This document shows positions 1 to 64,000 of a stretch of 64,000 nucleotides of DNA, piece by piece. This DNA is from a virus. Lineage: Duplodnaviria; Heunggongvirae; Uroviricota; Caudoviricetes. The notes beneath the pieces are model-generated. The model was not told the origin of the DNA and did not search any database. It saw only the letters and a list, made by a program, of their open reading frames with translations. The stretch lies in IMG/VR virus record IMGVR_UViG_2681813233_000007. One strand, written 5' to 3'. Position 1 is the stretch's first letter. Each line of letters begins with the position of its first letter. Made by a program: the position numbers and the translations under genes.

Positions 1-3
1 GAG

Positions 4-29
4 TTCTCTTAAACCAAGGTTTAGGATTG
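4..29. other. cix/gix-family crossover site (TTCTCTTAAACC-AA-GGTTTAGGATTG) overlapping the invertase 3-prime end
   Basis: Dyad AAACC-nn-GGTTT with TTC...GAA-like flanks, as in Gin/Cin/Hin crossover sites; sits at the stop of the invertase gene. Confidence 0.5.
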
Positions 30-581
30 AAATGATGACGCCGGAAACTTCTTATAAAGCGTGGAAACAGCCACATCATAGATGATTGCAACCTGCTTAC
101 GGGGGATGCCCTTCTCGAGCAATCGCCGCATTTGCTGCCATGTTTCTTCTTGGTATTTAGGCCGACGCCCACCTATACGACCTTCTGCGCGAGCTGCATC
201 AAGTCCAGCGCGTGTACGTTCAACGATAAGCTCACGTTCCATTTCTGCCAGCGCCCCCATTACGTGAAAGAAAAAGCGCCCCATTGGTGTACTGGTGTCG
301 ATGGAGTCAGTGAGACTCCGGAAGTTAATGCCTCTGTCACGCAGCTCTTCCACCAGCACAACTAAGTGACGCATGCTGCGCCCAAGACGATCTAACTTCC
401 ATACGACTAGGGTGTCACCTCTGGAAAGCATACGGAGAACCTTTTTTAACCCTGGGCGTTCAGCCTTTTTGCCGCTCGCCTTATCCTCAAAAATTAGCTC
501 ACATCCTGCGCTTTCAAGGGCGTTTCGTTGTAAAGCGGTGTTTTGGTCATTAGTTGATACGCGAATGTATCCAATAAGCAT
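21..581 (-). CDS. cin: Serine recombinase, DNA invertase (Cin/Gin/Pin family)
   Basis: 186 aa; N-terminal MLIGYIRVSTNDQ with catalytic Ser, C-terminal HTH, C-terminus ...YKKFPASSFQS typical of Cin-type invertases. Confidence 0.9.
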   Translation of the reverse strand: MLIGYIRVSTNDQNTALQRNALESAGCELIFEDKASGKKAERPGLKKVLRMLSRGDTLVVWKLDRLGRSMRHLVVLVEELRDRGINFRSLTDSIDTSTPMGRFFFHVMGALAEMERELIVERTRAGLDAARAEGRIGGRRPKYQEETWQQMRRLLEKGIPRKQVAIIYDVAVSTLYKKFPASSFQS

Positions 582-686
582 ATGTCCCCCCTTGTATGTT
601 AAGGGGGGAGATTTTAGAAGATGTCCTGTAAGGAAATAACAAACTGACTAAGTTAGTGGCGCATTAGATGTTATTTCTGGAGGGGT

Positions 687-1013
687 ATGTTTGCAGATTA
701 TGAAAATCTGGCTGTAGTAGTCATAACATCCCTACTAAGTGGAACCGGCGTATTCCTTCTCGGAGTTAGAGACGGGCGCATTTCTGCGTCCCTGCTCAAT
801 CTTGCGAGTGAATTGTTTACTGCGGTAACAGCCGGGCTTGCGGGGTATGGGGTGGCGGTTAGCCAAGAATGGCCTGAAGGTATCATTTTCTGCGTTGTTC
901 TGATTGCCAGTAACAACGGTAGTGAAATTTTACAGGGCTTGAAGTCCAGAGCTAGTAACGTCTTGAATCTCTTAAGCGTAATAGCGAATGGGGGAAAAGG
1001 TGGAGAGAAATAA
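687..1013 (+). CDS. Small membrane protein, holin-like (LydA-like by size and position)
   Basis: 108 aa with hydrophobic helices; first gene of a rightward operon; assignment by context only. Confidence 0.35.
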   Translation: MFADYENLAVVVITSLLSGTGVFLLGVRDGRISASLLNLASELFTAVTAGLAGYGVAVSQEWPEGIIFCVVLIASNNGSEILQGLKSRASNVLNLLSVIANGGKGGEK

Positions 1014-1459
1014 TGGGTAACTTTGGAAATTATTTCATTTTTATCATGGCATTTGTTGCCATCATTGACCGTTTCATTTTTCGTCGCAAGAGTGTTGAGA
1101 TTTTGAGTATTGGTGACGCTGTAGTGAAAGAATCCGCTATAGCATTTCCTGTTTCGCTACGTGTTAAGCGAAGCTGGGTCAGCAATGCTCAAATCGAATA
1201 TTGGTTGCAAGACCTGAAAAATCCATCTGTGGTTATTTCAGGGAAAACGCGACCAGTTGACGCCTCAAAACGCGGTGAGAGAGAAGAGTATTTGCTCATC
1301 GATACGAAATATCTTGAGCCAACGAAGTGGGATCTGAAAGTCACATTGACTAACGGTAACTGCCGACTGAATCCGCTTTATCGCATTTTCCCTATCAATG
1401 ACTGCATAGAGCGCCAGTTTACGATCGAAAAGCGTGAAGGAGACTGGGATGTCAAATAA
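1013..1459 (+). CDS. Hypothetical protein with N-terminal TM segment (LydB-like position)
   Basis: 148 aa; start overlaps the stop of the upstream ORF. Confidence 0.3.
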   Translation: MGNFGNYFIFIMAFVAIIDRFIFRRKSVEILSIGDAVVKESAIAFPVSLRVKRSWVSNAQIEYWLQDLKNPSVVISGKTRPVDASKRGEREEYLLIDTKYLEPTKWDLKVTLTNGNCRLNPLYRIFPINDCIERQFTIEKREGDWDVK

Positions 1460-2069
1460 GAATAATTATGTTCTTCTTAATTATGCTGAATTAAACGAAA
1501 AGGGGCTGGCAAAACTCGTCAAAGAAATCAGCAAAGGTGGTTACAAGATAGCGAGGGTGATCCCTGCAAGTAATGGCAGGAAGAAAGATGGGATCATGAC
1601 GCGCACGTTTACCCTTATTGGTATTGATGAACAGACAATGGAAGTTCAGGTTAACGATACCGGCGATATATCTGGGATCAAACTGAATGGTAAAACAGTA
1701 CCGTTCAAGCCAGTAAAAACAATGTCGGCTTTGGGGCAATCTCTTGCGGCTTTATTTAATCGCGGAGCAACTTCTTTCCAGAAGTCATTAGCTCGAAAAC
1801 TTGCTCGTGCAGCAAAAAATATTGATGACGGAAATAAGAAGCGGCAGGGAGTTAAATCTAACGCTCAGAAATTAGCTGAAGCGAAAGAATCACGTGATGC
1901 ACTCCGTGAAGATATCGCTAATGCTAACGACAAACTGTCTAAACTCCAGAGCAAGTCAGACAAAGTAATGCAAGATACGGGTAACGTTAAAGCTGCCTTG
2001 TCTCAGGAAGTAGCTAAGACACGTGCTCTTAAAGAAGAAATCGCGCGTCTGGAGGATGAGCATGATTAA
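1449..2069 (+). CDS. Hypothetical coiled-coil protein, likely head-associated
   Basis: AAGGAG RBS before ATG at 1449; Lys/Ala-rich coiled-coil C-terminus; sits just upstream of the DarA-like gene. Confidence 0.4.
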   Translation: MSNKNNYVLLNYAELNEKGLAKLVKEISKGGYKIARVIPASNGRKKDGIMTRTFTLIGIDEQTMEVQVNDTGDISGIKLNGKTVPFKPVKTMSALGQSLAALFNRGATSFQKSLARKLARAAKNIDDGNKKRQGVKSNAQKLAEAKESRDALREDIANANDKLSKLQSKSDKVMQDTGNVKAALSQEVAKTRALKEEIARLEDEHD

Positions 2070-4017
2070 CAATCCTTTACGAATTAATATTCAGTCTACT
2101 TTTGCTGATACGATCCCCGGCTATATGCCAAGTCGCTGGTCTTCAGAAGAATTAAGCGAAGATGACCTGATTTTTGAGGCGGCGACCTTAGAAGATATTG
2201 AGCTTGCCTATATGGGCAATGAAATTCTGGTTGTGTCTGACGAAGCTATGTTTGAGTCCATAACTACAACCAGAATTCGGTTAGCTCAAACAATGCGAGC
2301 TTTCGTCCGTGCGCTGAATCGTGGCCTGAATGGTACGAATATTATGGCAGGGACTGATGAAGCTGGGACCGATGAAAATGGACGTAATTGTATTGGTGGT
2401 GCGATTATCGGTCGTGTACGTCGGGTAGCTAATATCCCTGTTTTGACCGCGCAGATACCGCTTACTGACGGGCAGAGTACAAGCATAATTTTCCACTCTC
2501 CAACAGCTGACGGGGCAAAAATAAAGAGTAACGACGAGCTTGTTGCATTTCAGTTTTTACTTAATAAGCGTAACGTAACTCACGTTGTCGCCCCGATTGG
2601 TGGGAGAGATGTTTCTTTAAGCCAGGTATGCCAGGCGCTATCTAATTTGATTGAGCGTAACAGCGAAAAATTTAAGAAAGCAAAAGAGCGCCAGGACAAA
2701 ATGAAGGCAGATATTGAGAGTTATCTCAATGAAGCAGATAAACTGGCAGAAGAACGGTCAATAATGATTGATCAGGTGGACGTTGCGCAACGTGGGCTGA
2801 CTGAAAAGCGTGCTGCTCTTACGGAGATGCAAAAAAAACTTGATGCCCAGAAAGCTATCAATGAGGAATTACAAGCAAAACGCGATAAATTGTTGTCTGC
2901 TAAAGGTGAAAAAACGAAAGAACGAGCGTTTAGTGACCAGCTGCGACATGTAAAACATAATCTTGCCATTGACGGAAAAACAGTGCTTGATAATGGCGCT
3001 GAAGTTAATTATGTCACGTCCGGCAGTGACAATTTCGTTACGATAGTAGCACCTGAAGGTAAATTCAGTATTGATGCCAGTGCTGTCAAAGGAGGCAGTT
3101 TGGCAGATGCTGCAACCAAATTACTTAAAGCCTACCGAGAGCATAACGCAGATAAATATAAAGTTGATGTGTTACCAGGCCAGTTGGAAGACTCCGAACC
3201 ACCACAGACAGACCCCGAAACGAACCCAGTATTACAACCAGAGAGCCAAGATGTAGGTGAATACCACTATGCACTTCAATCTCGCCCGGCTGGTGTTGGT
3301 GCTGTTCCGGATGGAAATAAAGCCGTGCTTGATCGTCCTGACCAGGCTGATCAGTATTACGAATATGCTCGTCACGGTATCATTACGTATGACCGTAAAC
3401 TGACAGATGAAGAAGTCAGCCAGTACGAGTTGCTTTATCTTCCTGATGAAGATGAGCTGAAAGATTTTGCAGGCCAATTGGTTGCGTCCAGCATGTCGAA
3501 ACATATTGATGGCTATGTGGACCTGTTTGGCAGTGACCTGAAAACATTCAAGGCGCAAGTGAAAATTCTTTTCCGCAAAGCGTTTCCAAACGTGGCGTAT
3601 CCACTTAGTGATGGGGAGAACCTTTTCATTATGGACGTGTATAACGCCCTTCAAAATCATTCAAGCGAAGTAAAAACAGAGCATGTGGTTGAGCCAGAAT
3701 CACAACCACAACCACAACCACAACCACAACCACAACCACAACCAGCACCAGAACAGGAGTCGGAGCCAGAAGAAGCGGGTGAATCAGCAAGTGAAGCTGA
3801 TCAGGAAGCAGATAAAGCGCTGGAGTACCTGAAATCCGTGCCGGAGCAGTTTACATCCCGCGATCTGACGGTCATCAGTGCTGAACTTGATCATGTGCAG
3901 GAAGCAGCAAACGCTCTAATCAGTGCAGGTCGATACGACGAGAACGAAGCCACTGTGGGTGCAGCAGTTGACTACCTGATCAATATTCTGGCTGAAATTC
4001 AGCAGGGAGGTGTTTAA
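2059..4017 (+). CDS. Large head-associated protein with (PQ)n linker, DarA-like by size and context
   Basis: ~650 aa ORF with GGAGGA RBS; size and position match the P1 darA operon; no catalytic motif recognised. Confidence 0.45.
   Translation, partial: SMINNPLRINIQSTFADTIPGYMPSRWSSEELSEDDLIFEAATLEDIELAYMGNEILVVSDEAMFESITTTRIRLAQTMRAFVRALNRGLNGTNIMAGTDEAGTDENGRNCIGGAIIGRVRRVANIPVLTAQIPLTDGQSTSIIFHSPTADGAKIKSNDELVAFQFLLNKRNVTHVVAPIGGRDVSLSQVCQALSNLIERNSEKFKKAKERQDKMKADIESYLNEADKLAEERSIMIDQVDVAQRGLTEKRAALTEMQKKLDAQKAINEELQAKRDKLLSAKGEKTKERAFSDQLRHVKHNLAIDGKTVLDNGAEVNYVTSGSDNFVTIVAPEGKFSIDASAVKGGSLADAATKLLKAYREHNADKYKVDVLPGQLEDSEPPQTDPETNPVLQPESQDVGEYHYALQSRPAGVGAVPDGNKAVLDRPDQADQYYEYARHGIITYDRKLTDEEVSQYELLYLPDEDELKDFAGQLVASSMSKHIDGYVDLFGSDLKTFKAQVKILFRKAFPNVAYPLSDGENLFIMDVYNALQNHSSEVKTEHVVEPESQPQPQPQPQPQPQPAPEQESEPEEAGESASEADQEADKALEYLKSVPEQFTSRDLTVISAELDHVQEAANALISAGRYDENEATVGAAVDYLINILAEIQQGGV
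3701..3742 (+). repeat. (CACAAC)x7 hexanucleotide tandem repeat encoding a PQPQ linker
   Basis: Seven perfect CACAAC units inside the DarA-like ORF. Confidence 0.9.
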
Positions 4018-4385
4018 TGACCATCTCTGTTTTAGACCGCCTGAAATTAGGTAAAGAGCTATCAGATCTAATGCAGGCGCAGAAAACTGCGCCAGTATTG
4101 CAACGCGTCACCATTGGTAAGCAGATTGTTGATGTGATGCTGAAATTGGGCCTGGGGACTGCCGCGCAACCGGCAGCGGAACCGCAACAACAGGCTGATC
4201 CTGTTGTAGATGAAGTCCCTAAGATAGTGACTGACTTCCTGGGCGGTGTGTTCACAAAGTCCACACAAATGGAATTTATTGATGCGCTGCGTGGGATCTC
4301 AAACTATGTTGGCGAGTTCCTTACGTTGGAGCAGGCTAAAGAGCAGACCATAAGCTGGGTGAAAGCTAACGGTTATGCCGGGTAA
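4017..4385 (+). CDS. Hypothetical protein (DdrA-like position)
   Basis: 122 aa; ATG overlaps the upstream stop. Confidence 0.4.
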   Translation: MTISVLDRLKLGKELSDLMQAQKTAPVLQRVTIGKQIVDVMLKLGLGTAAQPAAEPQQQADPVVDEVPKIVTDFLGGVFTKSTQMEFIDALRGISNYVGEFLTLEQAKEQTISWVKANGYAG

Positions 4386-4467
4386 TCAAAAGGGGCTGAA
4401 ATGCCCCTTTCACTTATCTGTTCTCACATAAATCACACACTTTTTACACTCACAGCTTTCTCTATAG

Positions 4468-5865
4468 TTGGAGTGTATTTTGAACAAATCAGTTACTTCT
4501 GCGCTTTCCGAGGCCGCAGATATTAACAGCGTCATTGCTCTGGTTTCTTCATTAGAGAGGAAAGAAACACGCCTGGGGCGAAGTAGCTACGTAGTCACCA
4601 GCAAAGGTGCAGAGGTAAAGACGGCTTTTAAGGTCGTTGATGCCAGCAGTCTGATCATTTCGAACAACCTTGACGGTACGATTAACCCGGCCTTCCCGGA
4701 AGAACTCCAACCACGAGATCGTACCCGGCTATCCAGCAAACTCCAGGTTAACCGTATTGCCTCCAATTTACGCCCGGCACAATTAACGGATTCCGGTATG
4801 AGCAGCCACGGAGCGCCTATAGTTGGTCCGGACAACGTTGTTGAATCCGGCAACGGAAGGAGTATGGGTATCTGGCGTGCCTATGAGCAAGGACAGGCGG
4901 ATGAGTATCGCCAGTACCTGATCGACCATGCGAAAGAGTTTGGTCTGAATCCTGACGAAATTTCGCAAATGTCTATGCCCGTACTGGTGCGAGAAAGACT
5001 CACAGATGTAGACCGCGCTCAATTTGCCCGCGATTCAAACATTAGCGATCTGCAAGAGATGGCAGCAAGTGAAAAAGCGTATGCGGATGCGCAATTTCTC
5101 ACTGAGAGCGTCATGGCGCTATTTAATCCTTCAGATGATGGAAATCTGCTGGCGCGGTCCAATGATGCGTTTATTCGTGCGTTTTTGCGCGAAATTGGCG
5201 ATACAGCGACGGCAGGCTTGCTTACTGCCGATGGGCGTCCCACGAAACAGCTTATCGATCGCATCCAGAATGCAATTTTTGCCAAAGCGTACAAGGATGA
5301 AAGGCTTGTTCGGCTGGTGTCGGAAGAGCCAGATCCGGAAATGCGTAATATCCTGACCGCATTAAATACGGCAGCCAGCGATTTTGCGCAAATGCAGTCG
5401 CTGTCTGGCGACGCTCACCATGACGCAGTAACAGGCTTAGTGGACGGTATAGAGCAGGTTAATGGCCTGGATACACAGGCGATAGCAGCACTCCAGGAAG
5501 CAATTAATCTTGTACGTGAAGCCAAAGACAACGGTCAGGCCGTTGAAGAAGTGATCGCCCAAAGGGGGTTATTCGGCGACAGTACACCGGAAGCTGAGGC
5601 ATTGGCGCTATTCATCGTAGCAAATAATCGCAGTGCGAAGCGTATGGGGGCAGCATTCAAAAAAATGGCGCAAAAAATCAACGACGAGCTGACTCATAAA
5701 CAACAGGCATTGGGCGATATGTTCGGCGGTGGCGATGTTGATCTGCGTCGTATTTTGTCTGCTGTATCTGATGAAATTGAGGGTGAATTTGGCGAAGGGA
5801 AAGGTCTGAACTTTGCTATGTTTGAAAATTCTACGGATCTAAATAATTGCCGTACGGAAAACTAA
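4468..5865 (+). CDS. Hypothetical protein, probably virion/antirestriction-associated
   Basis: 465 aa ORF; track start is TTG, true start uncertain (possible TTG at 4480 after GGAG). Confidence 0.4.
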   Translation: MECILNKSVTSALSEAADINSVIALVSSLERKETRLGRSSYVVTSKGAEVKTAFKVVDASSLIISNNLDGTINPAFPEELQPRDRTRLSSKLQVNRIASNLRPAQLTDSGMSSHGAPIVGPDNVVESGNGRSMGIWRAYEQGQADEYRQYLIDHAKEFGLNPDEISQMSMPVLVRERLTDVDRAQFARDSNISDLQEMAASEKAYADAQFLTESVMALFNPSDDGNLLARSNDAFIRAFLREIGDTATAGLLTADGRPTKQLIDRIQNAIFAKAYKDERLVRLVSEEPDPEMRNILTALNTAASDFAQMQSLSGDAHHDAVTGLVDGIEQVNGLDTQAIAALQEAINLVREAKDNGQAVEEVIAQRGLFGDSTPEAEALALFIVANNRSAKRMGAAFKKMAQKINDELTHKQQALGDMFGGGDVDLRRILSAVSDEIEGEFGEGKGLNFAMFENSTDLNNCRTEN

Positions 5866-5929
5866 ACCAACCGCTGAAATCACATACTGATTATGCTGCC
5901 GCAAAACTGGAAACGATTTGCGGTGATTC

Positions 5930-7612
5930 ATGGCAACGAAAGACAAAAACAAAGGCTTTCTGTCAGCATTGAAGAAAGCCTTCAACGGTGGTGATGTTAC
6001 GCCCGCCGATCCGGTCGTTTTTACGAGCGGACATAGTGTCGTTGCTCGTTCCGGCCTGTCTGCTTTACGTCCAGGCATCCTGGGGAGCAATAGCGATGGC
6101 ATGACGAGTGAGGCAGATTCAATTTCTTTATCCGCTGAACTGCCCGGCGAGCGCCTGCAAAAGTACAACATCCTGGAAACGATGGCTAAAAGCCCGACTA
6201 TCTCGACGGCTTTAAACATTCACATTGCACATGCGCTTGCGCCTTCAAAAAAAACCGGACAGGCATTCATCCTTTCGCCAAAGGATGGTTCCGATGCCGA
6301 GGCAGTAAGTAGATGTGAAGAGTTAACCGCTGATTTGGGGGCGATGATTAATGACGGACTTCCTTCATGGGCCATGATCATGGCGATCTTTGGGGTGTCT
6401 TATGTCCGACCTTATGCTGAACAGGGCAGGGGGATAACAGGCATTGAGTCCAGTTATTACACTCTGCCACATTTCGTCCAGGAATTTTATCGCGGTAGCC
6501 AGCTGGTTGGATTCAGTGGTGATTACATCCTGGATACGCATAGTTTGCGCAGAGTAATAACCGAACCGTGGAATCTGGTTTCCATGAAAAATCCCTATTG
6601 GACGCCACAGCATAAAGTTATTCCGGTTAGCTACGGCACAAAAGGGTACTCACTGTTAAGTGAGCAGGCTGATAAGCCGTTAATGGAGACGCAGAATTAC
6701 GGAACTTCATTCCTGGAATACAGCTATGAACCTTACCTTAATTTATGTGCTTCGCTCGCCGCGCTGAAATCAACGCGAAATAATGCAGCCAAAATTGACC
6801 GCCTGATTGCTCTTACGACGAACACACTGGACCCGGTTAATGCGGCGAACTATACGCGTGGCGTCAGCCAGGCATTGAAGCGTCATAGTGACCTGGTGGC
6901 GCAAAGGTCGATTAATGCCAACGCTATTCCGACTGTGCTTAACCATCTGATACCTGTTATGGGAGACGGGAAGAACGGCATCACCATTGATACGCAATCC
7001 ATACCCGCAGATATCAGTGGTATCGAAGACGTTATGTTTCACCTCCGGCAGCTTGCTGCAAGCCTCGGCATTGACGCAACAATGCTTGGCTGGGCTGATC
7101 AGATGAGCGGAGGGCTTGGAGAAGGCGGCTGGCAGCAAACTGCTATCCAGGCTGCATTGCGTGCGAACTGGATCAGACAGGCCGCCCAGCGAACTATTTA
7201 TCGGCTTCTGGACATTCACCTCGCTTATAAATACGGCAAGGTTTACACCGAAACAAACCGCCCTTATGACGTGCAATTCAACTCAATGAACACTGCTATC
7301 CAGGAAGAGGAAAACCGGGAACTGGATGCACGCGCCAACTTTGTTGCTGTCATCTCCCAAATTATGGACCAGATCCAGAACAACCCGAAACTGGCTGGTA
7401 GTGACGCGTTTATGCGTTATCTGTTCACTGAGCAGTTGCACATCGACGATGACACTCTCAACACCATGATCAAAGAGTTTAAGGCGAATGAATCAGAGCA
7501 AAACAACGAGCATGGTATGTACGAATCCGCGCCGTTGTCGTCCGGTGACGATCCGGAAAACTGGACGCCAGAACAGTTAATAAACTTTGCAAAATTTGTG
7601 ATGAGCAATTAA
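5930..7612 (+). CDS. Putative portal protein (Prt-like)
   Basis: 560 aa, portal-sized, immediately followed by a protease-sized ORF; assignment by size and synteny. Confidence 0.4.
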   Translation: MATKDKNKGFLSALKKAFNGGDVTPADPVVFTSGHSVVARSGLSALRPGILGSNSDGMTSEADSISLSAELPGERLQKYNILETMAKSPTISTALNIHIAHALAPSKKTGQAFILSPKDGSDAEAVSRCEELTADLGAMINDGLPSWAMIMAIFGVSYVRPYAEQGRGITGIESSYYTLPHFVQEFYRGSQLVGFSGDYILDTHSLRRVITEPWNLVSMKNPYWTPQHKVIPVSYGTKGYSLLSEQADKPLMETQNYGTSFLEYSYEPYLNLCASLAALKSTRNNAAKIDRLIALTTNTLDPVNAANYTRGVSQALKRHSDLVAQRSINANAIPTVLNHLIPVMGDGKNGITIDTQSIPADISGIEDVMFHLRQLAASLGIDATMLGWADQMSGGLGEGGWQQTAIQAALRANWIRQAAQRTIYRLLDIHLAYKYGKVYTETNRPYDVQFNSMNTAIQEEENRELDARANFVAVISQIMDQIQNNPKLAGSDAFMRYLFTEQLHIDDDTLNTMIKEFKANESEQNNEHGMYESAPLSSGDDPENWTPEQLINFAKFVMSN

Positions 7613-7625
7613 CCGGAGGGAAATA

Positions 7626-8624
7626 ATGCAATCACTGAATACTGTTACGGATCGCTTCTCCCTGGTAGAGAAAATCCGCAAACACACACCGCAGAACAAC
7701 CGAAATTATGTCATTCAGTCGGTACGAGACACATTCAACTCGCCAGAAACAAAAGAGCGTATCGCGCTGGGTGAGATGTATGGTTATTACGGTCATGGTC
7801 GCCGGGCGATGCACTATAACAAAACGAAAAGCCTGAACTTGCCGGAAGTCTCTGTTGTGATGGTAGATGGGAAGCCTGTTGTATTGGAGAACGTGCCGTC
7901 AAACAGGACTATCGACATTTCGATTGACGACAACGGCATTGTTACGCATACGCAGGAAATACTGGATACAGACACCGGGCGTATTGTTCAGGGCATGATT
8001 AATTCTGGTGCTGGTGGTTGGTCGTGGGCTACATCTGGTCCAGATTCATCGGTATCCCTGGTAAAGTCTTTCCACGGCTTTGATTACGTAACTGTGCCTA
8101 ACTATATCAGCCTCGACAAGAAAAGCCTGATGCTTGAATCAGCAGAAGAGCGCGATGCGGCTATTCATGCAGCACTTATCGAACAAGGTTTTACCGATAA
8201 CGCTGCTACGGATCTGGTTCACCACTTTTCAGCAATGAAAAATCAGCAAGCCATGCTCGAATCTGCACATCGTGAAGCCCTGGAATCAGAATTGATGCTC
8301 CTTGAAGTGGAAAACATACAGCTTCGAGATAAGCTGCGCGCTCAAACAGCGATGATGGAAAGCCAGGGGGAAAATGCAAAGCAATGCCGCCGGATTTTGC
8401 GTGACGCTATCCAGGAAATGCCTGTTTTTATCAGCGCAGAACAGCGCCGGGCGCTCTGCCGTATGCAGTCTGAAGATGATGCCCGCATAGTGGCTGCGAT
8501 GCTTGAATCTCTTGGGGCAAATGCTACTTATGGCTTACCGGTATCAGGCAAGAAAGAACCAGAGTTATCACCGAAGGAGAACAAAAACACCACCCCGTTA
8601 CTCTTCGTTTCTAGAAGGGGGTAA
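7626..8624 (+). CDS. Putative prohead protease/scaffold (Pro-like)
   Basis: 332 aa directly after the portal-like ORF; coiled-coil C-terminal half. Confidence 0.35.
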   Translation: MQSLNTVTDRFSLVEKIRKHTPQNNRNYVIQSVRDTFNSPETKERIALGEMYGYYGHGRRAMHYNKTKSLNLPEVSVVMVDGKPVVLENVPSNRTIDISIDDNGIVTHTQEILDTDTGRIVQGMINSGAGGWSWATSGPDSSVSLVKSFHGFDYVTVPNYISLDKKSLMLESAEERDAAIHAALIEQGFTDNAATDLVHHFSAMKNQQAMLESAHREALESELMLLEVENIQLRDKLRAQTAMMESQGENAKQCRRILRDAIQEMPVFISAEQRRALCRMQSEDDARIVAAMLESLGANATYGLPVSGKKEPELSPKENKNTTPLLFVSRRG

Positions 8625-8634
8625 TCGCCTTGTT

Positions 8635-8652
8635 AAGTTAAATTTCTAACAT
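8635..8652 (-). promoter_or_regulatory. Operator-like motif ATGTTAGAAATTTAACTT
   Basis: Member of the dispersed TGTTAGAAA motif family; upstream of the 8825 ORF. Confidence 0.45.
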
Positions 8653-8737
8653 AGTGTATTTATATACACTGTTGATCCTGGTGGATGGGATCGAGTAGGA
8701 TCGCGGTCACTGCTCCGGTAGCGACTGCCAAAAAAGC

Positions 8738-8764
8738 AAAAGCCGCTGAGAAGCGGCTTTTTGG
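8738..8764 (+). terminator. Rho-independent terminator
   Basis: GC hairpin AGCCGC-tgagaa-GCGGCT followed by a T-run after the 7626-8624 ORF. Confidence 0.6.
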
Positions 8765-8824
8765 GTGTATAAATCCACTGCCATAGATTTATACGGTAGA
8801 TAGATTTTTTCACGGAACTATCTG

Positions 8825-9787
8825 GTGAGTATTTTAAATTCAGTTTCAGTAACTTTCAACACTTCTGAGTATAAAAACAACACTGAATACCACAAAAAAA
8901 TCAAAGGTCATCAGTTGAGTTTTTTTGCTCGTCATAGCGGTCTTCTTTCCCCTTCACATAGCGCCATTATTGCCGAGTTCGCCAACCTGGCAGGGTCTAC
9001 CGATGAATACATGATCCGTCGCTCATATGCTGATATGTCCGAGATTACAGGACGCAGCATTTCTACTGTGCGCCGGGCATTTGCTGAAGCGACGAAGTGC
9101 GGAATGCTTGTTAAGCAACATCAGGTAGCGAATAACAATGCCCAGGTGTGTAACGTATATCGGTTTACGACACAATTTCTCCACTTCATTCATGTAGCAA
9201 TGGAGATAGGGGGTAAGCAGGGCATCAAATTTGCCAACGCCACAAAGCTGGTTAAGCAATTGATTTCAAAGGTACGTTATTTTTTTGAAACTGGGACCCC
9301 CCTGTTCAAATTGAACAAGTCCCCCCATGTTCAATTTGAACAGCCAATAGAAAATAAGAGTCACTCTATAGCCAAAAGAAGAGAAAGATCATGCGCGGTT
9401 CAGCCAAAGGCTTCACCAGCAGATAGTTCTCAAGCGGATAATGGGGGACTGGATAAAAAAACAGTAATCAGGGAAGAACATACCAACCACTGCCTGGCGG
9501 CGGCAAAAGCGAGAGCTGCAAAGCGTCGTTCAGACGAGGGGCACGCAAAACGGCAGGCTCTGTATCGTACCGCTGAAAAGCTGGCAAAAAAATTTGCATG
9601 GATACGTAGTGCCGCTACCGCAGTGAATAAGCCTAAACAATCCAGTGCCCTGGATTTCTCAATGGATTATTCTGGCTCCCAGGGGTGTGCAACCATTGGT
9701 GAAGCCTTTGACCTGATGAAACAGCGTGGCTATCTGTCTGAATTTGACCGTGAGGATTGGTCAATCCCTGCGGGATTTAGGGGATGA
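8825..9787 (+). CDS. HTH DNA-binding protein, possible KilA/RepL-region homolog (lytic replicon candidate)
   Basis: 320 aa; HTH-like segment MSEITGRSISTVRRAFAEA; internal inverted palindrome pair at 9304-9343; GTG start uncertain. Confidence 0.35.
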   Translation: MSILNSVSVTFNTSEYKNNTEYHKKIKGHQLSFFARHSGLLSPSHSAIIAEFANLAGSTDEYMIRRSYADMSEITGRSISTVRRAFAEATKCGMLVKQHQVANNNAQVCNVYRFTTQFLHFIHVAMEIGGKQGIKFANATKLVKQLISKVRYFFETGTPLFKLNKSPHVQFEQPIENKSHSIAKRRERSCAVQPKASPADSSQADNGGLDKKTVIREEHTNHCLAAAKARAAKRRSDEGHAKRQALYRTAEKLAKKFAWIRSAATAVNKPKQSSALDFSMDYSGSQGCATIGEAFDLMKQRGYLSEFDREDWSIPAGFRG

Positions 9788-9840
9788 CCTGTGTGTCTAC
9801 AAAACATCCCAATGATCGGAAAATGCTCGCTCGATAATTT

Positions 9841-9858
9841 GTGTTAGAAAATTAATTT
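9841..9858 (+). promoter_or_regulatory. Operator-like motif GTGTTAGAAAATTAATTT with inverted partial partner at 9861-9873
   Basis: Motif family member upstream of the first icd-ant module. Confidence 0.5.
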
Positions 9859-10200
9859 GCTGTTTCTAAATCGGAATGTATGATCTGCATCATCGTCTGA
9901 AGTCATCCATTGCTGAAATTTTTAGTTGATCTTCCATGTTTTCAGGCTTATATTCATGCCGTCGTAGCAAATTCTGCGACCGGGTTTGACAGCCTGAATA
10001 CTTACGCGGACAACCGCACATTTCCGATATTGCGGTATTTTTGTGTCCGTAAAACCACGTTACGCCCGAATTATGGTGGGGCGTGATGGGGAGGCTTCGG
10101 CCTGCTGGTTTCGTAAGTGCCAGTCTGTCAACCCTGTCACGTCCTGCCACCTGTTTGACAGCGGGTCGCAGGTTGTTTATCAACTTACGAGGCCGTAACT

Positions 10201-10425
10201 ATGGTTAATGCCAATCCTTGCTCACGTCCAGAATTCATCTGGCGTTTCCACTCCCTGCAAAAACACTGCGATCACTTCGCAATTGCCGCAACCGAAAAAG
10301 AAGCCCGTTCTCTGATCCCTGATCAGTATGGTGTTCTTACTGGTCGTTTCTCTACTTCCCCACAACCAAACACTAATCCCTGGTATCGCAATATTACCAA
10401 TCCCGGAATTGCGGAGGCACACTGA
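10201..10425 (+). CDS. Icd-like small protein (copy 1)
   Basis: 74 aa, motif EFIWRF(H/Y)S.QKH shared with the paralog at 49445; directly upstream of the Ant-like gene as in P1 immI. Confidence 0.5.
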   Translation: MVNANPCSRPEFIWRFHSLQKHCDHFAIAATEKEARSLIPDQYGVLTGRFSTSPQPNTNPWYRNITNPGIAEAH

Positions 10426-11132
10426 TGGAAATCTGCATTCTTGAAAAGCCATCAATGACCAGCATTGAGATCGCGGAGCTGGTGGGAAGTCGCCCGGATA
10501 ACGTTAAACGCACTATTGAACGCTTGAGTAAATCAGGTGTTATTCCACTTCCTCCAATGGAGGTTTCCGAAAATATCAATAACTTAGGATTTAAAGTTAA
10601 AAATTCACACTACGTCTTCGAAGGCGAGCAAGGCAAGCGTGACAGTATCATTGTCGTTGCGCAGCTTTCTCCCGAATTCACCGCCCGGCTGGTGGACCGC
10701 TGGCGCGAACTGGAAGAACAAGTACGCCAGCCGTTGACCGAAATAGAGATGATCGCCGCAATGGCTGCAAATGCAGTTCAGCAGCAAAAGCGGCTTCATG
10801 TTGTTGAGTCAAAGGTTAGCCAGGTGGTAGAAACCGTCGAGCAAATCAAGAAGGGCAACATGCCGGAAGGCTACATTGGCTACCGCCAGCTGGCGGCGAA
10901 ATGTGGCCTGACTGAAGCCAAATGCCGAAACCTGGTCAACGCTTACCGGATTCCCACCGATACACATGAGTTTTTAACTCCAGAGGGGGTATTGTCGCGT
11001 CGTTCCATCGTGGCCTTATCTCCCTTCATGAATGCTTTTAACCGGATGATGTCGGAGGCTGAACACCGAGGAAAACGCTGGTATCACCCCAAAATGGGGC
11101 AATTCCAGGTGATCGGTTGGGGAGGTGAGTGA
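10425..11132 (+). CDS. Antirepressor-like protein (Ant/KilA-type), copy 1
   Basis: 235 aa; N-terminal MTSIEIAELVG..DNVKRTIE shared with the 313-aa paralog at 49660. Confidence 0.55.
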   Translation: MEICILEKPSMTSIEIAELVGSRPDNVKRTIERLSKSGVIPLPPMEVSENINNLGFKVKNSHYVFEGEQGKRDSIIVVAQLSPEFTARLVDRWRELEEQVRQPLTEIEMIAAMAANAVQQQKRLHVVESKVSQVVETVEQIKKGNMPEGYIGYRQLAAKCGLTEAKCRNLVNAYRIPTDTHEFLTPEGVLSRRSIVALSPFMNAFNRMMSEAEHRGKRWYHPKMGQFQVIGWGGE

Positions 11133-11329
11133 TGGACATCATGCAGGCGGTAAAAAAAATCAGGGAAGGACATGCTGAAGTGTGCCGCCGTAAAGCATGG
11201 AGTGTTGGTGTATGGGCCTGGCCTGATAATTACTCTACTACCGGATGGTTTTGTATTAATGGACTCCAGATCCGGGAAGTTGATTTATCGACGGCTGATA
11301 TAGTCGGTAATGATTGGATCGTGACTTGA
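11129..11329 (+). CDS. Small hypothetical protein
   Basis: 66 aa ORF overlapping the ant stop; weak. Confidence 0.25.
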   Translation: MMDIMQAVKKIREGHAEVCRRKAWSVGVWAWPDNYSTTGWFCINGLQIREVDLSTADIVGNDWIVT

Positions 11330-11337
11330 AGCGTGAT

Positions 11338-11362
11338 GCCCCGGCCTGGCCGGGGCTTTTTT
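11338..11362. terminator. Bidirectional terminator hairpin GCCCCGGCC-TGG-CCGGGGC plus T-run
   Basis: Perfect 9/7-bp GC stem with TTTTTT; nearly the same hairpin recurs after the second ant copy. Confidence 0.6.
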
Positions 11363-11847
11363 CATGCCTCATTAGTTGAGGTTGCTGCGTCTCCGACTGG
11401 TAACAGAGCGGTATTGCGTGGTTCGCCAGCAGGCCAGCGATAGCCAGACACTCTTGATGTTGGGAATGCGCGAATATTAACCGCATCCCCCTGGTTCCCA
11501 CCCAGGACAAGCAGATCGCCATTGGCGCGGCGTCCGACAACGAAGCCTACGTGCCCACCGCCTACGCGGGTAAATACAACGATACATCCGTATGCCGGTG
11601 TATCTAATTTCTCGCCCCAATCCAGATAGGATTTTGCCGACTCAAATCTTGTTGAGCGGATGCCTACACGTTCCAGCATTGCACCGACAAATGCTGCGCA
11701 CCACGGCGTTTCATCGTCTTTAATTCCGCCGCGCTTGATGTCGCGCCAGAACTGAACGATTTCAGGGTTGTGTTTAGCGCCTTTTATTTCAGTCAGGCCA
11801 ATGTGCTTACGGGCTTCAATTAGCCAGCGAGGTTCAATGTTTGCCAT
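11362..11847 (-). CDS. Cell-wall peptidase-like protein (NlpC/P60- or CHAP-like Cys/His hydrolase)
   Basis: 161 aa; conserved Cys (TPWCAAFV) and His (GGHVGFVVG) in the typical spacing. Confidence 0.5.
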   Translation of the reverse strand: MANIEPRWLIEARKHIGLTEIKGAKHNPEIVQFWRDIKRGGIKDDETPWCAAFVGAMLERVGIRSTRFESAKSYLDWGEKLDTPAYGCIVVFTRVGGGHVGFVVGRRANGDLLVLGGNQGDAVNIRAFPTSRVSGYRWPAGEPRNTALLPVGDAATSTNEA

Positions 11848-11996
11848 ATTTTTCTCCCGGTCATGGGTTAATAAGTAGGCAAACTATGGGGAGTATGTGA
11901 TTTTGACGGTAGTATCGTCCCCTGAAAATAACATTCTCCATACCCTCTCAACCGTACCGCATAGCGGAATTTTTACGGTTTAGAGGGGGAAATCCT

Positions 11997-14900
11997 TTGG
12001 ACAAACTACTTTATTCAATCAGTGAAGCCTCCAGCTTAGGCGAACTGATTGAAATTGTTAGTCGGTTGCATAAATTACGTGCTGTTGCGACCTTTGGCGT
12101 CAGGAAAGCCGATGGCGTCAGTATTCAGAAAACACGTCGTGCAGCAAACAATGCCGCAGTAAATCTTCTTAATTCCCTTCCGCCCGGCTTCGATGGGGCG
12201 AAATTAACTGACGAACAACGTCAGATTCTTGCCGGGTATACCGGTGAAGGCGGCCTGACAGATGGTGAGGGCAGCCAATACGAATACTACACGCCACAGT
12301 TTATGGCTGAAGGTATATGGGATCTGTTTGCTGACTACGGTATTGATGGCGGGCACGTACTGGAACCATCAGCGGGCACAGGTATTTTCCAGGAGACAAA
12401 ACGGCAGGGCATGATAATGACCAGCGCCGAACTGTCTCCGATTTCTGGTCGAATAAACCAGCTTTTGCACCCGGAAGACGATGTGAATATCGGGGCGTTT
12501 GAGGCGCTGGCGGCGAAAGATGCAATGTATGACCACGCTGTTGGTAACGTACCGTTTGGTGAAGGGCGTTCCGGCGTCGCCGGTCTTGATCCGGCATATG
12601 CAAACGAGAAGAACGTTGGCAATTACTTTGTGCTGCGCACGATCGACAAGGTTAAGCCTGGTGGGCTTATCGTATTGGTGGTGCCGAATGGCATGACTGA
12701 TGGTACGAAATACAAAAAATTGCGCGATAAAGTCAGCCGTAAAGCGGAATTTTTGGGCGCGCATCGTATGCCTTCCGGTACGTTCAGTGAATCAGGTACA
12801 GATACCGTGGTGGACGTATGGGTATTGCGTAAACACCCGGAAGCCTTCCTGGAGATGATCCCCGATACGGATGATTCGACGCTCAAATCGGCAAACGTCC
12901 TTTGGGATACCTTCCTCAAAGGAAAATGGTTTACAACCGAAGGGAAGCGATTTGTTTACGGCGACATGGAACGTACCAGCTTCCGCAATACCCTGGTGGT
13001 GAAAAAAGACGGTCGTGTATCCAATGAGTCGATGAAAACCGCGCTATCTCGTCGCTTTGATAGTCGCATCAATTGGGATTTGCTCGGCGTAACTACTCAG
13101 GCATGGCAGGGCGCGAAAGTGGGCGATAAACGCCTTGTAGGCGGTATCTGGCATGAGTTTGATGGTCTGAAATGGGTTAAGGACACGACAACCAAATCCT
13201 CCGCGCTTGATGTAAGTCGATATGGTGTTTCGACGTTTGGCGATCTGCAGATCGCGTTCCAGTCAACAAACGGGATTCTGGCTTTGTCATGGGACCAGAT
13301 ATCGGCGATCGCGTCCGACTATCCATCGGTTGTCAGTGATGAAGTGGCAGCAATGATTCGCTTTGCTGGCAAGCAGCGAGAAAAAGACAGGGAGCGCGTT
13401 ATGCGCGGTGCACTGATAGGTCAGTTGATCAACAAGGCACTTGATTTGCGTAACCTGGGGGTGAACGTTGATGACAAACTGGCAGATGCATCCCGCCTGG
13501 CGGCAGCAGAAGTTGCGAAGTATGGACCACCGCACGCGATTAAGCTGAATGGGCTTGCTGAAGCTGGCGCTAAAAACTGGATGACGTTCACTGGCAATGT
13601 GAAACAGGATGGTTCCACTTCTGACCTTCTGGCAGGGCGACTTGATGTAACGGATGGTGCTGCCGGTATTGACTTTACGCGTCCTGAACAAGTGATAGCA
13701 CATCTTTTTAGTGATGTAGCCCTTAATCCTATAACGCTGGGCGACTTTCGTGAGGCGTTTGCTGGTGAACTGCCAGAGGACGACGACGCGGCCCTTGAAT
13801 ACCTGGCGAAATTTGATGATATCGCTATTGATGGGTATGGCTGTCTGCTGCCGATGGACCGCGCCACCAGCGGCGATGTTGCAACCAAAACAGCACTGCT
13901 GGTGGGTTGGCGTGATGCGTCAACAGGTGAGCAGAAAGCGAACTTTGAGCGTCAGTTGGCGAAAATCGAAGAGAAACGCATTTTCACGCCACTAAATAAA
14001 GTCACCGTTAATCTGAACGCCCGCTGGCTGGATCGCCGCTTGATAAAAGAGTTCCTGGCAGAGCAGGGCTATGACGAGTTTAAGTACACTGAACCTGATC
14101 TGAAGGTCGTCGATGGCATTCTGGTATCTCCGGACGATTACGAAGGTAAGGACGGGGTATTTACCGGCTATCAGCTACGAACCGTAAACGGCAAAAACGG
14201 GAATGAGTTCAAGAAGGCCAACAATAAAGACGGCTTCCTGAACCAGTTAGAAAACTACCTGAACGGTGTTAAACCGCGTGGGCAGAACGCTAACGAGTAC
14301 CTGGATAAAATTGCTCAACTGGAAGTTAGCTTTAACGACTGGTTACGCACTCACCCGCAGGCTGATCAGATAGCCCGCGAGTATAACGACGCATTCAATG
14401 GTTTCATTCCGTTCACGCATTCTGACGCACCGCTTGGCCTGGAAGGGATTAGTGGAAAGCGCATTCCTCTGACTTATCAGAATGAAGAAGTTCGGCGCTT
14501 GTCAGAAGATGGGCGCGGCATCATGGGATTTGGTACCGGGCTGGGTAAAACCACGACCGCGCTTGCGCTTGAGGCGTATAACTTCGAAACAGGTCGCACT
14601 AAACGCACGTGTATTGTTGTTCCGAAGGCGGTTTATCAGAACTGGTATCACGAGGCACAGAGTTTCTACAGTGCTGATGCCTTCGCCAATATGATGTTTA
14701 TCGGTTTGGATGAAGTTCGTGATGACAGCGGAAATATTCTGACCGCGCCGGTGCTTGATGAAAATGGCGAACCACGCCTCGACAGTAACGGGCAGCCTCT
14801 TACCAGAAATGTTGTGAAAGAGTCCGCCAGCGCCGTTATCGTTCAGCGCATGAACATGATCCCGTCGTCAAATTGGCGAACGGTCATCATGACAAAAGAA

Positions 14901-17900
14901 CAATTCGCGTCTATCCCGCTACGAGAAAAAACCATCGAGGAGAACTCACAGCAAGCTGTCTTTAATGCTGTGGAAATGGGGCGTCTTGACCTGGCGTCTG
15001 GCAAACACCGTGATGCACAGAAGAAGAACAAGATTAAGGATCAGGCCGCGAATACCGGTACAACGAAGAAGCAGAATATCCCGTACTTTGAGGATATGAA
15101 CTTCGATAGCGTGATTGCCGACGAGGGGCATAACTACCGCAACTCCTTTAATGCCGGGCGTGAAGCGGGACAACTGGCATATTTGCCTAACCCGGCAGTA
15201 TCCAAGATGGCCCGCGACATGGCTGTAAAAGCTGCGTACATGATGAAACGCAACAACGGACGTGGTGTAGTCATGCTGACGGCAACTCCGCTGGTGAACA
15301 GTCCGATTGATGCCTTCAACATGCTGTCTACTGTCATTCCGCAGGAAGAGTGGATGCGCATGGGCATCATTACGCCTGATGATTTCGTTCGTGTGTTTGG
15401 CAAAACAGCCACAGTTCAGGTCCAGAAAATTTCCGGGGAAGTGGAAGAGAAGCAGGGGCTGGTGGGCTTCCAGAACCTTGACGGCCTGCGTGGTATTTTC
15501 CATCGTTGGACCACTCTGAAGACTGCTGCAGATGTCGGAGCGACGGTTAAAATTCCCGACATCATTGAGAACACCTTGCAGATCCCGATGACAGGGGAGC
15601 AGGAGACTGCTTATGAAGAGCTTCGTAAGCGTGCTCAGGAGTTAAGTCGCAATGATGAGCTGACAGTCGATGAAAACGGGCATATCACTAACGACAAACC
15701 AGATGATTTCATCTTCTCCATCATCCGTGACATGGACAAGGTTGCTATAGACCCGGATCTGTATGCCAGTGCGATTACATTCCAGTTCCCCGTTGAGCTT
15801 GCAGACCAGGTAAAAGCTATTGCTGATGCCTTGCCAAAAGTAGCTGGCGGTAAAGTGGCAGATGATGTTGATGAGGCCGAGGAAGACGGCGCTGGCGGGC
15901 TGGTCAGTACGCGTACCAGCAAGGTAGTGAAGACCGCTTTTAGTGAACATCCGACGCATGTTGAAATACGTGCCAGCATTGAACTGGAAGCTGAAATACT
16001 GAAGGCCATTGCGGCTGCCGGTATTGATATGCAGCAGGTATCGCACCCCATCCCGCCGAAGTATGCCGCGCTGATCGAAAATCTTCGTGAAGGTCTGAAG
16101 AACGGTAAGCAGATCGTCTTTATTGATGAAAAAGCCCAGCACCAGAAGCTGCGCCGTATTATCGCCAGTGCACTGCAAATGCCGGAGCAGGAGATTGGCA
16201 TTATCAATGCGACGACAGTTAGCCAGGCTGGCGGCATCAAGCTGAAGAAGGTGAATAAGCCGACCGAACCTACTCCAAACAAAAACGGTGAATACAAAGA
16301 AGGGGCATGGGAAACCTACTACAGCAAACTTGCACAATATGAGGATTATCTCTCAGCTAAAAATGATGCTGGCCTTGAGGGCATGGAAGGTATTGCCGCC
16401 GACTATAACGAAGGTCGCACGCGCATCATAATCTGTAACAAGAAGGCTGAAGTAGGTATTAACCTGCACATCGGGACAACCGATATCCATCACCTGACAC
16501 TACCCTGGACACCAGCCAGTATCGACCAACGAAATGGGCGCGGTGCGCGCGTAGGTTCACCGCAAGAAAAGGTCAATGTTCACTACTATTGTGGCAAAGG
16601 CACATTCGATGACTTCCGTCTGGATACGCTGAAACGTAAGAAAGACTGGATCAAGATGGTGATGACATCCGACATGTCAGAGATCGCCAATGGTGATGCG
16701 GATGATGCTGATGAACGCGCCATTATGCTGGCGGCAAACCCGGAAGAACGCCGCGCAATCATGGCTCGCCAGGCGCAAGTGCGTGAAGAACGTCTGAAAC
16801 TGAAAGCACAGCGCGAGGCCAACAATGCTCTCGATATCTACCTGAAAGCGGCAAACGCCGCCGGAAAAGATATCGGCATGATGGAGACAGAACTGAAAAG
16901 CGCGATGGAACAGATAGAGTATTACCAGCGCAATCTTGACGACCTGATAAAAGCGGGTACGAACAGGAATGGGCAAAAATACGCGCTTGAGCAGTTGAGT
17001 AGCTACAGAAAACGTGCGCGGGTGCTGCGGTTTGCGATCACCAGGGCAAAAGACGCGGATACCATAATGAAACGCTCTCGTGGTGATGTGGAGCGCGCTA
17101 TTAAGTCTGGTGTGCTGGATATCAGTATCGATGTTATTCAGAACCCACAGGAATATATGCGCACTGACAAGAATATCCTGTTGCATAAAGGTAGTTATTA
17201 CCGTGCAGTCATTGATGATCGCGAAACAACAGCGATTGTCCGGGTGGAAAAAATTGACGGTGAAAAAGCACAATACATCTGTCGTATCGCCTGGCTGGAT
17301 AGAGCAAGTCGTTACGCTCGATCACCGGGGTCAATCGTTACATTGCCGTTTGACTCTGTGATTGAAGCGGTAACTTTTGAAGAGGGGGTTGCTGAATCGC
17401 GCGCAACGGCTGCGCGTGGTGTTCAGTGCCACCAGCTATCAACAATACTTACTCGCGATCAGTTCTATGATGCTATTCGCAATGGGGTAATGAATGTTAT
17501 TGCTGGTAAACCTGGTAATGCATGGGGCGGTGGATCAGCTATTAAATACTGGGCATATCGCACAGAAGATGGTCAGATCGCGCTGTCATCGGCCTATGAT
17601 GGCGTGATAGGCCAAAAAATCGGGCGAGCATCGGATATAGCACCTGAACGATGGATATATCCTGATGGCAACGACGAGGCGCTGAAGCGTGAAGTGGCAA
17701 AAATACAAGCCAGTGATAACCCGCTGAATATCGTGGACGGAGAGGGATTCCTCCAGGCATTGTATGGGTATGATTACATCCAGGGAATGCAGGCATGGGG
17801 CGCACAGGCAACGATGGATGATGTTGCCAAGGAGTTCGAAAACTGGATGGCTGGGCGTGGTCTGTCAGGTCGTTCGCTTAATAAAGTCACTTCTGAAGAT

Positions 17901-18833
17901 ATTCTTAGCTTGTTCCGTAAACCGTCCGGAGAAGGTCTGGAATCATTCTGGAGGACCGTGCTGGCATACCGTTTATTCCAGGGCAGGATGAAAGCCTTTA
18001 GCAATATCGATGATATTGAACGGATGTTTAATCAGGTCAAGATCGCGAAAATTAAGGCGAAGATCGAAAAAACACGTTCTGCGCTGGTGGCCTGGCGCGA
18101 TGCATTGTTTGAGCAATATAAATCACTCAGTGATGCAGATGGATGGGCGGCGCTGGAACAGTTGACGAATAATGGGGTAGATGGGGCGAAACTCGCCATT
18201 GTCCAGGCTGATAACCCCCTGGAATCACCGGCAGCACAGTGGATTAAGGTGGGGGCTGTCATCAATGCATTTGATGAAAAACACATTAGTAAGGACGATT
18301 TTGCTGATGCTGTTTCTGTTAATCGCCTGGTAGAAATGGCTACCCGCCGCGCCCGTGAGTTGAAAGATGGCGACTATGTGAATGAGTTGCCGGATACGCT
18401 CAAATCGGCAACGTGGCAGGACTATGTATCGCTGAAAAACGGCGGGGCCACTGAATCAGAGATCGCGGAAAGGCTTGAGCAGGCTGAAAGCAAAAGAGAA
18501 GAGCAGGCGGCAGTGGCTGAAGCCAGAGCTGATGAAGCGGCAAATGATGACTATATCATTGTGGTTAATGATAAGCCTATTCGCGCTAAGGCGCGTGTTC
18601 GCGGGCGCTGGTGGAGCGTCAGCGAGGACGTTGGCGCGGTTTATCTCATTGCCGACCAACCAGGTTCCTCGACAATACGGAACGCCAAAGACGCGATTAA
18701 GAAGATTGGCGGGCGTTTCTGGAATTTTGAAGTGAATCCGGTCGCGGATGTGGACTTTGACCGTCCGGCGTGGATGGTATCTACGCGTTACTCGGTAGAT
18801 GAACTGCGTAAAATAATCGCCGATGCGGCTTAA
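11997..18833 (+). CDS. darB: DarB-like giant antirestriction protein: N6-adenine methyltransferase fused to SF2 helicase
   Basis: 2278 aa; SAM motif VLEPSAGTGIF, NVPFG (NPPF-like), helicase Walker A GFGTGLGKTT and DEGH box; size matches P1 DarB. Confidence 0.85.
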   Translation: MDKLLYSISEASSLGELIEIVSRLHKLRAVATFGVRKADGVSIQKTRRAANNAAVNLLNSLPPGFDGAKLTDEQRQILAGYTGEGGLTDGEGSQYEYYTPQFMAEGIWDLFADYGIDGGHVLEPSAGTGIFQETKRQGMIMTSAELSPISGRINQLLHPEDDVNIGAFEALAAKDAMYDHAVGNVPFGEGRSGVAGLDPAYANEKNVGNYFVLRTIDKVKPGGLIVLVVPNGMTDGTKYKKLRDKVSRKAEFLGAHRMPSGTFSESGTDTVVDVWVLRKHPEAFLEMIPDTDDSTLKSANVLWDTFLKGKWFTTEGKRFVYGDMERTSFRNTLVVKKDGRVSNESMKTALSRRFDSRINWDLLGVTTQAWQGAKVGDKRLVGGIWHEFDGLKWVKDTTTKSSALDVSRYGVSTFGDLQIAFQSTNGILALSWDQISAIASDYPSVVSDEVAAMIRFAGKQREKDRERVMRGALIGQLINKALDLRNLGVNVDDKLADASRLAAAEVAKYGPPHAIKLNGLAEAGAKNWMTFTGNVKQDGSTSDLLAGRLDVTDGAAGIDFTRPEQVIAHLFSDVALNPITLGDFREAFAGELPEDDDAALEYLAKFDDIAIDGYGCLLPMDRATSGDVATKTALLVGWRDASTGEQKANFERQLAKIEEKRIFTPLNKVTVNLNARWLDRRLIKEFLAEQGYDEFKYTEPDLKVVDGILVSPDDYEGKDGVFTGYQLRTVNGKNGNEFKKANNKDGFLNQLENYLNGVKPRGQNANEYLDKIAQLEVSFNDWLRTHPQADQIAREYNDAFNGFIPFTHSDAPLGLEGISGKRIPLTYQNEEVRRLSEDGRGIMGFGTGLGKTTTALALEAYNFETGRTKRTCIVVPKAVYQNWYHEAQSFYSADAFANMMFIGLDEVRDDSGNILTAPVLDENGEPRLDSNGQPLTRNVVKESASAVIVQRMNMIPSSNWRTVIMTKEQFASIPLREKTIEENSQQAVFNAVEMGRLDLASGKHRDAQKKNKIKDQAANTGTTKKQNIPYFEDMNFDSVIADEGHNYRNSFNAGREAGQLAYLPNPAVSKMARDMAVKAAYMMKRNNGRGVVMLTATPLVNSPIDAFNMLSTVIPQEEWMRMGIITPDDFVRVFGKTATVQVQKISGEVEEKQGLVGFQNLDGLRGIFHRWTTLKTAADVGATVKIPDIIENTLQIPMTGEQETAYEELRKRAQELSRNDELTVDENGHITNDKPDDFIFSIIRDMDKVAIDPDLYASAITFQFPVELADQVKAIADALPKVAGGKVADDVDEAEEDGAGGLVSTRTSKVVKTAFSEHPTHVEIRASIELEAEILKAIAAAGIDMQQVSHPIPPKYAALIENLREGLKNGKQIVFIDEKAQHQKLRRIIASALQMPEQEIGIINATTVSQAGGIKLKKVNKPTEPTPNKNGEYKEGAWETYYSKLAQYEDYLSAKNDAGLEGMEGIAADYNEGRTRIIICNKKAEVGINLHIGTTDIHHLTLPWTPASIDQRNGRGARVGSPQEKVNVHYYCGKGTFDDFRLDTLKRKKDWIKMVMTSDMSEIANGDADDADERAIMLAANPEERRAIMARQAQVREERLKLKAQREANNALDIYLKAANAAGKDIGMMETELKSAMEQIEYYQRNLDDLIKAGTNRNGQKYALEQLSSYRKRARVLRFAITRAKDADTIMKRSRGDVERAIKSGVLDISIDVIQNPQEYMRTDKNILLHKGSYYRAVIDDRETTAIVRVEKIDGEKAQYICRIAWLDRASRYARSPGSIVTLPFDSVIEAVTFEEGVAESRATAARGVQCHQLSTILTRDQFYDAIRNGVMNVIAGKPGNAWGGGSAIKYWAYRTEDGQIALSSAYDGVIGQKIGRASDIAPERWIYPDGNDEALKREVAKIQASDNPLNIVDGEGFLQALYGYDYIQGMQAWGAQATMDDVAKEFENWMAGRGLSGRSLNKVTSEDILSLFRKPSGEGLESFWRTVLAYRLFQGRMKAFSNIDDIERMFNQVKIAKIKAKIEKTRSALVAWRDALFEQYKSLSDADGWAALEQLTNNGVDGAKLAIVQADNPLESPAAQWIKVGAVINAFDEKHISKDDFADAVSVNRLVEMATRRARELKDGDYVNELPDTLKSATWQDYVSLKNGGATESEIAERLEQAESKREEQAAVAEARADEAANDDYIIVVNDKPIRAKARVRGRWWSVSEDVGAVYLIADQPGSSTIRNAKDAIKKIGGRFWNFEVNPVADVDFDRPAWMVSTRYSVDELRKIIADAA

Positions 18834-18869
18834 CAGATAAGGAGCGGCCCCAACCGGGGCCGAATTTGA

Positions 18870-19304
18870 ATGACGACACTAATTGACACTGTAAAACCGA
18901 CGGAATCCTACCTTGAGGACATTTTGCCGCAGGCGCTCAATGGCAGGAGTGAAGAGGCGTTTCTGGATGCATATCTGAATGGCATGGTGGAAAGGCTGAA
19001 ACGAGATCCACAGCTTTATCACCTTTATGGGCCGTGGTGGCCTGCGCTTAAAACGTTATTGCTGGAGCGCGGCGACATATCATTTGGACAAGTTGTAGAT
19101 AGTGATGTGGCAGAGATCTACAAAATGAGTCGCCCGGCGCTTACGGTTTTGGCTGGGCATCTGTATTCGAGCGATCGCCTGGAAAATGACGCGGTATACA
19201 ATCCTGTTCATGCTCTGGAAGTCGCACCTTATGCCGATGATACAGAGCCATACGTGTACACAAGTTACGACGAGTCTATAGAGAAATATCGAATCATGGG
19301 GTAG
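18870..19304 (+). CDS. Hypothetical protein
   Basis: 144 aa ORF 36 bp after darB. Confidence 0.4.
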   Translation: MTTLIDTVKPTESYLEDILPQALNGRSEEAFLDAYLNGMVERLKRDPQLYHLYGPWWPALKTLLLERGDISFGQVVDSDVAEIYKMSRPALTVLAGHLYSSDRLENDAVYNPVHALEVAPYADDTEPYVYTSYDESIEKYRIMG

Positions 19305-19306
19305 CC

Positions 19307-19567
19307 ATGCGAAAGAATCGTAGGTTTACGGTCGAAGACCTAAAGGAATATTCCATATCGAAGGGGTATGTCCTTGAGTTCCACCGATACAAGAAGGTTT
19401 TTACGCTGCGAAAAGCAGAAAACCCCGCGAACTGGAGCTGGGTATACTTTCCTCACACCGATGATAAGTTGGTAGAACTTGTTGATGATTTAACCTATGA
19501 AGGTTGGTTGATCGCAATCGACAAGACAATCAAAGAATTATCCGAACAGGATAAAATAACCCTTTAA
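19307..19567 (+). CDS. Hypothetical protein
   Basis: 86 aa ORF, ATG 3 bp after the upstream stop. Confidence 0.4.
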   Translation: MRKNRRFTVEDLKEYSISKGYVLEFHRYKKVFTLRKAENPANWSWVYFPHTDDKLVELVDDLTYEGWLIAIDKTIKELSEQDKITL

Positions 19568-19703
19568 AAATAACAGGTTGGGTAAATGCCATGCGATTTA
19601 CCCTCCTTGTTGATTAAGGTCACTCTTTACTCTAAAAGCAAATCCGACCTGTTGCATATAGACCATCCTTGAGTAGTATCTCTCTTGTTTTATAAATCTA
19701 ACG

Positions 19704-20198
19704 TTGTTGTTATTATTTCGCATATTTACTATCAATAGGTGTGTTAGAAAAATAGCGCGAAAGAGAAGGCGTCGCAGTGAATATTCTGAAACATCCCCAC
19801 ATGCCGCAGCTCTTAGAGAACTGGAGAAAAACCCAGATCTAATCAAAAGGAACCATGAGCATTACGAGCAGGTTCGCGTCCTGGACTGGTTGTATCGCAA
19901 TATGCGTTATGTGTATGAGCATACTCACGCCACTCCAAACGGTGGCCTGCGAGGCATAAGGACGGCAATAAAAATGGTGGCAGAGGGCCAAAAGAAGGGA
20001 TATCCCGATCTTTCTATAGACCTTGCTTGTGGGGGATACCACGGAATGCGCATTGAGATGAAACATGGGAGAAATCGCCTGACTCCCGAACAACTCGTCT
20101 GGATGACCCGCCTCACTGAAGCCGGTTACTACTGCTTTGAGGCGCGCAGTGCCGCTGAAGCCATAAAAGCTATCACGGAGTATGTTTGTCTTGATTAA
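19704..20198 (+). CDS. VRR-NUC-like (PD-(D/E)xK) nuclease domain protein
   Basis: C-terminal GYPDLSI...GGYHGMRIEMK resembles the VRR-NUC signature; track start is TTG, start uncertain. Confidence 0.45.
   Translation: MLLLFRIFTINRCVRKIARKRRRRSEYSETSPHAAALRELEKNPDLIKRNHEHYEQVRVLDWLYRNMRYVYEHTHATPNGGLRGIRTAIKMVAEGQKKGYPDLSIDLACGGYHGMRIEMKHGRNRLTPEQLVWMTRLTEAGYYCFEARSAAEAIKAITEYVCLD
19741..19758 (+). promoter_or_regulatory. Operator-like motif GTGTTAGAAAAATAGCGC
   Basis: Motif family member; lies inside the track ORF 19704, so the true start of that gene is probably downstream. Confidence 0.4.
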
Positions 20199-20212
20199 AC
20201 GGAGAAATCGTT

Positions 20213-20413
20213 TTGCGTTTACTTAACGTGGCAGAACTTATCCCTGCAGGAACTAATGCTATCGCTCGTCGTCGCTCATGGCAGCAGGCTCTATGTATTG
20301 AGATCTCGAAACGTATCAATGGAAGTTTTGAAGCTCGCAATATTGTTACTGGCGATAAGGTTCACATAACCCCGGAAAGTGCAAGCGCTGATGATTGGGA
20401 GTTTGTGCATTGA
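20213..20413 (+). CDS. Small hypothetical protein
   Basis: 66 aa ORF in operon context. Confidence 0.3.
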   Translation: MRLLNVAELIPAGTNAIARRRSWQQALCIEISKRINGSFEARNIVTGDKVHITPESASADDWEFVH

Positions 20414-20709
20414 GCAAAAAATATCATGTGAGTCTGGCGTTCGCTGACGATGCGGGGAGGACGCGGAGTATCACGTTGAGCACGCCGGTTAAGGCTGTGA
20501 CAGCGCCGTTAATCCGTGAAGCTCTCAGAGAGCTGGAATTGGGGGAAAACTCGGCACTGTTGTCGGTTAGTTGGTTAGGGAAAATGTCAGAGAAACAATA
20601 CGTGGATGGAGTTACCCCAATAACAGTAATGAGGCTACTTTCATTGCTGCAATGGGCCATCGTACCTGTATTTATCGCGTATCTTATTTATCAGGCTGCA
20701 ACACAGTAA
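20395..20709 (+). CDS. Hypothetical protein with C-terminal TM helix
   Basis: 104 aa; hydrophobic C-terminus; followed by a terminator. Confidence 0.3.
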   Translation: MGVCALSKKYHVSLAFADDAGRTRSITLSTPVKAVTAPLIREALRELELGENSALLSVSWLGKMSEKQYVDGVTPITVMRLLSLLQWAIVPVFIAYLIYQAATQ

Positions 20710-20715
20710 TTGCAT

Positions 20716-20745
20716 AAAAACCCGCCAATTAGCGGGTTTTTTGTT
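20716..20745 (+). terminator. Rho-independent terminator
   Basis: CCCGC-caatta-GCGGG hairpin followed by TTTTTT. Confidence 0.7.
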
Positions 20746-20783
20746 TATTGCATCTTCCGATACCGTCATCAAACTAATAAAAT

Positions 20784-20801
20784 ATGTTAGAAAACTAATT
20801 T
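20784..20801 (+). promoter_or_regulatory. Operator-like motif ATGTTAGAAAACTAATTT
   Basis: Identical 18-mer recurs inverted at 48627-48644; immediately upstream of the 20808 gene. Confidence 0.55.
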
Positions 20802-20807
20802 AACAAA

Positions 20808-22031
20808 GTGACGGGAACAGCAATGAGTCAACACACTGATACTTCTAATCTGGAAATTATCTCGACAGCAATTGAAACGCTGCGCACACAAATCGCTCTT
20901 ATACAGAAACGGAATCCGGGTGATGACCTGTCAAAGCGACTGCACGAGAGTGTCATTGCCACTACAGATAACCTGGTGGCGGAAATCAACAAGCTGCTTG
21001 ATGATGGGGCAGTTGATTACAATAAGCTGGTGGATCAGTTTGAGGAATACCAACAAGCCGTTAATGATGGCTTGATCCGTTTTTCACAAGTCACAGGCGT
21101 ATCAGCGACAGTTGAAAGCCTAGGTGATGCAGTTAATCAATTTGCCGCGAATATGCGTAATGAGATCGGCAATCTGGAAGCGCGTCTTGAACAGGCAAAT
21201 ACACTGCGTAAATCTGCCGAAGCCGATTTGAACCGTTACAAAAAAGACTATCCGCCAAGCCTGACAAAGCGGCTGGATGTTGCGGAGAAGGATAACCGCA
21301 CGCTGAAAAGAGAGCGCAGGGAACTAAAAGAGCGTTTAACCAAGCTCAATCAGCAATGCATTGATTATCAAGGCGAAGGCGTCACACTGCGTAAAAAGTT
21401 GGCTACAGCGCAGAGCATTATCGAAACATTAAAGCGAGAGTGCTCACAGCTTGGTCACGATCTGAACCGTGCTTGTGGCATGGGACAAAGACCAGAGACA
21501 TTTCCACTCATGTATGATGGAAGGGATGCCATTGCCTACATCCATGAGTATCCGCACGGCCTGGTTGCGGAAACAGGGCAGCGTGGCGAAGCACTGTTGA
21601 CGGCTAATTACCATCAACAAATCAGAACCAATCGCCTGTTAACGATGGATGTGATCCCATCGGTATGGGGAACGCCGCTTTACTATCGCCTGCCGGGCTT
21701 CGAAAAGGACTGGAATACCGACATAGACGAATGTCTCGCAGATAAAATTATGGCGTACCTGGAGACGGATTTTCCGCGCTTATATCGCCGGATTATGGAC
21801 TCTAAGGATGCGCCAATCGATGAATTAAAAATGCGTCCGGAGACGCTGGAGGCAATCAAGCAGACGGAGTTTGATACTGTATTCAGTGTGGCCTGCATTC
21901 CAAGCTGTTTCCATGAAAGCATCCCGTTCATGCAAGGAGATCGTCGTCAGGAAATCATTGACGCTTGCCGGGTATGGGCGAACGAATGGGATAAGAAGAA
22001 TGGGGGTGTAGAAGATCTTTATGGGAAATAA
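20808..22031 (+). CDS. Hypothetical protein, N-terminal coiled coil
   Basis: 407 aa ORF downstream of an operator-like motif; no recognised domain. Confidence 0.45.
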   Translation: MTGTAMSQHTDTSNLEIISTAIETLRTQIALIQKRNPGDDLSKRLHESVIATTDNLVAEINKLLDDGAVDYNKLVDQFEEYQQAVNDGLIRFSQVTGVSATVESLGDAVNQFAANMRNEIGNLEARLEQANTLRKSAEADLNRYKKDYPPSLTKRLDVAEKDNRTLKRERRELKERLTKLNQQCIDYQGEGVTLRKKLATAQSIIETLKRECSQLGHDLNRACGMGQRPETFPLMYDGRDAIAYIHEYPHGLVAETGQRGEALLTANYHQQIRTNRLLTMDVIPSVWGTPLYYRLPGFEKDWNTDIDECLADKIMAYLETDFPRLYRRIMDSKDAPIDELKMRPETLEAIKQTEFDTVFSVACIPSCFHESIPFMQGDRRQEIIDACRVWANEWDKKNGGVEDLYGK

Positions 22032-22032
22032 T

Positions 22033-22050
22033 GTGTTAGAAATCTAAAAT
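22033..22050 (+). promoter_or_regulatory. Operator-like motif GTGTTAGAAATCTAAAAT
   Basis: Motif family member at the start of the non-coding/tRNA region. Confidence 0.45.
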
Positions 22051-22188
22051 CACAATTCGAATGTATTGATTGTGGAGATAACTTAACATAGAATTTTCCT
22101 TGCTGGTGGGCAGTACCCACGTTTCGCTTGCTGGGCTTGATAGTCACTTATTGGTTATTGTTTGCCCACCAGCATTTAACAAATTAAA

Positions 22189-22206
22189 GTGTTAGAAAAG
22201 TATGGT
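22189..22206 (+). promoter_or_regulatory. Operator-like motif GTGTTAGAAAAGTATGGT
   Basis: Motif family member 155 bp after the previous one. Confidence 0.4.
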
Positions 22207-22685
22207 AATGCAAGAGCACGCTTTGGCACCGTGCAGGCCAAAGTTCAGCAGGTTTAGTGCGGAAAGTGGTTTCAGAGAGAGCACTTTGCGGAGTAAACGA
22301 CAATACATGTTGAGCCACGGAAGGTCTTTTTAAGGTGTTCATTGATGATGGTCCGGCAGAGAGTAACGGTACATGCTGCATCTAATCATCAATGCACATC
22401 TTCAACATTAAGGAGGCATAGGGATTTTTGTGGCGGTTACCTTTTGCCCTGAGTCTCCTTAATGTTGCGGTAATGCACCTATGCGGATGTGGCCTTGCAT
22501 TGTGTCTTGAAAGAATGGGGTAAGGCCGGGGATATCCCCAGGGGGAGGCACCCCCGCTGCAACGAACAGCCACAGACGGCAGTCGAGTGATGGAAACGTG
22601 TAAAGACTTTAAACCTCGTTACGGCTGGCGTGGCAAACGCGACAACCGAGACAGAGCGGTGACGGGCGGAGAGAGTGCCGCATCA

Positions 22686-22805
22686 AGAAAGAAGCCGACT
22701 TGTGATCCCTTTCTGCGGGCATTTGAAAGTGAATCCAGCTCAGGCAGTCGGCTTCTTTCTTGTGTGAGATGTAGCGTATTTGCCCATCTTCGGGTGGGCT
22801 TTTTT
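22686..22805 (+). ncRNA. Candidate structured RNA 3-prime end: 15-bp perfect inverted repeat hairpin plus rho-independent terminator
   Basis: AGAAAGAAGCCGACT (22686-22700) pairs with 22746-22760; then GCCCATC-TTCG-GGTGGGC and T-run at 22782-22805. Confidence 0.4.
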
Positions 22806-23265
22806 AGGGTTTTCGTCATGGTTAGCGACTTTGCGGCGGTTTAGAAACCGACCATTAAAGTAAATGCAAACGATGATCTGATGATGGTAGCGGCCTAAGA
22901 AGCCAGACGCCACGGGGTATGAGTCGTCCCCCGTCAAAAAATCGACCGCAGAGTGTCCCCGTCTGTGTATTAGGGAACGGGGAGGCATAACAGGCAAGGG
23001 CGCTGGTGTGATTAACCAGATGAATGAGAAGGGTCAGGTCTTTCTGGTCAGCGCCCTTACCTGTTACGTCCCTCCCGCGTAACAGCCATTGGTTAATGGC
23101 TTTCTGGGATAATGTCTTGTAACGGGTATATCCCGTCATGCTGAAGGCGCTAATCACGCTGGAAGCCAGGGTTATGCATCCCCTGTTACCGAATTGCAGC
23201 CAGGGCGCGGTGCGCCGAAAAGCATACGGAGGTGGAAGCCCTCGCCGGAGACGTACCCGGCAAGT

Positions 23266-23342
23266 GATGGTGTAGCTCAGTAGGATAGAGCAGCAGCCTT
23301 CTAAGCTGTCGGTCGGTGGTTCGAATCCATCCACCATCGCCA
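23266..23342 (+). tRNA. tRNA-Arg (anticodon UCU)
   Basis: Cloverleaf by hand: acceptor GATGGTG/CACCATC, D-arm GCTC/GAGC, anticodon loop CTTCTAA, T-loop TTCGAAT, encoded CCA. Confidence 0.75.
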
Positions 23343-23344
23343 AT

Positions 23345-23417
23345 GCCGGTTTAGCTCAGTTGGTAGAGCGCCTGCCTTGTAAGCAGGATGTCAGCGGTTC
23401 GAGTCCGTTAACCGGCA
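23345..23417 (+). tRNA. tRNA-Thr (anticodon UGU)
   Basis: Acceptor GCCGGTT/AACCGGC, D-loop AGTTGGTA, anticodon loop CTTGTAA, T-loop TTCGAGT. Confidence 0.8.
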
Positions 23418-23428
23418 CCGACACAACA

Positions 23429-23502
23429 GGTAAGGGTATTTTGCGACGTCGGAGATCGCCGTGCTTGGCAGAGGGTTCGAATCCCTACGAAGTACCCTTA
23501 CC
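23429..23502 (+). ncRNA. Atypical tRNA-like element (possible degenerate tRNA)
   Basis: Has GGTTCGAATCC T-loop and paired termini GGTAAGGG/CCCTTACC, but D and anticodon arms do not fold canonically by hand. Confidence 0.3.
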
Positions 23503-23649
23503 GTTGTGATGAAGTGCAGCTCTTTGAAGCAACCAGAAGATAAGCATCTGGCTTCACAACATAAACCGCATGAACGACCAATAAACGGTAGTCCGTATGG
23601 AGAACACCCCGTTGAGGAAGAGGCCTGGCCGGAACCGTAACCGGCACTA

Positions 23650-23739
23650 CAACGTTGAGAACACTGGCGTAACGGGGTCATATCCCAATCTATGAATAAA
23701 TGTTGCGTTGCAGCGTGACAACCAGTGTTCTCAACATTG
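23650..23739. repeat. 18-bp inverted repeat (one mismatch) with 54-nt loop
   Basis: CAACGTTGAGAACACTGG at 23650-23667 pairs with CCAGTGTTCTCAACATTG at 23722-23739. Confidence 0.7.
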
Positions 23740-23874
23740 TGGTGAATGCGCAGGCTGATGCGCGAAAGACATTGCAGCTATTGCGGAAAAGAGCTGTTCG
23801 GCGGGGCAATTAAACGCCCGTGAGAGTCTGAAATAACCGCAAGCCGGAGATCAGCACCGGTCGCCACAATCAGC

Positions 23875-23961
23875 GGAGAGTAGGGGGCATGGTGCTCAAG
23901 CGGTCTTGAAAACCGTCCCATTGCGCAAGCGATGATGGTTCGATTCCATTACTCTCCGCCA
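23875..23961 (+). tRNA. Long-variable-arm tRNA-like gene, Ser-like (anticodon UGA), atypical D-arm
   Basis: Acceptor GGAGAGT/ACTCTCC, anticodon arm GCGGT-CTTGAAA-ACCGT, T-arm GATGG-TTCGATT-CCATT, encoded CCA; D-stem weak. Confidence 0.45.
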
Positions 23962-24211
23962 TCGCAACGTTAAGAGTATTTGGCTAATTAAGCGAATGCC
24001 GGAAGCAGAACCGGATCATCAAATGCGTACAGGCGTCATCGCCGCCCAGCCAGCCAAGTGCTCTTACCATTGCGGTGAATGCGGCTAAGCGCACGCGGAA
24101 CAGTTAAAACAATCCTCCTTAGTGGTTAAGTCAAACATCCCGGCGTTAATTGTTAACTGGTTAACGTCACCTGGAGGCACCAGGCACCGCAATCTAATAA
24201 AGTTTCAAGCA

Positions 24212-24445
24212 ATGGGGTTTTTGTTGTCAGACTTCAGATATAGATGGTTGTGGAAGGAGAGCCTGTACATAGTGCAGTTATTTCTTCCGCTATTTGTCTG
24301 CTTTGTCATGCTTCCTGAGCTGAAATACGCAATTTCAGACACTTTAAGCACTATCGTTACTTTTGTGTTTTATCTTTACTTTGATTACTTATTGAGCACT
24401 AAAATCAATGAATTATCCGCGGAAATGCAAGGTGGCTGTAAGTGA
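24212..24445 (+). CDS. Small hydrophobic membrane protein (hypothetical)
   Basis: 78 aa from ATG at 24212, in an AT-rich patch; highly hydrophobic. Confidence 0.3.
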   Translation: MGFLLSDFRYRWLWKESLYIVQLFLPLFVCFVMLPELKYAISDTLSTIVTFVFYLYFDYLLSTKINELSAEMQGGCK

Positions 24446-24573
24446 TGGATTTTTGGGCGTTTGCCGATAAGAACCCTGGTTGGACATTTTTATTTTTGCT
24501 GGTGGTTGCATATGGGGTAGAGCAAGCGGCTAAAGCCTTACGCGGTTCTGGCAAAAAGCGTAAGCGGAATTAA
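24445..24573 (+). CDS. 42-aa peptide with a TM segment and basic C-terminus (hypothetical)
   Basis: ATG overlaps the upstream stop (ATGA); MDFWAF...GWTFLFLLVVAYGV...KKRKRN; below the ORF-track size cutoff. Confidence 0.3.
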   Translation: MDFWAFADKNPGWTFLFLLVVAYGVEQAAKALRGSGKKRKRN

Positions 24574-24582
24574 CAGTAATCT

Positions 24583-24658
24583 GGCCCTTTAGCTCAGTGG
24601 TTAGAGCAGGCGACTCATAATCGCACGGTCACCGGTTCAAATCCGGTAGGGGCCACCA
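24583..24658 (+). tRNA. tRNA-Ile2 type (anticodon CAU, lysidine-type AUA reader) or tRNA-Met
   Basis: Near-identical to the E. coli ileX-type sequence as I recall it; anticodon loop CTCATAA, encoded CCA. Confidence 0.8.
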
Positions 24659-25112
24659 TATTTGGTTGTAACACGGCGTATGGCACATGCGTCGTTAGCG
24701 GTCTGGTGTAGCTGTTAGGTACCTTACTAACACTGCATGGGCACATCAGGTAGCCGGAATGTGCAAGTCACCGCTGGAGGGATAGCGGACTCAGGGACTC
24801 ACCATCCTGGCGATTCGGTGTGACAGCCGGAATAGCACGGCGCACAACAGGAAAAGGCGTTTAATTAACGCGAGCGCCGTTTCCGTTGTGGTAATTGCGG
24901 CTATGCGCTCGTGACGAAGCCATTTTCATTCACTACGTTCTGATAAGTGACGTCGCCGGGAGTGGCTAACCTGGCAGGTGGAGGCACCACCGCCACAACT
25001 CCTCTCAATTCATCATATAGCCGCTCAGGCTGTACCTCTTAATTAATACGAAGTTACGACATCACTACCGGTACTTCCGGGGGATAGTCGCGCGTGTAAA
25101 AAAGGAGACGTT

Positions 25113-25688
25113 ATGTTAATGGCGAACGATAACGCATATGCAGAAGAAGATCTCATTTTGAGTGACTTCATAGGGAAGCGGGAACGCTGGACCCAAAAGC
25201 GAGAGGAACTTTACGCCTCATTAGTTCGCAAAGGCGTCAATATCGAAACCGCACAGAGCGGCGATATGACAGTGGTAAGCGTTGGATTGCACGGTGTAAG
25301 CGTGTCAGCAATCAATCATGAGCCATACGTTGCGTTATCCGAGTCAATGGTAAGGTTAGTTAAGTTCCTGAAGTACACAGAAGCGAATAATGTAATCATT
25401 GGCAAAAAGAATATCCCTTTTTCCTCGGCTTTTTACTGGATGATGAAAGGGCTTGATGCCCGGCGGACATCATGGCCTAAAGGGAGCTATATATCGATGT
25501 TCCGTGGCAGCATTGGCAGCAAAGAAAAGCTCTTCGAATTCTTGCCGGAAGAGGCATTCGATATTGTGGAAGGGTGCGATGTGATGGTGATGCCTCGCCT
25601 GGTAATGATGAATGGGGATTTACAGGCGCAGACAGACTGGTTTGCAACTGGTGTGGATATTATCGCGACTGACTGGGAGGCTTTCTGA
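25113..25688 (+). CDS. Hypothetical protein with C-terminal DUF2829-like segment
   Basis: 191 aa; C-terminus ...FYWMMKGLDARRTSWPKG...DWFATGVDIIATDWEAF resembles the DUF2829 pattern seen in the 33335 ORF. Confidence 0.4.
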   Translation: MLMANDNAYAEEDLILSDFIGKRERWTQKREELYASLVRKGVNIETAQSGDMTVVSVGLHGVSVSAINHEPYVALSESMVRLVKFLKYTEANNVIIGKKNIPFSSAFYWMMKGLDARRTSWPKGSYISMFRGSIGSKEKLFEFLPEEAFDIVEGCDVMVMPRLVMMNGDLQAQTDWFATGVDIIATDWEAF

Positions 25689-26080
25689 TGTACGGGACTA
25701 CCAAATTAAGCACTCAACAGGCCACCAATATGGAGTGGTCTATCGCTAACTGTAAGATCGTGTCATGCAATGCCACGCGTACTGATGTGGGCCATAAAAG
25801 CACTATAACAGGCTATCTAGTAATGACCACCAGGGGGATGAGGGTTAGATTTCGCTGGAAAGCAGAGCAAGTAACGCCATTCAGAGAGCCATCAATGCCG
25901 CTGCAGGTTGAGCAGGATTATCTATGTTTACCAGAAATAGATGGAGGAATGCTGGTGGAGTCTGATGGTAGTAAGGCTGATTTTGAAGCCAATTTGAAGC
26001 TGGCACAGGCCGTAATCAATAGTTATCGCGGAAAGTGGATCGCAAAAGTGAAACATGTTGTTCGTTTGTCTCGCTGGTAG
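25688..26080 (+). CDS. Hypothetical protein
   Basis: 130 aa; ATG overlaps the upstream stop. Confidence 0.4.
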   Translation: MYGTTKLSTQQATNMEWSIANCKIVSCNATRTDVGHKSTITGYLVMTTRGMRVRFRWKAEQVTPFREPSMPLQVEQDYLCLPEIDGGMLVESDGSKADFEANLKLAQAVINSYRGKWIAKVKHVVRLSRW

Positions 26081-26094
26081 CGTTAGATATTTAA

Positions 26095-26111
26095 TATTAA
26101 TTTTCTAATAT
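26095..26111 (-). promoter_or_regulatory. Variant operator-like motif ATATTAGAAAATTAATA
   Basis: T instead of G at position 3 of the core; upstream of the Lpa-like gene. Confidence 0.3.
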
Positions 26112-26188
26112 AATCATCTTTTTACCAGTCTATACAGTTTTAACATTCTCATTATCATCCCCTCGGTCATTTCCTGCCCGGGGGATTA

Positions 26189-26581
26189 ATGGAACAAATC
26201 AGCAGCGCAGAAATTGCGGATATCATGATCAGGGCTGACTGCTATCTGACAGTCACTGAAATTACCACTCTCGCCAAAGAAAAATACCCTCATCTCCATG
26301 TTTCACGAGTAAGTGTAACTAACATCATTCGTCATTTTGTTCGTTCAAGCAGGGCAATCTGTGAGCTGGATGATCGTGTGTATCCACGAAAATACTGGCT
26401 ACATGGTCTGAACGGATATCAGTTCAAGGTGCGCGGGCGCACGCCTGAATACGGTAGCTTACTGGTTAAAAACTGTAGCAGGAAATCAGTCGAACAGGCG
26501 CGAAAAGAGCAACGAGAGCTGGTGGACATGGCGAATAAGCTGTGGAATGCCGCCGTTAAAAAGCGTGGTGTTGCTTTATGA
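26189..26581 (+). CDS. Putative late-gene activator (Lpa-like by position)
   Basis: 130 aa, immediately upstream of pacA-like as lpa is in P1; stop overlaps the pacA start. Confidence 0.35.
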   Translation: MEQISSAEIADIMIRADCYLTVTEITTLAKEKYPHLHVSRVSVTNIIRHFVRSSRAICELDDRVYPRKYWLHGLNGYQFKVRGRTPEYGSLLVKNCSRKSVEQARKEQRELVDMANKLWNAAVKKRGVAL

Positions 26582-27942
26582 GTCTGGTTAATTGGGAGGA
26601 GCACCGCGCCCGCTTTATAGCGTTGCGTGAAGAAAAAGGGATCACTGTAAAGGAATACTGTGAGGAGCATGGCCTTAGCTTCAATACAGCCAGAAAGCAT
26701 CTCAATATGAAAAAAAATGAGGTGCGGTCGCAGGTAAAGACAACAAAAAAAAGCACCAAATCACCTGAAAAAAAACGGGCGGGAAGAGCAACAAAAAAGC
26801 TGGAAGAGGGCGCAGAAAAAACAAAATTTACAGAAATTGACAATTCGCAGGGTGCAGGTTCTTTCCGAAGTATGCCAAGAAAGAAAACTCCGGATCATGA
26901 AAGTAATACCAATAATAACAATGAGATAAAAGAATCTGTCAGGAGATCATTGCGCGAAAAAATGGCGAAAATGATCCCCGAAGAAGATAAAAGCGCCCCA
27001 AAAATTGAGGGATCTTCAGCAATGATCCCTGGCGGTGCTGTGCAACGTGCCACATTGCCCACTACGAATGTGGCTCGCGACATGATGAAGAACGGCGCAG
27101 AAGAACACCTGCGGTTAGCAATTCAAATGGCGCAAGAGCGCGCACTTCAGTATCAAAGCATTGTTGATCAGGAGGCCGAACGTCTACAGGCGGAAATAGA
27201 CGCCTTGGGCGATAAAGAGCCAGAAGGAATGCACCCTGGGCAGCGCCTTCTCGGTCTAATCAGTGACGCGGCCTACTACATGAATGATTTTATCAGTAGG
27301 TTGGCAGCTATATATCAGTCCGAACAAAAGCTGCGACAGGGGGATGAAAAGCTTCGTCAGAGCGCTCGCCAGCAAGCATTCAAAGAGGCTGAGGCCAGAG
27401 AAAAACTCGAATTAGCACGCCTACAGGCCGAACAGCGTGGCAAAGAGATTGAATATCGCATTGGCGCTGACGCACGCGCAGCCAGAGTTATCGCCGCCGC
27501 TATACGTATGCGTGAGCGCGAGGAACTGGATGATATCGGTGTTGCTGAATACATCGAGCGCCAGGGGGTCAGCGTCCCGGCTATCCTCGCGGCGCGCGCG
27601 GCGAAAGCTATCACTCTTCTCGAACCACCTGTTTCTGACGTCAATGATGTTGATGATGAACAGCTGGACAAAGAGGCAAGGGAGTTTGCGACGCTTCAGG
27701 CTAACCATCCGCAATGGCTGGCAGAGCGCCGGGCGGATGTGGCAACCATTGTTGAAGAATTGGGGTGCGGAGATTACGACCGCAATGGCGAGCGTAAAGC
27801 TGGAGAATTCGAGGCCAACGACGAAGAGCTGGATATTGACCCTTCGGCAACGGCTGAAATTTACGGTGATTATGATGCATCTGATGCAGGGTATGACGCC
27901 GGAGATGATGATATCGCGATAGAACCGCCGGAGGATGATTAA
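26578..27942 (+). CDS. Terminase small/recognition subunit (PacA-like)
   Basis: 454 aa, translationally coupled to the large subunit; contains a GATC cluster; Lys/Glu-rich. Confidence 0.55.
   Translation: MSLVNWEEHRARFIALREEKGITVKEYCEEHGLSFNTARKHLNMKKNEVRSQVKTTKKSTKSPEKKRAGRATKKLEEGAEKTKFTEIDNSQGAGSFRSMPRKKTPDHESNTNNNNEIKESVRRSLREKMAKMIPEEDKSAPKIEGSSAMIPGGAVQRATLPTTNVARDMMKNGAEEHLRLAIQMAQERALQYQSIVDQEAERLQAEIDALGDKEPEGMHPGQRLLGLISDAAYYMNDFISRLAAIYQSEQKLRQGDEKLRQSARQQAFKEAEAREKLELARLQAEQRGKEIEYRIGADARAARVIAAAIRMREREELDDIGVAEYIERQGVSVPAILAARAAKAITLLEPPVSDVNDVDDEQLDKEAREFATLQANHPQWLAERRADVATIVEELGCGDYDRNGERKAGEFEANDEELDIDPSATAEIYGDYDASDAGYDAGDDDIAIEPPEDD
26893..27027. other. Candidate pac site: cluster of five GATC within 135 bp inside the pacA-like gene
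   Basis: GATC at 26893, 26945, 26973, 27011, 27024; P1 pac is a Dam-regulated cluster of TGATCA/G elements inside pacA. Confidence 0.4.
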
Positions 27943-29450
27943 TGGCTGGAGGGCGCAAGATTAAATGCGTCACCAGCGATCCACGCTGGCGCGATATGGT
28001 AATCAAATACCGCTACAACTTTACCCAGGCTGTTGTCGATATTTTTGGGATGTTCCCCTCCCACCAGCAGCAGCAGATCATTCAGTCCGTGCAGGAAACG
28101 GGGAGTAGGACGACCGTCACGTCCGGACACGGAACGGGGAAGTCGTCCCTTACCGCGATGTTGCTGTTGATTTTCATGATCCTGTTCCCCGATGCCCGTG
28201 TCATCATTGTTGCTAACAAGATAGGCCAGGTAAAAACAGGCGTATTCAAATACGTTAAACAGTATTGGGCGAATGCAGTTAAGCGTCATGGGTGGTTGCA
28301 GACCTATTTTGTCCTCTCTGACACCATGTTTTATGAGCGCTCCCGTAAGGGGATTTGGGAAGTTCTCTGCAAAGGTTATCGACTCGGCAACGAAGAAGCG
28401 CTGGCGGGGGAACACGCGGCACATTTGCTTCTAATTCTGGATGAAGCATCTGGTATATCTGATAAGGCGATCGGCGTAATGACCGGTGCTCTTACTGAAG
28501 AAGATAACCGGATGTTGATGCTATCCCAGCCAACAAGGCCAAGTGGTTATTTTTACGATTCGCACCATTCTCAAGCAAAAACCCCAGACAACCCGAAAGG
28601 GATCTGGACAGCAATTGTTCTTAACTCGGAAGAATCACCGTTCGTCACACCACAATTCATCAAGCAGAAGCTTCTGGAATATGGGGGGCGCGATTCTATT
28701 GAGTACATGGTCAAGGTGCTTGGTCAGTTCCCACGAGAAATTAACGGCTATTTGCTTGGTCGTGATGAATGCGATCGCGCTGCTCGCCGCAAGGTGCTGT
28801 TGGAGAAAAACTGGGGATGGGTGGCAACGGCTGACGTTGGTAATGGGCGAGATAAGTCGGTCCTCAACATCTGCAAGGTATCTGGTCACAGGGATAAGCG
28901 GCGCGTTGTTAACTTTAAGGTAATGGAGATGCCTGGCACTATGGACCCATTGGCCTTTGCTGACTTCATATATAACGAATGTACGCCGGAAAAATACCCG
29001 AATATAACAATCGCGGTTGATGCTGATGGTTTTGGTTCTGATACGTGTGCGCAGTTGGTGCGTCGTGGTGCGAACCCGGTACGTATTCGGTGGGGAAAAC
29101 CCATGTTTGCGAACAAAGACAGGGAGCGATTTGTTAATCAGCGTGCCTACGCAAATATTATGGCGCGAGATGCCATAAAGTCAGGGCGTATGCGGATAGA
29201 CAGTGACCCTAAAACGGCAGAGCAAGCGTCAAAAATCCCCTTTTTACTGAATGAAGAAGGGAAAATGGCGATGATGCGCAAAGAGCACATGCGGCAAAAG
29301 CTAAACATCAAATCGCCTGACCGATGGGATACCTACTGCTTCACTATGCTGGTGGACTATGTGCCTGCTAATGAAGATATTGGTGCCGAAATGGCAACTT
29401 TCCGAGATCAGGTTCTGGCGGATATCGAAATGCCGGATCTGGATATATAA
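27942..29450 (+). CDS. pacB: Terminase large subunit (PacB-like)
   Basis: 502 aa; Walker A SGHGTGKSS, Walker B LLLILDEAS. Confidence 0.8.
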   Translation: MAGGRKIKCVTSDPRWRDMVIKYRYNFTQAVVDIFGMFPSHQQQQIIQSVQETGSRTTVTSGHGTGKSSLTAMLLLIFMILFPDARVIIVANKIGQVKTGVFKYVKQYWANAVKRHGWLQTYFVLSDTMFYERSRKGIWEVLCKGYRLGNEEALAGEHAAHLLLILDEASGISDKAIGVMTGALTEEDNRMLMLSQPTRPSGYFYDSHHSQAKTPDNPKGIWTAIVLNSEESPFVTPQFIKQKLLEYGGRDSIEYMVKVLGQFPREINGYLLGRDECDRAARRKVLLEKNWGWVATADVGNGRDKSVLNICKVSGHRDKRRVVNFKVMEMPGTMDPLAFADFIYNECTPEKYPNITIAVDADGFGSDTCAQLVRRGANPVRIRWGKPMFANKDRERFVNQRAYANIMARDAIKSGRMRIDSDPKTAEQASKIPFLLNEEGKMAMMRKEHMRQKLNIKSPDRWDTYCFTMLVDYVPANEDIGAEMATFRDQVLADIEMPDLDI

Positions 29451-29451
29451 A

Positions 29452-29468
29452 GCCCCGCGATGCGGGGC
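29452..29468. terminator. Bidirectional terminator-like hairpin GCCCCGC-GAT-GCGGGGC
   Basis: Perfect GC stem between convergent pacB and the c1-like gene; weak T-run. Confidence 0.45.
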
Positions 29469-29477
29469 CGGTTGTGA

Positions 29478-30515
29478 TTACCAGAGCTTCGCGGCGTACT
29501 GCGTTTGGGGGAATGTGTATCCGTAACGTTCTTCGATTGCTTTGCCGTATTTTTTACGAGCTTCATTCAGTTTAATGCCGGTCAGGTCGTCTCCAGAGGC
29601 CATCATTACGTCTAACAATTCCAGATCCATTTTATCCAGCCTTGCCATTGCTTCACGTGATGTACGTATCTTACGTTCAATGATATGGCGAATAGCCGGA
29701 TCGGCATCCTCCAGCATCTTAGCGGATTTCTGCTTAAGGCTTTCATTGCGAATATCGATGTTCCTTAAGATGTACGACTTCGCAACGTAGCTTGGCTGGT
29801 GTTTTTCCAGGTCACGAACACGATATAAGTTAAAATCGCCGAGAAGGCTGCAAGGTACCGATTCGACGCCAGAATAAATTGTAATGCTCCGGCGTTCACC
29901 AACATTATTGACAACGGGGATCGTTGTCTTCGGTAGTCTTGCGAAAACCAATGCGCCATGTGCGCCAACTCTAAAGCGAGAAAGGGCATTGCTGCCTTCG
30001 ATGTTTGTTGTCAGCACAACATCTGTATATGCCTCTTTACGCGCCCGGTAGATCTCGCCTTCAGGCTCAGCTTCAAAGAAGCGCTGTTCTTCTTCAAGAG
30101 CACCTACGATTTGAGAAAAAACCCTATTTTTCAGGCTTTTCTTTATGATTTTGTCGTATTTTTTTAGCAATTGTTCACGTGTAAATGTACGTGTTGTTGT
30201 AGCGCTTTGCACAACGACATGCGTGCTTTGATTGGTGTCCTCAATGATGAATGGGATCGGAGAATATACAGACTCAACAATGTTCGACGCTTTGCCGTCG
30301 GCATCGCGGCACATGTCAACGAAGGCTTTCCATTCAGCAAGACATTTTTCAGCTTCTTCTAATATGTTTTGGTCATGCGTTAATGCAACATGGCGGAATT
30401 CCTCGCCAGCATAACTGGTATCATGGAAAACAGAGTTTGCGACCACCAGCTCTTTCCACCGTTCAGCGGTTTGCAGGAACCGTTTGTACTCTTTCTCGAT
30501 CGACTTCTTACTCAT
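29478..30515 (-). CDS. Putative primary repressor (C1-like, by position)
   Basis: 345 aa, convergent with pacB and next to the lox-type site as c1 is in P1; operator-like motif 12 bp upstream of its start. Confidence 0.4.
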   Translation of the reverse strand: MSKKSIEKEYKRFLQTAERWKELVVANSVFHDTSYAGEEFRHVALTHDQNILEEAEKCLAEWKAFVDMCRDADGKASNIVESVYSPIPFIIEDTNQSTHVVVQSATTTRTFTREQLLKKYDKIIKKSLKNRVFSQIVGALEEEQRFFEAEPEGEIYRARKEAYTDVVLTTNIEGSNALSRFRVGAHGALVFARLPKTTIPVVNNVGERRSITIYSGVESVPCSLLGDFNLYRVRDLEKHQPSYVAKSYILRNIDIRNESLKQKSAKMLEDADPAIRHIIERKIRTSREAMARLDKMDLELLDVMMASGDDLTGIKLNEARKKYGKAIEERYGYTFPQTQYAAKLW

Positions 30516-30526
30516 TATTCCTACTC

Positions 30527-30544
30527 GATTTAGTTTTCTAACAT
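30527..30544 (-). promoter_or_regulatory. Operator-like motif ATGTTAGAAAACTAAATC at the c1-like start
   Basis: Motif family member overlapping the presumed promoter/RBS of the c1-like gene, suggesting autoregulation. Confidence 0.5.
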
Positions 30545-30725
30545 AAAATTACTATGACAAATTTATGTCGAATAACAGAGTGAGTAAAGGATCGAACTGT
30601 GATTTTTTGTCATCAATTTTAGAAAACCAACCGTAGAAACCACACTTCGCAAATTAAAGACCATGAAGGCAACGTGTTACTGGTCATCATCAATCTATGA
30701 TGGATTTAAAAAAATCGGCATTTTA

Positions 30726-30757
30726 TAACTTTAAATAATTGGCATTATTTAAAGTTA
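30726..30757. other. rox recombination site (14-bp inverted repeats, 4-bp spacer)
   Basis: TAACTTTAAATAAT-TGGC-ATTATTTAAAGTTA; reverse complement of the rox sequence as I recall it; 150 bp upstream of the Cre-like gene. Confidence 0.85.
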
Positions 30758-30909
30758 GGCTATAATCATGTGTAGATGAACAGTGTTGACATCACTGAAA
30801 ATACGTGCCTCGAATCAAAGGCTTGTATTTTGAAAATTAACTTATAGCTACCCTGTCATTTTTATATTTTTCGCGTAGCGTCATCTGTATATAGAGGTGT
30901 AATAGTTTC

Positions 30910-31938
30910 ATGAGTGAATTAATTATCTCTGGCAGTTCCGGTGGTTTTCTGCGCAACATTGGCAAAGAGTACCAGGAAGCCGCAGAAAACTTTATGCGGT
31001 TCATGAATGACCAGGGGGCTTATGCGCCGAATACTCTGCGCGACCTCCGGTTGGTGTTTCATTCCTGGGCGCGCTGGTGTCACGCTCGCCAGCTTGCCTG
31101 GTTTCCGATCTCACCAGAAATGGCCCGCGAGTATTTTCTTCAGCTGCATGATGCCGATCTGGCTTCGACCACCATTGATAAGCACTACGCCATGCTGAAC
31201 ATGCTGCTTTCGCATTGTGGCCTTCCGCCACTTTCGGATGATAAAAGTGTTTCTCTGGCTATGCGGCGCATCCGGCGCGAAGCGGCAACTGAAAAAGGCG
31301 AACGAACAGGCCAGGCTATACCGCTTCGGTGGGACGATCTGAAACTGCTCGACGTCCTGTTGTCCAGGTCAGAACGGCTGGTGGACCTGCGCAACCTGGC
31401 TTTTCTCTTTGTTGCATACAATACGCTGATGCGTATGTCGGAAATATCGCGTATTCGTGTAGGTGATCTGGACCAAACAGGTGACACTGTCACGCTACAT
31501 ATTTCACACACGAAGACAATAACGACCGCCGCCGGGCTTGATAAGGTGCTTTCCCGTCGCACTACCGCTGTGCTGAATGACTGGCTGGATGTTTCCGGGC
31601 TTCGCGAGCATCCTGACGCTGTGCTGTTCCCGCCGATACACCGTAGCAATAAGGCCAGGATCACGATAACGCCCCTTACTGCACCTGCAATGGAGAAAAT
31701 ATTCAGCGACGCCTGGGTGTTGCTGAATAAAAGAGATGCTACGCCAAACAAAGGAAGATACCGGACGTGGACCGGGCATAGTGCACGCGTCGGGGCCGCT
31801 ATTGATATGGCTGAAAAGCAGGTGTCTATGGTGGAGATCATGCAGGAAGGAACCTGGAAGAAACCGGAAACACTTATGCGGTATCTTCGCCGTGGCGGCG
31901 TGTCTGTGGGGGCTAATAGCCGCCTGATGGATTTGTAA
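30910..31938 (+). CDS. dre: Tyrosine site-specific recombinase Dre (Cre family)
   Basis: 342 aa; collinear with Cre (WFP..PE, SVSLAMRRIRRE, IRNLAFL..YNTL.R..EI.RIRV.D, W.GHSARVGAA.DMA). Confidence 0.9.
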   Translation: MSELIISGSSGGFLRNIGKEYQEAAENFMRFMNDQGAYAPNTLRDLRLVFHSWARWCHARQLAWFPISPEMAREYFLQLHDADLASTTIDKHYAMLNMLLSHCGLPPLSDDKSVSLAMRRIRREAATEKGERTGQAIPLRWDDLKLLDVLLSRSERLVDLRNLAFLFVAYNTLMRMSEISRIRVGDLDQTGDTVTLHISHTKTITTAAGLDKVLSRRTTAVLNDWLDVSGLREHPDAVLFPPIHRSNKARITITPLTAPAMEKIFSDAWVLLNKRDATPNKGRYRTWTGHSARVGAAIDMAEKQVSMVEIMQEGTWKKPETLMRYLRRGGVSVGANSRLMDL

Positions 31939-31955
31939 ATTAAATTTCTAACACA
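31938..31955 (-). promoter_or_regulatory. Operator-like motif GTGTTAGAAATTTAATTT
   Basis: Motif family member immediately after the dre stop, upstream of the 32012 operon. Confidence 0.5.
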
Positions 31956-32011
31956 TCTTTTTAGATTAACATCTTTGCTGTAAAGTACCCTCGCCTATTT
32001 AGGAGGGTGCT

Positions 32012-32356
32012 TTGCAGAGTCAAATCACGGAATCAAGACGCTTCAAGGTGGATGGTTACACCGTAACCTTCGCCGCTGGTGTTAAGAACAGTCATGCTGT
32101 CGTTGTGTTCGGCATCATGACCGGGCTTGAGGCCGTCCCTGTGTTTACCCTCGAAAAAAACTGGCGAAATCTGGAGGAAGCAGAAAGCTACGTCCGGAAA
32201 GTAACCATCATTGCCGCCGAAAAACTCCTGGCCCACTATCAGGAAAATTATCGCACTATGGTCGAGAAGATTAATCTCGCTTTCACTCGCCCCACTACCG
32301 GCTTTATTGCACCGGATACTAATGCAGGTCGATATCCTGCAAGGGGGCGTCGGTGA
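32012..32356 (+). CDS. Hypothetical protein
   Basis: 114 aa, first gene of a tightly coupled 6-gene operon. Confidence 0.4.
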   Translation: MQSQITESRRFKVDGYTVTFAAGVKNSHAVVVFGIMTGLEAVPVFTLEKNWRNLEEAESYVRKVTIIAAEKLLAHYQENYRTMVEKINLAFTRPTTGFIAPDTNAGRYPARGRR

Positions 32357-32829
32357 AAACTTATTACCCATCTCTGAATTGTTACCCGTCTTCCTATCCA
32401 GAATTATCCGGGAAGCTGTTAGCTCTATTAGCTAAAGCACCTACGGAATGGTTTAAGCCAGTCGTTATCAATCCACACTTCCTGGATTACGGAACTGTTC
32501 GCACTCGTAACGAACTCAAAAACCTACTGGCGCATGGATTCATTCGACACCGTGCCGGGAAAGGCTATCAGTTAGCGATTGCGCCAGAAGAGGCCGTGCG
32601 GCTATTCGCATATCGTGACAGCCAGACAAAAGCTCGGGTAATAGCTCAAATACTTCATAACGGCAGCACCTATGCCCGCCAGTTTGGCGGCGACACGTCG
32701 CAGTTCTTGCGGGCGGTGCGATCGCTGGAGGAGCAAGGAGTTATTGAAAGTTCCTGTCTTCCTGTTCCTACCGTTCCACATATCAAACGTCGGGTTTACA
32801 CCTTCACGCAGAGAGCTAAAAAACAATGA
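32353..32829 (+). CDS. Hypothetical protein, possible winged-helix
   Basis: 158 aa; 4-bp overlap with the upstream ORF. Confidence 0.4.
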   Translation: MKTYYPSLNCYPSSYPELSGKLLALLAKAPTEWFKPVVINPHFLDYGTVRTRNELKNLLAHGFIRHRAGKGYQLAIAPEEAVRLFAYRDSQTKARVIAQILHNGSTYARQFGGDTSQFLRAVRSLEEQGVIESSCLPVPTVPHIKRRVYTFTQRAKKQ

Positions 32830-33320
32830 TTTACGTAAAAGTGAAACGCCTACATCCGGCAGCAAAACTTCCAGCTTATGCCACCTCCGGATCGGCGGCG
32901 ATGGATTTTGAGGCTGTTGAAATAAAACCATGCGTCGATAGCAATGGTGCAATTTCCTCAAGCTGGTGGGTGTACACCGGACTGGCTATGGAGATCCCGC
33001 CCGGCTGGTGTCTGAAACTCTATCCGCGCTCCGGATTGGGCTGCAAAAAACATACTCGCCTGGCTAACTGCGTAGGAATTATCGACTCCGATTATCGCGG
33101 TGAAATCATGGCAAAACTGATTACTGATCCCGGCGGGGAAGGCGTTTGTCTCAAGCCTGGAATGGCTGTCATGCAAGGCATTTTTGAGCGTGTTGAACAA
33201 GTCTCACTAGTCGAGGTTGAGGAACTCAACGAAACGGAACGTGGTGCTGGTGGCTTTGGTAGCACATCGGAAGACCACTTTGAAATCAAGCGCACACCGC
33301 TTCAGTACGCAAAGTTTTAA
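32826..33320 (+). CDS. dut: dUTPase (trimeric dUTP diphosphatase family)
   Basis: Motifs PRSGLG, GIIDSDYRGE and C-terminal RGAGGFGSTS. Confidence 0.75.
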   Translation: MIYVKVKRLHPAAKLPAYATSGSAAMDFEAVEIKPCVDSNGAISSSWWVYTGLAMEIPPGWCLKLYPRSGLGCKKHTRLANCVGIIDSDYRGEIMAKLITDPGGEGVCLKPGMAVMQGIFERVEQVSLVEVEELNETERGAGGFGSTSEDHFEIKRTPLQYAKF

Positions 33321-33334
33321 GCAGAGGAAAGGCT

Positions 33335-34036
33335 ATGAATTACATGACAACGAAAGAGCTTTTTAAGTTCCTTCCCAAATACAAAGCTCACAAAAACGTT
33401 AGTGCATCGAAAATCAAAAATGTTGTTATTTTCGGAGTAACTGCTTCCCCACTTTGGGGCTGCATCGAACTCGTTGAACCAAAAGGGGCAACAGTTTGTG
33501 TTGACGCAATTTTTTTACAAAAACACCGACCAAAAACTGGCGGGTATCTGATCGTTTATGAAAACGGTTATCTGTTCTATGCCCCGGAGAAACCATTTGA
33601 GCAATGCTATGGCCTGGTTAACGACGCCTCCGAAAATGGGGTATCGCTCAGCATTGAAGGTCACAATGGGGTGACATTCATTACAGCCAGGGACGTAACT
33701 ATTTCTGCTGGCGGTATCGCTACTCTACAAGAAGAAATCGACCTTGAAGCAGCCGACTTTTCTGACGCGCTGATGTGGCTGAAGGATGGCAAGAAAGTTG
33801 CTCGACGCGGGTGGAACGGCGAAAACCAATTCTGCTGGCTGGTTCCTGACAAACAGGGTGCTTCAAGACTAACCCCTATAAAACATGCCGCAAACGGAGA
33901 GCTTGAAATCAATTTCGACTCTCCTCTTGCTCCTTATGGTGCGCATTTCGTTTTGAAAAATGCACAAGGTGTAGTTGTTCCATGGATGCCTTCTGTAGGT
34001 GACCTGCTGGCATGTGACTGGTTTGTAGTGGAGTGA
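33335..34036 (+). CDS. Two-domain protein with C-terminal DUF2829 (Tad2-like) domain
   Basis: C-terminal ~90 aa ALMWLKDGKKVARRGWNG...VPWMPSVGDLLACDWFVVE fits the DUF2829 pattern as I recall it; N-terminal ~140 aa unknown. Confidence 0.5.
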   Translation: MNYMTTKELFKFLPKYKAHKNVSASKIKNVVIFGVTASPLWGCIELVEPKGATVCVDAIFLQKHRPKTGGYLIVYENGYLFYAPEKPFEQCYGLVNDASENGVSLSIEGHNGVTFITARDVTISAGGIATLQEEIDLEAADFSDALMWLKDGKKVARRGWNGENQFCWLVPDKQGASRLTPIKHAANGELEINFDSPLAPYGAHFVLKNAQGVVVPWMPSVGDLLACDWFVVE

Positions 34037-34042
34037 TTTAAC

Positions 34043-34849
34043 GTGGAAAATACTAAAGCAATTCAATACCGCTTGCGTAATGGCCTGCTGGTGGCTGTTA
34101 ACGCCGACATGTCACTGCCGTTTGACACGATTGAACGCACCATAATGACGTATCTCGGCTTTAATGAAGAACTGAATGAAGAGCATGGCGTAGCTATATG
34201 GAGTGATGCAGACAGCGGCGTTCGTCGTTACATCACCGCCAGGGGCAAAGACTACTCTCTGGAAGAACTGTTTGCCCTTGCGCAGTCTTTCGAATGTGTA
34301 GCATTAGACCTGTTTAATGATCCTGCTATAGCGCAACGACTTATACGCGAGCTTGGGCTATCCGTTACACCAATTATCTTTAAAAATGGCAGCCTGACTG
34401 GCACATGGCGCGTAGAACGCATATCAAACTACCTTCCATATAACCGACAGTTAAATGGAGTAATCTCCGGCGTTAATCAGCCCGTAGCATGTGAAAATGT
34501 AAACCTGGTTGTCGCTGTTTTGGCAACCGCATGTCGTGTTATCGGTTTGGCTAAACAGGCATTTATTCATTTCCCAAATGGTGCAGAAGGTAGCGCAGAG
34601 ATTATCGCGTGTGATTTCGAATTTACCTGGATGCTACGCGAATATCTGGACCAAACAGTATTCCGTGCCGAAGAACTGGATATGTATATCACGTCAACGA
34701 TTCCAGACGATGTGCGAGCTGAAGCAATCGCTACAGCCAGGGCGAAATGCCGTGCGGCGATTGCAGAACAGGCCAAAGAAGAACAGTCCGATGAAGTCGC
34801 GGCAGATGTGGAGGCAGAGGTAGCGGAGGATGCTGATGCTGACGCCTAA
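34043..34849 (+). CDS. Hypothetical protein with acidic C-terminal tail
   Basis: 268 aa; C-terminus EEQSDEVAADVEAEVAEDADADA. Confidence 0.4.
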   Translation: MENTKAIQYRLRNGLLVAVNADMSLPFDTIERTIMTYLGFNEELNEEHGVAIWSDADSGVRRYITARGKDYSLEELFALAQSFECVALDLFNDPAIAQRLIRELGLSVTPIIFKNGSLTGTWRVERISNYLPYNRQLNGVISGVNQPVACENVNLVVAVLATACRVIGLAKQAFIHFPNGAEGSAEIIACDFEFTWMLREYLDQTVFRAEELDMYITSTIPDDVRAEAIATARAKCRAAIAEQAKEEQSDEVAADVEAEVAEDADADA

Positions 34850-35936
34850 AAACATCACCGAATTACCAGAGTGGAGAGAGCTGGTAAGCAAATATAGCCA
34901 TGACTGGGCATTAGCAGCAGAAGAGTTGATGGGTGTTAAGTTAACCCACCAGCAAAAGCTAATTGTTGAGGCGATTCAACAAAAAGGTTCAGCAGTCAGC
35001 GTCACCACTCCTGAAGGGATAGGCCAAAAGACGGTTATCGCTATAATTAGTATTCTTTATACAATCCTGATGCCTGAGTCTAAAACGGTTATTGTTTCCC
35101 CAAAGTTCTATAATTGTCGCAGGCAAGTTATCCAATACATAAGTACGTATTGGGATAGAGTCAGTAACAGAATCCCATTGCTGGGAGAATATTTTAAAGT
35201 CGATGGAAACGGCATCAATCATCGTTACCGGGAATATTGGGGCTGCGAAATTAAGCCATATCACCGAAATTATGAGGAAGGTTTCGGTGGATATTATGCT
35301 GAACATCTTTTAATCATTGTTACGGAGGCGGCTCTTGCTGGCGATCGGCTATTCAGCATGTTAAGAGCATCGTTAGTAAGTGACGATTCACGTATACTTT
35401 TAATGTCCGCTCCTTCAGAGGAGGAGCATGGACACTTTTACGATTCCCATCATGGTCGTGCTAAATCAGAAGAAAATCCATGTGGTATTTATACAGCCAT
35501 CAAGCTGAACGCAGAAGATACCCCCATTATTTCTCAAGGTTATCTTGATAACATTGCAGAAATATATGGTGGTAAAAACAGCGATTACTACCGTCGTATG
35601 ATTCTTGGTGAGTTTCCTGGTATTAGGGAGGCTGTTCTTGAATCAGATATGCCGAAGACAATGCGCTTTTCGATGCCTGATGGTAGTGAATGGATAATGC
35701 CATTACGAGTGATAGCCCGGCATCATGCACAGCACCACGCCAAAAAACATGGCGTTACAACATTGGAGTGGTTGAAATCGCACACCATTCCACTCTTCAC
35801 TGCAGATCACAATGCTATCGTTGAGTGGGCAAAAACAATTCCGTGGGAGAATGTTGCTGAATACGCCCACATGCTAAAACCGCCGAAAGACAGGCAAGAA
35901 ATTAGCTGGCTGACAGCAGAAAAAATCATTGAGTGA
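34830..35936 (+). CDS. Terminase large-subunit ATPase-domain paralog, truncated, degenerate Walker motifs
   Basis: Collinear with the PacB-like N-terminal ~360 aa (GHFYDSHHGRAK vs GYFYDSHHSQAK) but Walker A is GIGQKT and Walker B is LLIIVTEAA; no C-terminal nuclease domain. Confidence 0.6.
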   Translation: MLMLTPKNITELPEWRELVSKYSHDWALAAEELMGVKLTHQQKLIVEAIQQKGSAVSVTTPEGIGQKTVIAIISILYTILMPESKTVIVSPKFYNCRRQVIQYISTYWDRVSNRIPLLGEYFKVDGNGINHRYREYWGCEIKPYHRNYEEGFGGYYAEHLLIIVTEAALAGDRLFSMLRASLVSDDSRILLMSAPSEEEHGHFYDSHHGRAKSEENPCGIYTAIKLNAEDTPIISQGYLDNIAEIYGGKNSDYYRRMILGEFPGIREAVLESDMPKTMRFSMPDGSEWIMPLRVIARHHAQHHAKKHGVTTLEWLKSHTIPLFTADHNAIVEWAKTIPWENVAEYAHMLKPPKDRQEISWLTAEKIIE

Positions 35937-35943
35937 TAGTAGG

Positions 35944-35974
35944 AAGCCCGCCTGGTTGAGCGGGCTTCTTTTCA
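35944..35974. terminator. Bidirectional rho-independent terminator
   Basis: GAAGCCCGC-ctggttga-GCGGGCTTC followed by TTTT, between the terminase paralog and convergent doc. Confidence 0.65.
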
Positions 35975-36352
35975 AATATTGGAACCATATAGTTCACGTA
36001 GTTTTTCCGCTACTGAAGATACGGGGATTTCACCAGTTGCAGCCCCCACCGCAAGTTCCACCAGCACGGGAGAATCATATACCTGTATACCGTTACGGCG
36101 TAGAAATAGCAGCGCACTGTTTAGCGCGGTACGCTTATTGGCATCATTGAATATATGCCCTCTCGCAGTAGCCACCAGGTAGGTTGCGGAGACTTCGAAA
36201 AGGTCGGTGATCTCTTCGTAGGCAACTCTGGCCTGAACTCTCCCGATAATGGCCTCTGCCCTACCCGGATCTGACATTCCCGGCAGGCCGCCGTAGCGGC
36301 TTATATTCGCATCATGAAGCGCAATAAGTTCTTCCGGTGATATATGCCTCAT
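35972..36352 (-). CDS. doc: Doc toxin (Fic-family kinase)
   Basis: 126 aa, near-identical to P1 Doc as I recall it ([22 protein letters not shown]...). Confidence 0.95.
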
Positions 36353-36573
36353 TATCGGTTAACCAGTTCCTTGTTGGTGGAGTCCAGGGTGTCAAACAGG
36401 GATGCAAATTCAGCATCCAGCGCCGCCTTTTTGTAGGCTTCGAAAGTAGCCTTGCTGACAATTACTGCTGGTTCACGGCCTCTGCGGGTGATTTCAACCT
36501 CTTCCCCGGCTTCAACATTGTTGAGCAATTCAGAAAGGTTGCCGCGCGCGGTACGGAAGTTAATGGACTGCAT
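36352..36573 (-). CDS. phd: Phd antitoxin
   Basis: [15 protein letters not shown]... matches P1 Phd as I recall it; overlaps the doc start. Confidence 0.9.
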
Positions 36574-36645
36574 AAACACCTCGTGTACTCGTTATGTGTA
36601 CACAATCATAAACTTCACAGGCATAAAGCACCAGCACTTTGCAGC

Positions 36646-37035
36646 TTAAATGACCGGACAATCATCAAACTCCCCACTTCGGGCATCATTGATGACATGA
36701 GTGATCACACCAAAAACAGCATTACTACCCGTGTAACCATCGTCATCTACTGGTAACGCCTCTTTCTTCCCGGTGCTTAAATCCTCCAGGTGCTGGCGCG
36801 GATACTTTCGGTATCTCTTTATGCGATATTCACCCTCCATAGCGCACACAAGCAGCGAACCATCAACTGGAGTAAGCGAAGAATCAACCACCAGCAAAGC
36901 ACCCTGCAATATTCCCTCACGGTGATGGCTGTCTGCCGCCCGCATGAAGTATGTCGCTGATGGATGCCTGATTAGTTGCTGATCAAGAGAAATTCTGCTT
37001 TCAACATAGTCCGCCGCAGGAGAAGGGAAGCCCAT
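36646..37035 (-). CDS. humD: HumD (UmuD-prime homolog, S24 peptidase fold)
   Basis: 129 aa; gene order humD-phd-doc as in P1. Confidence 0.8.
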   Translation of the reverse strand: MGFPSPAADYVESRISLDQQLIRHPSATYFMRAADSHHREGILQGALLVVDSSLTPVDGSLLVCAMEGEYRIKRYRKYPRQHLEDLSTGKKEALPVDDDGYTGSNAVFGVITHVINDARSGEFDDCPVI

Positions 37036-37122
37036 AGCGTTTTCACCTCAATAATACTGTTCATTTATACAGTATACATTAAAGAGACACCTTTGGTGCA
37101 AACGCGTTATCGCCGGTCATCA

Positions 37123-37407
37123 TTAACTCCTACATTCAGGGCAAGAGTTCCCTTCCGCAAAATAGGGGAAACTGCTATCAAGCTCATCACACCATCTGCG
37201 ATGGTCGTAGCACCAAAACGCCTCCCACGGTGCACGGAAATACTTCATCCACCAGGACACTCGATCAGGTATATCTGCTGGTGGCAGCTCTTCTGGCAAT
37301 AATTTGCCTGATAATTCCCTTTCCGCCCGCGCCAGCATTCCTTTTAGACTCGCATTCTCTTTTTCAAGAATCTCTATGCGCGCCTGTAACTCAGCTTTCG
37401 TTGGCAT
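37123..37407 (-). CDS. Hypothetical protein with coiled coil and Cys-rich C-terminus
   Basis: ORF-track 37123..37479 trimmed to the internal Met (MPTKAELQ...) to limit overlap with the upstream gene. Confidence 0.3.
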   Translation of the reverse strand: MPTKAELQARIEILEKENASLKGMLARAERELSGKLLPEELPPADIPDRVSWWMKYFRAPWEAFWCYDHRRWCDELDSSFPYFAEGNSCPECRS

Positions 37408-38158
37408 GGTCCGCCTCATGTTTATCAGCCACCAGCGGCAATAAAGCCTTCGCCATTTCATGAACCAACATGGCATCAATGACGCCTAGCGTATGGCCCG
37501 GCTTAATCTTTAATGCGGCCTCAAGATAGCCTCTTTCCAGAGTGGTTTTTACGCTTTTCCTGGGCGCTTGTTGGGAACTATCCGGAAAATCCGGATGGTT
37601 CCCAGCCTCATAAGCTACCCGCAACCAGTGCATGAATGTTTCCGCAGACACACAACCGCAGTCCACATCGATTTTCCCGCGTTGCTGTTCCAGCCATTGC
37701 TCAAAATCTAACTTGTAAGCCTTACTTTCAGACTTAACTTTCTGAGACGCTATGCGAGCTGCTTCATACTGTTCACGAGTGACAACCGATGTAAACGCAC
37801 TGCGATCAAGGTCACTGATATCGCAAATAATGCCATCAATGGAATAATTCTTTGATGATTGGTAATTTTTATGGCGCGTACCAAAAAGAACCGTAGCGCG
37901 ACTACTACCTGGCATCGTAATGGATAGATGGCAAAAATCTTTTCCATCAGGCCATCCACGCCCCTTAGATAATTCCTTCACTAACAAGTCAATCAGTGTC
38001 ATAGCTTTACCATCCTTGCAAGGCGCTAAAGCTATTTTGGCAAGCTCCAATACTTCATCTGCTGTGTATCCAGCACCGTGACCATACATTTCGATACGGG
38101 AAATAATATCTGAAATACGCTCTTTAGTGATTCTTGTCATAGTTTTATTTCCTTGCAT
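37391..38158 (-). CDS. Hypothetical protein
   Basis: 255 aa ORF in the leftward operon. Confidence 0.45.
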   Translation of the reverse strand: MQGNKTMTRITKERISDIISRIEMYGHGAGYTADEVLELAKIALAPCKDGKAMTLIDLLVKELSKGRGWPDGKDFCHLSITMPGSSRATVLFGTRHKNYQSSKNYSIDGIICDISDLDRSAFTSVVTREQYEAARIASQKVKSESKAYKLDFEQWLEQQRGKIDVDCGCVSAETFMHWLRVAYEAGNHPDFPDSSQQAPRKSVKTTLERGYLEAALKIKPGHTLGVIDAMLVHEMAKALLPLVADKHEADHANES

Positions 38159-38346
38159 GGTTCGCCTTTACGGCAAACAGCTACACGGTCATTTCTTACA
38201 TTAACCACAGTCACCGTTCCGTCATCGCATTGAATAACGATGAAAGGGTGTTCATTCTCTTTTGTGCAATGTTGCTGTTCCCCTGCTGTAACAGTGAGGG
38301 GAATTAATAAAATAATAATTACTGCGAATTTACTAAATGTTGCCAT
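38137..38346 (-). CDS. Small secreted protein (signal peptide)
   Basis: 69 aa; N-terminal hydrophobic signal-like segment, 4 Cys in the mature part. Confidence 0.4.
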   Translation of the reverse strand: MATFSKFAVIIILLIPLTVTAGEQQHCTKENEHPFIVIQCDDGTVTVVNVRNDRVAVCRKGEPCKEIKL

Positions 38347-38370
38347 AGCAATCTTTCTTTCTGTTTTTCA

Positions 38371-38664
38371 TTATGGTTGAATCCAGTTATCTTCAATAGC
38401 AATGCTCAATCTTTGTAACCATTCTGCTAATTTCAGCATTGCTTCTCTTTCGCTTAAACCACGAGGAAAATCATCAAGCGATATTGTTGGCTTGAAGTTT
38501 CCCAAATTATCCATTTCAACGGTCAGATTTTGCTCCAGCACGGTATTCCTTACGCGGCTATTGTGCCGAAGCAAATATACTGAACGTGATTTATTGGTTT
38601 TGTGGTCGAACGTATATTCGGTAAGTATCATCTGGCTTCCGCCATGATTATTACCGCGCCACAT
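38371..38664 (-). CDS. Hypothetical protein
   Basis: 97 aa ORF. Confidence 0.35.
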   Translation of the reverse strand: MWRGNNHGGSQMILTEYTFDHKTNKSRSVYLLRHNSRVRNTVLEQNLTVEMDNLGNFKPTISLDDFPRGLSEREAMLKLAEWLQRLSIAIEDNWIQP

Positions 38665-38971
38665 AATTACTCCGTGTTAATTTTACCTTTATCGCGAACA
38701 CCTTTACCGGTTTATCGCCGAAGTGCGGGTGTGTGATTATCTTGATTTCATAGCCGTCATACGGAACATCAATTCTGCGGCTGGAATCGTCGCGCTTCGG
38801 ATATCCCTTTGTGATAATCAGGCGGTCATACTTACGGTTAACGAGGCGCTTATTCCAGTAGTCATTACACAGGCGATACTCTTCCGTTTTCTCCCCGCGA
38901 ATCATGGCATCGAAGTATTCACCTTTAACGGCAAGTTGCAGGTTAGCCATTACCTCACCTCCAGTCTCCAT
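38651..38971 (-). CDS. ASCH/PUA-like small protein (hypothetical)
   Basis: 106 aa; GEYFDAMIRGEKTEEYR resembles an ASCH-type N-terminus. Confidence 0.35.
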   Translation of the reverse strand: METGGEVMANLQLAVKGEYFDAMIRGEKTEEYRLCNDYWNKRLVNRKYDRLIITKGYPKRDDSSRRIDVPYDGYEIKIITHPHFGDKPVKVFAIKVKLTRSNYVAR

Positions 38972-39210
38972 ACCGCCTGACCAATCCGGCTGGCATGGGT
39001 ATCTTTGGATACTGTTCCGTCTTTAGCCAGCTCCATAAGAATTTTGCGCAAATCTGCCGAACGCCATTCTTCATCAGGAAATTCCTTCTCCATTGCCAAC
39101 CGCAGATTCCAGGTTGCCATCCTGAATGGATATTCCCCGCCGAGAGCTTTATCTTGCAGGGCAGCCCGGGAACGCATCACCTGCAAAACCTTCTCTTTTA
39201 CATCCATCAT
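38950..39210 (-). CDS. Hypothetical protein
   Basis: 86 aa ORF. Confidence 0.35.
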   Translation of the reverse strand: MMDVKEKVLQVMRSRAALQDKALGGEYPFRMATWNLRLAMEKEFPDEEWRSADLRKILMELAKDGTVSKDTHASRIGQAVWRLEVR

Positions 39211-39836
39211 TCCGCCTCCTGCGGCGGTTCTGGTAGCGGCATCCAGTGAGTTACTTTCGATGCCGGTTCTTCCCCATCGTCAGTAACTGCCCACCATTTG
39301 TTTCTCGACCAATCGTAATACCCTTCGAAGGTATTGCACTCAGTCCAGCCGTAAGACTTACCCCAACACCAAACATACTGTTTATCGTTCGGCATTCGCT
39401 CACTACAGCTTATCCAACTATCCGGAATTACCGGAGAGTTGCCATTTACATCGAAGTTTGGTTCTGCGTCCTGAACTAGGAGGATGTAACCATTCTTGGC
39501 TGTATCAAGTTCTAACGCCTCGGTTACGGTACCGAAATAGCGATTACCTAAATCCGCATCACAAGTGCTTACATCAATGGAAACCTCCATGCCTTCGATT
39601 AATTCTGGCAAGTTGTAAGTTTGGCTTACAGGCTCTGCTTCCAGTGATGCCAGTGCAATTCGTGCCAGCTCACGCACAACTTCAGGGGGCGCGTAACGGT
39701 CATTCAGGTCATCCCACAGGCGTAGCATGTTATCGCTACCAGGGTGAACATCCTCGTTAGTTCCGGCAAGCGCACTAATAACCTCATCGGCTGCTTCAAT
39801 AATTTTCTGTGCCTGTTCTCTGGTAATAGTGGTCAT
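39207..39836 (-). CDS. Hypothetical protein with C-terminal DUF551-like Trp-rich segment
   Basis: 209 aa; C-terminus ...WCWGKSYGW...KVTHWMPLPEPP. Confidence 0.4.
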   Translation of the reverse strand: MTTITREQAQKIIEAADEVISALAGTNEDVHPGSDNMLRLWDDLNDRYAPPEVVRELARIALASLEAEPVSQTYNLPELIEGMEVSIDVSTCDADLGNRYFGTVTEALELDTAKNGYILLVQDAEPNFDVNGNSPVIPDSWISCSERMPNDKQYVWCWGKSYGWTECNTFEGYYDWSRNKWWAVTDDGEEPASKVTHWMPLPEPPQEAE

Positions 39837-40042
39837 TTGTTAATCCTTAAAACTTTATGCCCTGGCGCAAAAGCACGTGTTTTGTCTTTGCTTATTCGCC
39901 AGCCATCCTTACGTGCCTCTTTTGCACAGCCAGCCCATGACGTACCGATATATTCACCGAAGTCTGGTACTGGATATACACCTTCCGTACACTGGCGGCA
40001 GTCACAATAGAGATGCATGGTGTAACTTGCGGCAATAGCCAT
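39833..40042 (-). CDS. Small Cys-rich protein (hypothetical)
   Basis: ORF-track 39833..40114 trimmed to the internal Met (MAIAASY...); CxC...C.C pattern. Confidence 0.3.
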   Translation of the reverse strand: MAIAASYTMHLYCDCRQCTEGVYPVPDFGEYIGTSWAGCAKEARKDGWRISKDKTRAFAPGHKVLRINK

Positions 40043-40404
40043 ATCACTCTCCTTTAGTACGCAAGTGGTTTTTCCAGCGGTTTTGCGCCGCGCTGGGCTT
40101 TTTGCAAAAACCACAATCCATCATCCCGTAATGTTTCATTAACCCCATCCGTCGGTTGCTGAGTCTCACCCACTGCCAGACGCCAGGACCGTTTCTGCGA
40201 ACTAATAGGATTTTTGCTTTACGGTTTTTCATCGCTTTGCTCTCCTGCGTTTCTTTGCTGCTCGTCGTGCCGCCGCAATACCTGTATGGCGGCGCTTTGG
40301 TGCCGGGATGATGTTGTCAGCCATCAGGACATGCGGCTTTGTAATTAGCGCAGAAGCCCAAAAACGAGTCGGATACGGTAACAAGCCGATACATGCCACA
40401 CGCA

Positions 40405-40884
40405 TTACTCACCTTCTTTGATGCGAATGCCTGCGGCGCGTGGCACATTAACTTCCACGATGCGCACTGTTGGTTTGTACATCTCAATCGCTGTCAGCCA
40501 GTCAGCGCCGGTCATACGCTTTTCTGCATCGCCATTAGTCCACTTAACCGGTACACCAATAGCCTTCATCGCAATTTCTATTTCCCCGGCAATGGCGCTT
40601 TTCCCGCAACCAGTAAAACCAGATACAACGACAAGAACTTCGCCTTTTGCTGGTTTTATTTCCCGCGCCTCCACCTCTGCAATTCGGCACATAGCATCGA
40701 TATTTGTGTCTTCCTGGCGTTTAACTTCATCCAATAATGCCAACGCGATATCTGGCGAAAAGTGCTTCATAAAATCGTTAAGCGCATTAATTCGCTGATC
40801 GAAAGGCATTACAGGCGCTTCACCAGCAATTTTTGTTTTTTCAGCAATTTCACGAAGCTTTTGATAGTCAATTTTGTTTGTCAT
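40405..40884 (-). CDS. Small P-loop NTPase (hypothetical)
   Basis: 159 aa; Walker A-like VVVSGFTGCGKSA. Confidence 0.45.
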   Translation of the reverse strand: MTNKIDYQKLREIAEKTKIAGEAPVMPFDQRINALNDFMKHFSPDIALALLDEVKRQEDTNIDAMCRIAEVEAREIKPAKGEVLVVVSGFTGCGKSAIAGEIEIAMKAIGVPVKWTNGDAEKRMTGADWLTAIEMYKPTVRIVEVNVPRAAGIRIKEGE

Positions 40885-41759
40885 GCCACTACCTCTTCGA
40901 ATTTCAACTCCAATTGGTCACCCCAGATTTCACATGATTCGGAACACGAACCAGTATCAAACCGCTTGGCCTGCACCATCGCCTGATACAAATTTCTGTA
41001 GTCGCTGTCGGCATACATTCTGGCAATCCCGTCAAGCGTCAGGTGACCACGGTACATAACGTCTTTACCTGTTCTGCGATGACCATCCCTGACGTGTTTG
41101 CCTGTAACCAGTTCATTAAAAACCCGCATCAGACCTGGTTCGTCTTTACATGCAAGCCCCAGCTTTTGCGTTGACTTTTTGATGCAAAAAACACAGTTCC
41201 CGAGGTGCTCCGGGATTTGCAAATCAAAAGGTTGTTTTCGCCACCACCGGATAACATCCGACTTATCAAAATCTGACAGCTCGGCAAGATACCGGACGCC
41301 CGGTTTCGGTTTCAGCCTACGGGGTTCGTCCGCACGAATACCCAGCCATGTGATGTAATTCCCTCGCCCAAAATGGTCATCGCAATATTTCGTGAAAGGG
41401 GTGAGTTTTAGCCTGTCAGTACAGAACGCGCCGCCGATGTATGGCGTACCGTACTTTTTAACCATGTCCATAAACGGTTTAAGCACCGGCATTCGCGTCT
41501 GAATATCCTTTGGTTCCCATTCCGTATAACCATTTGGCTGCCCAAGTTCTGGATTTATATCGACCTGCAACACCGTTAGCGGTACATTCCAGAACTTCAC
41601 AACCTCACGAATAAAGCGATACGTCAGAGGATGTTCACAGCCGGTATCCATAAAAATGAAATGGACGCTAGCGCCAGCTTTTCGCTGTGCTTCCATCAGA
41701 TGAACGAGATAAGCCGATGTTCGTCCACCTGAAAAGCTGACGACTTGATGCATACTCAC
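40881..41759 (-). CDS. PAPS-reductase-like PP-loop ATPase family protein
   Basis: 292 aa; N-terminal PP-loop SFSGGRTS; stop/start coupled with neighbours. Confidence 0.6.
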   Translation of the reverse strand: MSMHQVVSFSGGRTSAYLVHLMEAQRKAGASVHFIFMDTGCEHPLTYRFIREVVKFWNVPLTVLQVDINPELGQPNGYTEWEPKDIQTRMPVLKPFMDMVKKYGTPYIGGAFCTDRLKLTPFTKYCDDHFGRGNYITWLGIRADEPRRLKPKPGVRYLAELSDFDKSDVIRWWRKQPFDLQIPEHLGNCVFCIKKSTQKLGLACKDEPGLMRVFNELVTGKHVRDGHRRTGKDVMYRGHLTLDGIARMYADSDYRNLYQAMVQAKRFDTGSCSESCEIWGDQLELKFEEVVA

Positions 41760-41762
41760 GGT

Positions 41763-42455
41763 TTATTCCTGAACGCGCTTAAACTCGATTACCCATACCC
41801 ACGGGTTAGATAGCCAGTTATCCTGCCCGTAAATACTGCGCCAGATATCACCAAAACCAACGCGATAAACAGCTTCCGGCGGCGTAATTTTGTACATCGC
41901 CGGAGATGCGCCTTCTGCTTTAGCATCTGCCTCGCTCATATCACGCAGCCGTTCCACACGCACGTCGGTAATTTCCAGCAAAATGCGCGATGCCCAGCGC
42001 GGCATGTGAATTGATGGACGCCACCCGCCATCAAATTTTTCATTCACAGTGTGAGGTTTCCAGTCGGCATCATCGGGTATCGACCACAAGCCGTAATCAC
42101 CCGGCTTTTGCTCACAACTGGCCCGATAAATCCTTGCTGCGTTCTTCTCATCGCCACGACAAAGGTTGTCGTTCCAGTCCACACTGCAACCATCCTCATT
42201 GCCTAATATCGCCCACGCCTCACGGACCCATATGCGATCACCAACGTTACCGAACGGGCATAAACCATGTTCAGGTGCATCCATAACGTGGGTATAGACA
42301 CCATTGCGTTTCTTGGTCGGTTTACGGATAACCAGGCAGTTATCGGCCCTGACATTTTTTACAGGTCGGCGAGTCTGCGTCTTCCTTCCTTCGAGGATGG
42401 CCCTGACCATCTCATCGTTAAAAATCATCCCGCGTTCTTTCATTTTTTGATCCAC
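41763..42455 (-). CDS. Hypothetical protein with ASCH-like N-terminus
   Basis: 230 aa; MIFNDEMVRAILEGRKTQTRRP. Confidence 0.35.
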   Translation of the reverse strand: MDQKMKERGMIFNDEMVRAILEGRKTQTRRPVKNVRADNCLVIRKPTKKRNGVYTHVMDAPEHGLCPFGNVGDRIWVREAWAILGNEDGCSVDWNDNLCRGDEKNAARIYRASCEQKPGDYGLWSIPDDADWKPHTVNEKFDGGWRPSIHMPRWASRILLEITDVRVERLRDMSEADAKAEGASPAMYKITPPEAVYRVGFGDIWRSIYGQDNWLSNPWVWVIEFKRVQE

Positions 42456-42459
42456 CTCA

Positions 42460-43455
42460 TCAGTTATTGAACGTGATCACTCCGCGCTCGATGGCGAAGT
42501 CGAAAAGCTGGTTAGCTGCTACGTAAAGGCGTATGCCATGTGCTTTTTCCCATGCCCGGACATCGTTTTCTGCGCTTCTGGCGCAGTCATCGCAAAGAGG
42601 AACAGCCCAGCGGTCGTGTTCGTTTAACGAGCGGGCGCGGTACATGAATGGGTGATTAACCTTGCCGCCGCAGCCTACACACGGGCGAGACACCACAAAC
42701 CGGAGATAAGCCGGGCTTTTTCCGAGTAAGGTTTTTGGACGGCGCATATATAGGAGGCCAGAATCTTCATCGACGGACAGATTGACGATCTGCTCTGCGG
42801 AAATATCCACCAGCTCGCGGGTACTATGCTCCCAGGTAATATCCGACTCTTTCAGAGTGCCGGTAGGGATTTCAGTTTTTGGCTGACAAAATGCAATGCG
42901 ACCAGCTTCATCAGGCAGTTCGTCTTTAAGATTCCGGCGAATGGCCCAAAAGGTGAGTTCAACCATGCTCAGATCGCGATCTGGCGGAAGTTTTAACTCG
43001 CTGGCAGCCCAGTTCATAATCCAGTTGGCGCGATTCAGTGACAGTTGGTCTTCCAGCTTGCCGTATCCCTTCATCATGTATTCCGCATCATGCTTCCAGC
43101 ACAGGCGAACGGCAGAACCGTTATAGAAATGGGTGGTTAACTGGTGGCTGCAATCGCGCTTATCATGCGCCTGGCAATCGTGAATGTTGGTGCTAACCCA
43201 GTGAACGAGAGAATCCTCACCACCTAACGCGTTAAATACGCGCTCACTTTGAAAAAAGGGTGCCAGTGACTGGTTGGTAACCAGTGAATAATTCAGGTCA
43301 ACGACACCATCAGGGGTGTTTTCAGCCTGTTCACGCGGCAATGGGGATATAAGAAAACGACGTCCTGCGCCGATGTAATTGCTGGTGGGCTTATCTACAG
43401 GAAAGACAGCCACACCAGTTTCATTTACGACATATGGGGTGATTATTGCACTCAT
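42460..43455 (-). CDS. Hypothetical protein with C-terminal Cys-cluster (DUF968-like)
   Basis: 331 aa; CVGCGGK...CDDC near the C-terminus. Confidence 0.4.
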   Translation of the reverse strand: MSAIITPYVVNETGVAVFPVDKPTSNYIGAGRRFLISPLPREQAENTPDGVVDLNYSLVTNQSLAPFFQSERVFNALGGEDSLVHWVSTNIHDCQAHDKRDCSHQLTTHFYNGSAVRLCWKHDAEYMMKGYGKLEDQLSLNRANWIMNWAASELKLPPDRDLSMVELTFWAIRRNLKDELPDEAGRIAFCQPKTEIPTGTLKESDITWEHSTRELVDISAEQIVNLSVDEDSGLLYMRRPKTLLGKSPAYLRFVVSRPCVGCGGKVNHPFMYRARSLNEHDRWAVPLCDDCARSAENDVRAWEKAHGIRLYVAANQLFDFAIERGVITFNN

Positions 43456-43496
43456 AATGCATACCGACTCTGTTTTGTTCCGAGCGGTAAAATAAT

Positions 43497-43514
43497 ATGT
43501 TAGAAAACTAAAAT
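43497..43514 (+). promoter_or_regulatory. Operator-like motif ATGTTAGAAAACTAAAAT with inverted partial partner at 43520-43532
   Basis: Motif family member in the intergenic region upstream of the leftward 43455 operon. Confidence 0.5.
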
Positions 43515-43553
43515 CAATGTTCTAACGCATTTTTGAGTGCGTAAGTGATTTGA

Positions 43554-44246
43554 TCAGACTTTAAGCTGCCCTCCCTTCACCTGCATTAGCGTCAGATTTC
43601 CGCAAAAAACCGCGCCCGTGTCTATGTAGTGCTGATTCCAGTATGCTTTTGGTCTTCGTACCGGTGTGTGCCCAAAGATAAAGCGATCTGCGCCTGTAAT
43701 TTCTCCACCAATGCCATCTATCGAATCACCGACGCGACTGCGCGACCAGACAACATCAAAAAGCGACACATCCTTACCGAACTGGTACTCTCCACCTGGA
43801 TAGTCGGCATGGGCTATAACGATAGTTTCATGCCCGGTGTTCAACTCAATGATATATGGCAGACGCTTTACCAGCTCCACCAGCGCCCTGGCTAATATTT
43901 CCTGATCAGCGTCCAGCATGAAGAACCATTGTCCGCCATTCATTAGCCAGTTATTCACGTTGCCATCAGGACTTAACGCATCGATCATTAATCGCTCGTG
44001 GTTTCCCATAACCGACCGAAACCAGGGCATCTGCAATAGCTCCAGGCATTCAACATTTTCGGTGCCGCGATCGATAAGGTCGCCAACCGATATCAGTAAA
44101 TCCTGCGCCGGGTCAAAATCCACACGATGGAGTTCGGACATCAGTCTGGTGTAGCAACCATGCAGATCACCAACAACCCATATGTTTCTGTAGCCAGAAC
44201 CATCAATACGGCTATATAAATTCACTTCATGCATAGCCTGTGTCAT
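43554..44246 (-). CDS. ppp: Ser/Thr protein phosphatase (lambda PPase-like metallophosphatase)
   Basis: Motifs GDLHGC, GDLIDRG, GNHE. Confidence 0.8.
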
Positions 44247-44554
44247 GCGGCAACCTTCTCACGCAGCCAGATACAAACCGGACCATCTTCAGTGTCATGA
44301 ATAGAGCCAACAAACCAGCCTTCACCCTCTGGTCGCTCAGGTTCCCAGGCGGCAATATCGGGACCAGCTGCGTCCAGATCAAAATCATCTTCATCCATAC
44401 TGCGAATAGTCCACTGAAGATTATTTCCCTTCATCCAGGCGTCAAATTCCTCAGTGGAAATATATTCACGGCCTGCGCAAAACTTTTCATACTCCGGATG
44501 TGTCCAGCAGCCATATTCATCACGTTCTACCGGCATTTCTTTAATTGTGCTCAC
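44243..44554 (-). CDS. Hypothetical protein
   Basis: 103 aa ORF, coupled. Confidence 0.35.
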
Positions 44555-44775
44555 TCTTCATCCTCCAAATCGGCAACGGCCTCCATCACATCAGAACCGC
44601 GAATAAACTCAAAAGCACGGCAAGCCATTTCAAACACCTGTTGTTCTTGCGGATGCGGTGACTCCCAATACTTAAAACCAGGTCGATGCTCGTAACCCAT
44701 CATGGAATAAAAATCGCCAGCAAGTTCAATCGCGGCATCAACAAGTTCGCGATTTGTCATCGTCTGTTCTGTCAT
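44551..44775 (-). CDS. Hypothetical protein
   Basis: 74 aa ORF, coupled. Confidence 0.3.
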   Translation of the reverse strand: MTEQTMTNRELVDAAIELAGDFYSMMGYEHRPGFKYWESPHPQEQQVFEMACRAFEFIRGSDVMEAVADLEDEE

Positions 44776-45047
44776 TTTGTTTTCTCCTGTCTGAACATCA
44801 CTATCATCAGGTCGCCTTTTGTCGCTATCCTGGCTGTTGTGCCTGGTTCTATGCGGCTAAGTTCAAATGCGTCATAGAACGCTTCTAATGCCTTCTGGCG
44901 TAGTTCCTGTTTGCGCCGTTTTTTCCACTGTTTTAGGAAAATGGAACCCAGCCATCGCCATGTACTGGACATGATGTAAAGCCAACCGAGAAGTGCCAGT
45001 CCGGTATTTAGGGCCGTATCGATCGTTATCGTGGTGTCGATATTCAC
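44772..45047 (-). CDS. Small membrane protein (hypothetical)
   Basis: 91 aa with a hydrophobic helix. Confidence 0.3.
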   Translation of the reverse strand: MNIDTTITIDTALNTGLALLGWLYIMSSTWRWLGSIFLKQWKKRRKQELRQKALEAFYDAFELSRIEPGTTARIATKGDLMIVMFRQEKTK

Positions 45048-45292
45048 TGTGGAGGCTCCTGCTTTTCTGCCTTCAATACCATGCGAGAACCATCATCCAG
45101 CTCCCAATTAATTTCACCGCCTTCAGCCATGACTAGATGCCAAACGAGTTGTGCGGCCTCGTTGGTTACATCGCGACCGCGATCATTGCCGACACGACGT
45201 TTTGTTCCATCCCCTAAGTCACGCATTTTTGCCAACACGATTGTTTTTGATAGCGGTGAAAAACCAAGCTGTAGTCGTGCTGAATTGCTCAC
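45044..45292 (-). CDS. Hypothetical protein
   Basis: 82 aa ORF, coupled. Confidence 0.3.
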   Translation of the reverse strand: MSNSARLQLGFSPLSKTIVLAKMRDLGDGTKRRVGNDRGRDVTNEAAQLVWHLVMAEGGEINWELDDGSRMVLKAEKQEPPQ

Positions 45293-45960
45293 TGTTTGCC
45301 TCCTTTGCGAATCCGGGCGGCTAACTCGTCACATATGTGCGTCAAAGAGAAAAGTTTGATTGATGGGTGTTCGCGCATCATCTCCAATCCCTGCGCCCGG
45401 ACTTCAGCTAGGAAAGCATCAGTGGTTGGCGTTTCAGGTATCTGTCTCCTCATCCGTTCTACTGCATGATTGAACCCGAAGTCTTCCGCGAGAGATACGT
45501 CATCCATATTGTCATTGTCATCCTCAATATCCAGTGGTTCTGGAATTGCAGACTTTATTCCCGCATTCTCCGCCGCCAGCGCCGCGCGATTACCCTCCAG
45601 CTCTGCAATGCGCTGTTTTGCGGTATCAAGTTCAATCGATAATTTTTCCAACTGCTCTTTATGCTTCTTGTATTCCTGATATGCGTGCCAGGACTGACCT
45701 TTGCGCACACTATCAGTAATATCAGTAATCTGTTCTGGTGTTAGCGTAGTCAGTGGCTGTGCTGGGAAAATCAGCACTTTCCCGGAATCCCAATCAAAAC
45801 CAGCGTGAATTGACTGAACCTCAATTGAAGGTGTTGAACCAACGCTGCCAGGCGAATGAACAACGATCGTTACATCCATATCGCGACGATGGCTGTGGTT
45901 ATTGGACAAAATACGATTCACCAACTCAGAAAATTTGGAGAATTTCATGCGGAGCCTCAA
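45289..45960 (-). CDS. Coiled-coil protein, paralog of the 46364 ORF (Ead/Ea22-like)
   Basis: Shares AAENA and TDAFLAE(V/I)RA segments with 46364..46867. Confidence 0.4.
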   Translation of the reverse strand: MRLRMKFSKFSELVNRILSNNHSHRRDMDVTIVVHSPGSVGSTPSIEVQSIHAGFDWDSGKVLIFPAQPLTTLTPEQITDITDSVRKGQSWHAYQEYKKHKEQLEKLSIELDTAKQRIAELEGNRAALAAENAGIKSAIPEPLDIEDDNDNMDDVSLAEDFGFNHAVERMRRQIPETPTTDAFLAEVRAQGLEMMREHPSIKLFSLTHICDELAARIRKGGKQ

Positions 45961-46367
45961 TATGCAAAATAGACAGTTGCCACACCGTTATAGTGATCAA
46001 ACGATACGGCGTTTACTTCATAGCTGGCAGGAAGCTTCGAGCCGAGAACGTATCCGGGCCACGTTTTCCATGGAATTTCTCTACTCTCACTATCCCCATA
46101 TACCGTACATCCAAGCGAACCTACAGCCTCGTCAGAACGTTTGCCGCATGTTATGAAACCTATATTTTTCTTGCTGGCCTTAATGGCGATTGGGTGAACA
46201 CTGGCTGATGCATTGGCAGCACGCTGTGACTGTTGGTTTGCGATATTCGCAGAGTTCGCAGCAGCTACAGCAGCCGTGGTCGCGGCGGTAGATGCCACAA
46301 TAACTGCTGAAGCCTGCGCCTGTTGGGTAATGGTCAGCAATGCCGCCACAAAAATCATCTTCTTCAC
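45957..46367 (-). CDS. Secreted periplasmic protein with Ala/Thr-rich linker
   Basis: Signal peptide MKKMIFVAALLTITQQAQA then low-complexity linker and a globular domain with 2 Cys. Confidence 0.45.
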   Translation of the reverse strand: MKKMIFVAALLTITQQAQASAVIVASTAATTAAVAAANSANIANQQSQRAANASASVHPIAIKASKKNIGFITCGKRSDEAVGSLGCTVYGDSESREIPWKTWPGYVLGSKLPASYEVNAVSFDHYNGVATVYFAY

Positions 46368-46867
46368 TTGTCAGCTCCTTTGCGAATCTGTTCCGCCCAT
46401 TCTTCAAGGGATTTCTCCGCATATTCACCGGACAGGCCATCAATCGGGTGCGATTCATTAGCCAACTCTTCTTTCGCTGACAGAATCATGCGCGTAACGT
46501 CGAAAACTTCACGTAAAGACTTATTGATAAATCCGTGGTTGAAAGCAGCAGCAAGACGGCTTGCGGTATAGTTAATCCCCTCGTTGCGAGCCTCCGCACG
46601 AATTTCAGCCAGGAAAGCATCGGTGACTGGCATATTTCCTGTTGCCTTCATGGCCTCCAAAATAACCAGAACGCCATCTCTCCCTACCTCCTCGCAGATA
46701 ACCTCGGTGTTGTCGCCAACAACATCGCAGAATGCCTGAACTGCTTTACGAGCAAGTGCATTCTCCGCCGCCAGCGCAGCACACGCTTTCTCAAGTCGGG
46801 AAATTTCCGTTACATACTCAGCGTTACGCTCTGCCAGTTGTGCGGGCGTTAAACCTTCAGACTTCAT
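46364..46867 (-). CDS. Coiled-coil protein, paralog of the 45289 ORF
   Basis: 167 aa; shared motifs with 45289..45960. Confidence 0.4.
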   Translation of the reverse strand: MKSEGLTPAQLAERNAEYVTEISRLEKACAALAAENALARKAVQAFCDVVGDNTEVICEEVGRDGVLVILEAMKATGNMPVTDAFLAEIRAEARNEGINYTASRLAAAFNHGFINKSLREVFDVTRMILSAKEELANESHPIDGLSGEYAEKSLEEWAEQIRKGADK

Positions 46868-47174
46868 ACACTCTCCTTTCGAAATAAACGTACTGATTAA
46901 TCATGCCCAGGGGCATTTCGAGTTTTTCCGCGATCTCACGGCGGGGAACGCCACACTGATGAAGCTGCCGCGCCAGCTCTATATCGCTCTGCCGGTATTT
47001 GGCTGACTGGTGAAAGTCACCTTTCAGAATCATGCTGATCCCAAGCTCTCGCGCTTTAGTCCTGACGGCATCACCGGTACGACCGATCAGCTTCCCAATA
47101 CTCTCGACCGTCATAGTTCCGGCGCACTGGCGGAGTATCATGATTTCTGCCCTTCCCCATCCCCGCCAGCTCAC
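46857..47174 (-). CDS. Putative HTH DNA-binding protein
   Basis: 105 aa with two HTH-like segments; start uncertain. Confidence 0.3.
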   Translation of the reverse strand: MSWRGWGRAEIMILRQCAGTMTVESIGKLIGRTGDAVRTKARELGISMILKGDFHQSAKYRQSDIELARQLHQCGVPRREIAEKLEMPLGMINQYVYFERRVYEV

Positions 47175-47809
47175 GCAGAACTCCTTCTAACCAAAAGAAC
47201 GCCATCTTCAGAAACAACGTTGCAGGACTTCAGGTAATTCATTGCCTCTTTCGGTAATGGATTCTTTGGATCGGCGTTTGCCAGGGATTTCGATAACCTC
47301 ATGATAAATTTGATCATTACCTTCTGGCGGAGCTTGTGCTCATGAGATAAAGAAAGGTAATAGGAAATGGTATGGGCTAAACGCTCACGAAGCTGTTCTG
47401 TGCCGTGATATACAGCAGCGATATCACGCAGTGCATTGACCAGTTCCCGGTAAATATGCGGAGCAACCTGGCATTCAATGTTGGTTGGTGACTCATAAAT
47501 TACAGTCAGCCCCAGCTTTTCAGCCAGCGCGTGCTCTGCACGAGCACCAACCGATTCTTCCCATCGATTGAGCAAATAAATCGCATCAGCAGAACGCACC
47601 ATTGCCAGGCAAATATCCATGTATTCACTCTGGCAAAGGCCACCAGGTAACACCGCTGGATTCAGAACGATATGCCCTTCAGCCATCAGCTCGCTCGCTT
47701 TCGCATTAAACGCCGCACGGTTGTAATCTGGATAACCAGTCATCGGCCCCGCGATGTAAATTTTCAAAATACGTTTCACCATCAAAATTTCCCCAAAATC
47801 GTGACGCAA
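47171..47809 (-). CDS. DUF4406-like (nucleoside 2-deoxyribosyltransferase-like fold) protein with C-terminal extension
   Basis: IYIAGPMTGYPDYNRAAF...HIVLNP resembles DUF4406 proteins. Confidence 0.45.
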   Translation of the reverse strand: MRHDFGEILMVKRILKIYIAGPMTGYPDYNRAAFNAKASELMAEGHIVLNPAVLPGGLCQSEYMDICLAMVRSADAIYLLNRWEESVGARAEHALAEKLGLTVIYESPTNIECQVAPHIYRELVNALRDIAAVYHGTEQLRERLAHTISYYLSLSHEHKLRQKVMIKFIMRLSKSLANADPKNPLPKEAMNYLKSCNVVSEDGVLLVRRSSA

Positions 47810-47975
47810 AACATAAGCACTGCGAAAAGCTCAATACCAAGCTCAAGTAGCGCCAACGCCCCGAAAAACAACACATAGAACAGGCCAATCTCATTCACAG
47901 ATGGCTGGTGGATCGCACTTAAAGCTATAAGCATCATGTCCTCCAAACAGTTATCAGGAATGATATTAATGTTTT

Positions 47976-47993
47976 GTGTTAGAAAATCAATTT
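47976..47993 (+). promoter_or_regulatory. Operator-like motif GTGTTAGAAAATCAATTT with inverted partner at about 47995-48010
   Basis: Divergent promoter region between the leftward 47809 operon and ref. Confidence 0.55.
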
Positions 47994-48054
47994 TGAATAT
48001 CTAACCATTTTGATCAATCATAGAAAAATCGCTGAAAAGTAAGAGGCAGCCATC

Positions 48055-48633
48055 ATGCAGAAACAGAGCTACTGGGAGAAACAGAGACAAAAAGCCATGC
48101 AAAGATTGGCTGACCCGGCCTGGCGAGAGGAACAAAGGGCAAAGCGCCTTCAACAAGCTCAACGCCAGCAGCAGCGAGCGAGAGAAAAAGCCGCATCGCC
48201 TGAATATCGGCAAAAGAGAATTGAAAAAGCAAAGCAATATGACCAGCGGAGAAAAGAGAAAGCTGTATCCGCTCCGTCCAAAAAAACACGCACGTCACGC
48301 GGCCTGAAGGGCAGATCACTCACAGCCGATGAACGCCGGATACAGACCGCTATCGGTACTCTCCCCTGCATTGCCTGCCATATTCACGGGCAACATAGCC
48401 CAGTGGTATCCCTGCACCATATCTTCGGGAGAACGGCAGAGAACGCGCATAAATATGTCCTCCCTTTGTGTAAATGGCACCACCAGTACGCAGCGCCAGC
48501 CGAGGTCCGAGAACAATATCCCTGGCTGGTCCCTGTTCATGCTGATGGAAAAATAGGCGGAAAAGCAGATTTCATACGGCACAATGCCGATGAAATGGCG
48601 TTGTATCAGATGGCAATTGAATTGATAAATTAG
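48055..48633 (+). CDS. ref: Ref recombination enhancement function (HNH endonuclease)
   Basis: 192 aa; C-terminal half near-identical to P1 Ref as I recall it (LPCIAC..H...VSLHHI.GRTA...PLC.WHHQ.AAPAEVRE.YPWLVPVHADG). Confidence 0.85.
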   Translation: MQKQSYWEKQRQKAMQRLADPAWREEQRAKRLQQAQRQQQRAREKAASPEYRQKRIEKAKQYDQRRKEKAVSAPSKKTRTSRGLKGRSLTADERRIQTAIGTLPCIACHIHGQHSPVVSLHHIFGRTAENAHKYVLPLCKWHHQYAAPAEVREQYPWLVPVHADGKIGGKADFIRHNADEMALYQMAIELIN

Positions 48634-48644
48634 TTTTCTAACAT
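48627..48644 (-). promoter_or_regulatory. Operator-like motif ATGTTAGAAAACTAATTT
   Basis: Identical 18-mer to 20784-20801; downstream of ref, upstream of the second icd-ant leader. Confidence 0.5.
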
Positions 48645-48965
48645 TTTAAGTTGAATTGGAAATTTCTCCGATGTACATTCACTACCGATTGGCACACCGG
48701 TCAACTTTTTGAGACAAACTGTTTAGTTTTTCGTATTATTGCCGCCGCCATACCTATGGCGGTGCAATATAGGTGGCTGAAAAGCCCCCGTTGACTCACG
48801 GTGTTCCAGCCTTTATTGCGCCGCCACCAGACCGTGGAACAGTCGATGGCGGCTCCGAAAGCAAGGAGTCACTACACTATGAACAACTACAGTCTTTTCC
48901 CATCACTCGTCGTCCACCACTCACGCGATAATCTGCATTCTTTACTCGCGCTGGGGGTGTCAAAA

Positions 48966-49133
48966 TGACTGTTCGCTACCTCAACTTTCAAATCAAGAAC
49001 ATTACTGGCGGTTGCTATGACTGGTTTGTCACTCTCGGAAAAGAAGTGATCACCGGGAAGCTGGATGAAGTGAAAGCTAAAGCAATGGCCTACGCCTGCA
49101 AGCAAGCCCGGAAAAAATCCGCCAAAGCATAAA
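48966..49133 (+). CDS. Small basic protein (55 aa, hypothetical)
   Basis: ATG with upstream GGGGGTG; below the ORF-track cutoff; 100 bp upstream of a terminator. Confidence 0.3.
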
Positions 49134-49237
49134 ATACTGACTGTTGCGCCCTGGCATTATCGTGGGGTATATTTCTACGGCACCTTAGAAAAACGGGTGC
49201 CGGGATTGGAACCCCGGATAATGTCAAAGGCGACACA

Positions 49238-49259
49238 GACGCCGAAAGCGTCTTTTTTT
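49238..49259 (+). terminator. Rho-independent terminator
   Basis: GACGC-cgaaa-GCGTC followed by TTTTTTT. Confidence 0.7.
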
Positions 49260-49444
49260 GTGTCATGCCATCGCACAGCCATACGTAGCGTTTAGCTCAG
49301 AGATCAATGGTAGTGCTGGCTGGGCTGCCGAAAGGCAGGCCGGTTCCCTTTGACGCCGGTAGTTCCAACCCAGTCAGTGCTACCGCCATTGAGATTGGAA
49401 CCTCACGCGGTAGCTCCTTAACTTAGTCAAAGGAGGCTGCCAAT

Positions 49445-49660
49445 ATGGCTACTATCCCCACCCCAACTCATTCTGAATTTATCTGGCGTTTCTATTCCTG
49501 CCAAAAACACCTCTATATCTGCGTCATGGCTGCTACCGAAGCAGAAGCGCGCTCATGCATTCCCGAAGAACCCTGCATTTTTGCTGCTCGCTTCACTCTT
49601 GATGCGATGGAGATCCTCAATTACTGGAATCTGCCGATGAACTGCGTGGAGGTGCACTGA
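49445..49660 (+). CDS. Icd-like small protein (copy 2)
   Basis: 71 aa; EFIWRFYSCQKH motif; paralog of 10201..10425. Confidence 0.5.
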   Translation: MATIPTPTHSEFIWRFYSCQKHLYICVMAATEAEARSCIPEEPCIFAARFTLDAMEILNYWNLPMNCVEVH

Positions 49661-50601
49661 TGAATCTGTCCATCTCTCAAAAAGCGACAATGACCAGTAT
49701 TGAGATCGCGGAACTGGTAGGTAAGCGTCATGATAATGTGAAGCGTACCATTGAAGTATTAACTAAAGGTGGTGTCATTCAATTTCCTCAAATTGAGGAA
49801 ATTGAAAATAAACAATCAGTTGGCCCTCGTCGATTTTCCAAGGCTTACATCTTTGAAGGCGAACAAGGCAAGCGTGACAGTATCATTGTCGTCGCACAGC
49901 TTTCTCCCGAATTTACCGCCCGGCTGGTGGACCGCTGGCGCGAACTGGAGAATGCCCGGGTACAGTTAAAATCAAAAGCCGAAATCCTAGCTGAAATGGC
50001 GCAAATGCATCTTGAGCATGAACGCCGGATCAACGCCGTTAATGCCCAGGTAGCCGAAGTATCGGCACAAGTGTCCAAAGTCGCTGAAACCGTCGAGCAA
50101 ATCAAGAAAGGCAATATGCCGGAAGGCTACATTGGCTACCGCCAGCTGGCGGCGAAATGCGGCCTGACTGAAGCCAAATGTCGCAACCTTGTCAACGCTT
50201 ACCGGATTCCCACCGATACACATGAGTTTTTGACCCCCGATGGCTTGCTTGCGCGACGCTCCATTGTGGCCCTGGCCCCCTTCCGGAAAGCCTTTAAGCA
50301 GGTGATGTCGGAGGCAGAACCACGCAATAAACGCTGGTATCATCCAAAGATGGGGATGTTTCAGGCAATCCACCATCCTGTGCCTGAAAGTCCAAAGGCA
50401 AACCTGTCGTTGCATACCGCCAGAGAGAGGATTAAAACAGGGTATGCAATCGTATGCCGTCGAGCATCTTGGCCTGAAGGTGTATGGGTATGGCCCGAAG
50501 GTGGATCACGAAAGCACTGGCGCACTATCCGGGATGGGAAAATCCATGCGATTGATTTAGCTCCAGAGGATGTTGTTGCTACGGACTGGATTGTTAGTTA
50601 A
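49660..50601 (+). CDS. Antirepressor-like protein (Ant/KilA-type), copy 2
   Basis: 313 aa; N-terminal and central blocks shared with copy 1, including near-identical nucleotide stretches. Confidence 0.55.
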   Translation: MNLSISQKATMTSIEIAELVGKRHDNVKRTIEVLTKGGVIQFPQIEEIENKQSVGPRRFSKAYIFEGEQGKRDSIIVVAQLSPEFTARLVDRWRELENARVQLKSKAEILAEMAQMHLEHERRINAVNAQVAEVSAQVSKVAETVEQIKKGNMPEGYIGYRQLAAKCGLTEAKCRNLVNAYRIPTDTHEFLTPDGLLARRSIVALAPFRKAFKQVMSEAEPRNKRWYHPKMGMFQAIHHPVPESPKANLSLHTARERIKTGYAIVCRRASWPEGVWVWPEGGSRKHWRTIRDGKIHAIDLAPEDVVATDWIVS

Positions 50602-50609
50602 TTACTGTT

Positions 50610-50628
50610 GCCCCGGCCTGTCCGGGGC
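50610..50628 (+). terminator. Hairpin GCCCCGGCC-TGT-CCGGGGC (terminator-like)
   Basis: Same stem as the hairpin after ant copy 1; weaker T-run. Confidence 0.45.
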
Positions 50629-51081
50629 TTTAACTACTAAATAACCGGATTCTCCGCACGATGAAGAAAATAGATTTCACTTACTCTGCTGCCACAATCC
50701 AGCGACGTTTCAGTCTCATAAGGGAAGTGGAACTATCAAAAAACTGGTATCAAATTCTACTGGATGAAGAGTTTTCACTGATGGTTATAGCATAAAAATT
50801 GGCTATGCCGAATGACCGGCACAAGGTCATAGCCAGCCTGGATCTGGTGACAAACAGATACTGGGAATCCGAGGAACTACTTGAAGTTGGCTTGATACGC
50901 GAGATGATAGAACAGGCTGTTCCCCTCCACTTACAGCAACCATAATTGAAAGGTCTTAACGATAGTCTGCCACGAATAGTTACTTTCACTGCCTAAAGTT
51001 ATTTAATTGCATTACAAAGTGTAAATTAGTAACATTAGAATCTCACACAGCACTATAACTATATGTTTTTTATGTAAAAGG

Positions 51082-51441
51082 ATGATAATCGTGGCTACTA
51101 AAATTAAACTTGAAAACCCTCAAACTGGCGAATCAATCACCGGTTTTTATGGTTTTTCCTGGACTACATTCTTGTTTGGTGCTTTTCCAGCTTTGTTCAG
51201 GAAAGACTTTATAACTTTTATTGGGGTATTCGTAGTGATGCTGATACTGGCATTCCTCACAGCCGGAATTGGCCCGTGGATTGCCTCATTTATCTGGGCG
51301 TTCATGTATAATAAATATTTCACCGTAAATAAGATAAAACAAGGCTTCATTTTTGCTGGTTCTCACACAGAAAATGAGTTGGCTGCTAGCAAGCTAGGAT
51401 TGTCATTAAATCAAAACAACTGCAAAACTATTACCGAGTAA
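51082..51441 (+). CDS. Small integral membrane protein (DUF2628-like)
   Basis: NPQTGE...GFSWTTFLFGAF...LFRK pattern with two TM helices; start may be the GTG near 51091. Confidence 0.4.
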   Translation: MIIVATKIKLENPQTGESITGFYGFSWTTFLFGAFPALFRKDFITFIGVFVVMLILAFLTAGIGPWIASFIWAFMYNKYFTVNKIKQGFIFAGSHTENELAASKLGLSLNQNNCKTITE

Positions 51442-51481
51442 TAGCCAAAAAGCAGGCTTAATAGTAAGCCTGCTATGTCAA

Positions 51482-52366
51482 TCACGAATCTCTCTGACAA
51501 TTCAGAAACATAAACGCCCGCTTGTCTGTTAAATCCGTAACATAATACTCTCTCATGCCTGTAGGTTTTATTCTACGAGCATATACAAACTTATGAACTG
51601 GTTGTTTTTCCCCATAACTTACATCAGTCCTAAATTCATCAACCACGCTACCATCTTTTTCGACTTCCTTCCTCACCAGCTTATTTTCTAATGCTGGCTT
51701 TAATTCGTCCATGCCACTAAAAGCATCCTGGCCTGTACTATTGCCTCGATTTCCGCGCGGCAAATCCCAGGAGAAATAAGTGCCATAGTCAGTAATCACA
51801 CGATCCCAGACTCCGGTATCCCCCATATAGTTAGAGCGCTTTCCATTGTAGGTTACAGCCACTTTACAGGAGTACGTTTCTTCATTCCCTCCAGCCTTAG
51901 TCGCTGTGGTTGCAGGGATATTTTGGATAGATGCGCTTACGTCATCTTGCGTTAATTCCTCAACTGGAGCAAATTCATATATGGGTGTGCCGAGGCTATT
52001 TAAATATAACTTATATCTAACCCTAAGCGCACTTCCATCTGAGAATTCATACGTTCCCAGGCATTGGAGCTTATTTTTTTCTCTTATCTCATTGATCTGA
52101 TTATAAGCATCAATTACAGAGATTGCTTCCTGATCGTCCTTCAGCAGTTCATTATAATCATCAATTAACATCTGTCTGGTTTTAGGGGCATTGCAGTCAA
52201 TTTTGCTAAAATCATAAGCAAAGGCAAATGTGGGAACAGAGAGAGCAACAACAGTAGCAAGTATTGTTGAGGAACATCTTTTTCCATTTTTTATAAAAAA
52301 CATTTCATTAACTCCATACTTTACCATCTTAGCCGCGAGCGCGGTCCCTAAAACCATTAACTTCAC
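51482..52366 (-). CDS. Secreted/periplasmic protein (hypothetical), low-GC
   Basis: Signal-peptide-like N-terminus; AT-rich coding sequence; start uncertain. Confidence 0.45.
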   Translation of the reverse strand: MKLMVLGTALAAKMVKYGVNEMFFIKNGKRCSSTILATVVALSVPTFAFAYDFSKIDCNAPKTRQMLIDDYNELLKDDQEAISVIDAYNQINEIREKNKLQCLGTYEFSDGSALRVRYKLYLNSLGTPIYEFAPVEELTQDDVSASIQNIPATTATKAGGNEETYSCKVAVTYNGKRSNYMGDTGVWDRVITDYGTYFSWDLPRGNRGNSTGQDAFSGMDELKPALENKLVRKEVEKDGSVVDEFRTDVSYGEKQPVHKFVYARRIKPTGMREYYVTDLTDKRAFMFLNCQRDS

Positions 52367-52649
52367 TGCACCGTTCCTTCATGCAATCAAAATGACTTTT
52401 ATGTTATAAAAATAATCAGCCAAATCAACATGATTTAGGCCAAATTTCTGTCAAAAAATAAAATCCACAAAAAGTGGTTGACACTATTTTGGAAATCACA
52501 AACTGCACATAATCCATCGCGCTAACGGCTCCCGTTGAAGGTTCTTTTGACGATTAACTTTCAGCCGAAGCGCGGTAGGGAGTCATAACGCCAAAGCAGG
52601 CCGCCATGTGCGGCCTTTTTTTGTATCCGTCATCCGTGGAGGAAGGACA

Positions 52650-53303
52650 ATGGAAAAGATCGCAATATTCAGCCTGACCACCAGCAAGCCTCAAATGCTC
52701 ACTGCAATACTGAAAGACGGTGCTCTCATTATTAACGAAGTAAAACCCCTTCCCGCGTCAGCATTGGAGCAAAAGCAAAAAATTCCTCCAGCTATAGCAG
52801 CCCTGCGGAAAAGCAAATTTAAGGTACTGGTAGACGAAATTACGCCAACGATCTCCGCTGGCACCGGAGCAAGCCAGGTGACTCTCAAGACCCGTCATGC
52901 CGATGGCAGAGCAGCAATCATCGTCGGGATGGAGAGATACAGAGAGTTAAAACTCCAGAAGCTATTATCCCTGCCGCAAAATAACAAAGGTGCTTTCGAA
53001 ATCCCCGACTCCATCGTTGACACCGAATACAACGGTAACGGAGAAGAAGTCTACCGGGTGAACTGGCAGGATATCAGGCCGGAACATATTCTGATGATCC
53101 TGTGTTGCTACGCGACCGTATACCACAACGTTGCCAGTGCAGATTACGTAGAGCAGATGACCGGTACAGTCGAGAAAGAGCAAAAAACAGGCATACTCGC
53201 TTCGTTCCTTTCCATTATTGGGCATGAAAAAGTTAAAGCAGGCACCTCCCAGCCAAAGTCACTGGCCGGGAAAGAAGTTGATGAAGATACCGTGATACTT
53301 TGA
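52650..53303 (+). CDS. Hypothetical protein
   Basis: ORF-track 52608..53303 trimmed to MEKIAIF; no recognised domain. Confidence 0.4.
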   Translation: MEKIAIFSLTTSKPQMLTAILKDGALIINEVKPLPASALEQKQKIPPAIAALRKSKFKVLVDEITPTISAGTGASQVTLKTRHADGRAAIIVGMERYRELKLQKLLSLPQNNKGAFEIPDSIVDTEYNGNGEEVYRVNWQDIRPEHILMILCCYATVYHNVASADYVEQMTGTVEKEQKTGILASFLSIIGHEKVKAGTSQPKSLAGKEVDEDTVIL

Positions 53304-53631
53304 TCACATTAGTAGCTTTGTTAACTCCCTCAATACCAGGTAGAAGAGTAACAAAAATATTGACGCAAGTATTTGCGTGGTCAATGAGGCGTTCATAAAC
53401 AGATCAATAAGCTTTAACAATTCTAGAATAACATCCATGTCATTCACTCCGTTTAATTTTTAATCTAATGCCAGCAAATGAAGCTGGCCCCCGCATAAAG
53501 ATTAATGAAAGTCACTTGTCACCAGTGAGGGGATTTATGAACCACATCCCCCTGAACTGGTGGCCTGTCTGTTTCTCGCATTTCACACCCTGCATACAGT
53601 TTCCCCCAGGTTATGACTGAGAGGCTTTGTT

Positions 53632-53961
53632 ATGGGCTATAGCAGACTCGACGATAGGTACATTGAAGACGATATTTTTCGTGCGCTGTTTCACCAGGAA
53701 ATGATTAAGCGGGTATCGGAGTATCACTCTGATAATTTCCAGTACACGATAAAGATTGATGAAGTATATCGTTCAGACCTTGCAGCCTACAGGGCGTATG
53801 GCAATGCAGATTTGCGCTGGGTATTCCGGGTGCTGGTGGGCCATGAGTCAGAAATGGAAGAAATGCCCGCAGGGACCACGTTAACTCTTCCTGATGTGGC
53901 ATGGCTGAGGAACAAGATCCGTGATTACGCAAGCGCGAAACCGGAGATAGAAAATGCCTGA
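53632..53961 (+). CDS. Hypothetical protein
   Basis: 109 aa; stop overlaps the start of the next ORF. Confidence 0.4.
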   Translation: MGYSRLDDRYIEDDIFRALFHQEMIKRVSEYHSDNFQYTIKIDEVYRSDLAAYRAYGNADLRWVFRVLVGHESEMEEMPAGTTLTLPDVAWLRNKIRDYASAKPEIENA

Positions 53962-55147
53962 TTTCCTGAAAAACCAGGACGGGCGCTATATCACTGACGG
54001 CCTGTCCTCTAAGGACTTCACGCGTTTATTCGACCTTATCAGGAAAGAACAAACCCGTAAGCGCCGACAAGCTCACCGGACGCTGACGCCAGGTAGACTG
54101 AGGAACAAATCCGCCGAAGATATTCTCAAGTTAGGGAAGAAAAAAGGCGGCACGTTCTTCACGCGAGACGACCTGAAAGGTTTCGAAAAGCTACGGAGTA
54201 AAACGCGCGAAAAATATGACAGCAAGACGGCTGGCATCACATACGCCCAGCTGGTGGCATCCAGCCAGGCAATCGATATTAAGCGTGCAAATAACGCCGT
54301 GGATGACGGATCTGGTATCAAAAGAGCTACACCCGTATCTCTTCGCCACAATGTGATTAATATCCGCGTAGAAGCATCGGATATATCCGTCCACCAGCAC
54401 CATATCGTCCGGATACGCTTTGAAGAATGGGATCAGATGGTTGATGACATCGCAGAAGACGATAAATCAGCTCTCAAAATCACTAAATCACTGTGCGCCG
54501 GGCGAGTGTCTTTCGATTGTGACTGTGGTCGTCATCAATACTGGTATCGTTACATCGCCACTGCGGGTAACTTTGCCCTGGCACCGCCAAAAGAATACGC
54601 CTATCCAAAAGTTCGCAACCCGAAGCTGCAAGGCGTCGCCTGTAAACACGTGATCCACTCAATGACGCGGTTACAGTCCGCCAGTTGGCAAATGAGTATT
54701 GCTCGTGCGCTACAAAAGGCTGCAACGCAAATTGCATTTGGTGACGATCGCCGCCGTACAACTAAACACTTCTCAAAAGAAGACGAGAAGGAGTTTAATC
54801 GCAATCGTAGCAGTAAAACGAACGTTGAAGCCGCCAAACGCGAATGGAGGCTCTATCAGAAGCGCCAGGCAGCTTTAAGTACAAAACTGGCAAAGGACAA
54901 CGGCAAGATCGACAAACTACGTGACCAATTGACCAAGGCCAGAAAGTTGTCAGATGCACAGAAAAAACGGGCGGCAGCAAAAGAAGCGGCCTTGCAACGT
55001 GAGAAACAGAAAAACAAGGAGCTTCAGCAACGCCTTGCCGATCAGTTCGCACTGAAGAAGCAGGCGTTCATTGATGCGCTTGTCATGGCTGGAACACCAC
55101 CAGCACAAGCTGAAAAAATGTTCATGGAGTATGTAAAAAAAGCATAA
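53954..55147 (+). CDS. Hypothetical protein with SWIM-like zinc-finger pattern and basic coiled-coil C-terminus
   Basis: 397 aa; FDCDCGRH...VACKH (CxC...CxH); Lys/Ala/Gln-rich C-terminal 100 aa. Confidence 0.45.
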   Translation: MPDFLKNQDGRYITDGLSSKDFTRLFDLIRKEQTRKRRQAHRTLTPGRLRNKSAEDILKLGKKKGGTFFTRDDLKGFEKLRSKTREKYDSKTAGITYAQLVASSQAIDIKRANNAVDDGSGIKRATPVSLRHNVINIRVEASDISVHQHHIVRIRFEEWDQMVDDIAEDDKSALKITKSLCAGRVSFDCDCGRHQYWYRYIATAGNFALAPPKEYAYPKVRNPKLQGVACKHVIHSMTRLQSASWQMSIARALQKAATQIAFGDDRRRTTKHFSKEDEKEFNRNRSSKTNVEAAKREWRLYQKRQAALSTKLAKDNGKIDKLRDQLTKARKLSDAQKKRAAAKEAALQREKQKNKELQQRLADQFALKKQAFIDALVMAGTPPAQAEKMFMEYVKKA

Positions 55148-55180
55148 ACCACACATAGCCTAGTAGTTTATGCTGGGCTT

Positions 55181-55909
55181 TCATTTTTTTGAAAGATCAA
55201 CTCCAGTATTATCAAACAAACTGGAAATATCAGACACCAATTTATTAAAATGCTTGTCATCATTATAGAATGATGTGCTTTTTATAGCGACTATAAAATC
55301 ACATAAATCTTGCGGAGATTCAATGCTAACCCCCTTATTTTTATATAGTTCAATAATACTGCCAACATCAGTATGCAATAGTTTTATCGCGCCACAAATT
55401 TCTCGCTGTTTCGTAACCAAGTCATTAAGTTTATTTTCATTTTCATCTAAGATTTGTTTTGAATATTTAGCGTCATTGGTTGCTTGATTTAACTTTGTTT
55501 TCTTTCTTTGCAATTCTATTCTTTTATCATAATCAGCAACTTCATCTAAATATCTTATTTCAGTGTATAATTTACTTGTTAGCTTAGATATCGTCAGTGT
55601 GAGAATAGGAGCTAATACAGATGCAAATACTCCATAAATAAATGGGATTACAACGTGACAAACCCACGGGGGTACAATCCAATTATCAAAGAACGGTACA
55701 TTACCACCAACAAAAACAATAGATAATGTATATAGGATGTCGTCCTTTGACTTTAATATAATTAAAATATCCTTCCAGTTAAGGATTAGAAAAGAAATGA
55801 CAACATATGCAAAAACCTTGTTAAATATTTTATCTTTTATTATTTCAGAAAATGATTTTAGTTCTGTTTCATTTATAGACGAATTATCTTTAACTTTTTC
55901 TGACATCAT
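55181..55909 (-). CDS. Membrane protein with cytoplasmic coiled coil; candidate exclusion/abortive-infection effector
   Basis: 242 aa; 2-3 N-terminal TM helices then coiled coil; very AT-rich gene; last gene of the higB-higA-orf66 leftward string. Confidence 0.5.
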   Translation of the reverse strand: MMSEKVKDNSSINETELKSFSEIIKDKIFNKVFAYVVISFLILNWKDILIILKSKDDILYTLSIVFVGGNVPFFDNWIVPPWVCHVVIPFIYGVFASVLAPILTLTISKLTSKLYTEIRYLDEVADYDKRIELQRKKTKLNQATNDAKYSKQILDENENKLNDLVTKQREICGAIKLLHTDVGSIIELYKNKGVSIESPQDLCDFIVAIKSTSFYNDDKHFNKLVSDISSLFDNTGVDLSKK

Positions 55910-55930
55910 AGCTTATCCTGATTACTTTTA

Positions 55931-56131
55931 TTATGGATAGTTAAAAGATTCAACAGGTGATGGTGGCTGAATTGGGTAATGTTTCTTCTCGTACTCCTCA
56001 ATGAGAAGACTCATAACCTCAAAGAAATCACCTTCCGGAGTATTCATTTCCGGTTCGTTATCGAACATCGGTTCGACCGCACGCAGTGCGGCCTCATAAT
56101 CTTGTTCTGTACGGATAGGTTTAATGTTCAT
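55931..56131 (-). CDS. Orphan antitoxin-like small acidic protein
   Basis: 66 aa; MNIKPIRTEQDYEAALRAVEPMFD resembles the N-terminal segment of HTH-XRE antitoxins but has no HTH. Confidence 0.4.
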   Translation of the reverse strand: MNIKPIRTEQDYEAALRAVEPMFDNEPEMNTPEGDFFEVMSLLIEEYEKKHYPIQPPSPVESFNYP

Positions 56132-56187
56132 TAATTACAAAGGAAAGCCCACTTGCTAAGTGGGCTTTTTGTATGTGTTTTACTATA

Positions 56188-56526
56188 TCAGGCTGCTTTT
56201 TTATTCAGGTTCCGCTGAGAAATAAATTTTTCAGCAGTATTGATACGACTTAACTCTTCCTGAACGCGCATATCATTTTCGACTTCCCACAGATCTACTG
56301 CGGTCTGAAGATTAATCCAAAAATCTACAGAAGTATCGAATGCTTTTGCCAGGCGATATGCCATATCCATCGTTAGCTTACGATTATTATTAACAAGAGC
56401 ACTTACGGTGTTACGATGAACATGAAGTATTTCTGCTAACTCGTTGATCTTCAGCTCTAACGGCTCCAGGTATTCGTACAGCAGGATATCACCTACGGTC
56501 GTCGGTTTTCTGGTTGCCTGTTTCAT
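56188..56526 (-). CDS. higA: HigA antitoxin (HTH-XRE)
   Basis: VGDILLYEYLEPLELKINELAEILHVHRNTVSALVNN HTH motif; downstream of higB. Confidence 0.85.
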   Translation of the reverse strand: MKQATRKPTTVGDILLYEYLEPLELKINELAEILHVHRNTVSALVNNNRKLTMDMAYRLAKAFDTSVDFWINLQTAVDLWEVENDMRVQEELSRINTAEKFISQRNLNKKAA

Positions 56527-56596
56527 TTTTTGCCCTTACTAGCGTGCGTATTAAGTGGACTCTGGTCAGAACCCGGTCCGTAACCGGGTATCTGTT

Positions 56597-56899
56597 TTAG
56601 TATTTGTGAGGGTCGAGATACAAGTCCTCGGCCTTTCCGTTAACCCACTTAAAAATTAACCTATATTGCTTATTCACCCTTACTGATGAATAGCCATTTA
56701 GCTTCCCTGACAGTTCCTCATACCGATTACCTGGTGGTGATCTTAAATCCTTACAGGTAGTTGCGGCATTGATAATGTCCAACTTCCGTGACAATGTCAT
56801 ATGAATATCAGGAGGTATCTTTCTATGTGGTGTTGAAAATTCAAAAAAATCATCAAGCCACGCATCCCTGAAATCCTTTATGTTAATTTTTTTGGTCAT
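56597..56899 (-). CDS. higB: HigB toxin (RelE/ParE-fold killer protein)
   Basis: 100 aa; ...PPGNRYEELSGKLNGYSSVRVNKQYRLIFKW... typical of the HigB family; toxin-first order. Confidence 0.85.
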   Translation of the reverse strand: MTKKINIKDFRDAWLDDFFEFSTPHRKIPPDIHMTLSRKLDIINAATTCKDLRSPPGNRYEELSGKLNGYSSVRVNKQYRLIFKWVNGKAEDLYLDPHKY

Positions 56900-57049
56900 T
56901 AGTCATTTGATCCTCCGTGATGATTACCGAATGCCATAACTATAGCGCACCGTTGCACTGTGCGCAAGTGCATTTTATGAATTCCCCCTCCTTCATCCAA
57001 AATCACAATCTCCCGAAAATCTTCCTTTCGATACCTGACAGATCGACCT

Positions 57050-57853
57050 TTGAGGATGCTTATGGGCCGTTTTGACGAATGGTTTGCTGACGATGCAAAC
57101 CTGGCAAGTAAGGAGTCAGAACATGACAGCACGCAGAGAGAAACGCCAGCGCCGATTGAAGCGAATGCAGGAGGCGCGCCGGAACATGGCAATACCGGTT
57201 CGGATTCATTCAGCATTCTGGAAGAGCAACCCGCCGCCAAAGCTGATAGCCATGATAATTTTGCTGATAGCAACGGTGGCCTTACTCCGGATGCTGGCGA
57301 ATCAGATATAGCCATACTTCCATCTTCCCTGGCTGGCAGAGAACCGACTCCACAGTTAAAAGCACGCTATAACGGGCATAAAGCCTTTAACGACCAAATC
57401 CGCGCAGACTGGATGCTGATTATTGAATCCAGCCCAGACGCGTTTCAGGCTCTCTTATATCGACCAGATGTTGGCACATATGGGGTAGTCAGCGACGAAA
57501 CAGGAGAAGAGTCATTCACTGAACTGGATAACAACCAACGCGAACTGACTTACCAGGAACCTGAAATCGTTTATGTGCTGGATAACCCTGACGGGCGTGA
57601 CTCTTTCCATGCGATTGACGCAGACGGTGAGCAGGATGGCTTAACCGATGATGTTCTGATTCTGCGTATTGCAGCAAATAACGTCCCCGTCGGCTCAATT
57701 CTTGAATGGAATGAAGAGATGGTAAACGGCGTAGCGCGCCGCTGGTGGTACGTGCACCGTATTTTTAGCTACGGCACACAGCATGTTGGTTCGCTTTACT
57801 ACTGCATACCTGCCAGGAATTTTGATACGACTCAAAACGGAGTGATCGAATGA
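57050..57853 (+). CDS. Hypothetical virion-morphogenesis protein
   Basis: 267 aa; first of four translationally coupled ORFs ending in a spike-like protein. Confidence 0.4.
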   Translation: MRMLMGRFDEWFADDANLASKESEHDSTQRETPAPIEANAGGAPEHGNTGSDSFSILEEQPAAKADSHDNFADSNGGLTPDAGESDIAILPSSLAGREPTPQLKARYNGHKAFNDQIRADWMLIIESSPDAFQALLYRPDVGTYGVVSDETGEESFTELDNNQRELTYQEPEIVYVLDNPDGRDSFHAIDADGEQDGLTDDVLILRIAANNVPVGSILEWNEEMVNGVARRWWYVHRIFSYGTQHVGSLYYCIPARNFDTTQNGVIE

Positions 57854-58617
57854 CTTCAAATAAAACCCTCCTGGCGCGAACAGGTGAATGGCAAACCTCA
57901 CGCACAGGAAAATTCCAGACCACGGGCTTTGAAAACGTGGATAACGCGTTTGCGACGCTAATCAGCAACATTTTTTCTGATATCTTACTGGTGGCCCCCG
58001 CGCCGGAAGAAAAACGCTTTGCGTCATTCCTGAATCGTCCACCAGCAGAGCGTGTCTATGTGGCCCGTTTCGACAATGCGATCGAGTTTCTTAAAGCAGT
58101 TCGTCGCGCAAATGCCGGGCAAGGGAGAAAACCTGAAAACCAGAACATTAACCGGGATGCTCTCCCCCTGGTCAATATCTCACGCACTATGGATATCAAT
58201 TATATCAACGATGATCAGCAGATTGACCGCAAAAAAGTAGCCAGTTTTTGCGAACCGGATACCGGAATGCCTTTAGCAGAACTGGAATACACCCAGGCCA
58301 TTCTGACGTATGACGTTACGTTAATGGCAACTGATAAAGCGACCATGAGTCTGATGTGTAATTCGCTGGGCGCACGGCTTCGCCTGATGACAGGTACACA
58401 ATTTGAAGCAACCACTCACCTTGTTCGTGTCCCGGTCCCGCTGATTTGCTCGATACAGGATGCCAAAGAAGTCGGCTTTACGGATGTTTCAGCACCAATT
58501 GGAGAAGAGCGTATTTATGCCACACAAGCGCCGATAAGTGTGATTGCAGACGTGATCACAACATGGGAGTTGGACGCAAAACGTATTATTACCGAAACCT
58601 CGATATCTATGGGGTGA
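57850..58617 (+). CDS. Hypothetical baseplate/tail-assembly protein
   Basis: 255 aa, coupled. Confidence 0.4.
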   Translation: MTSNKTLLARTGEWQTSRTGKFQTTGFENVDNAFATLISNIFSDILLVAPAPEEKRFASFLNRPPAERVYVARFDNAIEFLKAVRRANAGQGRKPENQNINRDALPLVNISRTMDINYINDDQQIDRKKVASFCEPDTGMPLAELEYTQAILTYDVTLMATDKATMSLMCNSLGARLRLMTGTQFEATTHLVRVPVPLICSIQDAKEVGFTDVSAPIGEERIYATQAPISVIADVITTWELDAKRIITETSISMG

Positions 58618-58620
58618 TAA

Positions 58621-59601
58621 GTGGCCCAGGAGTTACAACAATATTTTCTACAGTCAGTGCTCATTAACGATAACAAAGTGCCACGAGACTGGATTTTTAC
58701 CGCAGTATATGTAGAAAAAACCAGCCTCAAAGCCCCTTTGCTAAAACTGGAAATTCATGACGCTACCGGCACCGTAATTGATGACTGGAAAGCCAAATAC
58801 GGTGCATCGCTGGTGGCTGAAATGGGCGATCCAAACGGTAATGCAGGCACTTTTAAAACAGATTTCTTTGTTACGTCTGCAATGCTGGCTGGTGATGTTG
58901 TTACCGTTATTGCTGTCAGTGAAGACGTGCGCAGGTTTAAGATCCCCTCCCCGCGCACAAATTTACATACCAACAAAACACCAGACGCTATATTCAAGGC
59001 ATATTCCGGCAAACTTAAAATTACCAGCAGCGTGCTAAAACGCGCAGTTACATATCATCTGAATGCCGGTGACAAACCGTCAAAAATGCTTTCTGAGATA
59101 GCGCGAGACAAAGGTGCATTGTGTTGGGTATGTCGGGGGGAATTTAACTTTTACACCCTGGCTGATCTGATGAAGCAAACGCCATCATTTACCTACGAGG
59201 GGAATAACCCTAAAGCAGAATACACTTTGTCAAAAATGCGCCTACTCCAACAGGAACATGCGACAACAGCAAAGAATCAATATCGTTTTGTTGGGTATTC
59301 CATGACCGATGGCTACGTCGAATATGGCGATAGCTCACTCCCAGTGCGTTATATATCCGACTCTGATATGGAAACTCTTCGCAATATGCAGCTGTCTCTC
59401 GTCCCCAAAATGGATATAGAAGTCGCAGGCAATCCTGATATAAAACCGGGGATGGTGATAGAGATTATCGTATACCGCTATGACCAGGAAAACCGCATTG
59501 ATGAATCAATGCCCCGTAAGCTGATAGTAAAAAATGTTGCGCACTTTGAAGACCGCGTAGGCTACACAACACGAATGATATTGGGAGTGCCGAACAAATG
59601 A
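58621..59601 (+). CDS. Hypothetical baseplate/tail-assembly protein
   Basis: 326 aa, coupled. Confidence 0.4.
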   Translation: MAQELQQYFLQSVLINDNKVPRDWIFTAVYVEKTSLKAPLLKLEIHDATGTVIDDWKAKYGASLVAEMGDPNGNAGTFKTDFFVTSAMLAGDVVTVIAVSEDVRRFKIPSPRTNLHTNKTPDAIFKAYSGKLKITSSVLKRAVTYHLNAGDKPSKMLSEIARDKGALCWVCRGEFNFYTLADLMKQTPSFTYEGNNPKAEYTLSKMRLLQQEHATTAKNQYRFVGYSMTDGYVEYGDSSLPVRYISDSDMETLRNMQLSLVPKMDIEVAGNPDIKPGMVIEIIVYRYDQENRIDESMPRKLIVKNVAHFEDRVGYTTRMILGVPNK

Positions 59602-60251
59602 AGCGTAGAGCGCAAATTGTTGGAACTGTGCACCCGGCAGGGCTTATGCGTGCTCAAGTCCGTGTTTTACCTGACTGGAATGGCGTTCCTGATGACGATC
59701 TACCCTGGGCGGAATACCTGTTACCCATCGGAAACGCTTTTGTACCCACAGTCAAAGGTGACCTGGTTTGGGTAGAGTTTCCTTATTTAGATGTTAACGG
59801 TCGAATAGACACCAGACGCCCAATGATAGTTGGTGCCGCTCAGGATGCACCGGGAGGAATTCCAAACGTTGCACCAGAAGCATCTGGCAAAGGCAACGGC
59901 TGGACGCCGCCGGAAGTAGATGGAGCACCTCCCCGCCCCCAAATCTCAGCAACGAAAGACTTCGTTATTCACCGCAACAATATTCTTGAAGTACGAACTG
60001 CTGGTGGCGGCTATGAAATTGCCAATACGGCAGCAGGCTCAAGGATTGGCATGAATGAGTCCGGGCAGATATATATCATTGGTCCGGCTGATGTAATCGT
60101 GAATGCAGGAGGGAGTGTTAACGTCAAATCAGCCAACAACATCAATGTTAAAGGGGAAAATATTGCTGTCACCGCTAACGGAGACATAGCTTTCAAGGCA
60201 GGAGGAACCTTTCAGGCCACTGCTAGCAACTTCGATTTCAAGAAAGGATAG
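59598..60251 (+). CDS. Baseplate central spike (gpV/gp45-like)
   Basis: N-terminal OB-fold-like segment (VGTV...VRV...W..P.VGD.VWV) and C-terminal beta-helical repeats (GGSVNVKSANNINVKGENIAVTANG). Confidence 0.55.
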   Translation: MKRRAQIVGTVHPAGLMRAQVRVLPDWNGVPDDDLPWAEYLLPIGNAFVPTVKGDLVWVEFPYLDVNGRIDTRRPMIVGAAQDAPGGIPNVAPEASGKGNGWTPPEVDGAPPRPQISATKDFVIHRNNILEVRTAGGGYEIANTAAGSRIGMNESGQIYIIGPADVIVNAGGSVNVKSANNINVKGENIAVTANGDIAFKAGGTFQATASNFDFKKG

Positions 60252-60266
60252 AAAATGCACCAGTTT

Positions 60267-60298
60267 GTGTTAGATAATTAATATGTATTTTCTAACAC
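60267..60298. promoter_or_regulatory. Overlapping inverted pair of operator-like motifs
   Basis: GTGTTAGATAATTAATAT on plus and GTGTTAGAAAATACATAT on minus, just upstream of rdgC-dmt. Confidence 0.55.
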
Positions 60299-60310
60299 AA
60301 ATGGTGAGAC

Positions 60311-61216
60311 ATGAGATCAGTCGCTTTCAAAAATATCTTCATCTATCGTCTTTCACGCGAAGTTAGCTGGGATACTGCAGAAGTAAATGCAGCCCTTAGC
60401 AAGTTTGTGTTTACCCCATGCGGTTCTCAGGATATGGCTAAAGCTGGTTGGACCCCCGTTCTTGGCGACAACCTCACCCATGAATACCAGGGTTTTCTTC
60501 TGATACAGCATAAACGAGAGGAAAAAATCCTACCCTCTCAAGTGCTCAAAGAAGAGTTACAGAAAAAAATCCTGACACTTGAAGAAGAGCAAGACAGAAA
60601 GCTGAAGAAGACTGAAAAAGATTCGCTGAAGGATGAAGTGCTTCACTCTCTTCTTCCTCGTGCTTTCACGAGAAAATCAGTCGCTAAAATCCTGATAGAC
60701 CGAAGCAATCATCTGGTTTTTGTCGAGGCCAGCAGTGCTAAAAAAGCAGAGGATCAGCTGGCTTTGTTACGGAAATCGCTTGGCAGCTTGCCCGTTGTCC
60801 CCTTCTCTCCGAAAGACCCATTAGAACTGACCATCACTGGCTGGATTAAAAATGGCTTCCCGAACGGTTTCCGTGCCGGTGAGGAAGCGACCTTAAAAGC
60901 ATTGCTTGATGATGGCGGCGCGGTCCGCTGCAAAAAAGTGGACCTGCTATCCGACGAGATCATGAGTCATATAGAAGCTGGTAAGGTTGCAACCACAGTT
61001 GCGGTTAACTGGCAAGACCGTGCATTTTTCAGACTGAATGACGATATGAGTATCAAGGCTTTGTCGTTCAGCGACGAATTGTACGACCAGAACGACGATA
61101 TTGATCGAGAGGATGTTGCGCAACGATTTGACGCTGACTTTATCCTATTTACTGCTGAATTATCAGCGATGTTCACCTCGCTAGTGGAGGCCGTTGGTGG
61201 TGAAGCAGAACGTTAA
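60311..61216 (+). CDS. rdgC: RdgC-like recombination-associated protein
   Basis: 301 aa, collinear with E. coli RdgC as I recall it (FKN...[59 protein letters not shown]). Confidence 0.8.
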
Positions 61217-63488
61217 CCTTCGATATGGTTCAGTTTGCAGTGGAATTGAAGCCGCGAGCATTGCCTGGGAACCGTTGGGTATGCGTCCGGCGTGGTTTGC
61301 TGAAATTGAGCCTTTTCCATCTGCCGTTCTTGCGCACCGCTGGCCTCATGTCGCCAACCTTGGCGATATGACAAAACTTGCCAAAAAAGTCCTGGCTGGG
61401 GAAATCGAATCCCCTGATGTGCTCGTCGGGGGAACACCTTGTCAGGCATTCAGTATCGCGGGATTACGTGGTGGGCTTGATGATGAGCGTGGCGCGCTAA
61501 CTTTAAAGTATGTGGAGCTTGCAAATGCAATTGACGACAAACGGGCTGAGTCATTTCTCAAACCAGCCGTTATCGTCTGGGAAAATGTCCCAGGAGTCTT
61601 GTCATCGGCAGATAACGCCTTCGGATGTTTCCTTGCCGGATTGGCTGGAGAAGATGCGCCATTTGAACCAGGTGATCGACCTGAATCAGGAAAAAGTAAC
61701 ACGTTCTGGCGGTGGGATGGCAAAACCGGTTGCCATGCTCCAAAGTGGCCGCAGTGTGGTTGTATTTATGGACCGCAGCGAAAAGTGGCCTGGAGAATCC
61801 TTGATGCCCAATACTTCGGAGTGGCACAACGACGCCGACGCGTGTTTGTTGTCGCAAGTGCTCGAACAGACCTCGATCCCGCAACGGTACTTTTTGAGTT
61901 CGAAGGCGTGCGCCGGAATATTGCGCCGAGCCGAAAAAAGAAGGAAATCGCTTCCGCCATTATTGCAAATGGCGCTGCAATCAGTGGCGAAAGCCTAAAT
62001 CCATGCCTACACGCTGACATGCCACCCGGTATGAAATCGACGAAAGCCGTAAACGCTTTCAGGATGGCAGCATTTGGGGAATATATTGACGATGAAACCG
62101 CATCGACAGTAAAGGCAAGAGATTTTAAAGATGCCACTGACCTTGCCGTTTTTAGCAGCACAGGAGCAGGTTTTTGGTCAGAAGGGCATGGTACATTGCG
62201 GGCACGTGAGCAAGAAAGCCATGAGCATCTTGTTACATTGGCTTTTCCTGAGCGTATGAGCGGTACACAACATGCTGCAACTAAGAATACTTCACCATCT
62301 CTAATGGCTAAAAATCCAACAGCTGTTTGCTATGAAGTAAGAAACGCAGAAGTAGCTGTCCGCCGTCTTACCCCTGTCGAATGTGAAAGGCTGCAAGGTT
62401 TTCCTGAGGGGCATACGTTGATCCCGACGGAAAAGCGTAAAAAAGTTTCTTCAGATGAACTGGCATACCTTCGCAATCACTATCCAGATTTAAGCGAAGA
62501 AGAGGCCGCGATGCTTGCAGCTGACGGACCGCGTTACAAAGCGATCGGCAACAGCATGGCAGTTCCTGTTATGCAATGGATAGGGTGTCGCATTCTTGCG
62601 ACCGTAGCGGATAAACAGCAAAAAACAATAAATACCATTACCTACACAAGAAAACTCCGGACTCCGGATGAATATGAACGCCCAATATTCAAATGGGTAG
62701 GCGGTAAATTCTCAGAGTTGCCTACAGTGCTTGAGCATCTACCACACGGCAAGCGGTTAATAGAACCATTCGTTGGTGGCGGTTCCGTATTTACGAATGC
62801 AGGATTTCGCCACAACCTGCTTAATGATATTAACGGTGACCTGATTAACTTCTATCAGACATTGCAGCGAGAGGGACATTCGCTCGTCACGCTGGCATAT
62901 AGTTTTTTCAAAAATTACAACAACGCTGACGCTTACCTCGAAGTGCGTGAGGCATTTAACAGAGGAAAGTATGACCAACTACATCATGCTGCTGCCTTTT
63001 TGTACCTTAATCGGCACTGTTTTAATGGCGTAACGCGGTACAACCAAAATGGCGAGTTCAACGTAGGGTATGGCAAATACAAAGCGCCCTACTTCCCACA
63101 TGCAGAGATGGAGGCATTTTTGGCTGATGACGTACTCAAAAACACTTCCTTTGTATCAGGTGACTTTGCTAGCGTCATTGAGGCGGCTGGTGAAGACGAT
63201 GTGATTTTTTGTGATCCGCCGTATGAACCGCTTCCGGATACAGAGGGATTTACCAGCTATTCAGGAAATAGCTTCCGTTTCGACGAACAGAAACGGCTTG
63301 TATCACTGTTGGTGGATGCCCACCAGCGCGGCGCTAAGGTAGTGATAACAAATAGTGGTGCTCCAAACATCCGTGAACTATATGAAGGAAACGGGTTTAA
63401 AGTACATCATATGGCAGCCAGACGGTCGGTTTCCTGCAAGGCGTCAACACGTGTAGTTGCTAACGATATAATTGCAATAATGAAGTAA
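61194..63488 (+). CDS. dmt: Bifunctional DNA methyltransferase: N-terminal C5-cytosine MTase fused to C-terminal Dam-like N6-adenine MTase
   Basis: [12 protein letters not shown] (PCQ) and ENVPG in the N-half; KWVGGK and DPPY in the C-half; start overlaps the rdgC stop. Confidence 0.85.
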
Positions 63489-63512
63489 AAAACGCCGCAG
63501 TAGCGGCGTTTA
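63489..63512. terminator. Bidirectional rho-independent terminator
   Basis: AAAA-CGCCGC-agta-GCGGCG-TTT between dmt and the convergent glnS-like gene. Confidence 0.7.
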
Positions 63513-63536
63513 CTTTTTCATGTGGCGAAATACCTA

Positions 63537-64000
63537 TTAACCTAACTTCGCCCAGGTATCACGCAGCCCAACGGTGCGGTTAAATACCGGTTTTTCCGCC
63601 GTAGAATGGCGGCTGTCGAGGCAGAAATAACCTTCACGCTCAAACTGGAATGCTTTACCCGCTACCGCTTCTTTCAGCGACGGTTCAGCAAAGCCCTGTT
63701 TGATCACCAGCGATTCCGGGTTAATCACCGACAGGAAATCATCCGCAGCACCTGGGTTCGGCACGTTGAACAGACGATCGTACAGGCGGATTTCAACCGG
63801 CAGCGCATGTGCCGCGCTCACCCAGTGAATAACGCCTTTCACTTTACGACCATCTGCCGGATCTTTGCTTAAGGTGTCGGCGTCATAAGTACAGAAGATG
63901 GTGGTGATATTGCCTTCGGCATCTTTCTCCACGCGTTCAGCCTTAATGACGTAAGCATTACGCAGACGCACTTCTTTACCCAGCACCAGACGTTTGTACT
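63537..64000 (-). CDS. glnS: Glutaminyl-tRNA synthetase C-terminal (anticodon-binding) region, truncated by the window edge
   Basis: 149 aa called plus open frame to the window end; matches the E. coli GlnRS C-terminus as I recall it (...[13 protein letters not shown]..). Confidence 0.6.

Follow-up and report, generated by a model that had tools for sequence, protein, structure and literature searches.

Why would a phage-plasmid carry, in addition to its packaging terminase, a second copy of the terminase ATPase domain from which the catalytic residues have disappeared? This question is raised by a co-directional block of six genes (positions 31937-35973) in a viral stretch of 64,000 nucleotides (IMGVR_UViG_2681813233_000007; hereafter the window) whose sequence is 100% identical to that of the D6-like phage-plasmid pRHB39-C21_3 of E. 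coli. A preliminary description of this DNA treated the block as a module that fits no described system. However, genes 1 to 5 correspond to orf117, orf116, dut, the DUF2829 protein and the IsaA homolog that are already annotated in phage D6 (orf117-orf113), and the block, which consists of this known set plus one extra gene, is present in many D6-like plasmids. Judged from its sequence, it represents an accessory operon that is conserved in the D6-like phage-plasmids of E. coli and Salmonella. The observation itself was confirmed at the positions listed in Table 1, and its original interpretation is partly supported.

Table 1. Coordinates of the six-gene operon and associated features in the window
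Feature	Position	Strand	Remarks
PacB-like terminase	27942-29450		co-resident homolog of gene 6
dre	30910-31938		directly before the six + strand ORFs
D6-type C1 operator copy	31937-31955	+	AAATTAA-ATTTCTAACACA; overlaps dre stop codon, upstream of operon
Gene 1, D6 orf117 homolog, 114 aa	32012-32356	+	TTG start 5 nt after AGGAGG
Gene 2, D6 orf116 homolog, 158 aa	32353-32829	+	97% identical to D6 orf116
Gene 3, trimeric-type dUTPase, 164 aa	32826-33320	+	Pfam dUTPase, E 1.7e-14
Gene 4, two-domain protein, 233 aa	33335-34036	+	N-terminal ~135-aa domain and C-terminal Tad2-family (DUF2829) domain
Gene 5, IsaA homolog, 268 aa	34043-34849	+	48% identical to P1 IsaA over 262 aa
Gene 6, whole ORF	34830/34836-35936	+	alternative starts
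Gene 6, N-terminal domain, residues 1 to about 265	34830-35624	+	degenerate terminase-large-subunit ATPase domain
Gene 6, C-terminal ~100-aa domain, residues about 270-368	35637-35936	+	in place of nuclease domain
Intrinsic terminator	35943-35973	+	between operon and convergent doc gene

The genes had been described as tightly coupled through overlaps of 4 to 20 bp. The coupling is borne out by the sizes of the junctions: the first two are overlaps of 4 bp each, the next two are gaps of 14 and 6 bp, and the fifth is an overlap of 20 bp. Overlaps thus make up only three of the five junctions. The last of these shortens to 14 bp if gene 6 starts at the ATG at 34836, which is the start used by database homologs. 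For gene 1, the PGAP annotation of CP057047 places the start at the GTG at 32048. The strong terminator proposed for the end of the operon consists of GAAGCCCGC, 8 nt and GCGGGCTTC followed by TTTTC. This is a hairpin with a G+C-rich stem (9 bp) and an 8-nt loop ahead of a T run, and part of it is also listed by the terminator scan.

The operator-like motif reported at the start of the operon is likewise genuine, with its core ATTTCTAACACA at 31944-31955. Matches to TTTTCTAACAYA with up to one mismatch were counted over the whole window, where 16 were found compared to 0.76 expected from shuffled sequences, and none of 100 shuffles reached this number. The copy ahead of gene 1 is one of the 16, an extended operator consensus is common to the other copies, and several copies occur in inverted pairs that resemble the bivalent operators of P1. 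Furthermore, the neighboring repressor (345 aa) shows remote homology to P1 C1, with 21% identity over 240 aa (E 2e-8). A repeated asymmetric operator of ~17 bp, a copy at the start of the operon and a nearby C1 homolog are the features of a P1-type C1-repressed early operon, and P1 also has C1 operators ahead of ref, mat and ssb. The promoter scan returned no sigma-70 promoter at its threshold beside the operator, where only weak candidates were read by eye (TTAAAT-16-TAGATT and TTTAGA-16-TAAAGT). Because there is no strong sigma-70 promoter by the operator and no terminator after dre, C1 control is something that we infer. Under such control, the operon would be turned on when the C1-type repressor is inactivated, and thus early, ahead of the late terminase genes.

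None of the six proteins gave a significant match to the PADLOC defence-system models. The products of gene 1 (98% identical to D6 orf117) and gene 2 match phrog_1968 and phrog_6669, respectively, both of unknown function, and neither has a match in Pfam, NCBIfam or the PDB. Profile matches confirmed both the dUTPase and the Tad2-like DUF2829 domain that had been recognized previously. The dUTPase scores above the equivalog cutoffs (NF001862, 121.6 bits versus 103; TIGR00576, 119.1 versus 102.6), aligns end to end with solved dUTPases, carries the PRSGL, IDxDYRGE and RGxGGFGST motifs (alignment to 8y1q) and is apparently intact. Gene 5 belongs to the IsaA family (phrog_2326, PHROG 2326; E 9e-137). 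It had been characterized as an acidic protein, but the acidic tail is confined to members from the E. coli D6-like subgroup and does not characterize the family as a whole. In P1, isaA is non-essential by CRISPRi.

Residues 141-232 of the gene 4 product match the Pfam Tad2-like family PF11195 with 76.3 bits (cutoff 25), and this domain aligns over its full length with solved Tad2 structures (8v3e, 9eib, 8wjd, 8kbi and 8sme; phmmer down to E 2e-13). According to a published paper, SPO1 Tad2 contacts gcADPR through W25, N26, W73 and D79, and all four contact residues are kept in gene 4, at its GWNG, PW and GD positions (alignment to 8sme). The protein is therefore most likely an anti-Thoeris "sponge" that, like Tad2, would sequester the Thoeris signal gcADPR. 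Its two-domain architecture, singled out earlier as a special fusion, turned out to be the normal form of an enterobacterial family. All full-length homologs, which fall into ~60 clusters at 90% identity, have the N-terminal domain joined to DUF2829, and the few homolog entries without it are short or partial. The DUF2829 protein of D6 itself is an internally deleted form of 146 aa.

The extra gene had been reported as collinear with the N-terminal ATPase domain of PacB, with altered Walker motifs and no nuclease domain, and each element of this report proved accurate. The two proteins align collinearly over 258 aa (34% identity, E 3e-52), and the homology ends near residue 264, at the beginning of the PacB nuclease domain. 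Walker A reads GIGQKT in gene 6 versus GTGKSS in PacB, Walker B reads LLIIVTEAA versus LLLILDEAS, the SQPT(R) coupling motif has become MSAPSE, and LAGEH has become GGYY. These four catalytic motifs are lost throughout the family, as judged by comparing 12 members with 12 true PacB-like terminases. The Walker A lysine is replaced by Q, H, R, T, E, M, C or I in every paralog, whereas all 12 PacB-like proteins have GK[ST]. The Walker B aspartate is gone from all 12 paralogs, with E, D, N, H or Q at the glutamate position, whereas DEAS is invariant in the true terminases. The other two motifs have degenerated in every one of the 12 paralogs but do not vary within the PacB group.

Structure comparison also supports this relationship. 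For the predicted gene 6 model, which is confident over residues 10-190 only, the top Foldseek matches are TerL ATPase domains (7ks4, 3cpe, 2o0j and 4idh; E about 1e-6), and the model agrees with the ATPase domains of P74-26, T4 gp17 and Sf6 TerL, including their ASCE/RecA-like fold. The C-terminal domain has no Pfam match, belongs to no known family and has nothing alignable in PacB. It matches the C-terminal part of phrog_17928 and is also found elsewhere as a stand-alone protein of 100-158 aa (P0089, P0132, P0143 and P0149). Because all motifs for ATP hydrolysis are lost and the nuclease domain is absent, the protein should be unable to translocate or cut DNA. On sequence grounds, gene 6 is thus truly paralogous to the ATPase domain of PacB and cannot function as a terminase. 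It belongs to PHROG 5902, an uncharacterized family that is widespread in P1- and D6-like phage-plasmids.

A gene whose catalytic motifs are all lost and vary freely might simply be a functionless, decaying duplicate of pacB. This explanation is very improbable and is effectively refuted by the conservation data. Intact full-length copies are present in 162 plasmids, dN/dS ranges from 0.08 to 0.49 (0.08 to 0.19 for the C-terminal domain, among D6-like plasmids), and a conserved new C-terminal domain has been gained. Furthermore, the family retains the N-terminal helices, the QQ motif, the P-loop glycines and the FYDSHH, LNAEDSP and YGG motifs of the PacB ATPase domain, and the non-catalytic motifs are invariant even among members that are just 35-50% identical.

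The variation that does occur is highly localized. Gene 6 comprises at least five allele classes in plasmids, and between plasmids whose PacB proteins are 100% identical, the dead ATPase domain shares only 53% amino acid identity (dS 1.46). In the same plasmids, the gene 6 C-terminal domain is 97-98% identical, the pacA region about 98% and the backbone ~99%. This diversity against a constant backbone and PacB is a new finding. The only other hypervariable island in these plasmids is gene 4 (about 33400-34000), where nucleotide identity falls to 44-85% and the Tad2 domain shows hypervariability in its central loop. We favor reading the hypervariable dead domain, flanked by a C-terminal domain of 98% identity and a backbone of ~99% identity and accompanied by a comparable island only in the Tad2-family gene of the same operon, as a signature of conflict. 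The pattern could also reflect plain recombination with diverged alleles in the absence of selection.

These patterns bear directly on whether gene 6 modulates the terminase of its own phage, for example as an early protein that binds PacA, the pac-PacA complex or the portal through its retained PacB N-terminal surfaces and thereby holds back or restricts pac cleavage and the start of headful packaging until late in infection. The homology extends over the entire PacB ATPase domain and takes in the N-terminal helices, a frequent location of small-subunit contacts in terminase large subunits. Surface motifs are kept while active-site motifs are not, and early, operator-preceded expression would come before that of the late pacA and pacB genes. 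However, a dedicated regulator of this kind is disfavored because the dead domain does not co-vary with its supposed target, as is evident from the identity values given above for PacB and the pacA region. The D6-like and P1-like paralogs are also equidistant (34-35% identity) from either PacB, and both D6 and P1 package normally without gene 6. We therefore consider regulation of the phage's own terminase less likely, and indeed unlikely overall.

Alternatively, gene 6 could encode a dominant-negative subunit that poisons the packaging motor of competing P1- or D6-like phages or satellites, with the allele of the N-terminal domain setting the target. Diversification of this domain on constant backbones, the number of allele classes and the occurrence of copies in both P1-like and D6-like elements would fit such a role. 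Regardless, this idea is quite doubtful: under C1 repression no protein would be made in lysogens, where the exclusion of incoming phages would count; the protein would need to enter terminase oligomers; and the cognate terminase would have to be immune.

The gene neighborhoods of other lineages introduce a further candidate role. In P1-like phages, the pairing of IsaA with gene 6 is found again, this time between ssb and hxr, which is the isaA-IS1-isaB variable region of P1. Elsewhere, the gene follows one for a DnaB-like helicase or a Ref-like nuclease, and in one related element a homolog of Ref, a RecA-dependent nuclease, is coupled to a short pseudo-terminase by a 4-bp overlap. The predicted IsaA model weakly resembles Hjc and restriction-endonuclease-like folds. 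Gene 6 and IsaA might therefore act together in early replication or recombination, with gene 6 serving as a non-hydrolyzing DNA- or protein-binding module for partners such as Ssb, helicase, Ref or nucleases. These DNA-metabolism neighbors suit such a role just as well as a conflict role, which counts against the latter, but overall we regard the replication or recombination role as rather improbable. The P1-like site of the pair is the recognized variable region RD-2 of P1-like plasmids and adjoins hxr-ddrB-ddrA-darA, which are listed as antirestriction genes in a published table. The absence of gene 6 from D6 and P1, the dispensability of P1 isaA and the variability of the P1-like site indicate that the gene is accessory and not part of the core.

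We tentatively propose that gene 6 is a non-catalytic terminase mimic that functions in conflict or counter-defence within a C1-controlled accessory operon. It would act by binding alone, occupying or misleading whatever recognizes TerL, such as a terminase-sensing host immune receptor (Avs1-3 type) or a rival element's packaging machinery. The constant C-terminal domain would provide a fixed function, such as anchoring or blocking assembly. Terminase is a known target of immunity: according to one report (PMC12803255), Avs1-4 detect terminase large-subunit and portal folds by binding them directly. A mimic that binds an Avs sensor would be expected to trigger it unless the mimic blocked oligomerization, which is a speculative step. 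Contacts in the Avs3-terminase structure reportedly involve both the ATPase and the nuclease active site, and the absence of these sites from gene 6 counts against a mimic. Gene 6 matches no PADLOC or anti-defence family, and the literature searched contained no precedent for a decoy that resembles terminase. The accessory, counter-defence character originally suggested for the module is thus supported in that the Tad2 contacts are kept, genes 4 and 6 are hypervariable and the module is dispensable, whereas its function remains a prediction. The position of gene 6 next to a likely anti-Thoeris protein points to phage-host conflict and not to packaging itself.

Comparison with known systems places the operon more precisely. 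Its location was first equated with that of P1 cra, ref and mat. This holds for ref and mat, which together with c8 follow the site-specific recombinase gene cre and likewise have C1-type operators ahead of genes, but cra lies upstream of cre in P1. The operon in the window lacks a Ref homolog, and P1 Mat has no sequence similarity to gene 6 or PacB. Phage D6 is closest, with genes 1, 2, 3 and 5 at 96-98% identity in the same order and the same place after dre, but it has the shortened DUF2829 protein, lacks gene 6 and carries pdcA after doc instead. P1-like phages without IS1 carry the isaA and pseudo-terminase pair at the site described above, whereas here the pair is joined to the dre-dut-DUF2829 operon beside doc; P1 itself has no pseudo-terminase, and its isaB is unrelated to gene 6. 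Compared to SPO1 Tad2 (Gp34.65), whose four contact residues have equivalents in the C-terminal domain of gene 4, the gene 4 protein has an extra N-terminal domain and a hypervariable central loop. Finally, gene 6 resembles PacB and other TerL proteins (T4 gp17, P74-26 and Sf6 gp2) in a collinear stretch of ~260 aa with the ATPase fold, N-terminal helices and surface motifs, but none of the Walker A Lys, the Walker B Asp/Glu, SQPT(R), GEH and the RNase-H-like nuclease remains in it. Whereas PacB is encoded in the late lpa-pacA-pacB unit, gene 6 resides in an early accessory operon, is dispensable and carries a new C-terminal domain.

On sequence grounds, the last of the six genes that follow dre (gene 6) is best described as a member of a pseudoenzyme family, rather than as a lone mutated copy of a terminase. 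The preliminary description proposed that gene 6 is collinear with the ATPase portion of the co-resident PacB-like terminase (PacB), and pairwise alignment, a check named beforehand, bears this out over the first ~264 residues of PacB (34% identity, E 3e-52). Likewise, the predicted model of gene 6 matches the terminase ATPase domains of solved structures. The catalytic degeneracy reported for this one protein proved to be general. In an alignment of 12 paralogs with 12 true PacB-like terminases, the motifs GK[ST], DEAS, SQPT-R, and LAGEH are all lost from every paralog, with replacements that vary freely, and all four are kept in every terminase. Common to both groups are the N-terminal helices, a QQ motif, FY(D/E)SHH, L(N/S)AE(D/E)SP, and YGG.

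The nuclease domain is indeed missing, and the last ~100 residues of gene 6 are unrelated to that domain of PacB. A Pfam search assigned this C-terminal domain to no family, and it is also found as stand-alone phage proteins of 100-158 aa that are encoded within arrays of small phage genes. An exhaustive search uncovered further relatives of gene 6, some of which are ~260 aa and lack the C-terminal domain, and one of which carries a different C-terminal domain. Sequence searches of Pfam, NCBIfam, PADLOC, and PDB with gene 6 returned a weak terminase signal and otherwise nothing significant; the family corresponds to PHROG 5902, which is listed as "unknown function."

We then compared the window with two D6-like plasmids whose backbones are ~99% identical to it. 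Only two diverging islands were found: gene 4, and a second one that spans the 3' tail of gene 5 and the dead ATPase domain of gene 6. This domain has 53% protein identity (dS 1.46, dN/dS 0.27) and the C-terminal domain has 98% identity (dS 0.1, dN/dS 0.08), and these values indicate that the gene is under purifying selection. Given this selection, the view that gene 6 is a functionless duplicate is very improbable. The PacB of one plasmid matches that of the window at 100% identity across its full 502 aa, as does that of the other plasmid across the 254 aa available, in contrast to the 53% identity of the dead ATPase domain. The terminase-like half of gene 6 has been exchanged, or has diversified, without a matching change in the working PacB. 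This allelic pattern is a new result of the present analysis.

A 4.3-kb query around the operon is 100% identical to pRHB39-C21_3 (CP057047, E. coli) and its relatives, and it matches phage D6 at 97% identity limited to the first 3 kb of the query. We therefore consider the window to be a D6-like phage-plasmid. The gene order is lpa, pacA, pacB, a C1-type repressor gene, dre, the six genes, and then convergent doc-phd. The window has four tRNA genes, as do Salmonella D6-like prophages according to a paper on them. The six genes had been characterized as tightly coupled, and six plus-strand ORFs do follow dre, but not all of their junctions overlap: in order, these are a 4-bp overlap, a 4-bp overlap, a 14-bp gap, a 6-bp gap, and a 20-bp overlap. 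The last becomes 14 bp if gene 6 begins at the ATG used by its database homologs. Gene 1 begins with a TTG located five bases 3' of AGGAGG.

The operator-like motif previously noted at the start of the operon is one of 16 TTTTCTAACAYA matches in the window, where 0.76 are expected and none of 100 shuffles reached 16. The copies have a common extended 5' part, AATTA(A/G), and several occur in inverted pairs, like the bivalent operators of P1. They presumably constitute the operator set of a D6-type C1 repressor, and such a putative set would therefore mark the early regulon of the element. The repressor encoded nearby (345 aa) is remotely homologous to P1 C1, and C1 operators precede ref, mat, and ssb in P1. 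By analogy, we infer that the operon may be under C1-type repressor control. A promoter scan identified no site at the operon start, where sigma-70 candidates beside the operator are weak, and no terminator was found on the 3' side of dre. The strong terminator at the operon end is a clear hairpin.

Features of the window and of other contigs, with annotation remarks
Feature	Sequence	Coordinates	Strand	Remarks
tRNA genes (4)	window	23266-24658	+	Arg-TCT, Thr-TGT, Ser-TGA, Met-CAT
pacA	window	26962-27942		981 nt in CP057047, 1365 nt in near-identical CP088573 and NZ_CP076307
pacB	window	27942-29450		
Dispersed asymmetric motif (A)AATTA(A/G)TTTTCTAACA(C/T)A (16)	window	5817, 8642, 9840, 19740, 20783, 22032, 22188, 26101, 30534, 31944, 43496, 47975, 48634, 52400, 60266, 60288		
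Inverted motif pairs	window	about 26084/26101, 43496/43520, 60266/60288		
Operator core at operon start	window	31944-31955		
Gene 1 start, TTG after AGGAGG	window	32012	+	345 nt in D6 and other plasmids
Gene 1 start, GTG	window	32048	+	309 nt in CP057047
Diverging island, gene 4	window	about 33400-34000	+	
Gene 6 from ATG	window	34836-35936	+	
Terminator hairpin	window	35943-35973		
Second "antitoxin PHD" gene of plasmid annotation	window	36352-36579		besides phd-doc, a few genes beyond
Second "antitoxin PHD" gene	L002	11324-11608		
242-aa ORF	window	55181-55909	-	in lowest-GC kilobase (33% G+C vs ~48% overall); no Pfam match; may be recently acquired cargo
DnaB-type helicase, gene 6 homolog, and "Sequestin" protein region	L006 (Logan SRR15600246, 63 kb)	1869-2261 and 4610-7098		
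Ref homolog/dead-terminase pair	L009 (Logan SRR34349115, 84 kb)	5336-6792		

The operon was earlier thought to fit no described system. It can in fact be placed in described elements, since most of it is already annotated in D6, but gene 6 is not. Genes 1 and 2 are D6 orf117 and orf116, for which no match in the Pfam, NCBIfam, PDB, or PHROG profile libraries gives a function. Gene 3 encodes a trimeric dUTPase, as proposed, that is apparently intact. Gene 5, originally described simply as an acidic protein, is a homolog of P1 IsaA (48% identity), and its acidic tail is lineage specific. Its model is confident (pLDDT 83) with weak matches to nuclease-like folds, and isaA is non-essential in P1. 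The dUTPase, D6 orf116/117, and IsaA are ordinary, previously annotated components.

The Tad2-like (DUF2829) assignment for gene 4 also holds, and its C-terminal domain can be aligned with solved Tad2 proteins along their entire length. The residues with which SPO1 Tad2 contacts gcADPR (W25, N26, W73, and D79) all have conserved equivalents. All full-length homologs found have an N-terminal domain of ~135 aa joined to DUF2829, and these proteins form a highly polymorphic enterobacterial family (206-233 aa; about 60 clusters at 90% identity in enterobacterial phage-plasmids) whose most variable part is the central loop of the Tad2 domain. The 146-aa DUF2829 protein of D6 is an internally deleted form of this family.

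Full-length copies of gene 6 are carried by 162 plasmids. About 44 are D6-like and have the same operon as the window, and about 120 are P1-like and encode an IsaA and pseudo-terminase pair between ssb and hxr. The gene is not present in D6 or P1 themselves. In distant elements, the homolog is preceded by a DnaB-type helicase gene, a radical-SAM gene, or a gene for a homolog of Ref (a RecA-dependent nuclease) with a 4-bp overlap. These neighbors suggest a function in DNA metabolism, and a replication or recombination role for gene 6 is accordingly entertained here, if as a rather unlikely one. On the L006 contig, a full-length homolog (38% identity) lies directly 3' of the helicase gene without IsaA, and the region also encodes a protein with the Pfam "Sequestin" domain (PF21825).

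The loss of catalysis, the retention of non-catalytic surfaces, and the conserved added domain together indicate that the gene 6 protein probably works by binding. It may be a terminase mimic with a conflict or counter-defense role, which is the reading we tentatively prefer. Four observations favor this reading over modulation of the element's own terminase, an unlikely alternative: the dead ATPase domain shows no co-variation with PacB, gene 6 is dispensable, it sits in variable regions rich in anti-defense genes, and its operon partner is a Tad2-family protein with the same hypervariability. A binding protein might also poison the packaging of rivals, although we regard this as doubtful. 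Regarding a conflict role, the introduction of PMC12803255 states that Avs1-3 sensors target terminase. A more specific and still more speculative version is that gene 6, made early, would mimic the terminase large subunit and bind terminase-sensing host receptors (Avs1-3-type STAND proteins), with the C-terminal domain blocking activation and the variable dead ATPase domain tracking sensor diversity. A literature search for inactive or decoy terminase paralogs revealed no precedent.

The terminase large subunit ranks with the most conserved proteins of phages, and innate immune receptors of bacteria target it directly. The family described here, made up of catalytically dead terminase ATPase domains, has been kept intact in over 160 phage-plasmids, diversifies apart from the functional terminase, and has a Tad2-family protein as its operon partner. 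The literature searched appears to contain no account of this family, of its two-part architecture, or of its allelic pattern. If gene 6 is a mimic of terminase sensed by the host, it would constitute the first decoy for a conserved "PAMP" protein of phages, located in one counter-defense operon with a Thoeris sponge, and would represent a new phage route for handling pattern-recognition immunity. If gene 6 is instead a packaging regulator, it would have implications for P1-type transduction, a process that matters to how phage-plasmids disseminate resistance genes.

Several candidate counterparts in known phages were considered and ruled out. P1 Mat, a "maturation control" protein of about 250 aa encoded after ref, has no BLASTP similarity to gene 6, to PacB, or to P0025 (a short dead-terminase paralog). 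A tblastn search with gene 6 yielded nothing in the P1 isaA-IS1-isaB region, where IsaB might have been a remnant split by IS1, and D6 has pdcA at the place of gene 6. On the phage-plasmid-like L009 contig, a Ref homolog (PF16786) overlaps a 263-aa stand-alone dead-terminase paralog by 4 bp, a few kilobases downstream of a tyrosine recombinase. This pair occupies the relative position of ref-mat in P1, although P1 Mat is unrelated. At the ssb-hxr spot of the P1-like carriers, P1 itself has isaA-IS1-isaB, a recognized variable region that adjoins the dar/ddr genes, which are annotated as antirestriction in a published table.

Follow-up and report, generated by a model that had tools for sequence, protein, structure and literature searches.

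Tad2 sponges are an established means by which phages disarm Thoeris, CBASS and Pycsar, and the locus analyzed here raises the question of what it may mean when a Tad2-like domain carries a long N-terminal extension. The gene lies at positions 33335–34036 (plus strand, stop codon included) of a 64,000-nucleotide stretch of viral DNA, referred to below as the window, and is an ATG-to-stop open reading frame encoding 233 residues. Its product is identical to QMC09264.1, which is labelled "DUF2829 domain-containing protein" in record CP057047.1. A preliminary description, made from the nucleotide sequence alone, had assigned the C-terminal ~90 residues to DUF2829, the family of Tad2, and the remainder to an unknown N-terminal domain of ~140 residues; the two strings that it quoted, ALMWLKDGKKVARRGWNG and VPWMPSVGDLLACDWFVVE, are both found in the product, at residues 145–162 and 215–233, respectively.

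The DNA of the window belongs to an E. coli phage-plasmid of the D6/P1 type. Over positions 31000–37000, where the gene lies, it matches plasmid pRHB39-C21_3 (CP057047.1) at 100% identity and phage D6 at about 96%, the latter with gaps. When the CDS of CP057047.1 are placed on the window by their coordinates, they translate cleanly only in the central ~43 kb (~2 to ~45.3 kb), and plasmid and window are therefore not collinear outside this part. In the plasmid record glnS (glutamine-tRNA ligase) is annotated at 14045–15706, adjoining a large Dam-family methyltransferase gene, and the putative mapped end of this region falls near 63.6–64.0 kb of the window, outside the collinear part. Searches with tblastn give matches to the protein in 281 plasmid records, with a coverage of at least 80% in 237, and in 98 phage records; the plasmids carrying the gene are nearly all non-mobilizable and, among the matches listed, about 75–115 kb in size. 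A homologue search yields 130 relatives, nearly all in elements of Escherichia, Salmonella, Shigella and Klebsiella.

The assignment of the C-terminal part is confirmed by a Pfam match to PF11195 at residues 141–232 (E = 2.7e-21, 76.3 bits against a cut-off of 25 bits) that spans positions 2–73 of the 73-position profile. The Tad2-like domain as delimited here comprises residues 136–233 (33740–34033, plus strand). Among PDB sequences phmmer retrieves ModTad2 (9eib, E 1.6e-12) as well as 8v3e, SptTad2 (8wjd), HgmTad2/AcrIIA7 (8kbi) and SPO1 Tad2 (8sme). Published pocket residues were placed on the protein through HMMER alignments, and the main ligand contacts of SPO1 Tad2 and HgmTad2 are all kept, in agreement with the preliminary assignment. 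In the GWNG loop (residues 159–162, 33809–33820, plus strand), W160 and N161 correspond to W25 and N26 of SPO1 Tad2, and W160/N161/G162 to W21/N22/G23 of HgmTad2. In the segment W217-M-P-S220-V-G222-D223 (33983–34003, plus strand), which matches W73, S76, T78 and D79 of SPO1 Tad2 with Gly in place of Thr, residues W217, S220 and D223 correspond to W73, S76 and D79 of SPO1 Tad2 and to W87, S90 and D93 of HgmTad2. The adenine-contacting Thr (T78 in SPO1 Tad2, T92 in HgmTad2) is not kept and is replaced by Gly222, at a position occupied by Ser in ModTad2 and by G, D, A or T among relatives. Further out, SPO1 I63 corresponds to L207, a conservative change, and T65, D67 and H71 to N209, Q211 and V215, which are non-conservative. 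Thus the main contacts are identical and the adenine-side and water-coordinating residues are changed. Since the peripheral pocket positions vary among Tad2 proteins having different ligands, the ligand cannot be read from them, whereas membership in the family is still well supported. Taken together, these alignments support a Tad2-family domain with predicted sponge activity.

Comparison with the solved family members brings out both what is shared and what is particular to this protein. Family, fold and main pocket residues are common to SPO1 Tad2 (gp34.65; 8sme, 8smf, 8smg) and HgmTad2/AcrIIA7 (8kbi), from which the protein differs by Gly222 in place of Thr, by an unrelated insertion, and by the N-terminal module discussed below, which neither of them has. 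ModTad2, also called MoTad2, from a Myroides odoratus prophage (9eib, 8v3e), is a stand-alone protein of 88–89 residues, whereas the protein studied here adds about 135 N-terminal residues and reads PSVGD where ModTad2 reads PSVSD. The insertion, residues 171–203 (33845–33943, plus strand), lies between β2 and the next core strand, is hypervariable, and is longer than and unrelated to that of ModTad2. ModTad2, the closest solved relative, holds His-ADPR in its main pocket and cUMP or cCMP in a second one, and in HgmTad2 and MoTad2 it is the insertion region that forms the second pocket, for a cyclic dinucleotide or cUMP. In the AlphaFold2 model of the 233-residue protein, computed as a monomer (pTM 0.42), the insertion is of low confidence.

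A scan of the whole window with HMMs for further copies of the N-terminal module, of Tad2 or of the sponge family Sequestin returned only the two Tad2-like reading frames already known. The second of these encodes 191 residues (25113–25688, plus strand) and had been described as ending in a similar pattern, an observation that holds, with PF11195 matching residues 103–190 above the cut-off (39.1 bits, E 1.1e-9). By its sequence this second protein is Tad2-like but much more divergent than the 233-residue protein: SWPKG stands in place of GWNG, the key Asn being replaced by Pro, so that the phosphate-binding Asn is lost, and the C-terminal motif retains W, T (for S) and D. It has no match among PDB sequences, and its C-terminal part is modelled by AlphaFold2 with pLDDT below 40. 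Its N-terminal ~90 residues may tentatively be given a dsRBD/HicB-like α-β3-α fold. Its distribution does not extend beyond the D6 lineage: D6 is the only phage record that has it, and it forms 10 protein clusters in a large collection. Two small reading frames on the plus strand, 11132–11329 (65 residues, phrog_7385) and 20213–20413 (66 residues, phrog_7206), both belonging to PHROGs of unknown function, have in common a helix followed by an "RRxxW"..."DW-x-V" pattern that resembles a minimal DUF2829; the former has a sub-threshold match to PF11195 (E 0.017, 16 bits) that runs the full length of the profile, and neither has a match in the PDB. The two could be Tad2-like proteins of minimal size, or the likeness may be due to chance.

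The preliminary description was right that an extra N-terminal region is present but not that it is a single domain, as it consists of a β-barrel of ~90 residues followed by a segment of ~40 residues. The barrel is modelled confidently at residues ~10–95 (pLDDT ~90). We identify this part as a Dec-like OB-fold module (residues 10–95, 33362–33619, plus strand; about 90 residues) joined to a variable linker (residues 96–135, 33620–33739, plus strand; about 40 residues), the kinship with Dec being a putative and distant one. A profile built from 38 OB domains matches Dec in the PDB at E 0.0011, and the alignment brings together the motifs P-x-x-GGY and F-E-x-x-Y, which the OB-fold barrel of phage L Dec (6E3C) has in common with the OB family. 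In contrast to the family, Dec is without most of its invariants (HK, KH-P, Y-x-DGY-x-S-x-SP); it carries a C-terminal trimeric spike, whereas no spike is found in the protein studied here; and it is a capsid protein, whereas genes of the OB family sit among early and accessory genes. The linker is modelled with pLDDT below 50 and shows no significant similarity, its best PDB match being a VgrG repeat at E 0.37 and its PHROG search being empty. A Dec-like or tail-fibre-like trimeric β-helix was considered for this segment and was rejected as unsupported on these same three results.

The OB family itself is large. With residues 1–105 as query against 1.84 billion representative sequences, phmmer finds 1,712 proteins at E ≤ 1e-3. 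Among the best 149 of the 1,712, 51 are no longer than 125 residues, and the stand-alone form, of about 90 residues, is common. The family is marked by the motifs LPxYxxHKxVxAxKI and KHxPxxGGYxVxYxDGYxSxSPxxxFExGY. Scans with Pfam, NCBIfam and PADLOC assign the module to no family, and its only matches are to PHROGs of unknown function. Literature searches found nothing characterizing the module and turned up only a sentence in the Methods of PMC12393519, by which sponge homologues with "PF21825 or PDB 6E3C" domains were dropped from the survey. As far as that Methods section goes, the exclusion of homologues bearing 6E3C implies that the fusion of the OB module to sponges had already been encountered there, without study.

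Over 144 representatives, 28 positions of the OB module are conserved at 75% or more, a number that falls to about 24 at a threshold of 90%, and the residues in the stricter class include His, Lys, Asp, Ser and several Tyr. The allele in the window matches 22 of the 28. It departs non-conservatively at N77 (D in 92% of representatives), F81 and A83 (S in 99% at each position) and C91 (G in 99%), and conservatively at I73 (V in 98%); E85 stands where 81% of representatives have A. Similar losses of conserved residues are seen in other enterobacterial phage-plasmid alleles, and the OB module of the window allele may be partly degenerate, relaxed or re-purposed. Elsewhere in the family, OB modules occur in tandem, either inside a single protein or in the form of two neighboring genes (3627–4255 of the sampled locus L016; proteins P0125, P0127, P0129, P0133 and P0135), and P0125, of 1,243 residues, has eight stretches matching the module. 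This tandem arrangement hints at an oligomeric working form.

The proteins to which the OB module is fused are informative as to what it may do. In a set of 145 representatives, the Pfam domains that accompany it are Tad2 in five cases, Acb4 (PF13876) in four and Sequestin (PF21825) in three, with the Acb2/Tad1 hairpin in one strong and one weak case, and DUF4406, DUF5662, RyR, AlpA and DUF551 in one case each; the identification of PF13876 with Acb4 and of PF21825 with Sequestin follows PMC11722364 and PMC12265669. A sample of 80 separately drawn IMG/VR loci contains 33 OB reading frames with room for a partner (32 of at least 150 residues), and the Pfam partners there are Tad2 (six), Acb4 (four), Sequestin (two), the Acb2/Tad1 hairpin (two) and DUF4406 (one). 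Custom HMMs resolve the architectures in this sample as OB-Tad2, OB-Acb4, Acb4-OB, OB-Sequestin and OB-Acb2. In the two samples the partners recognizable by Pfam thus belong almost only to four unrelated sponge families. Sponge families account for 14 of the 33 fusions as against 2 of the 141 reading frames lying within two genes of an OB gene (one Tad2 and one Sequestin; Fisher p = 5e-10), and the remaining neighbors encode SSB, DUF1064, HNH, HTH, resolvase, Thy1 and similar proteins. The finding that the fusion partners, unlike the flanking genes, are biased toward sponges suggests that the OB module is possibly a new signal-binding or sponge-accessory module. The long partners are mostly without a Pfam family, about 60 segments being singletons, and the fusion of the module to many unrelated, unannotated partners means that it could also be a generic adaptor. 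Fused double sponges have been described (Acb4-Tad2 of Pasteurella phage Pm86, Tad2-Sequestin and Sequestin-Acb4; PMC12265669) in which Tad2 is likewise linked to a second small module, but there both halves are proven sponges, whereas the OB half of the present protein falls outside the proven sponge families. Sequestin was found precisely through its fusion to Tad2 and Acb4 (PMC12265669).

Natural alleles show which parts of the protein are held constant. The Tad2 core is the best-conserved region, with a mean pairwise identity of 0.87 in a set of 17 close alleles and of 0.74 in the full set of 30 homologues; over the same two sets the values are 0.62 and 0.43 for the OB part, 0.68 and 0.29 for the linker, and 0.39 and 0.25 for the insertion at residues 171–203. 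The beginning of the Tad2 domain, IDLxAADFSDALMWLK, is invariant or nearly so in all 30 homologues, and the insertion is of three unrelated types among the close alleles, a turnover which, judged from these sequences, fits a shifting ligand specificity. The corresponding gene of phage D6, orf114 (YP_009914791.1, 146 residues), occupies the same locus directly downstream of dut but has lost the OB core: its first 20 codons are kept, and an in-frame deletion of 237 nt follows (window 33396–33632 compared with orf114 at 2594–3034 of the D6 locus L002), with the junction at a short A-run. The linker and the type of insertion also differ between the two. Between the window and D6, the block coding for the beginning of the Tad2 domain shows 100% DNA identity, and the flanking linker and insertion are divergent, so that the two alleles show a mosaic pattern. 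A natural fusion of dUTPase and Tad2 (P0059, 241 residues) has dUTPase in place of the OB module and retains Tad2, and some relatives carry Sequestin at the C-terminus, giving OB-Tad2-Sequestin. The D6 deletion and the P0059 fusion indicate that, in that lineage at least, the Tad2 gene can be maintained without the OB module. The dUTPase gene of the window (dut, 32826–33320) lies directly upstream of the gene at 33335–34036, and in the Bacillus phages JL and Shanette a Tad2-like match lies beside or overlaps the dUTPase gene; this linkage between dUTPase and Tad2 could be recurrent or coincidental.

In the window the gene is part of a run of genes on one strand that overlap or are separated by short distances, namely dre, which encodes a tyrosine recombinase, two further small reading frames, dut, the OB-Tad2 gene, an isaA-like gene and a reading frame of 366–368 residues. 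A sigma-70-like promoter, TTGGCA-16-TATAAT with 11 of 12 matches (30739–30766, plus strand), lies upstream of dre and is the only promoter-like site found on the plus strand in a scan of 30400–36400, and a terminator-like hairpin (35950–35965, plus strand) directly follows the final gene of the run. Genes for head, portal, tail and lysis functions are found in other parts of the window, away from this run. The position of the gene in the dre-dut operon under a promoter of the sigma-70 type suggests that it is expressed early or constitutively, probably not together with the virion genes, and stand-alone OB genes are likewise surrounded by small genes of the early or accessory kind. Just upstream of dre lies the rox site on which Dre acts (taactttaaataattggcattatttaaagtta, 30725–30766), which overlaps the promoter-like site. 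The downstream co-transcribed genes encode the isaA-like protein (phrog_2326, 34043–34849) and the protein of 366–368 residues (phrog_5902, 34830–35936), for neither of which Pfam gives a family; the phrog_5902 protein is weakly similar to the ATPase of the terminase large subunit (PHROG 2, E 1.6e-10). The P1 C1 operator consensus (ATTGCTCTAATAAATTT) has no match anywhere in the window at up to three mismatches, which fits an immunity of the D6 type, unlike that of P1, the D6 repressor being different.

These observations can be brought together in a model in which a D6-type phage-plasmid encodes a two-module anti-defence protein. The product would be made early or constitutively from the dre-dut operon, and its Tad2 module (residues 136–233) would, by homology, assemble as a homotetramer. 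We infer that the pocket formed by W160, N161, W217, S220 and D223 would hold a signal made by a TIR protein, of the gcADPR, His-ADPR or N7-cADPR class, and that its capture would prevent Thoeris-type effectors from responding; an additional pocket contributed by the insertion at residues 171–203 may accept a cyclic nucleotide. The OB module (residues 10–95), carried on a flexible linker, would be an independent add-on that phages have repeatedly joined to sponges, and it most likely would bind a further small-molecule signal or otherwise help sequestration. We place at roughly 0.6 the probability of the main reading, that the gene provides from a non-late operon a Tad2-type sponge which sequesters a TIR-derived signal of the ADP-ribose type and whose OB add-on is tied to sequestration. 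The further proposal that the Dec-like OB module (about 85–95 residues) itself defines a new and very common family of phage proteins that bind or cleave immune signals is put forward tentatively, as something that may well turn out otherwise; on that view its many unannotated partners would hold further anti-defence domains yet to be discovered.

It is possible, if on balance doubtful, that the OB module is a passive scaffold, serving as an oligomerization, solubility, stability or localization tag, and that the Tad2 domain carries all of the anti-defence activity. The diversity of the fusion partners, most of them unannotated, and the attachment through a flexible linker would be expected of such a tag, as would the retention of Tad2 both where the OB core is deleted, in D6, and where it is exchanged for dUTPase, in P0059; the erosion of otherwise invariant OB residues throughout the enterobacterial phage-plasmid clade points the same way. 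However, a passive tag would not usually be conserved as strictly as this module, with about 24 positions at 90% or more over 144 distant representatives; many members of the family exist as stand-alone proteins of about 90 residues, and nearly all partners with a Pfam name are sponges, all of which argues against a mere tag. The putative distant kinship with Dec also raises the idea that the OB module docks the protein on the capsid or another virion surface, as in phage L, and displays the Tad2 domain there. This we regard as very improbable, because the gene lies in the dre-dut operon outside the head module, 80 viral homologues adjoin replication and early genes (SSB, HNH, HTH, resolvase) and not capsid genes, and neither pLDDT nor the PDB search reveals a Dec-like trimeric β-helix in the linker. 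Moreover, D6, an isolated phage grown on E. coli C600, is without the OB core, and a sponge on the exterior of the capsid would stay outside the cell.

A different kind of objection concerns the Tad2 domain, as DUF2829 might have another role here, for example as an anti-CRISPR protein, as the AcrIIA7 label would suggest, or as a toxin. The names in the databases lend themselves to this view, the PDB entries of HgmTad2 being titled "Inhibitor of Type II CRISPR-Cas system" or AcrIIA7 and some relatives bearing the name "MW1434 family type I TA system toxin". Such a role is nevertheless hardly to be expected, given that the main Tad2 pocket residues are conserved and that NCBIfam (E up to 1) and PADLOC scans of both Tad2-like proteins of the window and their neighbors returned nothing relevant. 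The reading as a Tad2-type sponge with an OB add-on tied to sequestration is therefore the one that we retain.

Part of this reading is not new. A 2025 preprint reports the DefenseFinder system "Tad2 AcrIIA7 (anti-Thoeris)" in 93% of D6 and 56% of P1 phage-plasmids, and together with the DUF2829 label assigned by PGAP these matches mean that the Tad2 call was already known. What this analysis adds is the arrangement OB-linker-Tad2 and, more importantly, the finding that the OB module is repeatedly and specifically associated with sponges of four unrelated families. If the OB module does bind or destroy an immune signal, it would constitute an extra sponge family with more than 1,000 members, and it would provide a sequence handle to new anti-defence domains among its orphan fusion partners. 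The allelic series found in E. coli phage-plasmids, comprising the full-length protein, the OB deletion of D6, the dUTPase fusion and the three types of insertion, would offer ready-made constructs.

Follow-up and report, generated by a model that had tools for sequence, protein, structure and literature searches.

Positions 40405–43455 of a 64-kb stretch of phage DNA (64,000 nucleotides, hereafter called the window) are occupied by four leftward genes that follow one another almost without interruption. Do these genes constitute a system for the modification of nucleic acids? The original prediction, made from the nucleotide sequence, was that they may, as another layer of genome protection. 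Spelled out by analogy with the Dnd/Ssp or 7-deazaguanine systems, a single module would run from an operator at 43497, with a PP-loop protein as the catalyst, a small P-loop ATPase as its partner, an ASCH protein as the base reader, and a Cys-cluster protein as an Fe-S or DNA-binding partner. As discussed below, a module of this kind appears highly improbable. We consider it reasonably likely that the four genes represent a slice of a mosaic D6/P1-like leftward accessory operon and act singly, with the PP-loop protein, which is an orthologue of NinC of phage lambda, acting on phage DNA and the ASCH protein acting as a hydrolase.

Organization of the Locus

The features discussed are listed in Table 1. 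In the ORF list of the 64-kb window, the four genes are indeed tightly packed on the minus strand, from 43455 down to 40405, with junctions of +4/+16, +3, and −4 nt. The first junction has two values, since the TGA stop codon of the DUF968 gene is followed by a GTG after 4 nt and by an ATG, at 42443, after 16 nt. The ATG is the more probable start of the ASCH gene, because it is preceded by GAGGTG and because most homologues begin with MKERG. The ASCH gene ends with TAA, after which the GTG of ninC follows at 3 nt, whilst the stop codon of ninC and the start codon of the Ea22-like gene share the sequence ATGA, with a GAGG 8 nt upstream.

Table 1. Position and assignment of the features discussed.
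Feature	Position	Strand	Size and basis of assignment
Ead/Ea22-like modular protein	40405..40884	-	159 aa; PF13935, Walker-A-like GFTGCGKS
Lambda NinC orthologue, PP-loop	40881..41759	-	292 aa; 80% identity to lambda NinC, phrog_424
ASCH-fold protein	41763..42455	-	230 aa; Foldseek, YqfB-type motif, phrog_874
DUF968 His-Me/HNH protein	42460..43455	-	331 aa; PF06147
Inverted repeat GTTAGAA-N14-TTCTAAC, ppp–DUF968 intergenic gap	43499..43526	.	
Ppp/NinI-like metallophosphatase, context gene directly upstream of the DUF968 gene	43554..44246	-	PF00149
Dmt-like bifunctional DNA methyltransferase, C5-cytosine and D12-class N6-adenine	61194..63488	+	PF00145, PF02086

Tight junctions speak for a four-gene module, but they extend far beyond these four genes. 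According to the ORF coordinates, overlaps of 1–4 nt join nearly all genes from ~47809 to ~38371, forming an interlinked leftward chain of at least 20 genes within the variable region of a phage-plasmid of E. coli that resembles D6 and P1. The packing is real but generic to the whole operon and, since the overlaps run through nearly the entire chain, the four genes are an arbitrary slice of it. The operon, flanked by the Ref-like gene at one end and by the pmgU side of D6 at the other, was probably built by recombination from cassettes of lambdoid nin and ea regions.

The sole break in the chain is a 98-nt gap (43456–43553). The gene upstream of it matches PF00149 at 1e-15 and shares 62% identity with lambda NinI (tblastn); its counterpart in D6 is gp030, which carries the record label 'similar to P1 ppp'. 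Within the gap lies an inverted repeat with perfect 7-bp arms, of which the window contains one copy, whilst 0 are expected by chance. Both D6 and relatives of greater divergence retain the repeat, and its RNA fold has a z-score of −2.9; it could serve as an operator or as an RNA hairpin. It does not resemble the P1 C1 operator, the consensus of which was found nowhere in the window at up to three mismatches, and no consensus sigma-70 promoter-like site was found on the strand concerned. The conservation of the repeat upstream of the four genes would be in line with a four-gene module; however, together with the DUF968 gene, it belongs to the D6 backbone and not to a NinC module.

Independent Assortment of the Four Genes

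The window is 99.9% identical to E. coli phage-plasmids and 93% identical to D6, the latter over 55% of the region. D6 possesses the ppp gene, the inverted repeat, the DUF968 gene, and the C-terminal, Walker-A-containing module of the Ea22-like protein, but it lacks the ASCH and ninC genes. Conversely, in lambda and Stx phages, ninC is present but adjoins no gene of the other three kinds. Both arrangements argue against a four-gene module. Out of 931 plasmid records matching the surrounding 8-kb region, the DUF968 gene was found in 114, the ASCH gene in 427, and ninC in 77.

The immediate neighbors are variable as well. In IMG/VR, ninC follows the ASCH gene in ~8 of 79 ASCH loci, and ~14 of the 79 have DUF968. 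Directly upstream of ninC, the ASCH gene was found in 12 of 80 loci, an unrelated 182-aa ORF (HD-like by eye) in 54, a 147-aa ORF in 13, and the DUF968 gene in a single one. At one locus (L014), ninC is reduced to its first 23 codons, which follow the ASCH gene. In ~43 species, none of the partners of ninC was constant, and its neighbors were the usual genes of nin regions and of replication. The loci with the ASCH gene directly upstream of ninC speak for a link between the two: they represent three or four ASCH alleles with 57–99% identity, whilst the NinC proteins are 98–99% identical, which might point to a favored combination and not to coincidence.

Overall, the four genes assort independently and are shuffled accessory genes, not a functional cluster, and the co-occurrence data thus largely refute the proposed modification cluster. 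Each of the gene products most likely acts on its own. The locus is an ordinary mosaic of known accessory families, and an entry for it as a novel four-gene modification system would be unwarranted.

The DUF968, Ea22-Like, and ASCH Proteins

The protein originally described by its Cys cluster can now be named. It matches PF06147 (DUF968) over the full model with 153.3 bits (cut-off 27.8; E value 8e-45) and contains the expected CxxC...H...N...H...CxxC motif, i.e., CVGCGGKVNHPF...LNEHDRWAVPLCDDC. The protein has a C-terminal His-Me/HNH zinc-finger domain (residues 161–325), which is preceded by an N-terminal domain. It also matches phrog_96, 'HNH endonuclease', at 7.6e-104, and its homologue in D6, gp029, carries the annotation of a P1 pdcB-like gene. 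DUF968 is a His-Me finger family (PMC5714182). Judged by its family, the protein would be a PdcB-like, His-Me/HNH nuclease-like component of the backbone, and membership of an HNH nuclease family, instead of an Fe-S partner, is another point against a four-gene module (PMC5714182).

The presumed small P-loop NTPase does contain a Walker-A-like sequence, GFTGCGKS, which conforms to GxxxxGK[ST] (residues 88–95), but this sequence is located in a ~90-aa C-terminal module of an Ea22-like protein. The protein as a whole matches PF13935 with 28 bits (cut-off 27) and shows 28% identity to lambda Ea22 in the N-terminus only, where ~80 residues are similar. In the C-terminal module, ~75 residues follow the first strand, and all PDB matches had E values above 0.3. 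The weak resemblance of the module to APS kinase (14.7 bits, cut-off 21.1) would fit a four-gene module; however, the same module is present in orf100 of D6, which has neither NinC nor ASCH. The 564 homologues of the protein are all Ea22-like and at least 95% identical, and are too uniform to judge conservation. Presumably, this is a modular early protein with a small Walker-A-like module that is unrelated to the function of NinC.

The ASCH-like assignment proved correct, although the Pfam ASCH score of the 230-aa protein is 18.2 bits and, thus, below the cut-off of 21.2; the domain is split by an insert of ~70 residues. In Foldseek, all top matches were ASCH proteins, including YqfB (9kyf; E value 7e-4, target TM-score 0.74). 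The AF2 model has an overall pLDDT of 71, with values above 85 in the core and below 50 in the insert, which is rich in Cys and Trp and comprises residues 80–155. The protein contains the octapeptide G23-R-K25-T-Q-T28-R-R30, as well as E181 and W205. In an alignment with YqfB of strain MG1655, K25, T28, R30, and E181 correspond to K21, T24, R26, and E74, which are the catalytic residues of YqfB (PMC6972931). Among 52 homologues, no variation was found at K25, T28, R29, E79, D177, or E181, and the conservation of R30 is at least 90%.

Thus, the protein is predicted to be a hydrolase that keeps the Lys-Thr-Arg-Glu set of YqfB. Since both the catalytic motif and the fold are kept, its probable activity is the removal of N4-acyl groups from cytosine in nucleosides or, with ac4C as the substrate, in tRNA. 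ASCH proteins have been reported to erase ac4C from tRNA (bioRxiv 10.64898/2026.02.27.708502). The gene is therefore a candidate for a phage-encoded N4-acylcytidine or tRNA ac4C deacylase.

NinC

Instead of being a new element, the PP-loop gene encodes the orthologue of lambda NinC (NP_040635; ninR region), with 80% identity over 285 of 292 residues and no gaps. The protein matches phrog_424 at 5e-93. A Rossmann-like fold with an N-terminal SGG loop places it in the PP-loop ATP pyrophosphatase superfamily, and it contains the motifs SFSGGRTS (with the SGGRTS loop), DTGxEH, and GIRADE. Together with a match to Pfam PAPS_reduct (E value 2.8e-9), these features confirm that it is a PP-loop, PAPS-reductase-like protein, although the Pfam match is limited to residues 6–72, i.e., to the nucleotide-binding part at the N-terminus. 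Conserved among 109 diverse members are Cys113, Cys189-x2-Cys192, and Cys272-x3-Cys276; in the predicted model, the C-terminal 26 residues have a pLDDT below 50. The ninC gene of lambda is non-essential (PMC10695390). Genes of the PAPS-reductase-like type that have no assigned role are widely distributed among mobile elements (PMC11437467).

A more precise assignment to a DndC-, QueC-, or PAPS reductase-type enzyme, as had been suggested, was not supported. The score for DndC (TIGR03183) was 17.8 bits at a cut-off of 290.4, that for the CysH equivalog (NF002537) was 21.9 bits at a cut-off of 154 and involved residues 5–82 only, and the family scan returned no QueC family. The best match in PADLOC was SspD (E value 1.8e-13), over residues 5–148 only. 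This match to a defense protein would suit a four-gene module analogous to Ssp, but the accompanying functions are missing: at ~43 diverse ninC loci, the flanking genes (two on each side) comprised no DndA/IscS-like cysteine desulfurase, DndD/SspC ATPase, or DndE/SspB DNA-binding protein, and no Dnd/Ssp partners were found in D6 or the window region. Similarly, no match to the QueD/E, FolE, or TGT/DpdA families was found among the ORFs neighboring ninC and 18 ORFs of the window that were scanned.

Could NinC serve metabolism instead? As an auxiliary metabolic gene, it would encode a PAPS/APS reductase or a sulfurylase-like enzyme that boosts sulfur assimilation by the host during infection. 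The Pfam match is consistent with such a role, as is the PHROG category of the family, 'moron, auxiliary metabolic gene'. Also, the best matches among solved structures, both by sequence and by Foldseek, were CysH and APS reductase (6vpu, 2goy), but at TM-scores of 0.39–0.5. CysH enzymes carry their catalytic Cys at the C-terminus in an ECGLH-type motif. NinC ends with GSCSESCEIW and has no ECGLH motif, and it has the complete ATP-type PP-loop, SGGRTS, where the aligned segment of CysH reads SSSFG. With the restricted extent of the PAPS_reduct match, the low CysH score, and no rationale for the fusion to DNA methyltransferases discussed below, a function in sulfur assimilation seems scarcely likely at all.

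Association of NinC with DNA Methyltransferases

An indication for the function of NinC comes from its fusions. In 109 diverse representatives, the only additional Pfam domains were Dam (PF05869; 5 proteins) and D12 (PF02086; 1 protein), which are two unrelated families of N6-adenine methyltransferases; fusions to methyltransferases, thus, amount to ~5% of the representatives, and C5-type enzymes are also found fused. NinC-Dam fusions were found in proteins P0094, P0106, P0117, and P0119 and at loci L201, L204, and L205, whilst locus L197 combines a C5 methyltransferase, NinC, and Dam. A 1099-aa ORF in a Mixta prophage (L195) consists of a C5 methyltransferase, NinC, and a D12 methyltransferase. 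It is 49–52% identical to both halves of the Dmt protein of the window, with the NinC domain, which is 53% identical, located between these halves. In the window, the two parts of such a fusion, NinC and Dmt, are encoded by genes of their own, and the Dmt-like methyltransferase would, on this sequence evidence, be the 'Rosetta-stone' partner of NinC. Methyltransferase genes were also found within two genes of ninC at some of ~43 diverse loci (C5 type at three, Dam at one, and N6_N4 type at one), but such adjacency is weak evidence because nin regions frequently contain methyltransferases in any case.

Since unrelated adenine and C5 methyltransferases were repeatedly fused to NinC, phage DNA is the most probable substrate. 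Most likely, NinC binds ATP via its intact PP-loop and adenylates an oxygen of the substrate, the conserved cysteines serving in sulfur or metal chemistry; Cys113 and the CxxC motif would suit an Fe-S site, whilst the CxxxC dyad is located on the flexible tail. In this view, NinC would have a part in the antirestriction process in which Dmt, the methyltransferase of the phage, is also engaged. Hence, the proposed role of the PP-loop protein in DNA modification and genome protection gains support from the exclusive fusion to methyltransferases, one of them a Dmt homologue, but not as part of a four-gene system.

Alternatively, NinC, perhaps together with the ASCH protein, could act on tRNA of the host or the phage, as a TtcA/TtuA/TilS-like enzyme that modifies the anticodon loop by thiolation or lysidine-like amination, with the ASCH protein erasing ac4C; as a result, translation would be retuned or anticodon nucleases evaded. 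Such a role is unlikely. None of the 109 NinC representatives is fused to an RNA-binding domain (THUMP, PUA, or TilS C-terminal), the fusions being to DNA methyltransferases only; NinC and ASCH usually occur apart; and the NCBIfam score for TilS was 16 at a cut-off of 606.

Returning to DNA as the substrate, a more specific proposal is that NinC-type proteins, including that of lambda, are stand-alone DNA-modifying enzymes that are targeted by orphan Dam/Dmt methyltransferases and place an antirestriction mark, for example by a minimal, DndC/SspD-like insertion of sulfur (phosphorothioate or thio-base). This is a tentative and somewhat doubtful possibility; we know of no report of unusual modification of lambda DNA. 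If true, however, it would imply a so far undetected antirestriction mark in the DNA of lambdoid and P1-like phages. The value of the locus is that it draws attention to NinC, which is among the lambda genes without a known function: the fusions, and the split NinC/Dmt pair found here, lead to the testable hypothesis that NinC acts on DNA in methyltransferase-based antirestriction.

Comparison with Known Systems

The ASCH protein resembles the YqfB/ASCH amidohydrolases in its β-barrel fold and in the alignment of the GRKTxTxR motif, the Glu, an aromatic residue, and the final VIEFK strand, but, with 230 residues, it has the insert and an extended N-terminal half. The DUF968 protein belongs with the DUF968/DUF1364 His-Me finger group (E. 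coli YdfU and YbcO, P1 PdcB), as evidenced by the full-length PF06147 match and the association with nin regions that is typical of the group (PMC5714182), from which it differs by an N-terminal domain of 160 residues (phrog_11007). The Ea22-like protein shares with lambda Ea22/Ead the N-terminal part and the setting in an early accessory operon; the GFTGCGKS module is absent from lambda Ea22 and confined to near-identical enterobacterial copies.

NinC of the window and that of lambda have the same length, all conserved motifs, and a position in a chain of genes with overlapping starts and stops in common, but lambda ninC lies between ninB and ninD, whereas the gene in the window is located downstream of the ASCH gene and upstream of the Ea22-like gene. 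With CysH and APS reductase, NinC shares the DTG and G-x-R-x-(D/E) motifs, but only the nucleotide-binding core aligns, and ninC is found among early phage genes and not in a cys operon. The DndC/SspD/BrxP group differs in that DndC profiles comprise 447–481 positions, compared with the ~290 residues of NinC, and in that NinC has no DndA/D/E, SspA/B/C, or PglZ partners nearby. Nevertheless, NinC has the PP-loop ATP-pyrophosphatase fold with the SGGxxS loop of this group, a Cys set with a CxxC motif and a separate dyad, reminiscent of DndC, in which Cys ligands of an Fe-S cluster and a separate Cys dyad were described (PMC10853773), and, as its methyltransferase fusions suggest, the link to DNA.

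Locus Layout and Phage-Plasmid Backbone

Four minus-strand ORFs, encoding proteins of 331, 230, 292, and 159 aa, occupy the locus, and the tight coupling of leftward genes proposed earlier is indeed present. A GTG lies 4 nt past the stop codon of the first gene, a DUF968 gene. A more plausible start for the second gene, for an ASCH protein, is the ATG at 42443, 16 nt past that stop and behind GAGGTG; most ASCH homologs begin with MKERG. A gap of 3 nt separates the ASCH gene from the third gene, ninC, which in turn overlaps the last gene, for an Ea22-like protein, in an ATGA. This packing is a property of the whole gene chain and not peculiar to these four genes: overlaps of 1–4 nt join almost all neighbors from ~47809 down to ~38371 (ORF coordinates), and the sole break is a 98-nt gap between the DUF968 gene and ppp, the Ppp/NinI-like gene directly upstream. 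The lambda ninR region is classically described in just such terms, as a chain of interlinked genes. No RNA family was matched in an Rfam scan of 38000–46000.

The 8 kb around the four genes are 99.9% identical to ~93-kb Escherichia coli plasmids, e.g., CP057047, and 93% identical to the P1-like phage-plasmid D6, with a D6 coverage of only 55%. In the D6 record, the equivalent leftward operon sits between ref and pmgU, and its genes are annotated as similar to lambdoid phage genes.

Coordinates of features in the window
Feature	Coordinates	Strand	Basis
DarA	2023-4017		Pfam
DarB-like methylase/helicase, 2278 aa	11997-18833		Pfam
Second ASCH-like ORF, 106 aa	38651-38971	-	
Four genes under study	43455-40405	-	
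Walker-A module of the Ea22-like protein	40405-40680	-	
Insert in the ASCH protein	41990-42220	-	
Gap between ppp and the DUF968 gene	43456-43553		
Inverted repeat GTTAGAA-N14-TTCTAAC	43499-43526		
Ref-like nuclease	48055-48633		Pfam
Dmt-like bifunctional methyltransferase, C5+N6A	61194-63488	+	Pfam

The only sizeable gap of the long leftward operon contains a perfect inverted repeat that is unique in the window. It is conserved in D6, and also in relatives that are more diverged and have differing flanks, and is part of the ppp/DUF968 backbone. The repeat folds as an RNA hairpin (z -2.9) and has fewer G-C pairs than the terminator rule requires, and a scan of the gap found neither a consensus sigma-70 promoter nor an intrinsic terminator. 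In RNA form, the hairpin would be followed by AUAUUAUUUU. The P1 C1 operator, ATTGCTCTAATAAATTT, had no match within 3 mismatches in the whole window. Thus, of the operator-like motif originally placed at 43497, the conserved repeat stands, without a C1 operator match or a consensus promoter, and an operator and an RNA hairpin are equally possible.

Independent Assortment of the Four Genes

The four genes had been envisaged as one set for nucleic-acid modification or genome protection. They do not form such a cluster but assort independently, and a conserved four-gene module is rejected on the basis of neighborhood surveys of 79 IMG/VR ASCH loci (homologs 45–100% identical), 80 NinC loci (close loci, at least 93% identical), and 78 genome loci, together with plasmid counts. 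D6 possesses ppp, the inverted repeat, the DUF968 gene, and the Ea22 module, and lacks the ASCH and ninC genes. Plasmid records matching the 8-kb region number 931, and the counts are 114 for the DUF968 gene, 427 for the ASCH gene, and 77 for ninC. In most of the 79 ASCH loci, the other genes are all missing; ninC lies 3' in ~8 and a DUF968 gene 5' in ~14 of them, and in one locus (L014) only the first 23 ninC codons are left downstream of the ASCH gene.

The gene 5' of ninC varies as well: in the 80 loci, it is an unrelated 182-aa ORF (54 loci), a 147-aa ORF (13), an ASCH gene (12), or a DUF968 gene (1). By eye, the 182-aa ORF (e.g., L109:233-781, among the NinC loci L096–L162) appears HD-phosphohydrolase-like (...SVAQHAVL...EALMHDATEAY...). 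In lambda, ninC lies between ninB and ninD, and the Stx phage PA2 has it in its early leftward region, close to genes for an exonuclease, a RecT-like protein, and an Ea22-like protein. A sample of one genome per species (~43 usable loci) revealed NinG, SSB, replication proteins, DUF3268, DUF968, Q antiterminators, Lar, and methyltransferases as neighbors, and no constant partner, Dnd/Ssp component, or cysteine desulfurase among them. Where ASCH and ninC genes are adjacent, NinC is 98–99% identical and the ASCH allele 57–99%. This stability of NinC beside a variable ASCH protein is read as the spread of a ninC cassette by recombination at a common junction, and there may be a weak functional preference for the pair.

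Lambda-like NinC copies, i.e., ~80% matches in unrelated genomes, were discarded. They are as similar to the query as NinC of lambda is (80% identity; fragments 75–88%) and occur in assemblies of, e.g., Pseudomonas, Oceanobacillus, Kitasatospora, Bradyrhizobium, and Segatella. Many are located on ~48.4-kb contigs, and the longer loci carry NinI at the lambda spacing. Judged from contig size and NinI spacing, these genome contigs (L163–L173, L176, L188, L189, L209, L221, L223, L228, L230, L231, L236) are taken as probable lambda contamination of public assemblies.

NinC and Its Fusions to DNA Methyltransferases

The interest of the locus lies in the lead it provides on the function of NinC. The 292-aa protein, originally described as a PP-loop, PAPS-reductase-like protein, is an ortholog of lambda NinC (80% identity over 285 residues) with the PP-loop motif and fold. 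The PP-loop SGGRTS, DTGxEH, GIRADE, Cys113, GNCxFCxKK (Cys189/192), and CSESC (Cys272/276) are invariant in 81 homologs and largely kept in 109 more distant representatives. The AF2 model (pLDDT 88) has a generic PP-loop fold, with 26 disordered C-terminal residues. lambda ninC is non-essential (PMC10695390), and lambda was named among mobile elements with uncharacterized PAPS-reductase homologs (PMC11437467). In the literature searched, no function was assigned to NinC and no PAPS-reductase/methyltransferase fusion was described.

A Foldseek search, as suggested in the original prediction, returned CysH as the best match, at TM-scores of only 0.4–0.5. Nevertheless, NinC is unlikely to be a genuine PAPS reductase: it falls below the curated CysH cut-off (21.9 vs. 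154), lacks the ECGLH motif, and has an intact ATP-type PP-loop. The TilS cut-off is not reached either (16 vs. 606). The top match in a defense library was SspD (1.8e-13), confined to the N-terminal half.

In the samples examined, DNA methyltransferases are the only fusion partners of NinC-family domains. Fusions with Dam (PF05869) were found in P0094, P0106, P0117, P0119, L201, L204, and L205; P0094, from Vibrio phage 44E38.1, is named “Dam methyltransferase with PAPS reductase domain” at NCBI. A Sodalis prophage (L197) encodes a C5-methyltransferase+NinC+Dam protein, and a Mixta tenebrionis prophage (L195:2402-5698) a C5-methyltransferase+NinC+D12-class N6A-methyltransferase protein. Among 109 diverse NinC representatives of at least 250 aa, five carried Dam, one D12, and none any other Pfam domain. 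The fusion therefore has more than one origin, Dam (PF05869) and D12 (PF02086) being separate Pfam families. The PP-loop and cysteines are kept in the fused domains.

The most telling case is the L195 protein, a homolog of the Dmt-like enzyme of the window (49% identity over residues 9–379 and 52% over residues 490–763). Exactly between its methyltransferase halves sits an entire NinC domain, 53% identical to NinC of the window. Thus, two genes that are 20 kb apart here form one polypeptide elsewhere, which is classical “Rosetta-stone” evidence suggesting that NinC and Dmt share a process. The predicted link to DNA modification or genome protection therefore survives in these fusions and not in the four-gene set.

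By analogy with other PP-loop enzymes, NinC would bind ATP and adenylate an oxygen of its substrate. Cys113 and the CxxC pair may hold an Fe-S cluster, and the CxxxC dyad on the flexible tail may carry sulfur. Its substrate would be phage DNA, to which the methyltransferase would direct it. That NinC acts on DNA with methyltransferases is a tentative proposal, and that it makes a sulfur-type modification specifically is doubtful. The main rival explanation is that NinC modifies tRNA: in fold, it is just as near to tRNA thiolases and TilS, and the adjoining ASCH gene encodes a candidate ac4C deacylase. The fusions speak for DNA.

The DUF968, ASCH, and Ea22-like Proteins

The presumed Cys-cluster protein is the 331-aa DUF968 protein (PF06147, 153 bits; phrog_96, “HNH endonuclease”), its cysteines being the CxxC...CxxC zinc finger of the HNH domain. 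The D6 homolog is annotated as “similar to P1 pdcB.” DUF968/DUF1364 proteins belong to the His-Me fingers and form a group typically encoded in the nin regions of lambdoid phages (PMC5714182; PMC4118853).

The 230-aa protein scores under the Pfam threshold for ASCH. Searching the PDB by sequence alone, with the protein or its profile, gave nothing useful; what was informative came solely from the fold search and from aligning the protein to YqfB by hand. In the AF2 model, the core is confident and an insert (residues 80–155) is of low confidence; its best fold matches are YqfB of E. coli and further ASCH proteins. In the alignment to MG1655 YqfB, the octapeptide GRKTQTRR corresponds to GRKTITIR, with K25, T28, R30, E181, and W205 at the positions of K21, T24, R26, E74, and Y89. 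In YqfB, the first four of these positions are catalytic (PMC6972931), and no variation at K25, T28, or E181 was seen among 52 homologs. ASCH proteins with either type of motif erase ac4C from tRNA (bioRxiv 10.64898/2026.02.27.708502). Since the catalytic set is kept, hydrolysis is the likelier function of the 230-aa protein; of the base recognition first associated with its ASCH-like domain, the ASCH fold stands and a role as passive “reader” is disfavored.

The ASCH core is broken by a ~70-aa Cys/Trp/Asp-rich insert (GNEDGCSVDWNDNLC...SCEQKPGDYGLWSIPDDADWKPH), and some homologs, e.g., P0155, have a shorter unrelated segment instead. The operon contains a second ASCH-like ORF ~3 kb farther downstream, with a GKER-type octapeptide, GEKTEEYR. 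It matches Pfam ASCH only at E 0.065, but PGAP names its counterpart in plasmid NZ_CP067430 “ASCH domain-containing protein”; therefore, the operon encodes two different ASCH proteins.

The 159-aa protein has an Ead/Ea22-like N-terminus (PF13935, 28 bits vs. a cut-off of 27), with 28% identity to lambda Ea22 confined to the first 80 residues. Its GFTGCGKS motif, from which a small P-loop NTPase was predicted, is present in a 90-aa C-terminal module. The NTPase label is unproven, because the likeness to APS kinase is weak (14.7 vs. 21.1 bits; NCBIfam E ~0.004), a search for distant relatives found only near-identical Ea22-like proteins (564 matches, all at least 95% identical and at the end of such proteins), and the module also occurs in D6 orf100, where NinC and ASCH are absent. 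It is likewise found without NinC in loci L015, L017, and L060. The weak best matches are all adenylyl-sulfate (APS) kinases, with NGD aligned to the kinase DGD, a curious resemblance beside a PAPS-reductase-like gene.

Comparison With Known Systems

The locus consists of lambda NinC, DUF968, ASCH, and Ea22 cassettes in a phage-plasmid, i.e., of known kinds and not of a new system. The ASCH protein resembles YqfB in its GRKT octapeptide, the Glu, and the final (W)VIEFK strand common to both. NinC may resemble DndC-type enzymes in its conserved CxxC and CxxxC cysteines; it differs from them in family score (17.8 vs. a cut-off of 290) and gene neighborhood. In DndC, an Fe-S site and a separate sulfur-carrying dyad have been described (PMC10853773), an arrangement that Cys113/CxxC and the separate CxxxC dyad of NinC, in their predicted roles, would match.

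Follow-up and report, generated by a model that had tools for sequence, protein, structure and literature searches.

The 811-bp leader of the second icd copy in a plasmid prophage of the P1 family, which is D6-like, is best read, at a probability of about 0.8, as two c4-type modules arranged in tandem on the plus strand, of which the downstream module (B) controls icd-ant and the upstream module (A) gates a small gene, orf55. The window, meaning the whole stretch of 64,000 nucleotides that was analysed, carries ref (48055-48633; Pfam RecA_dep_nuc, 119 bits) before this leader, and, as the initial annotation stated, no long ORF lies between ref and icd copy 2, where the longest ORFs have 72 aa (minus strand) and 55 aa (plus strand). 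The same annotation had proposed a c4-like, co-directional RNA switch for icd-ant, with "RNA(s)" in the plural, and had suggested an Rfam search. The search returned C4 and isrK, both above cut-off; the switch is borne out by a full-length Rfam C4 between the two copies of the GATTGGAACC repeat, and the plural is correct because the region containing GCCGCCA and TGGCGG holds a second, divergent c4-like RNA further upstream. In both modules, family matches, folds, complementarities and covariation are observed in the sequence.

Module B (49144-49444, plus strand) consists of isrK and C4 RNAs located ahead of icd-ant. A candidate isrK promoter can be read at 49144-49173 (plus strand; TTGCGC, 18-nt spacer, TATATT), and its −10 element ends 6 nt before the 5′ end of isrK at 49180. 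Relatives have better promoters than the window at the same position (TTGAAT-N17-TATGGT in L007 and TTGCGC-N17-TATGCT in RCS47), and in Gifsy-1 a promoter at the corresponding place of isrK has been shown by experiment (PMC4825925); the site in the window may likewise act as a promoter. The isrK-type RNA itself (49180-49258, plus strand) is made up of an a1b1 element and an intrinsic terminator, and matches Rfam isrK (RF01394) at 62.7 bits, against a cut-off of 50, over model positions 1-77 of 77 (E = 4.8e-11 in the whole-window search). On the plus strand it contains hairpin 1 (49180-49200), the b1 site UUGGAAC (49206-12) in a hairpin loop, the a1 site GUCAAAGG (49223-30) and the terminator, with a stem at 49237-53 and a U-run extending to 49259. 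This terminator, found independently of Rfam, is the strong one named in the initial annotation, where it had gone unnoticed that the element is an isrK RNA, a known type made up of an a1b1 decoy and a terminator. In L007 and in copy 1, the other such locus of the window, the stems of both hairpin and terminator covary. The Rfam c4-a1b1 model (RF03163) scores only 22.4 bits at 49167-49220, below its cut-off of 46.7; this segment is better described by the isrK model and still carries the b1 and a1 sites.

The second RNA of the module, c4-B (49303-49390, plus strand), is a canonical C4 antisense RNA that matches Rfam C4 (RF01695) over model positions 1-87 of 87 at 77.1 bits, with a cut-off of 45 and E = 2.4e-13 in the whole-window search, and its fold has a z-score of −5.0. 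It presents two recognition elements on the plus strand, a′ (CCUUUGAC, 49347-54) in the loop of hairpin 2 and b′ (GUUCCAA, 49362-68) in a single-stranded segment. Directly 3′ of the closing stem is a CCA, the sole feature that speaks for excision by RNase P. Downstream, b2(B) (UUGGAAC, 49395-401, plus strand) is displayed in a small hairpin, GAG-AUUGGAAC-CUC, and a2(B) (GUCAAAGG, 49426-33, plus strand) overlaps the icd Shine-Dalgarno sequence AAGGAGG (49430-36). The GATTGGAACC repeats thus correspond to b1 and b2, the target sites, and GTTCCAACC to the b′ loop of c4-B. The initial annotation had recognised these elements and placed the first repeat copy rightly (49204-49213), whereas the second lies at 49393-49402 rather than 49399 and the complement at 49362-49370 rather than about 49371. 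The other recognition set, the a1/a′/a2 trio of GUCAAAGG and CCUUUGAC, which covers the icd Shine-Dalgarno sequence, had not been noticed.

The c4 targets were found by loop-restricted complement searches; these replaced full-length RNAduplex runs of c4 against the leaders, which were uninformative because the program unfolds everything. The loops of c4-B match targets both upstream and downstream over 7 + 8 nt, in the order 5′-b..a-3′. When leaders were shuffled in 200,000 trials and scored for both loop-target matches in the right order, with thresholds that had been set after the matches were seen, the module B matches were reproduced 10 times. The genes that follow are an icd-like gene (49445-49660, plus strand; NCBIfam phage_ICD_like, 47 bits) and ant, which encodes a Rha-family antirepressor (49660-50601, plus strand; Pfam Phage_pRha, E = 3.4e-9). 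The icd stop and the ant start share one base (49660, TGATG), and c4-B is co-directional with, and upstream of, both genes.

Comparison with relatives shows that the loops and targets of module B change together. Of 268 positions compared in this module, D6 and the window disagree at 17, and 12 of the 17 are compensatory dinucleotide swaps in the six elements a1/a′/a2 and b1/b′/b2. RCS47 has 12 differences, half of which (6/12) are compensatory changes in b1/b′/b2, and matched a1/a′/a2 swaps in L007 and L133 define further specificities. Coordinated three-way changes in the b and a sets are thereby seen in D6, RCS47 and two metagenomic relatives. P1 and P7 differ by matched changes of the same kind, as do the window, D6 and RCS47, and module B offers a very clean natural case of specificity switching through matched dinucleotide swaps; its a/b specificities could predict heteroimmunity among P1- and D6-like phage-plasmids.

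Module A (48627-49132, plus strand) is a divergent c4-like unit ahead of orf55, and is an older, divergent copy of the type of device found in module B. It opens with an operator-like 17-bp motif, AAATTAGTTTTCTAACA (48627-48643, plus strand), located 7 nt 5′ of the −35 element of the leader. There are 12 sites of this type in the window at up to 3 mismatches, against 0.33 expected, and the same operator-promoter layout is found in L007, L133, L135, L139 and the Escherichia fergusonii and Shigella dysenteriae plasmids. Judged by its sequence, the motif probably corresponds, in D6-type elements, to the P1 C1 operators, and a repressor may bind to it. A P1 C1 operator as such was considered for the window and rejected, as the consensus ATTGCTCTAATAAATTT has zero sites in the window at up to 3 mismatches and a different 17-mer is repeated instead.

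The candidate promoter of module A (48651-48679, plus strand) has a −35 element TTGAAT (48651-56), a 17-nt spacer and a −10 element TACATT (48674-79), with transcription expected to start near 48686. Its hexamers and spacing are kept in six lineages whose adjoining sequence has no more than 56-69% identity; the site scores under the 9-of-12 threshold of the promoter scan, and the promoter is therefore one that we infer. The scan itself returned a second promoter-like site at 48711-48739 (plus strand; GAGACA, 17-nt spacer, TATTAT), and the block (G/A)AGACA-N17-TATNAT is kept in the window, E. fergusonii, S. dysenteriae, L135 and L139. GAGACAA (48711) had also been considered as an a1 decoy for c4-A, which was rejected because the block fails to covary with a′ in L135 and L139; a −35 element at 17-nt spacing before TATNAT is the better reading.

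The antisense RNA of this module, c4-A (48752-48831, plus strand), is identified as a divergent c4-type RNA by a sub-threshold Rfam C4 match, its fold and covariation. The motif copies reported in the initial annotation are present (GCCGCCA at 48744-48750 and 48820-48826; TGGCGG at 48757-48762 and 48847-48852), but they do not form two local hairpins: the relevant pairing, between TGGCGG at 48757 and CCGCCA at 48821-26, is part of one long c4-like closing stem of 17 bp (48757-48773 with 48810-48826, plus strand), which is followed by CCA at its 3′ end. Within the stem are hairpin 1 (48775-48786), hairpin 2 (48788-48801) with a′ UUGACUC (48791-97) as its loop, and b′ UGUUCCA (48802-08), which is single-stranded, all on the plus strand. 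The predicted fold has the C4 shape with a minimum free energy of −36.2 kcal/mol and z = −4.6, and none of 200 shuffles folds equally well. In a search of 1.3 kb, Rfam C4 (RF01695) scores c4-A at 40.2 bits (E = 7e-6), short of the cut-off of 45, and relatives reach 36.5-39.5 bits, with the L133 homologue above the cut-off at 48.1 bits; by these scores the c4-A type is a borderline, divergent C4 subgroup, coherent in itself and mostly missed by the Rfam threshold.

Target sites for c4-A are also found downstream. b2(A) (UGGAACA, 48835-48841, plus strand) is complementary to b′, is invariant in five aligned plasmids and covaries in L139 (GCCGGAAC with GUUCCGGC). a2(A) (GAGUCA, 48866-71, plus strand) is complementary to a′ and overlaps the Shine-Dalgarno sequence AAGGAG (48863-68), and the pair covaries in S. 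dysenteriae (GAGUCAC/GUGACUC), L135 (GGAGCC/GGCUCC) and L139 (CGGAGUCAAC/GUUGACUCCG). The downstream matches extend over 7 + 6 nt in the order 5′-b..a-3′, the a′ pairing being only 6 nt in the window, and were reproduced in 154 of the 200,000 shuffled leaders under the same test. The upstream side is degenerate: an a1/b1-like element (48684-48705, plus strand) forms a hairpin, ACCG-AUUGGCACA-CGGU, with a b1-like site UGGCACACC (48690-98, plus strand) that has one mismatch to b′ and an a1-like GUCAAC (48700-05, plus strand) that is a 6-nt match only. Neither Rfam c4-a1b1 nor isrK matches this segment, and the plasmids of E. fergusonii and S. dysenteriae do not keep the element; a clear a1b1 element precedes the A-type c4 in L133. 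Cross-talk of c4-A to module B, whose a2/b2 sites it complements over 6 + 6 nt in the window, was rejected as a conserved feature because D6 keeps an identical c4-A with an altered a2 in module B and L133 has no match.

The Shine-Dalgarno sequence covered by a2(A) belongs to a 29-aa ORF (48879-48968, plus strand), whose stop overlaps the orf55 start (ATGA). On sequence grounds this ORF is probably what is left of an icd-like gene: in E. fergusonii, S. dysenteriae, L135 and L139 the same start context leads into a complete Icd-like gene of 61 aa (NCBIfam phage_ICD_like, 47 bits), and some 160 nt are absent at this place from the window and D6. In some plasmids the remnant is fused in frame to the 55-aa ORF, giving proteins of 83-85 aa. 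A search with the E. fergusonii Icd-like protein matched only one viral contig, and the Icd alignment is too divergent for a profile scan of genome contigs. No antirepressor gene accompanies module A in any lineage examined, the next gene being orf55.

The initial annotation had listed the short ORF with a start at 48966, one base off its actual span of 48965-49132 (plus strand); that this ORF, behind the icd-like remnant, would be the cargo of the upstream module had gone unnoticed. By its pattern of change, orf55 is a real, conserved gene for a small 55-aa protein, as 13 of 21 differences fall at third codon positions, and comparison with E. fergusonii gives 11 synonymous and 6 non-synonymous codon changes. 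The family consists of small proteins of 48-58 aa with the motif TGGCYDW, encoded next to ref in D6-like elements. An AlphaFold2 model (pLDDT 83) has four strands and a C-terminal helix, with no significant match in Pfam or NCBIfam and no Foldseek match in PDB or BFVD, and a profile search of 1.84 billion representatives returned only a handful of unannotated small homologues. The order c4-A-type RNA, orf55 homologue, isrK, C4, icd recurs in L133, where the orf55 homologue is only 45% identical.

For module A, the promoter beside the operator-like site would drive c4-A (48752-831), and the loops of this RNA would pair with b2 (48835-41) and with the Shine-Dalgarno region (48866-71) of the 29-aa icd-like remnant. 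Since the remnant is translationally coupled to orf55 through the ATGA overlap, c4-A would gate orf55 and not an antirepressor. If so, the c4 device can control cargo besides an antirepressor.

It is also conceivable, albeit unlikely, that only module B is active and that c4-A is the decaying relic of an old immI-like unit that has lost icd, its antirepressor having never been present or been lost, and its conservation reflecting recent ancestry or a promoter or terminator context. The truncation of the icd-like gene to 29 aa in the window, the sub-threshold score and the degenerate upstream a1/b1 element would all fit such decay. So would the L133 homologue, downstream of which a2/b2 sites were not found, so that A-type RNAs can persist without such a target. 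A scan of viral contigs with the 14-mer ACGGTGTTCCAGCC returned mostly chance matches, and c4-A was present in 6 of the loci listed, 5 of them identical to the window, copies which therefore carry little independent information. Conservation of c4-A argues for function instead. Within the leader no segment is better conserved, with 92-96% identity to the E. fergusonii and S. dysenteriae copies where its flanks reach only 52-69%, and it also surpasses the coding sequence of orf55 in conservation, in plasmids that are 52-88% identical elsewhere. Its substitutions keep or improve pairing, and the closing stem shows compensatory double changes at 13 of 22 pairs relative to the B-type and copy-1 c4 RNAs and compensatory changes at 9 of 24 pairs among A-type relatives. 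b2, the a2/Shine-Dalgarno overlap and the start codon have survived the deletions, and the coupling to orf55 is kept. Finally, a′/a2 and b′/b2 co-change in three further lineages, the S. dysenteriae, Raoultella and Klebsiella michiganensis relatives, in which a2 is always on the Shine-Dalgarno sequence of the icd-like gene.

If c4-A is an active gate for orf55, a broader reading of the c4-A subgroup and orf55 in D6-like phage-plasmids can be offered, tentatively and as a joint proposal. c4 riboregulators would not be tied to antirepressors, c4-A having been kept as the gate of a protein of about 55 aa that is always encoded beside ref, carries the TGGCYDW motif and has no known fold relatives. 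c4-A would be followed in series by a second switch, isrK/C4/icd/ant, that diversifies rapidly, and each leader would hold two orthogonal antisense specificities, with c4-A (which is identical in D6 and the window) fixed and the other under diversifying selection for heteroimmunity. Were this to be true, the product of orf55 would act as a new small effector in the lysis-lysogeny decision or in superinfection control.

The immI region of P1 and P7 (a1 b1 - c4 - a2 b2 - icd - ant1/2) has the same order of elements on one strand as the window, and its c4 RNA has the same three-way-junction fold. There too a′ and b′ each have an upstream decoy and a downstream target, a2 sits on the icd ribosome-binding site, and icd is coupled to ant. 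Copy 1 of the window (9948-10425) is of this P1/P7 immI type. Module B differs from P1 immI in its a and b specificities, in its Rha-family antirepressor and in its upstream element, which is matched far better by the isrK model (63 bits) than by the c4-a1b1 model (22 bits). Module A departs further, in having no antirepressor, a remnant icd only, a sub-threshold score, a short a′ loop of 6 nt and, presumably, a 55-aa protein as its gated cargo.

A close match to module B is the isrK - STnc1160/orf45 - anrP region of Gifsy-1, in which the isrK model is also matched in full length including the terminator, and STnc1160, a C4-like RNA about 80 nt long, lies downstream of isrK and is followed by an antirepressor gene. 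When the module B transcript is folded in unprocessed form, the prediction has b1-a1 paired with a′-b′ in cis and the icd Shine-Dalgarno sequence sequestered; this precursor fold matches the inactive "structure A" of Gifsy-1, in which the middle of isrK pairs with the c4 a′/b′ region and which was restored by the compensatory mutants G28/C162 and G31/C159 (PMC4825925). The two systems differ in that the window has an icd gene between C4 and the antirepressor gene, and that the window is a plasmid prophage whereas Gifsy-1 is an integrated lambdoid prophage. We know of no AntQ-type target for the window's system. The two models differ in emphasis, the P1 model being centred on a processed c4 repressor acting in trans and the Gifsy-1 model on a cis-folded leader that is activated by IsrK. 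The Gifsy-1 authors took the C4 region as a coding ORF, orf45, and compared IsrK with the seqA/CI RNA of P4; beyond this we found no link to P1 in their text, which has zero occurrences of "phage P1" (PMC4825925).

On this basis, transcription of module B would start at about 49180, and most transcripts would end at the terminator (49237-59), yielding a short isrK RNA with the b1 and a1 decoys. Read-through RNA would carry C4 (49303-90), presumably excised by RNase P as in P1. The a′ and b′ loops of c4-B would pair with a2 (49426-33) and b2 (49395-401) and mask the icd Shine-Dalgarno sequence; icd would then not be translated, and the coupled antirepressor would therefore be blocked too. Free isrK RNA would compete for a′ and b′ and switch expression on, as in the Salmonella homologue, the only one for which Hfq binding and activation of translation in trans are known (PMC4825925). 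For both modules, we infer from the sequence features described above where transcription starts, how the RNA is processed, that translation is repressed and what the operator does.

The main output might instead be transcription termination, as in satellite phage P4, with occlusion of the ribosome-binding site being secondary: binding of c4 at b1/a1, which are 5′ of the isrK terminator, and at b2/a2 would decide whether RNA polymerase stops. We regard this as improbable. P4 CI RNA, with seqA and seqC, is likewise a processed, co-directional RNA with targets upstream and downstream on its transcript; what it controls is premature termination of replication genes, not masking of an icd/ant ribosome-binding site. 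The location of b1/a1 directly 5′ of a strong intrinsic terminator, one kept in all modules, copy 1 included, fits a role in termination, and yet a2 overlaps the Shine-Dalgarno sequence in every module and lineage examined. In P1, ant transcription falls because icd is not translated, through Rho polarity, which points away from termination as the primary output. The Gifsy-1 authors raised termination for STnc1160, likening the system to P4 CI/seqA/seqC, and IsrK lifted a transcriptional fusion 8-fold; however, the activation of translation by IsrK supplied in trans was far larger, at 139-fold, and constitutive STnc1160 did not act as a termination factor (PMC4825925).

Very unlikely, finally, is translation of the 39-aa ORF over C4 (49307-49426, plus strand) in the manner of Gifsy-1 orf45 to open the downstream ribosome-binding site: orf45 does start at nt 107 or 120 of the isrK transcript, over the c4-like RNA, with start-codon mutations that reduced anrP activation (PMC4825925), and the 39-aa ORF matches Pfam Phage_ASH and ends 18 nt ahead of the icd start codon, but it overlies a full-length, high-scoring C4 RNA with RNA-like variation (compensatory stem changes and loop-target swaps), its ATG at 49307 is inside the closing stem without a good Shine-Dalgarno sequence, C4 and ant are separated in the window by a distinct icd that has a masked Shine-Dalgarno sequence of its own, and, according to a review of the Gifsy-1 work, orf45 is conserved in nucleotides while its amino acids vary. 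The ORF is annotated as "ash family protein", and such calls on C4 RNAs are probably spurious; we take Phage_ASH ("Ash protein family") to derive from the P4 CI region.

Module B is nothing new in kind, since it is homologous to P1 immI and to the tested IsrK locus of Gifsy-1. Its C4 and isrK RNAs are Rfam families that are annotated next to each other in some Stx-phage records, and PMC6799933 has reported a second antisense-RNA/icd region in D6-like plasmids. What the comparison adds is that the P1 a1b1 element and the Gifsy-1 IsrK sRNA are the same class of object, which links two literatures, and that a C4-like RNA lies beneath "orf45" of Gifsy-1. Module A is an unannotated c4-like unit of modest novelty.

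The leader between ref and the second icd copy is bounded on the left by a Ref-family nuclease gene (Pfam RecA_dep_nuc, 119 bits) and on the right by an Icd-like gene (NCBIfam, 47 bits) with a Rha-family antirepressor gene. Over its 811 bp, it shares 100% identity with a 92.9-kb E. coli plasmid and 96.5% with Escherichia phage D6; full or partial matches occur in 359 plasmids. We estimate a probability of about 80% that it consists of two tandem c4-type translational switches, with module A (48627-49132) gating a 55-aa ORF (orf55) and module B (49144-49444) gating icd and the antirepressor, our confidence being higher for module B than for module A. The c4-like RNA switch proposed in the initial annotation was correct, and every feature listed there exists at slightly different coordinates: there is no long ORF (the largest is 72 aa), GCCGCCA (48744 and 48820) and TGGCGG (48757 and 48847) occur twice each, the short basic ORF spans 48965-49132, the terminator lies at 49237-49259, and the direct repeat GATTGGAACC (49204 and 49393) accompanies its partial complement GTTCCAACC (49362). 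The window also carries a P1-type immI unit, copy 1, at 9948-11132 (Rfam c4-a1b1 and C4 matches), and three + strand tRNA genes at 23266-23339, 23345-23417 and 24583-24655 (Rfam tRNA, 68-75 bits).

At Rfam curated thresholds, module B contains a full-length C4 antisense RNA (c4-B, 49303-49390; 77.1 bits, cut-off 45) and an isrK RNA (49180-49258; 62.7 bits, cut-off 50), whose 3' end is the terminator and which is overlapped by a weak c4-a1b1 match. c4-B folds into the three-way junction of the C4 family (z = -5.0), and a loop-restricted complement search defined two trios, each made up of a c4 recognition segment, an upstream decoy site and a downstream target. The single-stranded b' (GUUCCAA, 49362-68) complements b1 (49206-12, within isrK) and b2 (49395-401), which are the direct repeats, while the loop a' (CCUUUGAC, 49347-54) complements a1 (49223-30) and a2 (49426-33), the latter overlapping the icd Shine-Dalgarno AAGGAGG. 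Matches of both kinds in the correct order arose in 10 of 200,000 shuffled leaders.

The strongest evidence for module B is comparative. Of the 17 differences between D6 and the window over 268 positions, 12 are dinucleotide swaps within a1, a', a2, b1, b' and b2 that keep pairing in all; the P1-like phage RCS47 shows 12 differences, half of them (six) within b1, b' and b2, and further matched a/b specificities are seen in the metagenomic relatives L007 and L133. Such matched swaps are the pattern of P1/P7 heteroimmunity. The module is common in Stx-converting and P1-like phages, 'C4 antisense RNA' and 'isrK' are already annotated side by side in two database records, and a second antisense-RNA/icd region has been reported for D6-like plasmids (PMC6799933); module B is thus confirmed, and its kind is already known.

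The Rfam models isrK (RF01394, no clan) and c4-a1b1 (RF03163, clan CL00128) match one element, at 49167-49258 and 9948-10050 in the window, 2697-2786 in L007 and 2191-2280 in L133, and the two families appear to describe a single homologous element. In every module, P1-type copy 1 included, the a1b1 hairpins precede an intrinsic terminator, and a conserved UUUUGUGUC also follows them.

In module A, a permissive Rfam scan gave a second C4 match, c4-A (48752-48831; E = 7e-6), whose 40.2 bits fall short of the cut-off of 45. Its fold has the shape of c4-B (z = -4.6) and is closed by a 17-bp stem from the TGGCGG at 48757 and the CCGCCA at 48821; in the precursor, the remaining GCCGCCA/TGGCGG copies could give rise to competing hairpins. 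c4-B is also matched (43 bits) by a model derived from A-type sequences, and compensatory changes occur in 13 of 22 pairs across A-type, B-type and copy-1 RNAs. The b' segment (UGUUCCA, 48802-08) matches UGGAACA at 48835, and the a' loop (UUGACUC, 48791-97) matches GAGUCA at 48866, within the Shine-Dalgarno AAGGAG of an ATG at 48879, in the same order and spacing as in module B (154 of 200,000 shuffles).

In D6-like plasmids of E. fergusonii and S. dysenteriae, a c4-A-type RNA is followed by an intact 61-aa Icd-like gene and then the 55-aa ORF, with no module B behind module A. The window and D6 lack ~160 nt of the icd-like region and therefore retain only a 29-aa ORF (48879-48968), whose stop overlaps the orf55 start (ATGA); the two are fused in frame in some plasmids. 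This loss, and the lack of downstream a2/b2 sites for the A-type RNA in L133, bear on whether c4-A is a functionless relic, which we consider improbable: between the window and these plasmids c4-A is 92-96% identical and orf55 88%, against 56-69% for the upstream flank and 52-53% for the remnant. More distant relatives, found via orf55 homologues, show independent covariation, with a' GGCUCC pairing with a2 GGAGCC in Raoultella, GUGACUC with GAGUCAC in S. dysenteriae, and GUUGACUCCG with CGGAGUCAAC (10 nt) in K. michiganensis, where b' GUUCCGGC also pairs with b2 GCCGGAAC (8 nt); a2 lies on the Shine-Dalgarno of the icd-like gene in all three. The L133 A-type RNA exceeds the Rfam threshold (48.1 bits), has a clear a1b1 element upstream and precedes an orf55 homologue, isrK, C4 and icd, the tandem layout of the window. 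Our conclusion is that c4-A is a genuine if divergent regulator of the c4 type, and we infer for the window that it most likely gates orf55 via the remnant leader ORF in this lineage.

The core finding is a known system; what is new, if modestly so, is the c4-A subgroup below the Rfam threshold, the association of this subgroup with orf55, and the tandem arrangement, with one specificity fixed and the other diversifying rapidly.

In the predicted fold of the unprocessed module B transcript, b1-a1 is paired in cis with a'-b' and a hairpin encloses the icd Shine-Dalgarno; this fold corresponds to the translationally silent 'structure A' of the Salmonella Gifsy-1 isrK locus, which compensatory mutants (G28/C162, G31/C159) restored; there, IsrK in trans raised translation 139-fold, and an ~80-nt RNA, STnc1160, was detected downstream of IsrK (PMC4825925). 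By analogy, isrK would be the decoy activator of module B. The Gifsy-1 system has been likened to P4 seqA/CI RNA (PMC4825925); a P4-like termination mechanism as the main output is nevertheless unlikely here, though compatible with the other readings. Least probable is coupling through translation of an ORF over C4, as proposed for Gifsy-1 'orf45', whose start at transcript nt 107 or 120 (PMC4825925) places it over the C4-like RNA. The NCBI pipeline calls an 'ash family protein' (49307-49426, +; Pfam Phage_ASH, 32 bits) exactly on the C4 RNA, in the same position as 'orf45', and in the D6 record a minus-strand ORF, D6_84 (L001 3457-3756), spans isrK and C4; each is probably a false CDS annotation lying over non-coding RNA.

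orf55 is a real gene: most of its substitutions are in the third position of a codon, and more changes are synonymous than non-synonymous. Its family is small, with proteins of 48-58 aa in D6-like elements, nearly always adjoining ref; the AlphaFold2 model (pLDDT 83) shows four strands followed by a C-terminal helix, and searches of Pfam, NCBIfam, PDB and BFVD gave no significant match. An IS605-family element (TnpB and Y1 transposase) right at the 3' end of the homologue in some E. coli D6-like plasmids (L008/L009 2672-4361) sits where the window has module B and alters the C-terminus, giving a 62-aa variant (P0014). Plasmid pSa1423-90k (L006 2494-3300) has many single-base indels in orf55, isrK and C4 relative to all other records, which suggests sequencing errors or decay, and was therefore left out of inference. 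A membrane-like ORF of 120 aa in the Raoultella plasmid (L135 1601-1963), flanked by the icd-like gene and the orf55 homologue, resembles the 119-aa ORF at 51082-51441 of the window (common motif ITGFYGFSWTT...PALFRKDF).

The window contains 12 copies of an asymmetric 17-bp motif, AAATTAATTTTCTAACA (0.33 expected), at 8635, 9842, 20785, 26094, 30527, 31937, 43498/43511, 47977, 48627 and 60268/60281, including two overlapping inverted pairs and copies upstream of ref, immI copy 1 and the leader. The motif appears to be the D6-type counterpart of P1's scattered C1 operators, whose consensus has zero sites in the window. The copy at 48627-43 lies 7 nt upstream of a predicted promoter (TTGAAT-N17-TACATT, 48651-79), an arrangement kept in six lineages despite diverged surroundings; a promoter-like block ((G/A)AGACA-N17-TATNAT, 48711-39) is also conserved, and a candidate isrK promoter (TTGCGC-N18-TATATT, 49144-73) is correctly placed for a start at 49180. 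In RCS47 (L003), the isrK-C4-icd-ant cassette is located between pacB and c1 and has a sequence like a P1-type C1 operator, TTGCTCTAATAAATT (2412-2430), in front of it rather than the D6-type 17-mer; the cassette therefore seems to move between phage-plasmid backbones, acquiring the operator of the local repressor.
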